A stretch of DNA of 56,863 nucleotides, the filler included, from Dugesia japonica (taxonomy: Eukaryota), in assembly GCA_001938525.1 (NCBI GenBank). It is 5 parts of 5 records of this genome, joined end to end, with 100 filler letters (N's around TTAATTAATTAA, not from the genome) between each part and the next. Parts side by side here need not be neighbours in the genome. Positions count along the whole stretch, not along the records: positions 1 to 8,968 come from MQRL01639079.1; 4 more parts are not named here. One strand, 5' to 3'. The notes under the pieces are model-generated. The model did no database searches. It was not told the origin of the DNA and saw only the letters and a program-made list of their open reading frames with translations. The position numbers and the translations under genes were made by a program. Below, one piece after another: positions 1 to 56,863 of the stretch. Numbering within the stretch: the first letter of the stretch is position 1; every line of letters starts with the position of its first letter.

Positions 1-384
1 AAATACTAGTTAATTGCTAATTTAAATTAATGCTTGTCATGAAAAGCCAACGAATGCAGTCCGCTGTCGTGAGCATGTGATAATTACTTTTCATGTTCAA
101 AATACAACGATGAACCTTGATATTGTGAATCAATGTGCTGTTCAATAGAAATATTGTATCTTATGCAGTTTATTTTGATTTATCTATGGTGTAAGGTAAG
201 TCGAACGCAATAAGCTGTTGGGAATTATTTCATTTCTTTATGTGAAATAAATATTTTATATTATGTAACACTTATATTTTATTCCTACCTAGAAATTAGC
301 TTTTATTATTCTGGTTAGTTTTATTTATTATTTTAACAATTATTTTAATTGTGTAGAGAAAATTAATGAAGTTCCAACTTGACT

Positions 385-455
385 TATTCCGCTTGACTAA
401 CCTTAAAAATTAGTGTCAGAAGAAAAAAAGTGATAAAAATCAAATTATTTAAATA
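385..455 (+). repeat. Probable LTR 3' end plus degenerate PBS; related copy at about 31010-31075
   Basis: gactaaccttaaaaattagtgtcagaagaaaaaaagtgataaaaatcaaatt recurs as gactaaccataataaatttatgtcagaaaaaagagtgataaaatcaaatc. tagtgtcagaag resembles a TGGTGTCAGAAG-type primer binding site. Confidence 0.35.
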
Positions 456-1199
456 AATACAATTAAAATCAAATATTTTTTCTTCAATTGTTTGCTATTC
501 AAAATTGTTATTATAGAACAATAAAAGATTCAACAACTCTTTTGGCTGAACATAATAAGCCATAGTTTTGAAAATTCTTATTATTTTGCAAACATAAAAT
601 AAATAAATAAATAGTTTTAAAAAAAGAAGAAAATGAATCCAAGGGACAAAGAAACTGATAATAAATATAAAGAAGAACAGAATATAGAAGTTACAAATTA
701 TGATCAATCTAGAGCTTCTATCGCTCTGTAATTAAAGTTTGAACCTAAGTAAAATTGATGTTAGCCTGAATTCCCTCGAAGAGTTACTGACGCTGCGAAG
801 AAGAACGGTCACAGGACGGCTGAGTAAATCATGAACGGATGTGTTCAATGATACTTAGACCAAAGAAAACTCTAAAATACAACCATCCACACCCAAACAT
901 CTAATATTATTACGTAATACTAAGTATTTAATTTTAATTAAATTAATTAAAATCATTTTACCTTCCCTTCTTTATACTTCTTTAACTTTGAAACATTACT
1001 GATACTTTTTCGGCTTAAATTTTTATTTTGTAATTTCATTCTTGTAATGTCATTATTATAATAAATGGACCTTTGTGTTTATTATCAATTTTAACAAAAA
1101 CCCCATCCAATCTCAAATGATTTTCTCATATTAACAATATGTTCCTGTAATTTGTTATTCTTTCTCGAATATTCCTTTGATTTTCATCACTTCTCGTAT

Positions 1200-1580
1200 T
1201 TAAAATTTGGTTTTTATATTTCTGTTTATTTTATGAAATTTTAGATTTATCAAATTACTCATTCAATATTCGTTTACTACCTGGTGAGTTTCAAGCAGTT
1301 TGTTGAATTTTACTTTTCATAATGTATTTAATGTCAAATAAAATCTCTGTCCAACGTTTAAATTGATTTTCTCTCATTTTTATTGAAATTACATCTTCGA
1401 TGGTTCTAAATTGACGTTCAATAATATCCTTAGTCTTGTGATAATTCAGTCTAAAATACCACAGTTCTATTCCATATTTCTTTGCTAGTTCTAGCATTAA
1501 ATTTGACCCAAATAATTTACTCTGATCAAAATTTATAGTTTTTAAAGCATCAAATTTCCAAATCTATCCCAAACAAATAA
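1200..1580 (-). mobile_element. Gypsy-type integrase core remnant
   Basis: LELAKKYGIELWY..NYHKTKDIIERQFRTI..WTEIL matches the C-terminal half of the rve domain (ERxxRTI); disrupted. Confidence 0.65.
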
Positions 1581-1650
1581 TTCCCAAACAGATAAACAGC
1601 ATGGTCTGACTAAATCTGAATTTTGTAATATTAAAATNAAAATTATAAAT

Positions 1651-2043
1651 GGTTTTGATAAAAATTGGAACAAAAGATTAAGACCAGGTGATGTTATTAT
1701 TGTTGATGATCTGTATCAGGAGGCAAATAAAGAAAAAGATTTCAATAATTTATTCAAAAAGATATCGAGACATCGTAATGCTACTGTTATATTTATTACT
1801 CAAAATCTATTTCATCAAGGAGGTAGTCATAGAACCCGCAATTTAAACGTGTAATATTTGGTTCTATTTAAAAGTCCTAAAAATCAGACTGTTGTTGATT
1901 TTCTAGCAAGACAAGCATCTCCAAATAACAGACAATTTCTGATTGAATCATTTCAAGATGCAACAGAAAATCCTCACGGAAATCTATTTTGCGACTTTAC
2001 TTAAAAATGTCTAAATGACTATAGAGTGAGAACTGATTTTTAG
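1651..2043 (+). pseudogene. Polinton/Maverick packaging ATPase (A32/FtsK-like), C-terminal part, copy 1
   Basis: Manual translation: DVIIVDDLY (Walker B), ISRHRNATVIFITQNLFHQ, YLVLFKSP, FLARQ, FQDATENPHGNLF; internal stops. Confidence 0.9.
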
Positions 2044-2109
2044 TAAGAAACTCATATTTAGTCCAAATGGTATAACAGTGTAAAGAAAATAGGCAATTTT
2101 CTTAATATT

Positions 2110-2470
2110 ATATTCTCACAGTATAAAGCTGCACATGTAGAGAGATTTAATCTAACATTGAGAGATGCTTTGAAAAAGTACTTTGTAAATGTTGGTAATA
2201 AGACTTGGATAAAAGTTTTACCAAAACTTATTCATGGTTATAATAATTCGGGCCATAAGAGTTTAAATGGTGCCAGACCGGTTGATTTAAGTACAAACAA
2301 TCAATTAAAGTTATGGTTAGCGCGAAAACATCCAAAAGCAAAGAAAACCAAAATATAAAGTTGGTAACCATGTGAGAATCTCAAAAATATGAGCTTCACT
2401 ATTTATCAAGAATTTCAATAGTAATTAAAGTGAGGAAGTGTTTTAAATAACAAAAATTATTATACATAAC
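2110..2470 (+). pseudogene. Polinton/Maverick retroviral-like integrase, C-terminal part
   Basis: KAAHVERFNLTLRDALKKYF..WIKVLPKLIHGYNNSGHKSL..P, then after a frameshift KYKVGNHVRISK and SEEVF. Confidence 0.88.
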
Positions 2471-2559
2471 AGAATTAGAGCTATTAAATAAAAATTTAAC
2501 AAAAAACGGTTCCGAACTATTTAATACGATTTCTCTTTAAGCAAATAATCTATTTCAAT

Positions 2560-2948
2560 TCCATCTAAAGGATGATATAAAAACATTTACATTCGATAAC
2601 GTCTTGGCAAGAACATTCGGATTAAAAAATAACTTTATTCAGTTACAGATATGAAGGATGGTGAAATACAAGGTGATGTAAATCCAAAATTAATTAGATT
2701 ATATCATCAAATGTTCATCCATAGTACTAAATGTACTTCTGCTGAAATCAGTATGGATAGAAATAGCATGAAATTGATGAAGTAGTGCAAACAATAGCTG
2801 AAAATCTAAAGTATATACTTATTGCAACATCATGTATAAACAATATAGAAATTAATATACGTGATTATAACAAAAAATTAATCAAACTTTCAAAAGATTC
2901 GAAAACACATTTAACTTTACATTTTAGAAAACTAAGTAATGACTCCTG
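2560..2948 (+). pseudogene. Polinton minor capsid (penton/PX-like) remnant
   Basis: C-terminal NNIEINIRDYNKKLIKL..KTHLTLHFRK matches the IxIxIRD..TLHFR ending of Polinton minor capsid proteins; lies between integrase and major capsid. Confidence 0.7.
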
Positions 2949-3372
2949 ATATTTTTTCAATGTATTATACTAGTCAAGCAGGTGAAAGATCCCTTTACTT
3001 TCATCGAAAACAGTTGAATCTGGTTGGTTGCGAGCAATAGGTAAATTTTCTTTGCCTATTCTAAAACGTATTGATTTATTTGATATGAAAACAGCCCAAG
3101 ATATATTAGCTAATGAGGGAAAAATACTACCAACATTAAAATTCAATGCATTAGCAGAACTTCGAAATGTTATGTCCTTTTTAGCAAGTGGAGTAACCGG
3201 TGTGATTTCAAAAGTAGCAAACATATTACCCCAAAGTATAACTAATAAAATAACATCTGAAATAACTAACATACTATCAAATCAAGTCAAAACACAACAA
3301 CCCATAGAGAACAAAAATACCTCTCGCATTGCGTATAAACTAACAAATGAGAAGACATCGAACTATATTTGA
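2939..3372 (+). pseudogene. Small Polinton structural/core-like protein
   Basis: MTPDIFSMYYTSQAG, a frameshift, then GWLRAIGKFSLPILKR. The YYxxQAG plus amphipathic-helix pattern is typical of the small gene preceding the MCP in Mavericks. Confidence 0.55.
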
Positions 3373-3375
3373 AAA

Positions 3376-4578
3376 ATGATTTGCGGCATAACTGAATTAA
3401 GTATTTTTGATCGACCACCTCCACAAGCTGTAATTGAAGGTGGTAGTTTTGAAGATGTCTTTCCTATGGATTCAATTTCTGAATCACAAAACAATGCAGA
3501 GTTTTTATAAATGGATCTCAAACAAAATATTTAGATTTGAATGATACTTTATTGTATATTAAAGTGAAGGTAGTTGATAAAGATGGTAAAGATATGGCTG
3601 ACACTTATGATTCTGTTCCTATTAACTATATGTTGCATATACTTTTTAGGGTTGTAGTTCTTTCGTTTAATAATTTCAAAATTGATAGTGAAAATGGATA
3701 TTATCTTCACAAAGCATTAATTAAAACTGCAATAAATTATAATGGTAATAGTAAGAATATCTCCCTTGCAGCAATGTGATATGAATCAGAAGCAGATAAG
3801 AAGAAGTCTATTTAAATATCAAAACAATTATATCTATGCGGTTCATTGCAACTTGATTTCATGGATCTACCAAAATACCTTATTCCAGGTGACAATGTTC
3901 ATATTCGTTTGAAATGATCATCTTCTAAGATTTGTTTAGAATATGCAGCTAATAAACTTCAATATGTAATACTAGATGCAAAAGTAATGGTTAGACATGT
4001 GCGAGCTGAGCCCTCAGTACTAGCTGCTTATAAATTGGGTCTAAAAAAGCAAAATGCTATTTATCCAATAAGAACCATGGAAATCGTTGCATTTGCAATT
4101 AGTAAAAATAGTTCATCGTTTTATACAGAACAAATATTTGGTGATCGTTGATTACCCAGCTTTTTCTGGTTACATTTTAAAGCGAGAACAATATAATTGT
4201 AGTTATAAAACCTCGAGTTCAACATTTCAAAATTTAAATGCTGCTCTCTTTCTTTGACAAAAAACACTGATTATCGAGAAATATCTACTCAAGAATTTGC
4301 AAACAATAATTATACCACTACATATATGCAATCCATATTAAAATATATTGGATAAAATTATCAATTGTGGAATAACACTTACTGATTTTAAGGACAATTA
4401 TCCTTTGTTTACATTTGTTCTTGCTCCAGATTTTGATATAAATCAAAGTCAATTACCACAACAAGGAAATTTGATATTGGATATCAAGTTTCCCAAAGCT
4501 TTAACAGCATCCGCATATGTTATAATTAATGGATTATTTGAAAAAGAAATCCAGATTAAAGCCAACGGAACAGTATAA
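3376..4578 (+). pseudogene. Polinton major capsid protein (double jelly-roll, PY)
   Basis: TELSIFDRPPPQAVIEGG, YLDLNDTLLYIKVKV, PINYMLHILF, PKYLIPG, YPIRTMEI, YPLFTFVLAPD, GNLILDIKF; about 1.2 kb with stops and frameshifts. Confidence 0.9.
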
Positions 4579-4647
4579 GTGTAAACAATATAACGTATAA
4601 TCGATACATGTAATGAAGTAAGAGTTATTATATTAATTATTATTATT

Positions 4648-4915
4648 TTAATAGTTCTATTCAGATTGATCAAATTGCATCAAAGGGGCTTGGATCAGCG
4701 TGGCTAGATGTTTATGCGTTAGATAAACTTCCAAATTATATTCCAGTAGACAATGACTTAATTGTCATACTCATACATCAAATCTAGGTGGAGATCATTG
4801 GATAGCTGTTTACAATAAACCTGCAAAAATATTAGTATTTGACCCATTAGCATTTTATTATCCGTCCATGTTGGTGTCACACTTATCGAAATTATCAAAA
4901 CCAATTACAGCTATC
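4648..4915 (+). pseudogene. Adenain-like maturation protease remnant (Polinton PRO)
   Basis: DVYALDKLP, THTSNLGGDHWIAVY, ILVFDPL (catalytic His and Asp motifs); the catalytic Cys region is not recognisable. Confidence 0.8.
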
Positions 4916-5189
4916 CTCCCAGACACAAAATACAAAATTATATTTTTTTAAAATTTTCATCCAAATTTAATGATCCAAGTACTATTAAATAGATAATGTT
5001 TCGCTGATCAAGAATATATACAGTAGAAATTTTTCAAATGAAATTACTTTGAAAAAAGTTAAGAGTTTTTAATTCTCAATAATTAATTAAAAATAAAAGT
5101 ATCTTAAATACAATTATAGACCAGTCTATTTGATAGAAAATTTTATACTGATTACAAATATATTAAACTAAAATCACCATATATTATAA

Positions 5190-5474
5190 ATAAAAAGTTA
5201 TATTGATAAAACCAGTACTTTATGTAGGAATTCCACATTTTTCTCATTAATTCATTTTTCCTAGTTTTAACAATTGAAAGCAATGGCTTATTATGATGTT
5301 GTAAAATAAGCTTTTATCTTGGTTATGAATTACATTTCCTCAAACAATATTTACAATAATCTCTAATAAAGCGTGAATAACAAAATTTGAAAATGACTGT
5401 AACATTTTCATTGTTGACTCTTGTGTAGCCTTTAACAATAGTTTGAAATAAGGAAGACTTTGTTGAAATGCCAT
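5190..5474 (-). pseudogene. Conserved small Polinton protein (PW-type; nomenclature uncertain)
   Basis: MAFQQSLPYFKLLLKA..MLQSFSNFVIHALLEIIVNIV*GNV..STGFI resembles the LxLLxKA..ExxxNxxxGNV..GGF pattern. Confidence 0.6.
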
Positions 5475-5823
5475 AATATTTATTAACTAACATATGTTTA
5501 GATTGTTTATAGCTTGCGCCATATACCAGTGGATTGAATGTTTATATTTTCTTGCCTCTTTTGTTGCTTCTTTGGCTTTTTCTTATTTGTAATCTGTGAA
5601 TAACCCTTTAATGATAACTTTGATCGCTTACTTTTATTGATTTCTTTATAGATTTTTCATTGTACTCTTTACTGACTTCTTCTTTGCATTTTTTATAGAC
5701 TTGATATCATTTGGAACCGTATTGTCTTTATAACCAGTTTGATTGGTCATATAATTGTCGGTTTGAGGATTAACTAAATCTTCTGAAAATTTAGACATTT
5801 TGTAAGAAAAAATCAACTTCATT

Positions 5824-6418
5824 TTATTTTTTATACATTGTAACACCATTTGTAGTGAAAAAATCAGTTCAAACTTTAAGATCATTTGAGCATTGTTGTG
5901 TAAAATCTAGAAAAATGTAACCATGAGGTATTACTGTTGCATCTTTAAATAAATTTAATAGAAATGGTCGATTTTTTGGATACACTTGTCTTGCTAGAAA
6001 ATCAACAACAGTTCGATCTCTTGGATTTTTAAATATAACCAAATATTGAACATTTCAATTACAAGTTCTATGATCCCACCTTGATNNNNNNNNNNNNNNN
6101 NNNNNNNNNNNNNNNNNNNNNNNNNNNNNNNNNNNNNNNNNNNNNNNNNNNNNNNNNNNNNNNNNNNNNNNNNNNNNNNNNNNNNNNNNNNNNNNNNNNN
6201 NNNNNNNNNNNNNNNNNNNNNNNNNNNNNNNNNNNNNNNNNNNNNNNNNNNNNNNNNNNNNNNNNNNNNNNNNNNNNNNNNNNNNNNNNNNNNNNNNNNN
6301 NNNNNNNNNNNNNNNNNNNNNNNNNNNNNNNNNNNNNNNNNNNNNNNNNNNNNNNNNNNNNNNNNNNNNNNNNNNNNNNNNNNNCAATTTGATATACAGT
6401 ATCATTTCTTAATTCCAT
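5824..6418 (-). pseudogene. Polinton packaging ATPase, copy 2 (middle hidden in N gap)
   Basis: Start MELRNDTVYQI at 6418 just before the gap. After the gap: HRTCN*NVQYLVIFKNPRDRTVVDFLARQVYP..FKDATVIPHGYIFLDF. Total span of about 200 codons fits the family. Confidence 0.88.
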
Positions 6419-6461
6419 TATAATTTATGCTTGTTTAAACGTATCAGTTGAATTAATATTG

Positions 6462-6477
6462 TTTATACTGGTATAAA
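6462..6477. promoter_or_regulatory. Back-to-back TATA boxes, candidate bidirectional promoter
   Basis: Palindrome tttatac-tg-gtataaa gives TATAAA on both strands between the divergent ATPase start (6418) and TBP-like start (about 6503). The AT-rich background weakens this. Confidence 0.4.
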
Positions 6478-6502
6478 TACCCCTTTAAAAAGTTAATTAT
6501 TC

Positions 6503-6888
6503 ATAAAAAATTATTAAAAATATTAATTACAGAGGAAAAGTTGATCGAGAAGTGACTAGAAAAATAAGATTTCCACGTGGAAAACTACCTCAAGTTGTGG
6601 AGAAAATAGACAAGTATACCTTCATATTTTTCCAATGAAGAAGTTGTAGAATCTTGGGGTGCAAGAAACCAACAAGAAAAAAGGATTTAAAGTATAATAT
6701 CCAGAATATTCTATTACAATTACTTACATTTTTCCATAATTTGAGAACGGATTAATTTATATGAATTATCCAAACGAGTCAAATGTGTATATGAACCAGA
6801 AATATTCCCAGGATTAAGAATTCAAAATATTATCCAATATGTGTTCATTTATTTTCAAGTGGAAAGATTGTACTAGTTGGAATAAAAA
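6503..6888 (+). pseudogene. Intronless minimal TATA-binding-protein-like gene
   Basis: Repeat 1: IKNINYRGKVD..YTFIFFQ*RSCRILGCK. Repeat 2: IQNILLQ..RINLYELSKRVKCVYEPEIFPGLRI..PICVHLFSSGKIVLVGIK. One stop, two frameshifts, start codon degenerate, ends at a gap. Confidence 0.85.
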
Positions 6889-7003
6889 NNNNNNNNNNNN
6901 NNNNNNNNNNNNNNNNNNNNNNNNNNNNNNNNNNNNNNNNNNNNNNNNNNNNNNNNNNNNNNNNNNNNNNNNNNNNNNNNNNNNNNNNTAAACTTTTCAA
7001 AAA

Positions 7004-7630
7004 TGGATGATGTAATCTTGTCAGAAAAATAGAAGGAAATTTGAAAGAAATAGAACTATGTAACCAAGATGTTATCAAAGATGATGATGAATTTATGATA
7101 TTTTGAATGAAATGGCATGGAAGAACTATTATTCCAAAAATTATTTCAGAGACTAAAGATTATTTATCATTGAATTGTGAAGATTATCTCAACAAATGTA
7201 AAGTTGATGTTGCCGATAATCTGGCAAATTTATTCCAACTTGATGCATTTATCGATGCAATGAAGGAAATATCAAACAATGAAACTATTCCTTATCGTTA
7301 TAAATGAGAAAAAACAATACAAAGTGGTCTACAAGCTATTATTCAAATCTAATTCCTGGATAGTTTTGTAATACTCAGAAGACTAGAACTAATTGATAAA
7401 TTAAAATTTAATCCAGATTCATTGGAAAACATGACATTTTAATGGATAATTTAATTAAATTTCATAAACTCGATTTTTCAACGGTTGCAAATGAGTTTTA
7501 TGAGAACAAAAAAAGAAGCATTAATCAAAGAATACAATGATGATTTAAGTTATTCAAGTCTAGAATCAATACATCAAGCTCAAATGAATATAAAACTGAT
7601 GGCTTTAGCAATTACATTAAGTTAACAACA
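7004..7630 (+). pseudogene. Decayed orphan ORF, probably a Maverick accessory gene
   Basis: Long interrupted frame including MKWHGRTIIPKII..NLANLFQLDAFIDAM, co-oriented downstream of the TBP-like gene; no family recognised. Confidence 0.35.
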
Positions 7631-8198
7631 TGAATGCCACATGGAAAAAGATTCAAATACTTTGAGTAATCTTTGTTGCTTTAATAATCTATTTTAATAT
7701 TATAATTTCAGTTGCCAAATGTCATACAGAACATTCATTGGAACATCGAGTAATATGGGATTGAATTAAATAAACTTTACTTTTTTAAACTTGTCTTGAT
7801 TTATAAAAGTAATAAAAGTAACAAAGTAAAAATTAATAATATAAGTCGTTTAATTATACTAATATTTATTCATAAAATTTTATTCAATCTTGTGAGTTGA
7901 TTTAACTTTCCATATCGGTTTTACTATATCTTCAAATTTTTTTGTAACNNNNNNNNNNNNNNNNNNNNNNNNNNNNNNNNNNNNNNNNNNNNNNNNNNNN
8001 NNNNNNNNNNNNNNNNNNNNNNNNNNNNNNNNNNNNNNNNNNNNNNNNNNNNNNNNNNNNNNNNNNNNNNNNNNNNNNNNNNNNNNNNNNNNNNNNNNNN
8101 NNNNNNNNNNNNNNNNNNNNNNNNNNNNNNNNNNNNNNNNNNNNNNNNNNNNNNNNNNNNNNNNNNNNNNNNNNNNNNNNNNNNNNNNNNNNNNNNNN

Positions 8199-8967
8199 AA
8201 CTCTACTTTCTGAGAAAACTGAAAAAGAAGATAAAATCAAAATGAAAATAAATCTACACTCAGATGTTATAAACAATACTACTGTTCTTCCTTTCCAAAA
8301 TTTAACAGAATATACATTTACTGACAGTCAAATTTTATTATTAAATAAAGGACCAAGCTATATTCCTTCAAATTCAAGAGCATCAGTTTCCTCCAATATT
8401 CCAATGACTGAAGCTTCCATTTACAGTCTCAAATGCCAATTACACATAATAGAATACACAATATTTGAAAAATCAGATGAAATATCAGACAATTCGTCAA
8501 TTTTTTCATCGAAGTGGAAGTATTTGTCAATCATTTAGAAGGATGATACTAACATACAACTATCCTATTACATAAATTGATAACAATATTGAAGAACTCA
8601 GAAATAAACTTTTAGAAACTTACAAATATAACAAGAATATCAAATCTAAAAATAATGAAAATAAAATTATTAAAAAAATAAAGAGTTTGAAATCAATCAT
8701 CATAATTCCAACAGATAAAACAAATAAATTGGTAGCTTTACCTGAGCAAACATACAAGGATTTCTTCTCTGAACATCTGAATAATTATGAGACTATCATC
8801 CATAAAAGACTACGAATTACTGACAAGAATAAATTTAATAAAGAATTAATTAAAATTGCAGAAAAATATGAAGACCAAATAAAATCTTTATTTGTAGCAT
8901 TTAAATGTCATGAACCAGTTCCATCATCTATGTACTGTGTTCCTAAAGATCATAAAACAACAATGAA
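8199..8967 (+). mobile_element. Penelope-like element, N-terminal part of RT
   Basis: NLTEYTFTDSQILLLNKGPSYIP, IIIIPTDKTNKLVAL and PSSMYCVPKDHK correspond to the PLE NLS..LxKG, PADK and YGLPKxHK motifs. Confidence 0.85.
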
Positions 8968-8968
8968 A

Positions 8969-9068
8969 NNNNNNNNNNNNNNNNNNNNNNNNNNNNNNNN
9001 NNNNNNNNNNNNTTAATTAATTAANNNNNNNNNNNNNNNNNNNNNNNNNNNNNNNNNNNNNNNNNNNN
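8969..9068. other. Artificial contig spacer N44-TTAATTAATTAA-N44 (cores also at 23553-23564, 32410-32421, 41026-41037)
   Basis: Identical 100-nt linker with stops in all six frames, repeated four times. Confidence 0.95.
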
Positions 9069-11570
9069 GGATTTTAAACTATGATTAATTCCATAAATTA
9101 TTTCTTTTGGATTATTTAAAACTTTATCATATTCTTTCATTCTTATTTTATTAATTTTTGAAACTCCTTTGTCTTTAGTTTCTAAATTTTTGTTATAATC
9201 ACCTCCGGTTTGAGCTAAATCATTCTCAATTAAATAAAGTTTTGTTTTTATAAAATTACATTTAGTTATTTCTGAATTTTGATTCTCATCGTTTATTTGA
9301 AATAATTCATTACCAAGTAAACTTTCAAATTTAGTCAAATTTTCTTGTCCAATTATTTCTTCAAAAACAGAGTCAGTGTCTGAGAAATGAATTTTGTATT
9401 TATTTTGTATTTTATTTTCTAATTGATTATATATAAAGTCATAAATTACTTCTTTTGCATATTCCAAAATAGTAAAACCTATATATGGGAATTTATTATA
9501 TTTTAAATTAGTTTTTCTCATATGCATAGCAGCTGATTCAGCTTCTACAGTTTCTTTATAACTAAATATTTTGCTAGATCTAAAATTAATTTTTGAAGCA
9601 AAGGTTTGATAATCTTTATCAGTGTCAACTATTTCTACATTATATCTATTTCTTATGTTTTCTAAAGATGTACCATAAATGTAATCTACAAAGACATCAT
9701 TATTTCTTTATACTTCTCTTCTTAATTCTACAAGTTTGTGAACATAATCTTTAAACTATGGTGTTGTTCGCATTTTATATTTAGAATATTATTTTTTTAT
9801 TTTCATTCCTAAAGATTTGTATAAATCTAGTGTTGAACCAAGAATAATGTAATTTTCTTTATCAAATTGATTCAATGTTATTTTAATACTTTTCTTGCTC
9901 AAATTCCTGTTAAATGATAATTGAAAAGGAGCTAACATTACTTCAGTTATATTAATTCTATCTCGAGCTAGAGGAAAGCATTTTGTCTTTTCATGAATTT
10001 CTGGAGGATATTCTAAATCAACTTTATAAATATAATTTCTTTTAATTGTTGATTGAGTTTAAGTTAAGTCTTTAGATTCATAGATTTCACCTATTGGTAA
10101 AGGCTTAGTCATACAAGATGCATACAAAACTATTTTCATCTAGATATTTAATAAATGTATCGTCAAAATAATCAGGTGGAATTTCCTCATTTGAATTCAT
10201 CATTTTTATTTAATCATCAAATTGAGCTTTATTTATTTGTTTAGTATATGGATTTTTATTATTGTTTTGGTTAAATACTTTTCTCTCACCACATACACCT
10301 GAAAACACACTTCTAATTCCTTTTTCTATTTTTAAGAAAATATCATAAGTTTCTTTTTTTTGCAAATTTTAAATTTACATTTGCGCAATTCATACACGTA
10401 ATCCAACTATATCCTGAAGCCGAATATAAATAACATGGATCTAATTGAAGAATATTATTTTAAAATTTATCTCTAAAGTTTTCAATAAAATCTGCTAAAA
10501 TAATTATATCTAATTTCATGTTATGTAACATATATTCAAATAAATTAAAATTATTTCCACCTTCGGCTTGAGCTCCGCAAAAACCTTGTAAAAATTCACT
10601 ATTCTTGTTCATTTATCTTTTGTTGCTTTAATTTATTGAAAAAATTTCTTTTGTTTGAATATCATTTGATTTTAATAATTGAATTACTTCTTTTATATTT
10701 TTTTCTTTTACATATCCATAAGGAAATAATATTTTCTTTGGTTTTAAATTAAAAGATTTCAAATGATTATATTTTTTAGATTGATTTAATAATTTACTCA
10801 TTGTTTTGATCGATGCAAAATGACATAAGTTTGCTGAATCTAAAAATCTTATATTTTTATATTGAACTGAAATGTAAATTTCATCTGTATGAGGAATTAT
10901 TTTTTTAACTTTACTTGAAAGTTTTGCTAATAATTCTTTAAAAAAAATATTATCATATCCAGATCCATTGTGAAAGTAAAATGGAATAAATAAATACTTT
11001 AATGATTTATCTTGTAAATTGAATTTAGAATGAGTATAACCTCTAAATTCTCCATTAAAATGATACTGATCAATTACTGGATTTTCAGTTGAGATTATAT
11101 TTTTAACACCATATCTACATTTAGTTTCTTGTGTAAATTTTGGATGCTCAGTTTCAGTATAAAATTCAATTAATTTTTTTTCTTTTATATCTTTTAATTT
11201 ATTATTAATCTCTTCTAATAATTCAAAGAATTGTTCATAAAGGTTTTCTCCATAAAATTCTTTGTATTTAGTTTCCATTAAATGTGGATATTTACTCACT
11301 ACATAAATTCCAAGAGATCAATTGCATCTTCTCCAGGAAGTTGGTCAAATAATGATTTGTTAATCATTTCTTTGTTTCTTTGAATTTTAATGAGATTTTG
11401 CATAATCTTGCCTTGTAAATTTTAATTTACAAATTTTACAATACAAAGGCATTTATGTGGATTTCCACAAATTGCTGAATTCAAATGTTCTTATAATCCA
11501 ACTTCAGAACGAAATGATACAAAACATTTCGGACATCTAAATCTTCTTGAAGTTGGAATGATATGTTAAA
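9069..11570 (-). pseudogene. Protein-primed family B DNA polymerase (Polinton pPolB)
   Basis: CPKC..F..L..H..C finger, HFNGEFRG, FHNGSGYD, IRFLDS, FPYGY, YLDENS/LYASCM.KPLP.G, IYGTSLENIRNR, YIGFTILE, FSDTDS, KGV; frameshifted. Confidence 0.93.
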
Positions 11571-12169
11571 TCTGCATTATTTTTAAAAAATAATTTTGCA
11601 AAAAACTTTTGAACAGACCAATTGATTATTGCTAGTCATTTTAACTATAAATAATTTAGTCATAGATTTCACATGCTTTAAAAAGGGTTATTTATATTTG
11701 GTTTATGCTTGGCTAACTTTTAGTTTTGAAATTAAATGTTTTGTTTAAATCATTATCTATTTCACTATCTAAATATCTACCACCACTTTCATTATTTATT
11801 TTTCTTGATTTTTTACTTATTGATTTATTTATAGTTGATGAGCTTTTTGATTTTGATAATGTTAAATTATTTCTTTTATATGTTAAACCTTTTTTTCCAG
11901 AATTTCAAAAGAATTGGTTTTAACATTAAAAATTTATTCACTATAATTATTTTTTATATATTGTTGAGATTTATCATCAAAAAAATATTTTACTCGGGGA
12001 TATCTTTTTCTCTCAGGTTTAAAATTTAATTCTCTTAAATTTTTATTTAATTTTCGAACACGTATTCTCATTTCTTTAGAAATAATGGAATCTTTTAAAT
12101 TTGGATCTTTAAAAATAATTTCTTTTTTTTGAGATTTATTTAATTTGGATTTTATCAGAGATTATGATA

Positions 12170-15100
12170 AATTGGTCTCTGAAAATCCAACCGATTCCAG
12201 AAAGAAAGCGGTAAACCATCTCCGATTTATGAATAAATATGACAACTCAGAGTATGAAGAATCCTTCTTCCGAGAATTTCAGGCAATTGAGAAAATTCTG
12301 TAGAATAAAAAACATGCTTCCTCGTAATAATGAAATATACAGATTTCTCTATCCAAAGATTAAAAAAGAAGATCATAAAATTGCATTGAATTCGGTTGCC
12401 TATTCTAATGTTGATCAATCTTCTACTCCGTTAACTTCTTACTTTAAATCAACTTGTCCGAAAAACAATGATGTTACTACAGAATTGAATAATACAGATT
12501 TGGACTTAATTAACTATCTGATTGCAAATTTTTCAATTACTGATACTGATACATTAATGACGTCTTAGACCTCACTGTCGGAAATTCTTACTCTTTCTTC
12601 TAAAAGGGTTTCTCAATCCTTAGCTTCTGAAATTTCTAAGCCATTATTTTTTGAGAATACCAAGGAAATATTTGAAAAAACGCTATAATAACTCGTAGTA
12701 AGGCTCAGAAACAAAATAACGCAAAAAATGAATCAGAAGAAACCTCTACTATTTATGATTACTCAGCAATGGTTAAATCGGATGCTGTTATTGATTTCAA
12801 GAGCAATTCTTGCAACAGCTCAATTGACTCAAAACAAATGCTTTACGGTTAGCGCCCACAGTTGCCCCCACAGTTGCCCCCACAATTGCTATGTCTTTGG
12901 CAACTGTGGTGAATCCTACACTCGATAAAACTTGGTTCAGTGCTGAACAAATTAATAATTTTATGGACGCTCACTTGAATGAATGTAGCTTTGTGCATAT
13001 TGATCCTTGTATTACACAGGTTGTTATTGCGAAGAGTGAAACCTATATTTCACTTGGCTGTGATATCGATAAACTTTCTGTTGCCTCAATTATTATTTCG
13101 GTTGTTAATCTCGCTAACCAACATTGGAACCTCTATGTGTTTGATAGATTCAAAAACATTGCGTAAAACATAGATCCATTAAAAAAACTTACAGACCTGA
13201 TCTTGTTATTGAATATGGTTTACATATAACTGCTAGTTTGAATATGGCCATAAATGACACTGTTGTGTTTATTGACAAAAATGAAATTGATAGACAGTTT
13301 CAACAAAACAGCTTTTGTTTGCAGTTATGCTACTAATTTCTGTGCAGAAAACCTTTTTTCGATCTCAATGTCTACATGGTAAGGAACTTTGTTCGCAAGG
13401 AAAAAGTAAATATTGGTCAAAGTTTTAATGATGGTGGTTGTGGTCCAATTGTTTCTTCCAAATTAGACTCAATTATTTCGATTATTGAAATCAATCAATA
13501 CAACATTTTAGGTTTTGCTTATAGTTTTATTCAAAATAGTGGTTGCTTTGTTGTTGATTCAACTCTGTCTAGTGTTAATGTAGATGACGACTAGGTTTCT
13601 GAAGTAGTTTCATTTTAAATGTTTCAAGTCTCACAATATAATTTTCTGCCATTTCCTGGCTTCTGATTTAAGATTGGTGCTGTTTGTTTTCGATCTTGAT
13701 GGCAAGATATCAAATCTTCTTGATCCTAAAGCCAACAATGGCGAAGTCGTTGATAACGAAGTTTCTAGTAGACTACATGTTTTCTTTTTCAGAATTTTGC
13801 AGAAGGAAAGATATCGTTTTGACTAAACCTCTTTTCAATTTAAGCACCTTTCAAAGAAACAACAATGAAAGTGGGCTCGTTGCTTATGGCTACATTTACT
13901 CTATTGCTCATATGAATAGATTTGATAAAGTGGATATTAGCAGCCTTAAATTAAAGTATTCTAATTTCATCAATAATAATTCTAATAGGAATATTAATAA
14001 AATTGGTTACAAACAAAATAAAGTTAACCTCATTAAAAAGAACATGAATAAATTTAATGAAATTCTTAAATTTGTCAAAAACAATGAAGGCAATATACCA
14101 AGGAATTCATTTTATAGCTTTATTCATTCTTTTCATAAAATTAAACAGAAAATTCTGAATTTTAATATTGGAGAACGTAAATGTAACCATCGCCCAGAGA
14201 TAGACCTTAACTTAAGTAATATTTTATACTATTCGAAAAAAGCAGTTTTTGAGTTAATTTAAAGTGGGGCTTCAGCTGACTGTCATCCGTCTAAGGAAGA
14301 TCTTGAAGCATACTTTATATTTAAAGTCGAGGCTGGACCATTGACTAATTGGAATTTATGTCCTACTTTGAAAACTGGAAGTGATAGTTTGAATTTTTTT
14401 GTCCTGAAATCAATGTAATCAAAGACATTTTTTCAGTATTTCTGTTTTGTCTTCTAGTATTAACAACATTACATGCCAGGATCATGAATCTGTTGATCCA
14501 AACTTACAAATAATTCAGTCTTTTTAACAAAATTATTGCTTCCGGTATTACTCCAGATAGTTGGAAAGTGTATTTGACTTTGATATCCAAGCCTGACAAA
14601 AATGATTCGTACCACTTTGTCTCGTTTTGGAGACCTATAGCCATGCTTGACTGTTTTTACAAGCTTTTAATGGCCTGTTTTGCATCTCAACCCTTGAAAT
14701 GGCCTCAGAATTTGAAATTTTTAGATGGTCTGCATAAAGGTGCTGGTTAATCAGATGGCTGTTCTTAGCGCAATTTATTGCTTTGATGTCTGCTAGATTA
14801 GCAAAATAGATATGTCACGTTTAACTTGCATATCGCCTTTTTGGACAAAGCTGATGCCTTCGATAGCATAACAATCAAGCGAATTCTTGGTTTGTTGACC
14901 CAGATGGGTGTCACTGAAAAGGCTACTAGTTTAATCAGAGCTCCCTATTCTGACTGCTTCAGCTATTTCATCTGCAATCAGGTTTCTACTAATCTTATTG
15001 TTAACAGAATTGGTGTTAGACCAGGCTGTTCTCTATCTATGTTGTTATTTAACATTAGCATTAATCCTATCATTACTGAGATTTCTAAAACTGAAGGTGA

Positions 15101-16900
15101 TGGTGTTAAATGTGCTGGTCATCCCATATTTTGTTTGGCATATGCAAATGATCTAGTACTTGTAGACTCTTCTAAGGCTAGCCTTCATTATATGGCCAAC
15201 GTCGCTGTTAAATTTGCAAATTGGTTACATTTTGATTTTCCGCCAAGCAAGTGCACTTATTTACCTTGTCTAATAAATTGCAAGCTTGCTCAAATTGCCA
15301 TTATTGGTTATCCCAAATCTGTTGAATAAAGTCTTTTATCGCTATCGTGGGGTCGATTTTAATCGTGAATACTTTCAAACACCAACGGAAATGTTTGATA
15401 AAGCAGCTAGGGATCTTGAGAAAACTTCAAATTCAGTTATATATCCTTAGCAGAAAATCCATGCGTATCGAATCTTTATTCATTCTAAGTTCTCGATCGC
15501 GTTCAATAACTTTAACATTCCGTTAGGAAAGTTTGATTGCAGTGAGTATAATGAAAATTAGATTCTTCTTCGTCCACGAGGTTTCGATAAAAGCATTCAA
15601 TCTAGCACTCAACAGATTTTATCTGTTCCAAATACTGCTACTTCTGACAATTTATTTAGTACCCGCAAACTTGGAGAAGTTGGGCTAACTTCTGCGAGAG
15701 ACGAATATTCTGTAAAATTTCTAGTTCAGACGTTCAAAATGTTTGCTTGCCCTGATAAAATTATACGGAATGTGGCTAACAACAATCTTGTCCATGTTGC
15801 GACTAAGCATCTCAAGCGTTTTAAATTGTGTTCCATAGATGAAGCACTTGATTGGCTCTCCATAGATACCACCAACTAAAATCTCATGTGTTAGTGGTCT
15901 AAGGTCGATGATGCAGTTGCTCATTTTTATAGATCGTATTAAATACAAATTAAGTTCAAACGGAACGAACTTGACATTTGTTAGCAGATAATAGATTGCA
16001 TTACAGAAGAAAATTATTTTATTTTCTTCAAGGACCGGAGAAGTCTGGACAAATTGCTACTTATTCTTTTGAGTTTGGTTCACATGAGAAAGTGGAGCAG
16101 TCTGTTGAAGGCAGGAAGGTAGTCAACTGCAATCAGTGCCTTACCTCTCTCAACTAAGCCACTATCAATATAGAAATCTGAAGGTTCATTCATAAGGCAA
16201 TAACAAGCACCATTCTTATAGGGAGCAATTATGGTATGCCTTTAAATGCTCTTTTCATCTCGAAACTCAAGCATATGATTTCTGTCATTGTGGTTCTTCT
16301 TCTTCATTTTGAATTCATCAAGACACAATGACGTGCTTGAGCTAATTACCAGCTTTGTTAGATCCAACACTAGCTCTAAGGTCATTATTGATTAGAATTG
16401 TGAATTTGTCAACAGAACTGATAGAATAGATCTTTAGATGATAAATTGCGAGACTTTGCGTATTATCCTTTTAGATGTGAAGATTCCCCATGACACTTCC
16501 AATAATATTAAACTAGCCAGAGATTAATAATAATAATAATAGTAATATCGTCAAATACACATCACAAAGGTAAATATCCTGGAAAATTTGTCTGAATATA
16601 AAGTTTTCCTTAAGACAATCGCAGTGTGATGTCTAGGATCTTGGTGTTCAGAAAATAAAAACCTGTTTTAAATCAGATAGGTTTTAAGGCTAGTGTGATT
16701 AAGAAATTTGCGTTGATATCGATTAAAAAAATGCATTGTCTGATCGTGTAAAAATTTTCGCTTCCATAACGGACAAGCTGGTGCTATAGACAATTCTGCT
16801 AAAAAAATGTGGAATTGCTTATGGCAGTGAGTCTGAAATGGTAGAATTGAAATAGGGTCCTAAATTTTGCGTGTTTTCTGATCTTTCTTTGTTTTCTATT
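12170..16900 (+). mobile_element. NeSL/R2-group non-LTR retrotransposon (Ulp1-like protease, RT, restriction-like endonuclease), near full length, decayed
   Basis: Protease: WFSAEQINNFM..NQHWNLYVFD..QQNS. RT: WRPIAML, AFLDKADAFDSI, GVRPGCSLSMLLFN, LAYANDL. Also P*QK, RHNDVL, RIDL..LDVKIP, KY, CLGSW. Confidence 0.9.
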
Positions 16901-17040
16901 CTTTTTGTTTTTTATGTTTTCTTGCAGAATCTCCACTGGCCAAACCGGGACTCGATTAATCTTGGGGAGAGATTTCTGGTCCGAAAAATGAACATTGGAT
17001 ATCGTGGCGTGTGGTTTTGGGTTTGATTCTTATGATTGTC

Positions 17041-17920
17041 CATTTATTTTACACTTTGTTTTTCAGATTTCGTAAGTCTCATGTAAAGTTTGACGATTTT
17101 AGATTATGATATTCAGAATCAGTTGAAACGTTTCTATCTAATAGATACTTTGATGTTCAAATTTGAGTTACTTTTTATTTTTTCAAAATTTGATGGTTCA
17201 TCATTAGAAACTTTAATAAGAGCAACCCATAATAAGTACTTGATTTTAATTTATTTCGTCAATAATAAATAAATTTTTATCCGTATTAATAATGATATTT
17301 GAAATATTTTTATTGGATGTTTAGTCAATTGGTAAGTATTTTCTTTTACAACTCATCAGTTCAAATACAATGAATGATCATTTATTTTACACTTTGTTTT
17401 TCGAATTTCACAGGTCTCCTATAAAAATTGACGATTTTAGATGTTGATATTTAGAATCAGCAAAACACCTTGATCCTTAAATTTGAGGGACATTTTAATT
17501 TTTTCCGTCTAATATCATTGGTCCTCGGGGACTCCCAAGTTAAGTACATGTTTTTTCAATAACATTTTATCTATAACGTTTGATGATTTGAAGTTTACAT
17601 ATTAAATAGATACCTCTTTGACCAATTTTAAGATAATTTTTCAATTTTCAAAAAAAGTTATCAAATCCTGGAGGAGAGCTAAATATCTTTGTTAAGAAGC
17701 TTTTTTGTTGAGAGGATATTTAAACTTTGTACAGTCACCTTTCCTCTTGAGAAAAATAACACCAAATTTAAAAGCATACGAGTCAGGTACGCAGAGAAAA
17801 TCGAGCACTTATAATCAAAATTTGAGATTTTTCATCACAAAACCACATTTATTTCATCCCGGATAAACTTTGGTTATTTTAGATTTATATATTTGGAATC
17901 AGCGAAAAATTGTGTCTAAT
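17041..17920 (+). repeat. Dispersed degenerate direct repeats of about 80 bp (non-autonomous DNA element interior)
   Basis: catttattttacactttgttttt..gacgattttagat..gatatt.agaatcag at 17041 and about 17378; partial third copy near 17865. Confidence 0.6.
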
Positions 17921-18633
17921 AGACATAGTTATTTTATGAAAGATGAGAAATGTTTTTTTCAAAAATTATTTATTTGTGAAAAATATTCTCCATCGAATTC
18001 TACATCGATTGATGTAAAAATCTCGAAAAACAATTTTTTCAAAGATTTTCAAAATTTCAGATGTTTTTCTGGATTCCCATAAAAATTTATTTAAACAAAA
18101 ATGACTTAATTTCACTAATTTACCACAAAAATTTAATAGAATTTTAAAAAACTTGAAAATTTAAACAAATTTGACTTGTTTCATCAATTTACGTAAACAT
18201 GCAGCCCAAACTAACCAATCCCGAGGAAAGATTTGACCAAACTGCCTTAACCTAGTAAATAATTGACTCCAAAAGATTACCCAAATTTTCCAATACCCAG
18301 GGAAAATTAAACGTAATTCACCGGAAACAACCAAAAATCAACCTTATTCGATCTTGTTAACTTGTCCGCGGACATAAGTTAAAAAATTTGCATAAGATTT
18401 ATCAAATATATTATTTAAAGTTTGAATAAATTTTAATGAAATTTATAATAAACATATTGAACACAGTCTATATTTTATTGAATTTCCATGACTAAATAAA
18501 ATCAATGTATGAATTATTAAACTTTGTATATTTATTGAATTTTCTATATATTCTTAATTTGAATTTTCTGTCTTAATTAAATTTGTATGTATTTATACTT
18601 TTAACGAAAAAGATAATTTTTCGTGTCACTATA

Positions 18634-18661
18634 TTCACCTAGCGCAATGGTGGGCAACTAG
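18634..18661 (+). mobile_element. Possible Helitron 3' end
   Basis: Imperfect GC-rich hairpin ttcacc..ggtggg followed by caaCTAG-t. Confidence 0.3.
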
Positions 18662-19366
18662 TGTGTCGAAAATTTGAATAATAAAAGAAACAAAACAAAA
18701 TTTTGATCGAAGTTTATATTTTAATGAAGACATAATGAATCTCAAACTAAATTTATAGCAATAGACTGAAATAAAATTAAGAAATAAATAATATTAAATG
18801 AGCTCGAAGGTATAATTCAATTTAATATAAAATAATTCAATTTTAGGTTCTGGAAGCAAAAAACAAACATTTGTTAAATAGTAAGAGATGGGACAAAATG
18901 GATTTTACTCTTAATACAAGATGATACAATTTCAAAGAAGTAAATTAACGACAAAATTTTCATTAAATGTAATTAATTTTAAAGTGAAATTAAATATACT
19001 CCAAACTAAATCATAATTTTAAACAGACATTGTAAATAAATTTTTGATTAATCGAAGAAATCGTAATTACTGATTACAAGTAAATTAGATATTACTTGAC
19101 GGTAGAAATGTGATGAGTATAAATATTTAAAAATAAAAAGTGGAATCGTATTATCAAATAAAAAAACATTTGACAGGTTATAACTACATCATAATGAACT
19201 GTATCAATTTTCTGATCGAGAATTCTCTAATGACACTTGACAGTGGGTTTCACTTCAACATTTATAAAATTCATATTAATACAATCAGAAAACAATTCAT
19301 ATCAAATTACTTTTCTCAATAATTTCTTATTCTAATTGTTTGTAGTTGTTTGATAATATTGGGGCT

Positions 19367-20289
19367 CCCCACAAGAGTTACGATTGTTTCCAAACCAAAT
19401 TGATGTAATTTCCACATAATCTCTTCTTTAACTTAGTTTTAAAATTAGATAAGGTTCCAGATTCCAATTATAGGAAATAAGAATCAAAACAACTTAATTT
19501 TATTTATTCAATAAAAATGATAAAATGTTTTTATTTTAATTCCTGGAAAAAATATTTATTCGATTTAAAAATTATAAATTTGAAAACAAGTTTGTCTATA
19601 ATTATTTTATTAGTGAATAATAAAATTTAAAAAACTACGTTTTCTTTATAAGAAAATTTAATATCTTGAGAATAATTAAAACCGACTATTTATAGAATTA
19701 AATACAGACTAAAATACTCAAGCGAGACATCAGTTTAATTCTGGGTGATGAAAATCTCATTTTGAACATCAAATAGTAAATATTTTTCCATAATTGATAG
19801 ATGTTTGATTAATATGATGTAATTCATATAAATGAATGAATTATGTCTAACTGCAGAAGTGGGTTTGACGTTGATTTAAGAAATTAGAGAAATAAGAAAT
19901 TAAATGAAATTAACCTCCTTTATTAAAAGTATATTGCAAGTAGGTAGATCCTAGCGCACATAGCCACCCCTCCCCTAAAATGGCTCATTATAGTCGATTC
20001 TGATTGGCTAAACCATTTCAAGGTTGAATATTCAAGGTCAAAGTGGCTCATTATACTCAATTCTAATTGGTGGAATATATCAAGGTCAAATAAATATAGT
20101 TCAAGGTTAGATGAAAGTAGGTCAAGGCTATTCCCTTGGCAACTGTCATCCTACATAATGAATCTTTTATAAGGTTTTATAGTCTTATAAAATATTATCG
20201 AACTTATATTAGGTTTTTTATCACATAATAAATTAATACACATACAATTACATCAATTTGGTTTGGAAATAATCGTAACTCTTGTGGGG
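19367..20289. repeat. 44-bp inverted repeat pair (19367-19410 and 20246-20289)
   Basis: ccccacaagagttacgattgtttccaaaccaaattgatgtaatt versus its reverse complement with one mismatch; the right copy is followed by TTAA. Confidence 0.85.
19939..20160 (+). mobile_element. Probable Maverick terminus (AGTAGGTAGAT...)
   Basis: AGTAG start, GC-rich subterminal block, 63-bp-period duplication and repeated TCAAGGTCA-like motifs. Confidence 0.55.
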
Positions 20290-20763
20290 TTAAATATGTT
20301 TAAAAATGGTATGAGTCATACATGTAAAACATAAATCCAAGTCAAGCAAAGATATTGCAATACGAGAGCAACTAGAACAAAGACCATGAGTCATACTTGG
20401 GCAAGTTAACAAAGACATTATAGGTTTGCAAATAGGTATACAAAAGGTTGAATATTATGTAACAGTAAGGTTTGTATAAGGTTTTCATATAATAATTAAA
20501 TGAATTTAATAGAGCTTTATATGGTTGATATATTTTAATATGGTTTTTATGATTTAATAGGCTTTTCTAAGGTAATTATAGAGTCATTGTAAGTTTTTAT
20601 AAGGTAAATATATGGTTATTATAGGTTTTTATAAGGTAATTATAGCGTTTCAATAGAGTTTTATATGATTGATGGGTTTTATATGTTTCTATGGGGTATT
20701 TATGTAGTTTTATTTGTTATGATATTACTGTTTCTTTATAGGTTTTTTTTTGGAATTATAAGA

Positions 20764-20900
20764 CTTTTATAGAGTAAATACAGGGTTTTATATATTCTCA
20801 TTATGCTTTTATAGAGTAAATATACGGTTTGATATATTCTTATTATGCTTTTATAGAGTAAATATACGGTTTGATATATTCTCATTATGCTTCTATAGAG
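20764..20900 (+). repeat. 42-bp tandem repeat, about 3 copies, within a degenerate low-complexity tract (20440-20980)
   Basis: Unit cttttatagagtaaatatacggtttgatatattctcattatg. Confidence 0.85.
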
Positions 20901-21004
20901 TTTAATATGGTAAATATATATGTTTTATAAGATAATCATAGGTTTTAGAATAATTATATGCTTCTATATGAGCTTATTAAACAATTGTTTTAAAATTACA
21001 AATT

Positions 21005-21190
21005 TTTAATAAACCTTTTTCACTTGCTAATCTTTTGAAGCAAATGTTACATGTGTATCGTGTACCGATCTTGCACAGGTTCGAGATTGGATATGCGACG
21101 ACAACCCTGCGTTATTTATAAACGTCTTGTTACAAACAGGACATTTAAAATCGATTGTTAAAGTGCATTGATTTCCACTAGTGATATTCA
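21005..21190 (-). pseudogene. Two zinc-finger remnants
   Basis: FKCPVCNKTFINNAGLSSHIQSRTC, then after a frameshift RYTCNICFKRLASEKGLLK. Confidence 0.65.
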
Positions 21191-21239
21191 TTTGATAGAT
21201 AAATAATTTGGTTGTATAAAAAAATAACTACCTTAACTA

Positions 21240-22995
21240 TAAAATAACTATCTGATTTTGAAAACTGACATCTAATTTGGAATTTTCATGAATGGTGAAA
21301 CTCTCAAATTTTTGCATTGACTTGGAGACAGAAACCGAATTTGTTGTGCTTGAAGACGACTGTAAGATCACAGTGTTCAGCAAGATGTTTAATACTGTTT
21401 CTGAATTTTGTACACCATGATTTGATACCATTCTCTCGGTCTCCTTTATTCAGCCAATCCATCATCGCAGCATAATTTGAAGTGAAATCCATTTTAAGGT
21501 CTTCTTGAACGGCTTTAGACAAGCTTCATAAGTTGATACCAGTAACAATAGGATCACTACAAGTAAAGGTACTGAATTTATGAACAATAGCTTGAATAGC
21601 GTATTCGTCTCTATCTGATGTTAGATCAAGTCCACCAATATCTGAAGGAGAATATAAGTACGCTGTGGAAGCGTTGAGTGGAAGACCGCAAATCTTTTTC
21701 ATCCTTTTACTGACTTCAAAATCGAGACCTTTGCTAAAGATTGTGTTCTTGACTTCATGATGGCCATAATCTGAGAGTTCACGATTCGGAATGTTAAAGT
21801 TTCGAAAGGCAAAAGTGAATTTTCAATCTTTTGCCAAGGAAATAGAATTTAATCTATTAATTTGTCAAAGTCAGCAATTGCTTCCTTAAAGAGCTTTTCC
21901 GGTGAGTTTTTGAAACCTTTGCTAATATCGTTACCTAAATATCTATACTTATCCATATAAGTTATGTTTGGGATAGCTGATTTGTTGATGAGAATGACCT
22001 CTGATCGATCAAATGTGGCCATGTGTCCGCATTTAGAAACATTGAAGGACATACCACCCCAATTGGTCCAAACGTTCGCAGTGTTGACCATAGCTTGAAG
22101 ATCTGCAAGATTTTCGGCAATCAAGGTAATGTCATCAGCATAAGTCAAACATTCAACTCTATAGTTACGTATACGGGCTCCAGCATTACGAACAAGAGCG
22201 GATTCTGTGAGAACAGAATTGAGACCGATACTAAAGAGAAGCGTAGATAGTGGGCAACCTTGACGGACTCCTCGCTTTATTACAATAGGTGAAGTGATAA
22301 TATTAGCGCAGATAAAGAAAGATGAGCAATCACCATAGAATTTTTCGATTAGATTGGATGAAGATGTTTCCATACCCATGAGTCTAAGAATACTCGTAAT
22401 ATGACGAATAGGAATGCTTCTAAAGGCATCAGAGATGTCTAAGTAGGCCATATGAAGAAGCTTCTTTCATCCATATTCTTCGAGCATACACCTGAGGATA
22501 TAATTGTGTTCAGTACAACCTTCAGATCTTCCAGTGCCTTTTTGCAGAGGGAACGATAGATTATTAACATCAATCCAATTCTCAATCTGTTTAGCCAAGC
22601 ACGCAGTAAAGAGTTTATAGGTACACTCAAGTAAAGCAATTGGCCTCCAAGAATCAATTTTGTNATAATGTCCTTCTTTATCANGTTTAGAAATTAGCAG
22701 AGTGGAGTAAGATTTCCATCTCTTAGGAATAATTCTTGTTTTGATGATTCTGTTAAAGACACAATAATTCTGCTTGGGGATCGCAATATTTAATGTCTCT
22801 ATAAGCAACATTACTGATACATGGGCTACTGTTTGGCATAGAGTTGAGAATTTGGATAAGATCGCATTGGTCGATTTCTTCAAAGTTTAAACTTGGACCA
22901 AGGCGAATTCCAGGATTATTATTTCAATCAGTATCTGGTGGATCAAAAGATTTTAATCCAAAAAAATTTTGAATAATATCTTTAGTTGGAGAGGT
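21240..22995 (-). mobile_element. Second R2/NeSL-group non-LTR retrotransposon, RT region, truncated at both ends
   Basis: WRPIALLECTYKLF, QKG..EGCTEHN, YLDISDAF, RGVRQGCPLS, YADD, FNVSKC, YRYLG, PWQK, YLYSPSDIGGL. Confidence 0.92.
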
Positions 22996-23899
22996 ACTGA
23001 CCTTAGGGTATCTCTATTTCAATATACTTTCCTAATAATTATGAACATTCTTTCTATAAATGCGAAATGTTCATTAAAAAATAATAACAAACTTACTAAC
23101 ATAAAATTTTTTTAAATTAATTTTTTTAGAATTTTTATGCATGACTATATAAATAAACATTTTTAATTTATAAATTTATAAAAATTTAATTAATAAATAT
23201 TTTATCTTTTTGTTAATTTTATTAAAAACATATTTACAAATATAAATAGAAAAATAAAATATTCTATACCCTCCTTTATTTTAAAAATAAAAAATTTAAC
23301 TTTTAGCTACTTACTATTCTAAGTAGAATATTTTCTAACTTTGTAAAATATCAAAAATAATAATATTTTCTAAAAATCAAAAAATTTCAAAAATAATTAT
23401 ATTTTCTAAAAATCAGAAAATTTAAAAATTTTTATTTATAATTACAATTATTGTGAGAATAATTGTTGGACTTAACCATTGATCGGATTTGAGACTTCAT
23501 TAAAATAANNNNNNNNNNNNNNNNNNNNNNNNNNNNNNNNNNNNNNNNNNNNTTAATTAATTAANNNNNNNNNNNNNNNNNNNNNNNNNNNNNNNNNNNN
23601 NNNNNNNNACGAATATAATTTATATAATAACGATATTAAGGTCATATAAGGAATTCATATAAGTTTATTATAATTTGGATTGACCCACTTTCGTCAATAA
23701 ACTAATAACTCACGCAACTGCTGATTTGCTTTGGCAACAATCCCCAAAGCATCTCAACATATTCGAATAATTCGGTAAACTATTCAAAAATACGAGCAAA
23801 AATTATGTAATACACATAAATTTACTCGTCCATTAAAAAACCGATAATTCGGTTAACTTTTCATAAAATACGAGAAACAATTACGTAATGCACACAAAT

Positions 23900-24008
23900 G
23901 TGTGTCGTCGGGTATTTACATTGGAAAAGTTATGTAATAAATTTGTCACACGGGAGGGGGGGTTCTACTGAATGTGTGCGTGGTGCGGACTGCTACTATC
24001 TATCTACT
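23900..24008 (-). mobile_element. Probable Maverick terminus
   Basis: Minus strand reads AGTAGATAGATAGTAGCAGTCCGCACCACGCACAC..CCCCCTCCC, the same architecture as 19939. Confidence 0.55.
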
Positions 24009-25310
24009 ATGTTCCTGTAAATTTTAAATGATTTCAAAAATTTTCTAGTAAATTTTAGAATTATTTGTGCGAACGGTACCCATATATTGCAATAATAATG
24101 CGAAACTGGATGAGTAATCCAATTAAAACCGTCTATAAATAGTCCACTAAATAAATCATCTCTAAATTGGTGTTCCTCGAAAGGTAATGCGTTATCGATA
24201 GCTTTCTAGTCTTATAAATGAAAATTTTAAAAAATGCTTGAATAATTAAATTTTCACTTAATTTCATTGTTTCTATAGACCCGTATAATATAATTTTATA
24301 ATATGTCATGTTATATATATTATTTTTAGAACAAATTAAAGGGATATTTTTATAAAATGTTTACGAATATCAGTTTAAATTTTATATATTTATTAATAAA
24401 ATTTATTAATATATTTATACTGATTTTTTCGTTCTGCGAATATGTTTTTTGATCAGAATTGATTAATTGATTTCTGAAATATTACATAATTATAAATATA
24501 ATTTGTAATATTTATTAAAATGTATAAATAAATAAAATTAATAATAATATTTCTTATTATAGATAATAATATTTCTTATTCTTAAACATAAACATTAAAA
24601 AAATAATTGCATTTTTTGAAAATAAATATTTAATAAAATATATTTTAAAGCTAACGCATGTTATCTATTTTAATATTAAGTTAAACGTGAATTTTTTGTA
24701 ATTAATAAATAAAAATAAATTGAATAGTATGTAAATTATATAAATTTAAATTTAAATATATATTTCGTAATTTCATTATTTAGAAGATTTAACAAAGTTT
24801 CAAATCTAAAATATTTGAAATACATATTTTCTATATGAATATGAAACGTTATAAAATTAATTAAGTTAAATTAAGTTAACATACTTTGGAATTTAAATAT
24901 ATAATTTGAACAAAATAATTTAATTACTTTTGTTTAAATTGATTCTTTATCTTTGGGAAATCATCAGATTTTTCACTATGAACTTTGTTTTACAAATATA
25001 AAAATAAACAAATAAATAACCTATATTTTCTTCGTTTCCCAGGATAATCATCAGAAACATAAGATTGAAAATCATGTGCTTTCTTAATTTTTATATTAAT
25101 CATTAATAAAACAGATGGAAAAGTTAAATGAATTGGAATAAATTATTTATCATTAATGGAAATAATTAAAAACAGAGATTTTAGACAAGTCAGATCTTGA
25201 GAAAAATTAGAATAATAAAAGATTTTAAATATAGAAAACCAACTAAACAAAGATACATGTATAATTTAGAAAAATATAGTTTTGAAAAATATACCAAAGA
25301 TGATTATTAC

Positions 25311-25440
25311 AATTACAATTATTGTGAGAATAATTGTTGGACTTAACCATTGATCGAATTTAAGATTTCATTGAAATAAAGAAAAAGGTTCGATCAAAAT
25401 AAAATGTATTTGTAAAAAATTTCAAATTTTCGACAATAGT
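25311..25440 (+). repeat. Multicopy sequence also at 23440-23508 and 41082-41152
   Basis: aattacaattattgtgagaataattgttggacttaaccattgatcg is shared with 23440. ttcatt.aaataaag.aaa..ttcgatcaaaataaaatgtatttgtaaa is shared with 41082. Confidence 0.8.
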
Positions 25441-26114
25441 CATCTTCAGGAACATCAGGAAAGGTGATTATATTTATGATAATGAAAGAAAAACATTTTT
25501 AAGTAACTCAATAATAGAGAGATTAAGTAAACAAGAAACGATGGTGGAATTATCAATGATGCATAAGAAAAACTTAATTAGTTATGTAAAAGATACTCAT
25601 CAACATCTTGATATTAAATTGGAAGATTATCAAGTCATGTTTAAAAATCCTATTGGAAATAATAATAAACCAAATAATAAACCTGTTCAAAATGTTAGTG
25701 GATGTCAATTAACTGTTTTTAATGAAAGAGAATCTGATGATGATGATATATAACTTGATCAAGTAATAAAAATATCTCAAAATACTATTTAATTATTATA
25801 ACAAATGGATATATATTAATGTTGTAAAAGAAGATGTTGGTTTTAGTTAAGACATGAAAAAGGATTTAAAGGTAATTACAAATCCTTCATTGATTAAAAA
25901 AGTGAATTAACTGTGAATTCCTGTATAAAATATAGAACAATGAAAAAGTAATGCAAATAGCTGGTGATACAATTTATAATCAACAACTAGAAATTGATGT
26001 TTTGGAAGATCAATTGAAAATTGTAAATTAATTTGAATAAGAAAAGATTAATAATTTGAAACAATCAAGATTTAAAGAACAAGATCCATACAAAATAAAT
26101 GTTATATTAAACGC

Positions 26115-26159
26115 TTGGCTCATTGCCAAAGTGTGCCCGTGTGCCACTATCTGTCTACT
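26115..26159 (-). mobile_element. Probable Maverick terminus, short remnant
   Basis: Minus strand reads AGTAGACAGATAGTGGCACACGGGCACAC. Confidence 0.5.
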
Positions 26160-26355
26160 GATAATTAATATTCTATCTAAAATAATTATAAGAAATAGAA
26201 ATTATTACATCATAATTTAACCTTTGATAAATAAAATTATAGGTTGAGATTTGATATATATATATTTATATTTTGATGAATCAGACGTTATTCAGAATAT
26301 TTTTTGATATCTAATAAATATTTATAATAGATTGGTGTTGTATCTTAACCTAGCA

Positions 26356-27950
26356 TGGTGACCACGCAGGCTCTAATAAACAGACTGGTACCAGATTTAT
26401 ATGATTGAAGAATGGATCTAGAAATCTTCATGTCAGATTGCCGAAGATTTTTCAACATCGCAAATATTGATGAAAATTCAAGATGTATAATCATCAAATC
26501 AATGATCTACATAGAATTGGTTCCAGTTGAAATCAGCATTACAAAATCAGCACTTTTTGAAGAATAATTGAGAAAAGCGTTTCAAAAGTCAAGATCACTT
26601 ATTAGTGATCTTAAAGAAATCATGGAATACCAAAAGGGATTGACTGCTGCGGAAAAATATTTTGAAGAAGTAAATCGTATGACGGAAAAATTATTGAGAC
26701 TCAAATAGATTAAGAATGAACTAACAAAGTATTTTTTAATTCATTACGTTGATGACAAAGAAATTCAGAAAGAAATAAAAATGAGAGAAACAACAGATGT
26801 GCCAGAAATTGAAAAAATTATTAAAAAGATGGATAATATTATGATGGATGAAGAAGTTGCACCAATAAGACGAGTTACATTTACAGAGGTGGCCAGTGGC
26901 CAGAAAAAATTTAGAGAATATCAAAACAAAAATATGAAACCCGCTCATGTGAGGGAACATCAAATGCCTAAAAAAATAAGATGTTGAACATGCGGATTTG
27001 AAGGTCATTATTTATGACAATGTAGAATGGTGCCAAATGTAAGATGCTATGCTTGTAATGAAGAAAGACATATCATAAGAAATTGCCATAAAGTCAAATG
27101 CAATAATTGTCATCGATCAGGCCATTTGGAAAAACAGTGTTATTTCAAAACTGAGTTTCAAAGACATCAATTCAGAAATAGATCCAATACAAAAATTCAA
27201 CGAGAAAATGATGGAAATGATAATCAATATAACTTTTATGCGAACAGAGAAAATAGAAACAGAAATGAAGATTATGGTAAAGATGCGCGAAATTCATTTT
27301 TAAGAGAGTACAAGAATGCAGTGGATAACAATAGACAAAGCTGAGTAGCAGTTGTATATGAGGATTTCTCGGATGATCAAGAAGATAAATTTAGTTCAAA
27401 TTACCCAAAAGACGAGGCTCGACCAAGCGAAGAGATGATCGGAACCATGCAGTAGAAGGTGGGATTTATGTTGACACAAATTATTTATATTATAATAGAT
27501 GTAGTGATAATACGTATTATTTAAGTAAATTTTATAACAATAATATTACTAATAAATTAAATAAAATTAAATATTTTGATAATGAAAATTTGATGATTAA
27601 GTATATTGACTTAAATAATGATTAAAATTTTAATAACTTTAATAACAGTGATTTAATTGAAAATAATTATTTTGATAATCGAAATGCTATGATTAAAAGT
27701 AATGATTTAGATAATGATGAAATGTTTAATGATAGTAATTTTTGCCGTACAAAATTAATTAAAATGAATTATTTTGACAAAGGAAAATTTATGATAAAGA
27801 ATAATAACTTAAATATTGTTGAAATAAATAAGCCTTGTAGAAATGTTTGTATGGACAATAAGCGGAAATCAATAGATAAAATTGTTATGATAGATAAAAA
27901 TAGAATATTAACTTCTGAATTAGAAATGATAGATAAGTATTGATAAGTAC
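26356..27950 (+). mobile_element. Gypsy gag remnant with three zinc knuckles
   Basis: PBS-like TGGTGACCACG; gag MDLEIFMSDCRRFF..; C*TCGFEGHYL*QC, CYACNEERHIIRNC, CNNCHRSGHLEKQC; Asn-rich tail. Confidence 0.8.
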
Positions 27951-27964
27951 TGATGTTTATATAG

Positions 27965-28330
27965 CATTTAATTTCAAAAGGATAGGATTCTTAGATTCAT
28001 ATAAAATGTGTTCTAGACATTCTGTTGAACATATGCGTAATGACACCAATAACTGATGAAGAATACAAAATCTTTCTTGGTGAATATAAATGTGTCTCAG
28101 GCTCTAAAGAATTTCGTAATCTCTATGAATATACATAATATTACATAAAGCTTGATGTTTTAATTCTAACTGACGTTTATGAAAACTTTAGAAAAATATC
28201 AATACAAGATACTGAAATTGATCAAATATATTCATATTCAGCTTCACGTTTAACTTGGGCAAATTGAACAAAAGCATGTGGAATAGAATTAATATTTCCT
28301 AGTTATGATAATTATGATTTGTTTTTTTTA
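27965..28330 (+). pseudogene. Second pPolB fragment (exonuclease III region)
   Basis: GFLDSYKM; FRNLYEYT*YYIKLDVLILTDVYENFRK..EIDQIYSYSASRLTWA. Confidence 0.8.
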
Positions 28331-28640
28331 TTAATAATTTTTTTTAACAATTTCACATAATCAATTCACGTGGCTCCATTAGTTATTTGCCTTGCTCCAT
28401 CAATAATAAATCATAAACAATTATCAATAAACCAACAACCAATCGACCAACAACCCCGTCTAATCTTGATTGTAATATTAATTTTTATTTACTTTAATAA
28501 ATTTTCATTAATTAATTTCTATTAATTATTTATTTACTTTAATTATTTTTAATTAACCTTTTATTAATTATTTATTAACTTTAATTAACTTTAATCAATC
28601 TTACTATTTATTTATTTTTAAAACTTGTTTAAATCTTCTA

Positions 28641-28768
28641 AGTAGATATAAAAGGCAAGATTAGGGTCCTCAAAAAACTCGAAAAATCATCCACTTCAGC
28701 GAAGATCGAGCTTACGAGCCTGAAAAGTCGAGTTTTGTGGACCCTAATCCCGCCTTTTAATAACTACT
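28641..28768. mobile_element. 128-bp fold-back element with AGTAG...CTACT ends
   Basis: Imperfect TIRs of about 40 bp: agtagatataaaaggcaagattagggtcctcaaaaaactcga versus rc agtagttattaaaaggcgggattagggtccacaaaactcga. Flanks cttcta/catgta match 4 of 6. Confidence 0.7.
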
Positions 28769-31222
28769 CATGTACTGAAACTAAAAAAGTTTACTTAATA
28801 AAAATTACATCATCAGTTCATATAAAACTGCGAAGTTTGAAAAATTGAAAGAAAAATAAAAACATGTGATTGACGACCTGATGTGTTTGTGCACTGCCAA
28901 ATTTTACCAATCTTATTTTAAATAATTTAAAATATCATATACCAATCAATACATTGAGGATATATTTTGCAGGTATAAAGTAATTATAGGACACCGTATA
29001 AAGTATTCTGTTTCATTCTTATATTTGAAAATAATTATTTTATTTTATATTTTCTTTCTTGTTTTTTTTAATCCATTGCCTTGGATTTTCTTATCTAATG
29101 TATACTCATTAATTTATTTGTTACATTAGTTATACAACATAATAATAATTAGTTTTTAATTCTATAATTGAAATATTTCTTATTACTTTTTCTACAAAAA
29201 TTAAATAGTTCATTTCAAAAAGTATTGTCATTCGTATATAAATGAAAATTTATAATTTTAACATTATTTATTACCTAATTCAATAATTTTGAAGTATTCT
29301 AGAAGTATATCTATTGCACAATTGTTTACGAAATTGATAAAAAAATTATGTGCTTTATTAATTTGATAAATTCTAAAATATTCTTAAAAATTTAAAATAT
29401 AAATTTTCAAAATTATAAATTTAAAAGTTCAAATATCTTTATGATAATTCTGGTTGAAAGATTGTAATTAACCTCTGCACGCTTCATTAGGTTTGTTCTA
29501 TAGTGCCAAACTTCCATGAATATTCGAGACAACTCTGAAATTAGCAAACATTAATACAAAAAGTCATTAATAAAAATAGAACAATAATAATAATAATAAT
29601 ANNNNNNNNNNNNNNNNNNNNNNNNNNNNNNNNNNNNNNNNNNNNNNNNNNNNNNNNNNNNNNNNNNNNNNNNNNNNNNNNNNNNNNNNNNNNNNNNNNN
29701 NNNNNNNNNNNNNNNNNNNNNNNNNNNNNNNNNNNNNNNNNNNNNNNNNNNNNNNNNNNNNNNNNNNNNNNNNNNNNNNNNNNNNNNNNNNNNNNNNNNN
29801 NNNNNNNNNNNNNNNNNNNNNNNNNNNNNNNNNNNNNNNNNNNNNNNNNNNNNNNNNNNNNNNNNNNNNNNNNNNNNNNNNNNNNNNNNNNNNNNNNNNN
29901 NNNNNNNNNNNNNNNNNNNNNNNNNNNNNNNNNTTACTTGTATGCTTACCTAAAATTGCTTTAAAATACAGTGTTGAATAATTGAATTAATATTATGAGA
30001 TTATTATTTATAAATGTTATATTTTTAGGAAGTACTCAATTATTCTCTGTGAAAGTACATTATTTAGGTAAGTGTAATTGATATATTAAAACTGGCTTAT
30101 ATATTATTGATTATTTATTTTTTCTACCTTTATCACTGATTGTAAAAAAAAATTAGAAAATATGGTTAAATAAGTTTAAATAGTGGAAAATAAACGAAAA
30201 TGTACAAAAATTAGATAAATTAAACATTTAAGTATTACTTGTTTATCACTATATTGTTTGAAGTAATAAAATATGAATAAATTATAATGAGTGGTACATA
30301 CTTATAACAATTGTTTTATAAATTGCATCTGATATATCGGTTTTATATTCAATAATAAAGCCTATATTTTCATGTTTAAACCATTATTTGCTTTGGTGAA
30401 CCTAGACTGTTACATACTGATCATGTTTCAATTGCAAAATAATTATTTTAATGTTACATAATAATTATGTATGTTTTAATTGTTAAATCTTTTTGTTTTG
30501 TTATTTAAATTTAGTGAAACTTTTTTTTGTTTATATTAAATAACATTAGTGATTTTTTGTTTACATAAAATGGATTTATTCATTTTATCTTTGGATAGGC
30601 ATAATTAGTGATTATTAAAAGTAAATTTGCTCGGGATATGTTACCATTACCCGTCGTGAGCAATATTAAAATTAAAATAAAAATTTCAAACTTCTTTAAT
30701 TATTTGAAATATAAAATTCACTGTAAAACTGGTTCGGAAGTAAAGGTCACCAACTTTTATCAGAGTAACAGAGATGGAGATTCATCCTCGTCTTAAGATT
30801 TTCAAAAGTCTATCTATATGTGCAGTTAAACAAGTGCAGTTAATTAGTGCAATGAAAATAAATTAACTTTAAAGCATATATGACGGTTGTACAAACATTA
30901 AGACAGGAGACGCTGCTGGACTCAACAGATGTATATATCAAATAAAATATTTAAATAGAAAATAAATAGAGAATTAATAGAACAGAAAACAATTAAGCTT
31001 CACTCAGATTATTTTACTCGACTAACCATAATAAATTTATGTCAGAAAAAAGAGTGATAAAATCAAATCATTTAATCATTTCGCTAGTAAGTACAATGCA
31101 ATAAATATCTGAATTTGAAAATCTACAAAGACATAATTTTAATATATGATGAATATCATACACCTTCAAATTATGAAAAACAACAGGTAGATTAAAGCTT
31201 ATTTTCCTACTTATATTGCATT

Positions 31223-31353
31223 AGTAGTGTATAAATGACGGCTTCCTGTCAAGGTTGTACCCTTCCTTCACATACATATATGATCTGGGATAAAATAATA
31301 TATTTTAAATATAAAAAAAACACATTCCAGGAAGCCGTCATTTATACACTACT
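31223..31353. mobile_element. 131-bp fold-back element with AGTAG...CTACT ends
   Basis: Perfect 26-bp TIR agtagtgtataaatgacggcttcctg / caggaagccgtcatttatacactact. Confidence 0.75.
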
Positions 31354-32465
31354 TAGGTTGATGGTTGAAATTTTTTAAAAATATAAAATAAAAATTAAAA
31401 TAAAAATGTCAAACTACTTTGATTATTTGAAACATAATGAAGAATTTAAGAGAGCAGTAAGAGAATTTATATATGATGAAGATGATGAAAAATTAAAGAT
31501 AACTAACGTAACTTTAATTAATAATTTGAAAAAAGAACTAGAAATTTAAAATGGGAGCTAAACCATATAAAAAATAAAAATAAAATCTTGAAAGAAAAAT
31601 TAGAAGAAATAAAAAAATGTAATTTTTTATTAATATTTTACTAATCGTAATCGAATAGTAATCGAAAAGTAATCGAATAGTAAATGTATTGTAACATTTT
31701 TTATTAATAAAATGGTTAGTGATGAAAGAAGACAAAGTGACTTTTATAAACTCCTAAAAAGTTATAATTTTTTTGAAAAACCATATTTCTAAGTTTTGTT
31801 AACAAAATAATGTAAATTAAAAAACAGTAACAAAATATTTAGGAGAATTTAATATTTCTTATAATCGAAAAAACATCCCAAAGGGACCAATTCAATTTCC
31901 AGAAAAAGATGTTAGCTCTAAAACCAAAATTTATTGAACATCCAGGTTTAAAACTAACATTGATAAAATGGGAAGAAGATGATGATTTAATTATTTTAAA
32001 TGAAGATTGTATTAATATTACTAAAGAAATAAAAGCAAATAGTGATGATTTATGTGAAAGATTAACAAGATTAAAAGTCCAAGAAGAATATGAAGGAGAT
32101 ATAAAAAGAGTTTATGCAGCTAAAAGCGATTGACCTAATTATGTAGTAAAAACCTCTAAATCCAATAACCCCCTGCAAAAACCTACAACCTCCCAAAAAA
32201 CACCCCACGATAATTTATATGACTGTTCTGTGAAGCCACTACCCTTCTAGCGAAAACCATCCATCCCACACTATAAGTCCTTTAAAAATCGTAGACTGAA
32301 TTTTAATGTATAAAAACTCCAATAAAATTATTTCCAAGATCTCCAGCTCCTCATCTAGTCCAAAANNNNNNNNNNNNNNNNNNNNNNNNNNNNNNNNNNN
32401 NNNNNNNNNTTAATTAATTAANNNNNNNNNNNNNNNNNNNNNNNNNNNNNNNNNNNNNNNNNNNN

Positions 32466-35400
32466 CAATTCATGTGTCTGCCACTTGATGTTGAAGTTCA
32501 TGCGAAAAAAATGAATCACGTGTGATCATCGATTAAATCTTCAGAAAAAGAAATTCTTGTATAATCTATAATATAATTAAATAGTGGAAATATTTCGCTA
32601 GAAAAAAACGAAATACTCATTCTTGAGCAAAAACTCTACCGAAGTAGTGCGAGATAACCGTTTGGTCGTATCCATCTTAGGGAACTAAGCACTGATTTCT
32701 TTTCTCTCACTTGGCGTAACAGATGTTCGTCAAAACTTAGCGATGTGAGCAAGTTTCGACAATAAAACGACAATAGGAAATCACCCGGAAAATGTAATGA
32801 TCTAAATTGCACCTAAAAGAAAACTCAATCTGGGTTGCAAGTAGTTATAAGTGGAAGTGTCCTGAGTATACATAATGTGTTAACCTGTTCAAACTAGAGT
32901 TCTGTTATCATCCAGGAATCATGATTTTAAGATCAGAAAACTTATTTAGTTATTGTTTGTGTTATTTATTATATGATTTGACTTTATTTGTTTTTGTTCG
33001 TTTAAATGTCGTTGGTATCAGATTCTCCAGCTACACGTCACCGACGGTTCCCGAGTTAGTATTTCATTTAATTTTTGAGAATCCCTCTAATAGTTTTAAT
33101 ATAATAGCAGGTAAAAAGTTGATTAACAAACTTATTATGAAAGATTTTATGCGATTTTGTTTATTATGATCATGAATAATGTTTTTGACACCTTTGTTAT
33201 CTGCATTATTGCATTTTGATTGTCACTCAATTTTAATTGAATTTTTTTATGCAAGCACCGGTACTTACCGTTTAAGTTTTATTTTTTACCGGTATTGCAC
33301 TCAGAGGTCATCATATTTCTATTCCTTAATCTTAGTCTAAATAGTTCATAATATTTAGAGAATGCCTGCGGAACTAAAACATGCACTAAAACATTAAGCA
33401 ACAACGTAACGTGGTCAGGTTAAGACAATTGCTCGCTCATATATTGTCACAGGGGAAAGTCGAACATCCTGACGAAACCGACTTATGTAGTTTCGTTGAG
33501 ATGTTTCCACTAAATTTTCATGTGAATATCGACGAAGAATTGGGAAGAATTATGGTTAACGTTTTTTCAAAGGATAATAAATACGTTAATTCTTTGTTTG
33601 AGTTTCTTATAAATTTAATTAATGAATTTAACGAAATTTCGTCTATAAACACAAAACTATTTTTTATTTTTTTCTAGTGAATCACAAATGGGAAGTTTTG
33701 TTGGACCGACACACTGGTCGCACCAAATTAAGGAAGTATACCAATCCCTAAATTCAGAATGCGGGTGTTCTTATAGATTATTCAAATTTTTCCAAGGAAG
33801 ATGCTGAGAACGAGCGGGAATGGACCGCAACCGAACATCAGGCTTTTTATGCTTGGAATGGCCCAGATCTAAACCGAGAAGCTTCTCATTCTACCACCGC
33901 ATTTCCACCTATAAATAATGAGGAGATTGCGACTACCAGCGAATGGCGCACTGGTCCGCCAGTGACCCCTATCTCGGTCGAGCATTTACCTCCCAACACG
34001 AGATTATACAGTGATATAGGTAACACTTTATGGGACCTGAGAAATATCGCTGACTGGAGTGAATCCGAAAATAATGTACCCAATAATGAGACTTGACATT
34101 GATAACGATAGCAGTTGTTTTTATTAATAATAATAATTTTTGTAATTTCACCACTGGTCTTATGTTTTCTCGTTTGATTAGGATTATTATTCTTTATAAA
34201 TAGGAACGAGTCGTAAGTAATATCTAGCTGAATCTAAGACTATGATTTGTGAAGGTTTGTTCTTTTGTCTACACTAATTAATTGTAGACTTCACAAATGA
34301 TTCATTTTGATTTAGTGTATTCCTCGTTTACTCGTACCATAGCACCCACCAAAAAATTATTTGAAGTCGACGAGGACCAAGCGATGACCTGGGACTTATA
34401 TCGTCTAGTCAAGAGACACTGGGAAGCGGATGTCACGAATTATACCAGCAAAGTGAAAAGATATAAGACCAAATGTCTTGCTTTTAAAAAGGAAGCCGAA
34501 GCCTCGCACATACAGGAGCGTGTGTGGAAGGAGCAGGTAGATCTTTTACAGAAATAATTCGGTTTTTCCAAGACGGAGAGAAAAATCTGGTCAATGATGT
34601 CTTAAAGTTAAAAGTAGCAATGCCCCTCGAGCCGTTAATGGTCGATAAAAGTATTCAAACCACGCGTCCGTGATATCGTTTATTTATAAATTTATTTAAT
34701 AAACCATTTTACGTTCTTAATTTGATTTTCTGTCGAGTTATTTATTGTCTAAATATTAGTTTCCGTTAAAAGAGTTACATTAATTGATGCTTTCTTGTTT
34801 TGTGCCGAGAATCCAACTCCCAAATAGTTTAAGACGATGCCACCGCCTGATCCAACGATTATTATTTGAGCGTCATGTTAAACGACAGAACGAGAGGCTC
34901 TCTTGAAGCATTTGTCACAAATGAATAAATTAATCAAAAAATTAGATTTAATAGTTTAAATACAGGGAGATCTGGCAGAGCAAACTAAACAGCTCCTCCA
35001 AAACAAGATCGATTTTTAAAGAACTATATCTCGGACCTGTCCTCCCAATTAGGCAATGTATCATGCTTACAATGGGATGACAATAACGACTCGGTGTTGT
35101 TCGACTTTATACCAGAAGAGCCTACCCAGTGGTTTGACCCGGGTGCTCTGGATGAATCGTGAATTGTAAAACAATATACATTAGTGGTAATATTGCTTGT
35201 TCATTTTGTTTTTTAGGGAAAATAAGGAACCCGAATTTAAGGTGTACCAGTGTAAACCTCCCGTATAGGTCGAAGGTCAACCACTGTGCACTGAATATCT
35301 AACTTAGGGGCGTTTAAATTCTTGAAAGGGTACCCCTAAGGACCGTTTTTCCCCATCCAGCATCGTTTATCAACATCAACTCAGGTGAGACCCCAACAAT

Positions 35401-37600
35401 TATATTACTTGCTTAGTTTTTTTAGAGAATTATACTAACGAAGAATTCTATTAACTGCTTAATGTTTCAGAAAATTGTGCTAAAGAAGAATTATTTTAAA
35501 TTGCTTATTGTTTTAGATAATGAGGCCGATAAAGAATTATATTAATAGTTTTAATTGATTATAGTGCTATGAATTTATGTATAGAGGTAGAAAACACATT
35601 GTGATTATTGCAACGAAGAACTATTTATTTATTGTTTAACATTTATTTTGGTTTATGGCAAAAGGAACCTTTTTTTAGCGTAAAATTAATTTTAGAGAAT
35701 TTTGCGAAGATCGTTCAGTGTTAATTAATTGGTCATGAAGAAGAAGATTTAAATTTATTGTGTTATTTGCAAAGGCAGACTGCCGATGATCGTCTTTATT
35801 AATTTATTACCTTATGCAAATTGTGAATCGTAAGGATTTATTATCTTATCATTTAACCGTAAATATGTGTTAAAAGTTATGTAAATGATTTGAATAATTA
35901 TATTTTACTGATTTTATTAATTTTATCTCTATTTTAGTACTATGTTAAACTACATTATAATGATTTTCCATTGCTTAAATTAACATCTTAAAGTAAATAA
36001 TTTATTTAACTATAGAAGGATTTCAAGTTTTAAATGTTTTTCAATAATTATTATTGTCTAAATATACTATTACGATTGTGGAATTCTTCCTAATGATTTC
36101 TGATAAATATATTATAATGATTCGTCCATTGACGATGTGATATTATTCAACAGTGTTAAAATATGACTTAACTTGTCGCCGTATTTCCTATCGAAAAGGA
36201 CTTTTCTTTTAAATAATGAGCACCTGCCTTATAAAGTCAATTCGATAATCACTCGATATAATAATGATAAAAGGATTTTATATTTTGTAAATAAAAATCT
36301 TAAATACCAAAGCTTAAATGATTAAATATAAATTTTATCTTCTTGAAATATACAATACTGGTTATNATAATTGTTTTAGTTGTCACTTTGATACTCGTTG
36401 TGATAAATTATATAATTTGATTGACAGTATAGCACGAAAAATAGTTTTAAAGAAACAGTACAGTCACTCGACGGATAGACATTCGTCGTAGGAGCTTGCA
36501 ACCAAATAACTATACTATAATTCCTGGAGGCACGTTAGAACCGATCACGATCCATGGTTGGTTAACCAAATAAAGCTACGAGATAGGGAAACCAAAATTT
36601 AAGAACAGATTAAGACCATCCAGGAGCTGCGACAACGGATTCTTTCTTTGGAAAATGAGCGTCTCATCGTTTAGTATGATCAATTACAACAAAATAGTGC
36701 TCTCGCAGATCTACTCTACAAGGTGTCGAATCATCTGAAGCAACCTCCATCAATTACTGAGCGCAGAACTGTGTGGCAACGAAGTTTATTAGAACATACT
36801 CAGATGGGCAAGCAACTTTACCAGCAAATAGATCGATTGATTCTAACACTCGTTTCTTGTCTAGAGAATCTGGAGGACGTCAAGATAATAGAAGAAACTG
36901 CAGTTTGACTTATCCATGTAAATAACTGTGAATATACTTTTGTAATCAATGTTATTTGACTTAATAATTTATTTATCATCGAAAATGAAGAAAATAAATA
37001 AGGAACAATTTCATGTTACTATTATAATATTAATGGTTAAGCGATTTAAAATAATATACTTTTAAATGATTATGGCTGAAAATAAAAGTCTACTCTTTAC
37101 TTTAGAATGACTTCCGTAATTGACAAACTCGATCGAGTTGATTTATTAAAAGATCGACAAATTAATCGGGCAGAAATCGAGAAACTCCGAGGGGACGTGA
37201 AAGAAATGAGATACCCCTTAATACCCCAAAGAAAAGATGTCTGTCTTACGAGATCAATTGAGTGTGAGTCATCGGAGGGAACTCATACTCATCGCAAATA
37301 ACCGGATGTTTGTAGCGATCATAAAATCAAGTGCGGCTCGAGAAGCCACCGTCCTCGCTAATGTGAAAACTCTTTGGAAGGAGTATGAAGTGAAATGCAA
37401 TGTCAGGAACAAATGCGTGATCATTGAAGAAACAATCTTTGGATCACCTTAGGATGTAATGAAGTAAATGTATAAATTTTACCGACATTGTCTTAGTTAT
37501 TTTAAGAATGCAATAAAACCAATTAATTGGAGCCAAACATCCTCAGAAGATATTTTATCGATCATTTCATGGATCACGTCATTACTTGGTTTGAAAATCC
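32466..37600 (+). other. Block of short, GC-richer, co-oriented orphan reading frames separated by AT-rich spacers
   Basis: Frames at about 33411-34096, 34297-34670, 36480-36908 and 37107-37452, several coiled-coil-like, with stops or frameshifts and following AATAAA; no family recognised. Confidence 0.35.
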
Positions 37601-38001
37601 GCCATTACTTTCCAAATTACCTAATATATTTGGAAAAAATGTAATAAAGGCAAAACCATTCTAATTAAAATAAGAATTTTAGTTTTTATCATTTATTATA
37701 TTTTAAAGTAATAATTTTTGAAATTAGAACAATAATTTCAAAAATGAATCTATTTTTGTAATATCTTTTTGAAATATATCGTTCATAACTATTGAGAAAA
37801 CACCAATTTTAATGAAGATATTATTCTTAAAAACTATTTGTTTATATATTTAAAATTATTTATATAAAATTGCGCAATTTATGTAGTTATATTTAGCCTA
37901 TATAATTTTACATTTGACTTTTATTATGTAGTAATAAATGTAAAAAATTAATTTTTGAAATTTTTTAGATCTTTGTGCTGTGATATATTTTACATTTTAA
38001 A

Positions 38002-39265
38002 ATGATACTAGTTTGTATCTTTCTTAAAAATTATTTTCTCTATAGTTTTGCATTGATAATATTCTCATTGTTTGATTTATCCAATAGTATTTTCTATTGT
38101 AAATGTAATGATCATAATAAATGTCGAACTCAAACTGATTCATATTCTTTTTGTACGATACAAGATAAAGGCCACTGTTATTCAGCTAAAATTATTTCTA
38201 TTGAGATGATCAATAATCAACCCACTGGCAAAATAAACACAAAATACGGTTGTTTGTCAACAACTACGAAAAGCTTTTTGTCTTGTAAAGGACATTATGT
38301 TAATCTAACATTTCCTGTTGCAATAGATTGCTGTAATAAAACAAGTTTTTGCAACAAACTTTTAAATCCTAAATTTCATCATCACAAATCTGATAATGAT
38401 GCAATTAAGCATGCGGAATTATTATTTCCTCGAACAACTTTTACTAGTACAGGTTCTCCAATTCCAGTTAATTGGAATTTCATTTTCATGTCTATTTGCC
38501 TAGTTATCTTATTTATGTGTCTTTGTGTAATTGTAGTTCTTATATTTTATTGCCGTAAAAAATTAAAGTGGCATATCAGAGCTAGTAAACAGATTTTACG
38601 TCAAACACCAAGTAATATCATGACAATTCATACACGACCAGAAAATATGAAATTAGAAGATTCCGGTGAAGCTGCATTATTGACTAATAATAAAACAGCC
38701 ACTGGATCTATGATGACTGCATCGTCAATGATTACCAACAGTACGTCGATACCATTTACAGGTTTATCACAACAGAAATTAACTCAAAGAACGGTTGGAC
38801 ATCAAATTTTATTTCGTGAATTTCTAGGCAAAGGGCGATTTTCTAAAATCTGGGTGGGAGAGTGGCTTGGAGAGATGGTGACAGTTAAATGTCTAATCGG
38901 CAGTAGTAATGTAAAAATACTCGATGAACTTTTATGGTTACGTACAATTCGGTTATATTATTCGTGTCCTTTACGTCACAATGCAATTATTGGATTGCTG
39001 GGTTCCGATAAAATACCATTAACAAATCATTCTGAATTATTAATTGATCAATATCAACAAGAAGTAATCTTTGGGTGTGGAATAAGACCCATATTGATAT
39101 ATCCGTATTTTCACTGGGGAACTTTGGCTCGTTTAATGGCAACTTCACATTGGGATTTGAATTCAGATATGAAGCAAATAAATTGTGGAATGGCAGATTC
39201 AAGGCTCCAAACTCTTACGCGTATGGCTTTTTCCTTGGCTGCTGGACTTTGTTATCTTCATACGG
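38002..39265 (+). CDS. TGF-beta superfamily type I receptor Ser/Thr kinase, first coding exon (partial gene)
   Basis: Signal-like N-terminus, Cys-rich ectodomain ending DCCNKTSFCN, TM helix, LTQRTVGHQI, GKGRFSKIW.GEW.GE.VTVK, LRHNAIIGLLGSD, SLAAGLCYLHT. Splice acceptor at 37968 and donor GTATGG at 39266. Later kinase exons are not seen. Confidence 0.93.
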
Positions 39266-39299
39266 GTATGGTTTAATATATATTTCTCTATTTTAAATT

Positions 39300-40900
39300 T
39301 ACCATTTCAATTAAATAATCTTGTTTTGTTCTGTATCCTTTTAAAGAAAAATTAGTTTTTGTAAGATTAATTACGTTTGGAGAATATAGAATTGAATTGA
39401 ATTAAATTAATTAATAATTGGAATTTTAAAATGATTACAAAAGGTTTTATTGTAAAATATTGAAAATGAATAAAGTGAAAACTAAATATAAAAAAAAATA
39501 ATAAATTGGAAGTAAAGAGATTAATAAAGTATACTTTTAAATATTTAAAAAAATTTTGAATATTAAAAAAATTAGGAAAAATAAATAAAACTTCAAAATT
39601 TAAAAAACTAAAATTAATAAATACAAAATAATAAAATAAATTTGAAAATATTTTAAAATTTTTAAATAAATGAAATAACATTTTTTACGATAAATTTTGA
39701 ATTTATTTTAATATTAAAAAATTTTAAAAAGGGAATACAATTAATGAAAAATGAATAGAATGGAATAAAATTTATTGAAATTTTAAATTGGAAATAATGA
39801 AATTTATAAAATAAAATTTAAAATATTTTTAAAAAAATGTGATAATTTTAAATTGTAAAAACTAAAAAATTGGATAAAATTAATGAAAGTTGAATATAAA
39901 AGAAATAAATTTCAGAAAAAGAATTAAATTAAAAATTAGTAAATTGGAAGTAATGAAATAAGGTAAATTTTTAAATATAAATTTTACAATATTTAAAAAA
40001 TTAAAATAACTTTTTGAATAAATTTTCGATATTAAATAATTAAAAAATTGAATTGAAAAGAATAAAATAAATAAATTAGAAGTAATGAAAATAATGAAAT
40101 AAAGTAAATTTTAAAATATTTAGAAATTTAAAATAAATGAAATAAAATTTTTAGAATAAATTTTAGATTATAAAACTTTTGAAAGTTCAATTTTAAAGAA
40201 TAAAAGTAATAAATACAAAAAAATAAAAATAAACAAAATAAATTTTAAAATATTTTTAAAAATTTAATTTTTTTAATCTTATTTTATTAATGTTGGATAT
40301 TAAAAATTTTTAAAAGTAAATAAAATTAGTAAAAGTTGAATAGAAAACAATAAAATTTATTGAAATTTTTAATTGGAAATAATGAAATTAATAAAATAAA
40401 ATTTAAAATATTTTTTAAAAAAAATGAGATAAAATTTTAAATTTTAAAAACTAAAAAATTGAATAAAATTAATGAAAGTTGAATTTAAAAGAATAAAATT
40501 AGTAAATTGGAAGTAATGAAATAAGGTAAATTGTTAAATATAAATTTTACAATATTTAAAAAATTGAATTGAAAAGAATAAAATAAATAAATTAGAAGTA
40601 ATGAAAATAATGAAATAAAGTAAATTTTAAAATATTTAGAAATTTAAAATAAATNAAATAAAATTTTTAGAATAAATTTTAGATTATAAAAAAATAAAAT
40701 TAACAAAATAAATTTAAAAATATTTTTAAAAATTTAATTTTATTAATTTTGGATATTAAAAATTTTTAAATAAATGAAATAACATTTTTAAATTAAAAAA
40801 CAATTAAAATTGAAAAAAATTAATTTTTTAAAATTGAATTGAAAAGAATAAAATTAATAAATATAAAATTACTTTGTAAATAATTTTTAAAATATTTTTA
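39300..40900. repeat. Extremely AT-rich intronic tract with a degenerate tandem duplication of about 585 bp
   Basis: aataaaatttattgaaatttt.aattggaaataatgaaatt at about 39764 and 40349, with matching downstream sequence. Confidence 0.7.
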
Positions 40901-41469
40901 ATAAATACTTTATGGAATCAAAAACTCTTTTAAATTCAACGATGGCCATCTTAAACTCATCTAACCATTTTAATTATAAATNNNNNNNNNNNNNNNNNNN
41001 NNNNNNNNNNNNNNNNNNNNNNNNNTTAATTAATTAANNNNNNNNNNNNNNNNNNNNNNNNNNNNNNNNNNNNNNNNNNNNTTCATTAAAATAAAGGAAA
41101 AGCTTCGATCAAAATAAAATGTATTTGTAAAGAAATTCAAATCTTGACAATAGATATTTGCTACAAAATTCTTAATCTTTTATCGAGATTAAATTGGTCT
41201 ATTTAAATTAAAAAAATTTTTTTTAAAATTAAATCTCAAAAAATCTTTTTTTTAATTAAATTTAATTGAAAATCTCTTAAATGTTTTTAAAAAATAAATT
41301 AATGTATTAAAGTATTAAAATATTTAGATATGTATTTTATTAATATTAAAATTTACAATATTAAAACCTTTATTTTTTTATTAATTTTTTTGTTAAAATT
41401 TTTTAATTATTTTTATTATTAAGAATCTTTGAAAAATGTTTATTTATTGAAAACTTTTAATTACTGTAA

Positions 41470-41990
41470 TTATTGAAGACTTCACTTTCTTTCTGTTTGA
41501 GATGTTCTTTAATTCTTGTACGGATGGTTCTGCATGATTCTCATTTATATATATATATATATATATAAATATATATATATATCCTTACATAAGGTGCGTG
41601 TTATTTTGTAAGTTTTTTTATTTTTTTTACAGCATTTTTTATTGCATATATTTCTACCATCACAAATGCATTTGGGACCACAAAAATTCTGTCTTGGTTT
41701 CTGTAATNNNNNNNNNNNNNNNNNNNNNNNNNNNNNNNNNNNNNNNNNNNNNNNNNNTCTTGGTTTCTGTAATTGGATACCCAAAGGTACTTGCGTTTTA
41801 AATATAATTCTTGGATTGTATTTTAGTTTCGATTTTTTTATTATATTTTGCATGATTTGACTAAATTTCTCATTAATAAAAAGTAATTTAATTACTGTGT
41901 TTATCTTTTGTTTGATTTTATTAAATTTTGTATTCGAGGATAAATATTTAGATATAATTCTATTCAAATAGAATTTATATATTAATCTTT
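41470..41990 (-). mobile_element. Penelope-like element C-terminus with GIY-YIG endonuclease
   Basis: RIIFKT..L, CGPKCIC..ICNKK, TYKITRTLCKDIYI, an (AT)n tract, then ESCRTIRTRIKEHL. Confidence 0.85.
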
Positions 41991-42199
41991 AAAACTTAAA
42001 ATCAGTTGGTTAATTATTCTATAACATTTACTTTGTTACAGTAAATATGTTAAATTTTAATAACATTTAAATATTTTGCTAAAACAATAGTATTACGTAT
42101 ACGATGCAGGATAGAAATTGTAATAAACTTCAAAAATAATATATAACTTATTTTTTATAAATATTTATTTTCTTAAATTTGTATTTATATTTTACTTAC

Positions 42200-45100
42200 T
42201 TTCTGATTTTGTAGATGAAATAGAAGGGCTTGTAGAGGATTTCATTGATGAAGTGGATGCTAGATTATTTATTTTCTAAATGCTTTCACAAAAAAATCTA
42301 TATACCGCAAGTCTTTTTGCAAATATGTGACACACTTGGATTTATGCATAAATCCTTTAATGAAGGACATAAAGATGGTTCGGCTTAATAATAATAATAA
42401 TAAAAATAATAATAATAAAAATAATAATAATAAAAATAACAATTAATAAATTATTAAATATCGAATGTATGTAAGTATGTGTGCAGTGGCGTAGCGAGCA
42501 TATTTGTTGCCCCCATACTTCGAAAAACATATAGTAATATAATATATAGTAGTGTTTTCCAAATTTTATCGGTCGCAGACCCCTTGCCAAAAAAAACTAT
42601 ATTAAATTTCTTTTTGGACCAGAAAATCGTGTTTGTCTTAGTGACTATTTGACGCCCCGAGGAATTATAGACCCCTTTGCCCCTCTCTCCCTACACCATT
42701 GTATGTATGTCTTTATCTTTATAGTTTATTAAACTAAGTTTTGTTTCTCTAAAAATATTTATTTTTCTTGTATTTCTTTTTATTAATTTTTTGTCAGAAA
42801 TGGTTTTCACTTTTTCAAATGAAATTTTTTTTGTTTGGCATTAAAAAATTATTAAAATTTCATCATTTTTATTACTAGGGAATTATGATTGTTTAACCAA
42901 TATTTTTAAAACCATGTTTTAAAATACTAATCAATTAAAATTTTCTACTTTAAAAGGAACAGCTTATTATTTAAAGGCTTACTTGGAACTGGAGTGGATG
43001 ACATGGATGAAATACTTGAAGTTGACGAACCTAAATAATTGAAAAATAAAATAAAATATAATTATAGTTACCACAAGTCCTTTTGCACATTTTTGCTACT
43101 CCTGGATTTAAACATAATTCCTTCATTTGTGGGCAAATTGTTGGTTCCGCTACAATAGAATAGGATTAGTTTTTAGAAAGAATAAAAATACTGCTCATTG
43201 AGGTTGATAATAGTAATGATATGGTTGAAGAACCTGGTGTTGTTGATTTTGACGTTGTTGATGAAGCTTAAAAGTGTTATTTATATTAAATCATTAAATT
43301 AACAATGTACCACATGTTTTATTGTAAACTTAAGCAACACTTAGATTGATGTACAAATCGTTCTTTTGCGTAAAAAGTGTTGCTTCGGTTAACTATTTTT
43401 ATTAATTTTAAATGAATTGCAAATTCTGAAGTCATATGTTTATATGTACAATGTTTCACGGACGTTGGTGATCCGTTACTACTAATTGCGGAGTGCAAAA
43501 AACAGTACATTTAAAATTGTTTCGAAAGTTATAAGTAGAGTGATAACTGATGAAGTTTGCAAAGAACTTACTTTGTAGTTGTAGAAAGAGTGACACTAGA
43601 TTTGATGGGACGAATAGATATGCAGACGACATTTGGACGACCAACTTGTACGAAAAGTAGACTGAAAAACTAATGAAAATTTTGAAAATAACATTTGTAA
43701 TATTGAAGAAAAATTTGAAAGACAAATTAAAAAGGAGAGCGTTTTACAAGAGCTTCAAATACTCGGAAGATTAAAGACAATAAACGGTTATTGAAAATAA
43801 TTGTAAGAAGATGTTTTCATGGCAGATAAACGAGATAAAGGATGCACTTATCTGTCAGAACACAAAATAATCTCAAGTAATGAACCAATTAATGTGAAAC
43901 CCTAAAAATTGAAGAAGCTAACCAAAACCTTTTTGAAAAAAATATTATCCTGAAATACAACTCCCCATAGAATACTACACTGATTTGTGTTTGGAAATAG
44001 GAAATGAAAGACATGAGAATGTTTGAATTTTATACAATTGAATGCATTAACAAAAGGACAAGCCTTTTCGATGTCTAACGCCGATGAAATGCTGTACAAG
44101 TTAAATGGAGCCAAATATTTCAGTTCAATAGATGTGGAAAATACGTACTGTCAGGAAGAGCTTGAAGAAGAATTTGAAGAAAGAAACAGCGTTTTCAGTT
44201 AAGCACGTAAAATATTGTTTTTATAGAATTTCATTTGGCATGGAAGCGGTACCAGGTACATTTCATGAGAAAATGACAAAAGTGGTAGGCAGAATCAATG
44301 GAGCGATGGTAAATCTTCATGACATTCTGATATTTACAAACAATTTAGATCAACACTGAAGTAATTGACGAAAATAACGAAGGCTGGTTTAAAAATTAAT
44401 CCAGAAGAGCGCCAGTCTCTTTAGAGCAAAATCAAATTTCTTGGACATCTAATTAGCATATATAGTGTTAGAAGCAATAAGAACATTTGGCATCCTAACT
44501 GCGTCAAGAAGTTAAATTCTAAAATTATAATTAAAAATCAAACATCAAATTAATTAAATTTTTAAATTATGTCAATTTTTTAATTATTTTAAAATTTCTA
44601 CCTTTATTTTATGAAATTAATTATATTATTTATTTAATTATTTACGCTAACAACTTCAGTCGAACCATTTAAATTTAACTATCTCAATCAATTCTCACAG
44701 TATTTATGAGCATCAAATAATCTATCATGTACTTCTAACGGTGCACGCAAATGAAAATGTTCAATGCAGCCAAAATTATAAAAAATGTACTATATTGTCG
44801 TTAATTTGTTAAACAGCTAATGAAAATAAACCAAAATTTGCATTAAACAAATGTTCTTGATGAAAAAAATGACACCATTCAAATTATCAGTTTTGCCCAA
44901 GTATTGGAATCATTGATCTAATAATAAGTATAAAATAGAAAATAACAGAGATTTCACTTGACAAAAAGCAAACAGAAACAAGATTTTTTGAAAATGAGGA
45001 ACCAGAAGTAAAATATGAATACTTGTATGTCAATTAAANTATATTAAGTTATTAAAATTCACAAATAATATATTTACTTCTAATTAAGTTAGATGTTTTA

Positions 45101-47803
45101 ATAGTACTGGATGATGATAAGTTTTCAGTAGTTTGTTTAGATGAACTACTTTTTTCTGAAATTGACGCTGATGTCTTTGAAGCACTTGTTGATATTGAAG
45201 TTGAAGATCCTGAAATTATCAAATTCAGCAATTGTTTCTTATTGTGAATTATTAACACTTGCCACAAGTCTTTTTACACATTTTTGCAACGCCGGGATTG
45301 TAACAATAATCTTTCATCTGTGGACATTGAGTTGGTTCGGCTTAAGTAAATATTACATCAACATGAAATCATAATGTAATTGCCTTACTACTGATTGAGG
45401 TGGATGACATTGTACTTGTAACTGATGAAGATTTTCCGGATGTAGAAGATGCTGTATATGATTTATTAATAACGGATTATAAATTTTTAAAACTTAAAAG
45501 TACCGCAGGTTTTTNTGCATAATATTGATACAGTGGGAAGATTACAAATTTCTTTCATTGCTGGACATACAGAAGGTTCAGCTTTAGATAGAAAATATAA
45601 ATGTAAACAAGTTTATCATATAATAAACATGTTAGTATTTATAGAATGAAATAATTATGGATTGTGAATATAAAAGTTCGCGTTTATCGCTCACGAAATG
45701 CCAAACAGCAAGTTATGACCAGTATCTTAACCATAATTTCTAAAAGAGGGCTAGTTATTCTGAAAATAAAATGAATTCTTCACTTTATTATCCTTATAAT
45801 ATGAATGCTTTATGATGTTTCTTTGCCACCATGTTTTTAATTAAATAGGTATTTGAAAATCTCTCATTTCATAATTTTTACTGTCAAAATTCATTTTTAG
45901 ATGAGACTGAAATCCATGGACACTTAGAATACGTTGCCATAGATTCTCGTCAAACACGAAGAAAACTGTCTTTTCTTTTTTCTTTTCATGTACGATCCCT
46001 TTTGCCATAAAATAAATTTTGTAACGTTTTNNNAACTTTTCGAAATTATCTTACAATCAAAACTCTTTTGGCATTTGATTCTAGCTCATAAATTGAGAAC
46101 TAGGACATCAAATCAAATTCCTGAGAATATTGGGGAATATATGGATCTATAAGAAAGTAATGAATTGAAGAATACCAACAATTGAAGAATAGAGACGCCC
46201 CTCCAAATCACTAACCATAATTATCATTATAATGAATAAATAATAATTAATAGGGATACTAGCCTGTCTTCCTGTGCTTTAAACTTCATGATTATTGCTT
46301 TCAGTTGATAAATGTGGAGTGGTTATTTCCACCTAAAGTTATGTATACTACCAGACTAACATTAAGTGCAATGCACTTATTCGCACGGTATTCAATGGAT
46401 ATTTATTCATTGCACCCCCTATATCAATAACTAGTCTCGGGAATATTAAGCATAATACTGATTAGAAATAAACAACTAGAGTATCAATAGTTTGTTGGAG
46501 GCTTTACTCCTTATCCGGAAATAATTTCATTAAAACTAGAACTATACTCCATTTTTAATTTATAACACCCTCATCATTCTCGGTAGTTATAATAATAAAT
46601 TATGATCATGAGACAATACTTGATTTTAGATCTAAGCTGCCACCACCATAATCTTAAGTAAATTACATAATGTTATAGAAGAAAGCTGATAATTACAAAC
46701 TTTTATTATAGTATGCATTTTAAATTATGATAAATATATTTATATATTCTCCTTTTTGCTGACTAATTGTAGTTGGATTTCTATTAGCTACGACTTGGAT
46801 ATTTTTTCTAAGTAACTGGCTTGTTAATTTCCATCCTGCTCTGAATACTTGTACTTTGATATCATGTTGTCTTTTCATTTTTGTCGACTTAAGGGATGTG
46901 TTTGATCTTGTTATAATTTCTTTGTATTACTTGTTCACATTTTTTACTCTTGACAATATATGTTCACTTGTTTTTAATTGGAATAATAATGAACGGTTTA
47001 ATAAATCAGTGATCAAATTTATTTCAAGTTTCGTTTATCACTATTAACTGATCCCCCATTATTAGTTTCTTTTACCATTTTTTCTATCATACTCTTTCGC
47101 TATCCTATGGTTCATTATTTCCACATTCTTTTTAACTTTTTTGTTTAATTTTAATTCGCCTTATAGATATAAACTGGTTGGAACTTATTGTTTCAGCATC
47201 ATTGTTTTTAGGAATATCGTAAAAATGTAAATTGCGTTTCCAACTGAATATAATTTCATACGGTGAATACTTTGTTGTAGTATGTTCTCAAACCATATTC
47301 AACTATCGGTAAAACTATACTACAAATCTTTGTATTCCGTTCTTATATTACTACACTTAGACGAAACAGGAGATTGAGAGAAATATAGAAATTAGAGCCT
47401 TTTAGAGCTAATTAATGTTTCTAATTTTTTAAATTAGTGTTAGAGCTAATTAATGTATCTAATTTTTTAAATTGTATATTATTTATGTAAATAATAAAGT
47501 GTTTTCGAATAGTCATAATTTTGTTGTAAATAAAAAAATTGTAAGGTATTTTACATTGTCATTAATTATTCCAATTTTTTCTAATTGCAAATACATTAAT
47601 TTTTTAATATTGTAATTAATTTTTATTTTAGGATTAATTTCAGTGTAAATTTTATTAATAAAATTATATTTTACTGATTTTTCAGCTTTTCTATTTTAAC
47701 TGAAGTATTAATATTTGTTAAATAAATATTCTGGATGAAAAGAAGGCATTTAAGAATGATGTTTCTAACAATTATTATTATTATTACTATTATTATTATT
47801 ACA

Positions 47804-47861
<58 letters not shown>

Positions 47862-48014
47862 NNNNNNNNNNNNNNNNNNNNNNNNNNNNNNNNNNNNNNN
47901 NNNNNNNNNNNNNNNNNNNNNNNNNNNNNNNNNNNNNNNNNNNNNNNNNNNNNNNNNNNNNNNNNNNNNNNNNNNNNNNNNNNNNNNNNNNNNNNNNNNN
48001 NNNNNNNNNNNNNN

Positions 48015-48080
<66 letters not shown>

Positions 48081-51000
48081 TATATTATCACAATATTTAC
48101 AGTTTGAATTTTATTACTTGATAAAGTTGTTAGCATTGTTGTTCCTGAAGTGGATGATTTTATTGATGTAGATACAGCTGTATAATAGATAACTTTATAA
48201 AAATGAAAGCTTTTAATTACCGCACGTCTTTTTACACAAGTTAGAAACAGTTGGTACATCGCATGCTTCTTTCATTTGTGGACAAATTGTTGGTTCAGCT
48301 AAATTTCATTTGAAATTAAAAATATTTTCAAAATTATATATCTTACTTGGAGAAACTGTTGAAGTAACTTTATCGACTAATGCTAAAATTTTAAAAAATT
48401 TAAGAATAAAAGTCATTAAAAATTTTGTTTAAAATATTAAATTGTTGCTTTGCGATGCTTTTATTTTACAAAAAATTTTCACATTTTCAGAAGCGCATAA
48501 TTTAAAATAATAATAGTTAAGTTACTTTCCAAATCAGACTTCATTTAAATATTTATTATAAATCAAAATTATATAATTTCTAAATAATATTAAAACAAAG
48601 TGTTAATCATTGTAACTCTCCCTTTCTTCAAAATGCTTTCCACTTCTTCAGCCATTCTATTTTTCTGTACTTTGAACCGTGAGGAAATTTGATTTCTACT
48701 TGCTGATCTGATATGAACTTCATTATCTGATATGGTCCTTCATATTGGAAATCATTCCTCTTTCTCATGTGTGGTTCTACACGAACTAATACCTAATCTC
48801 CCACTTTGAAAATTCTCTGTCCATGCTTTTTATTTTCAAAAGTTGCCATTTTATTAGATGTTTCATTTAAATTTTGTCTAACTGTCTCTAGACATAACTG
48901 TTTTGTTTTCAGAAATGGTTTTCGTATTTGCATGCAAATTTATCCGCCTTCCAAAAATAATCTCAAACGGTGACAATTTTGTCGACTCTTGAACTCAATT
49001 CTTGGAAGTAATGCATCCCAGTTTTCTTCACTACAATTTCCTTTAAGTGAAGTTGTAATCATATCTCTTATCGTACGAATTATTCTTTCTACCACCCCAT
49101 TAGATTAGTGTTGTTACGGAGTGCTGAGTTCTTGTTTAATATTAAGCTTTGCTAACTTCTATGACATGTTTTTACTCTCAAACACTCTTTCTCTGTTAGT
49201 TAATATGTTTTTCGGTTTGTAAAACGATATATCCATTTGTTCAAAATTATTCCGAAAATTGTTTCTTCATTTATCTTTGATACCGCGGATATACTTACCA
49301 GTTTGCTAAACCGATCGATAATCACCACCATATACTTTTTTCCTGATACCACAGATTCCATATGAGCAATATCTACCACAATTTGTTCCAAAATATCTTG
49401 ACACGTTTTAGGTAACAGCAGTTTTTTCGTTTTTCCTTGATCAATTTTCCTTTTTGCACAAATCACACATTTATTCAAGTTATTTTTAATAGTCTCCATN
49501 ATTGCAGGATAGTAATAATTATTCTCTAAATATGAAAATATCTTCTTTATTCCTAAATGACATAATTTTTCATGAATATGTCTGATAATTTCGTTGATTA
49601 CATTCGTTGGCACTATTATCAAATTTTTATTTTCTCTTTCTACGACTAATAATCCATCATCAATTTTCAATTCGCGATCAAGTTTATCCAAATAATTTGC
49701 CTGCATGATCTTTTCTGCTAGTTGTACTTCGTTTTGCATTATTTCAATTCTTCTTTGTATTATTGGATCATCTTTCTGTGCATTTCGAATTTTTTCTATG
49801 ATGTTCTGATTCTATTGTATGCTGTTAATATATTTTACTTTATATTTTTCTTTCTTGGCATCTAAATATACTGTTTGGCATTGTGAGCATAAACTCTCAC
49901 TTATCCGTGATAATCCATCAGCATTGTTGTGTTCTCCCTTTTTTTGATATTTTAACTCAAAATCATATTCTCTCAGATTTGCCATCCACGTTTGAAATTG
50001 TAGACTTATCGGTGTTTTTGTTTTATTCGTAAATATCTGTGCTTCGTGATCTGTTTTTGCTAAGAATCTTTTTCCATATAGATATTGCTTGAAATGTACT
50101 ACATGTTCATGTAATGCCAACAATTCTTTTCATGTAACACAGTAGCTCTTTTCATGAGCAGTGAGGGCCTGGATCTATATACTATCATCACCTCTTCACT
50201 ATCTTCCGTTCTTTGGCTCAACACTGCACCGACAGCTCCGAAATTTGCATCAGTATATAGGATAAACATTCTATTTTCTCTTGGGTAATCTAGAATTGGT
50301 GCATTACATAACTTGTCTTTTAAGTTTTCAAAACTTTTACTGCATGTTTCTGTCTACATCAAGGTTTTTTCACATCCTAAATAGCTTCATATAAAGGTGT
50401 AGTAATTCTGGCGTAATCCTTGATAAAACGCCTGTAGTAATTCGTTAANCCAAGAAAAGACCTGAGTTTAGATGAACATTTTGGTTCTTTGGCATTTTTT
50501 ATTTCCTGAATCTGCGTTTCGTTTGTTTTTACTCCTTCTGCCCTTATTGTGCGTTCCAAAAAGACCAGTTGTTTTTGGTAAAATTTACATTTTTCTGGAT
50601 TAAATCTCAATCCTAATTCTCTTATTCAGTTAAAAACTTCTTTCAAAATTTTATTATGATCTATAACCGTCCTTCCATACACTAATAAACCATCTAGATA
50701 TACGATGACACCTTTAAAAATTACCCCTGCCAACATATCATGCATCAACTCTTGAAACGTTGCTCGTGCCGTTGCTAACCCAAATGGAATTCGATTGAAC
50801 CTAAATTGACCCTCTTTTATACTAAACGCGTAACATCTCTCGAGATTTTTGATAGTTCTACCTGATAGTAAGCCTGTCCTAGATAACTGAAGAAAATACT
50901 TTTGCACTTGCTAAGCAATCCAATAATAACTGGGTGTCTGGAATCGGAAATGAAACCTTTTCAGTGATCATATTAAGTTGTTGATAATCGACACACATTC

Positions 51001-56863: not shown

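Follow-up and report, generated by a model that had tools for sequence, protein, structure and literature searches.

Does a Polinton/Maverick element encode its own TATA-binding protein (TBP), and if so, what would the element use it for? A decayed locus in the Dugesia japonica assembly GCA_001938525.1 raises this question. The window, by which we mean the whole 56,863-nt stretch of joined DNA that was analysed, had been read as carrying an intronless two-repeat TBP-fold gene that starts about 85 bp from a divergent frame (MELRNDTVYQI), itself read across a gap as a Polinton packaging ATPase. All of the TBP and ATPase peptides quoted in that original prediction are present in the window sequence. 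A dead copy of a clade-wide TBP-fold gene lies in the window, and from comparison of sequences we propose that the intact protein is probably a promoter-recognition factor for late genes. The features at the center of the locus are as follows.

6507 to 6888, plus strand: decayed TBP-like gene of a Polinton; some 127 of roughly 150 codons can be seen, the 3' end falling in a gap
6472 to 6479, plus strand: canonical TATA box TATAAATA, facing the TBP-like gene about 35 nt 5' of its frame, putative promoter element
6461 to 6466, minus strand: ATAAAC, facing the ATPase gene 48 nt 5' of its ATG, putative promoter element
6386 to 6418, minus strand: packaging ATPase N terminus (MELRNDTVYQI), matched to intact ATPase starts
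5824 to 6085, minus strand: packaging ATPase C-terminal part, residues about 127 to 208, two stops
5307 to 5474, minus strand: remnant of F4, a small conserved gene found 3' of the ATPase gene in relatives, with ATAAAC at 5510
6989 to 7700, plus strand: decayed open reading frame (ORF) that follows the TBP-like gene and, as does the remainder of the element, occurs in repeated copies

The TBP-like frame runs along the plus strand from 6507 to 6888, where it is cut by a 100-N gap (6889 to 6988) that contains the C-terminal helix. We see no intact start codon; the peptide is spread over three frames by one in-frame stop (6636 to 6638) and frame changes at about 6747 to 6750 and about 6820 to 6835. 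This copy is dead and cannot work. Six-frame Pfam scans of the decayed region were empty (0 of 42 at E = 0.01); intact relatives served to identify the genes instead. With the first two breaks bridged by X, the window TBP matched Pfam TBP (PF00352) weakly (E = 7.4e-4); its 19.8 bits fall short of the curated cut-off, 22.9 bits, whereas an intact relative, the 153-aa protein P0003, gave a strong match above it (E = 5.8e-12, 45.7 bits). The window copy is 75% identical to P0003 over 106 aa and matches a cellular TBP along 44 residues only. Members of the family are 145 to 180 aa long with a TBP fold, and the whole protein has about 150 aa instead of the 130 codons first estimated. Fold, residues, and selection were analyzed in intact natural relatives.

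The MELRNDTVYQI ATG lies at 6418 on the minus strand, 88 to 91 nt from the first TBP-like codons, in agreement with the predicted spacing and divergent orientation. Within this 88-bp spacer, the TATA box and ATAAAC stand back to back; copies of ATAAAC are also found 5' of F4 and of the capsid gene in the window. Comparison with intact Polinton ATPase N termini supported the assignment of MELRNDTVYQI as the ATPase start, 7 of its 11 residues being identical to those of locus L046. The ATPase picks up again at 6072 (residue 127), and the gap-bearing stretch, in which the gap itself is unread, measures 313 nt versus the 345 nt needed by an intact 209-aa ATPase, a fit within about 30 nt. The two genes are similarly decayed, as had been claimed, with two stops in 82 visible codons of the ATPase and one stop plus two frame changes in TBP. 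Their head-to-head layout is the minority arrangement (2 of 25 related loci); TBP followed by ATPase in tandem occurs in 22 of 25.

Profiles built from related loci were used to place the genes in the surroundings; they set F4 3' of the ATPase at 5474 to 5327 (minus strand) and yielded the following additional Polinton pieces.

1597 to 2050, plus strand: second ATPase copy, 5' truncated, in a facing Polinton fragment
2065 to 2471, plus strand: integrase fragment of the facing element
2672 to 3189, plus strand: minor-capsid (penton-like) fragment and small gene F21
3376 to 4579, plus strand: decayed major capsid (MCP) gene, with ATAAAC at 3335
4670 to 4898, plus strand: adenovirus-type protease fragment
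9347 to 11266, minus strand: protein-primed DNA polymerase B (pPolB) fragments, beyond an unsized join from the TBP-bearing copy

The labels given to 2672 to 3189 are in part presumptive, and F21 sits 5' of the capsid gene in relatives; the MCP label is likewise presumed, from gene order and Polinton anatomy. Remnants of the Polinton ATPase, integrase, capsid, and protease genes occupy 1597 to 6418, split between two facing fragments whose ATPase copies are 76% identical in DNA and which represent either two decayed elements or one rearranged element. For this fragmentary copy, we found no pair of terminal inverted repeats that has either arm within the first 13 kb of the window. The second ATPase (1597 to 2065) passes almost straight into mid-integrase with F4 missing, which suggests an internal deletion, and also lacks its 5' part. 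A stop-riddled frame at 1200 to 1500 (minus strand; no Pfam match) adjoins it and looks by eye like a retroelement-type integrase. Additional small pPolB fragments occur at 28109 to 28295 and 31082 to 31223. An artificial linker, TTAATTAATTAA, lies between two 44-N runs at 9013 to 9024, 23553 to 23564, 32410 to 32421, and 41026 to 41037; these are unsized joins, and order across them is thus no evidence of linkage.

Intact relatives place the TBP gene within Polintons. A search with P0003 returned 43 proteins among 71 candidates and, at E = 0.001, 596 cluster representatives that included cellular TBPs. In metagenomes, 154 of 396 pattern matches encode a relative, and the best 80 of these 154 served as the locus set. 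A core gene (ATPase, integrase, capsid, pPolB, protease, or F21) was found in 35 of these best 80 loci and an ATPase in 25; the remaining 45, often short contigs, showed no core gene in the stretch examined and are unplaced. Seven of the best 80, together with L081, carry pPolB and TBP on one contig, and intact sets of ATPase, integrase, capsid, and protease are present in L003, L038, L048, L052, L053, L059, and L081. When four loci were chosen by ATPase alone, two (L081 and L082) also contained TBP. Related loci hold pPolB, rve integrase, A32-like ATPase, adenain protease, capsids, and PLA2, which matches the Polinton/adintovirus gene set of Starrett et al. 2021 (PMC8502044). The TBP-bearing elements form two groups, only one of which has PLA2, and identity between their capsids falls to 26 to 28%. 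We conclude that a TBP-fold gene is carried by a broad Polinton/Maverick clade. Far from being absent from other Mavericks, the gene occurs in many other Polinton loci; that TBP is element encoded stands, while its capture by "this lineage" does not, the association being far older than that, as capsids only 26 to 28% identical attest.

In IMG/VR, neither P0003 and the L083 capsid nor the alignments of TBP, ATPase, and capsid brought up a relative; the integrase scan alone did. The Polinton contigs L081 to L084 lie inside bacterial metagenome-assembled genomes, most likely through binning contamination. Several other genes keep company with TBP in these elements. F12 (L024:1296-1865), F18 (L045:1283-1930), and F3 (L020:2756-3082) adjoin it and have no Pfam match; F12 and F18 often have a canonical TATA box and acidic tails and by eye resemble single-strand DNA-binding proteins. 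F2 (L038:5870-6352 and L081:10736-11212), often beside TBP and with a relative in the TBP-less loci L086 to L088, has a DxE motif, which suggests a DEDD exonuclease. A leucine-rich-repeat protein with a hydrophobic N terminus (L024:1918-3327) is found inside TBP-bearing Polintons in 5 of the best 80 of 154 loci.

The AlphaFold2 (AF2) model of P0003 (pLDDT, 93) is a predicted two-repeat TBP saddle: its top Foldseek matches in the PDB are TBPs, and alignment with yeast TBP residues 66 to 240 by VIA-align gave a Z score of 12.2 and an rmsd of 2.9 over 148 residues. We mapped 100 family members onto a ciliate TBP in yeast numbering, with DNA-contact positions taken from Table 1 of PMC12529657. N69, F116, Q158, E186, E188, F190, P191, and F207 are kept in 96 to 100 of the 100, with F116, F190, F207, and E188 in all and E186 in 99. 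The acidic stirrup of repeat 2 (YEPE) is present across the family by the same counts, and three of the four intercalating Phe residues of TBP are invariant, while the F99 column holds P in 98 of 100; the repeat 1 alignment there is uncertain by one residue, with no Phe either way. These data agree with the original prediction that repeat 2 retains the YEPE stirrup and both of its Phe positions and that repeat 1 lacks its first Phe. In TBP, the acidic repeat 2 stirrup binds TFIIB.

Other positions on the DNA-contacting face have changed. V122 is replaced by R, T124 by M, N159 by S or T, and L205 by N in 100 of 100 members each, V71 by N in 93, A101 by Q, and V161 by T or S; together with F99, all eight replaced positions are changed in 86 to 100 of 100. 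Family proteins are on average about 41% identical, and new concave-face residues that are nearly invariant against that background suggest a ligand that is conserved but altered. The spacer at helix H2 has 19 residues in P0003 versus 32 in ciliate TBP; it measures 14 to 22 residues in 51 of 74 ORFs measured and 25 to 31 in the other 23. The window's subgroup has the short form, and elements with PLA2 have one of nearly full length. The family thus resembles cellular and archaeal TBPs (PF00352) in its two-repeat saddle (Z score of about 12; 22 to 26% identity) and in keeping the YEPE stirrup, F116, F190, F207, N69, and Q158, but differs from cellular TBP in being about 25 residues shorter, in the loss of F99, and in the replacement of six concave-face positions.

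Sequence divergence indicates that the intact TBP copies are under purifying selection. Among 25 independent pairs, the 12 closest (dS < 0.95) gave dN/dS values of 0.12 to 0.26 and the 13 more distant ones values of 0.13 to 1.0; the median over all 254 pairs was 0.50, which we attribute to saturation of distant pairs. TBP and ATPase distances were correlated across 18 loci (Mantel, 0.81; none of 2,000 permutations as high).

We compared the 100 nt upstream of genes after removing near-duplicates, with expectations from dinucleotide shuffles. ATAAAC, whose usual form is YATAAACR, lies mostly 31 to 52 nt 5' of the ATPase ATG. It was spotted by eye in the same set used for the counts, fresh cases being L081, L082, and the window only. 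ATAAAC precedes the ATPase gene in 23 of 23 cases (2.0 expected, 0 antisense; 24 of 25 genes usable), MCP in 9 of 9, F4 in 14 of 16, penton in 9 of 11, PLA2 in 10 of 13, integrase in 11 of 15, F2 in 16 of 21, protease in 3 of 4, and F21 in 4 of 5. The TBP gene itself has it in 4 of 51 (3.2 expected; 61 of 81 usable), F12 in 1 of 8, and F9 in 0 of 7. Canonical TATA shows up before TBP (25 of 51; 5.6 expected), F12 (6 of 8), and F9 (4 of 7); the strict form is missing before the remaining 26 of 51 TBP genes. Near stop codons, ATAAAC goes with the kind of gene that comes next: it is there in 68 of 96 cases when that gene is late and in 3 of 62 when it is TBP or another early gene. A role for the word as a polyadenylation or 3'-end signal was rejected, with the preceding base being A in only 5 of 86 sites and the word following the class of the next gene.

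Loci lacking TBP provided a comparison. Of the four ATPase-picked loci, L081 and L082 have both TBP and the motif, and both are missing from the stretch examined in L083 and L084. Where there was no TBP match, ATAAAC preceded the ATPase gene in 1 of 15 loci, these being partial contigs of mostly distant lineages with 8 of the 15 close kin and L105 prokaryotic. Twenty-one integrase-picked loci had no TBP-profile match, and the word stood before 10 of their 180 ORFs and before 1 of the 13 ATPase genes; Pfam TBP was absent from the 112 control ORFs scanned (of 141 listed). These controls favor a link between gene and motif, and co-occurrence by ancestry alone may also account for them.

Taken with the residue data, these patterns most likely reflect a two-stage program, whose genes we label "early" or "late" according to what they encode. 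Host TBP would read the canonical TATA before the TBP gene and a few neighbors (early genes). The element's TBP would then bind ATAAAC in the minor groove and kink it by means of its three Phe residues and re-tuned polar face. Through its invariant acidic stirrup, it would recruit host TFIIB, and so RNA polymerase II, to the genes for ATPase, capsid, protease, and integrase. The TBP-TFIIB contact forms on DNA, and the H2 surface of TBP contacts TFIIA, TAF1, Mot1, and Brf1; loss of repeat 1 helix H2 in the window's subgroup would cut contacts with host regulators. We lean toward the broader proposal that a clade of animal-type Polintons spanning capsids 26 to 28% identical runs this program with a one-domain vTBP of switched specificity that reads ATAAAC and recruits host TFIIB. 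If so, no known vTBP system would be smaller, and nature would have provided a testable example of a TBP reprogrammed to a new DNA word. The control of virion genes in integrated Polintons bears on whether they have a true-virus life cycle, and a promoter factor of their own, together with the word that it reads, would supply a mechanism as well as a marker for classifying elements and locating gene starts.

An alternative is that host TBP or TRF reads ATAAAC while the element's TBP represses early TATA promoters, its own included, or binds the origin or termini. ATAAAC does resemble TATA: 55 of its 86 sites have a T just before it, and TATAAAC is one base off a TATA box. The TBP gene itself stands behind a canonical TATA, and the gene-motif controls are confounded by ancestry. 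We nonetheless regard this explanation as unlikely, because one class of genes is distinguished by C at position 6 followed by A or G (84 of 86 sites) and another by canonical TATA, because word and TBP gene go together in the four ATPase-picked loci, and because an invariant TFIIB-binding stirrup suits an activator.

Of the two functions originally proposed, promoter recognition is favored by the ATAAAC motif together with the altered DNA-contacting face, and the case for a TFIIB decoy weakens. As a decoy, the protein would sequester TFIIB or TBP-binding regulators and shut down host transcription with no sequence-specific DNA binding, for which the invariant acidic stirrup and the loss of F99, plus that of helix H2 in the window's subgroup, could be cited. 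This seems improbable: a decoy needs neither invariant new concave-face residues nor three retained Phe residues, and it leaves the ATAAAC motif unexplained.

The origin of the sequence was evaluated by its repetition and by phylogeny. Across three DNA runs of one organism, 2,854 to 6,297 contigs fell on positions 5200 to 7948, most of them less than 95% alike. Summed contig depth, which is a signal of repetition and not a copy number, reached thousands to hundreds of thousands over the TBP gene, spacer, and ATPase versus 25 to 155 over 5568 to 5751. The TBP-bearing sequence is a highly repeated family and no single retrocopy. TRF/TLF proteins are paralogues of TBP. A quick tree of 69 rows included 8 eukaryotic TBPs (the named ones ciliate), 14 labeled by us as archaeal type, and six others, and was built without animal TBP/TRF and named viral TBPs; we accordingly claim no donor. 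In it, Polinton-context TBPs and five unplaced short proteins formed one branch (SH-aLRT, 98) apart from cellular TBPs, so that the predicted alternative of clustering with host TBP/TRF was not seen with respect to ciliate and archaeal TBPs. A processed pseudogene of host TBP/TRF lying by chance beside a Polinton is largely refuted and exceedingly improbable, for although the sequence is intronless and decayed and animal TBP/TRF lie outside the tree, it is 75% identical to a Polinton-type protein versus a 44-residue match to a cellular TBP, its family branches apart from ciliate and archaeal TBPs in the quick tree, and thousands of variant contigs cover the stretch.

One RNA run placed 958 reads on 5200 to 7948, of which 745 were less than 90% alike and 1 was at least 99% alike. 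Strand bias in this run was equal over TBP and the oppositely oriented ATPase, making it uninformative on the window copy and on timing. Among the listed holders of the sequence, none is on record as RNA. The ORF at 6989 to 7700, which has no match in Pfam or to locus families, had the clearest strand bias in this run, roughly 10 to 1 and probably sense, which comes from related copies.

Both the TBP fold and virus-encoded TBPs are known already. Viral TBP-fold proteins of nucleocytoviruses and other large DNA viruses were the best BFVD matches (E down to 3e-7), at 9 to 18% identity. Nucleocytoviruses mostly bring their own RNA polymerase; no RNA polymerase gene was seen in the TBP-bearing Polinton loci. 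Beta- and gammaherpesviruses have a vTBP family that includes EBV BcRF1 and HCMV UL87. The KSHV member, ORF24, combines a TBP fold, retained Phe residues, a polar DNA face, a TATT late word, and host RNA polymerase II, according to PMC12529657. The Polinton system shares with it the pattern of a viral TBP fold and a noncanonical word before virion genes, and the herpesvirus protein turns some of the same positions polar (PMC12529657, Table 1). The two differ in that ORF24, as described there, has 752 aa, extra domains, and all four Phe residues, whereas the Polinton protein stands alone at about 150 aa, with the stirrup kept and F99 lost. The herpesvirus protein also has extra Pol II-binding domains and works in a six-protein viral complex, and no such partners were found among the Polinton neighbors scanned; function is shown for ORF24 in that source and inferred for the Polinton TBP. 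By analogy, the Polinton TBP likely works as the herpesvirus vTBP-TATT system does, without belonging to it. As a minimal TBP whose DNA specificity has changed, it would parallel the herpesvirus solution and be useful for learning how TBP reads DNA.

In the passages of PMC8502044 examined, a TBP-like gene appears only as a label in the legend of Fig. 5, with no family, motif, or mechanism; passages of its preprint carry the same label. One supplement of the paper (about 4 million characters) contains neither "TBP" nor "TATA." We found no account of a Polinton TBP family or an ATAAAC motif in the literature searched, which lay outside subscription papers, Repbase, and bioRxiv supplements.

The rest of the window is gapped, AT-rich (most 2-kb bins, 20 to 34% G+C), and rich in retroelement debris. 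A 430-codon stop-free frame at 37984 to 39273 (plus strand) has no Pfam match. Frames at 8200 to 8968 (plus strand), also with no Pfam match, close the contig and, judging by a motif, have the look of an ORF from a Penelope-type retroelement. Other retroelements have left remnants of reverse transcriptase, RNase H, and integrase at 14802 to 15326, 21852 to 22886, and 49203 to 50910.
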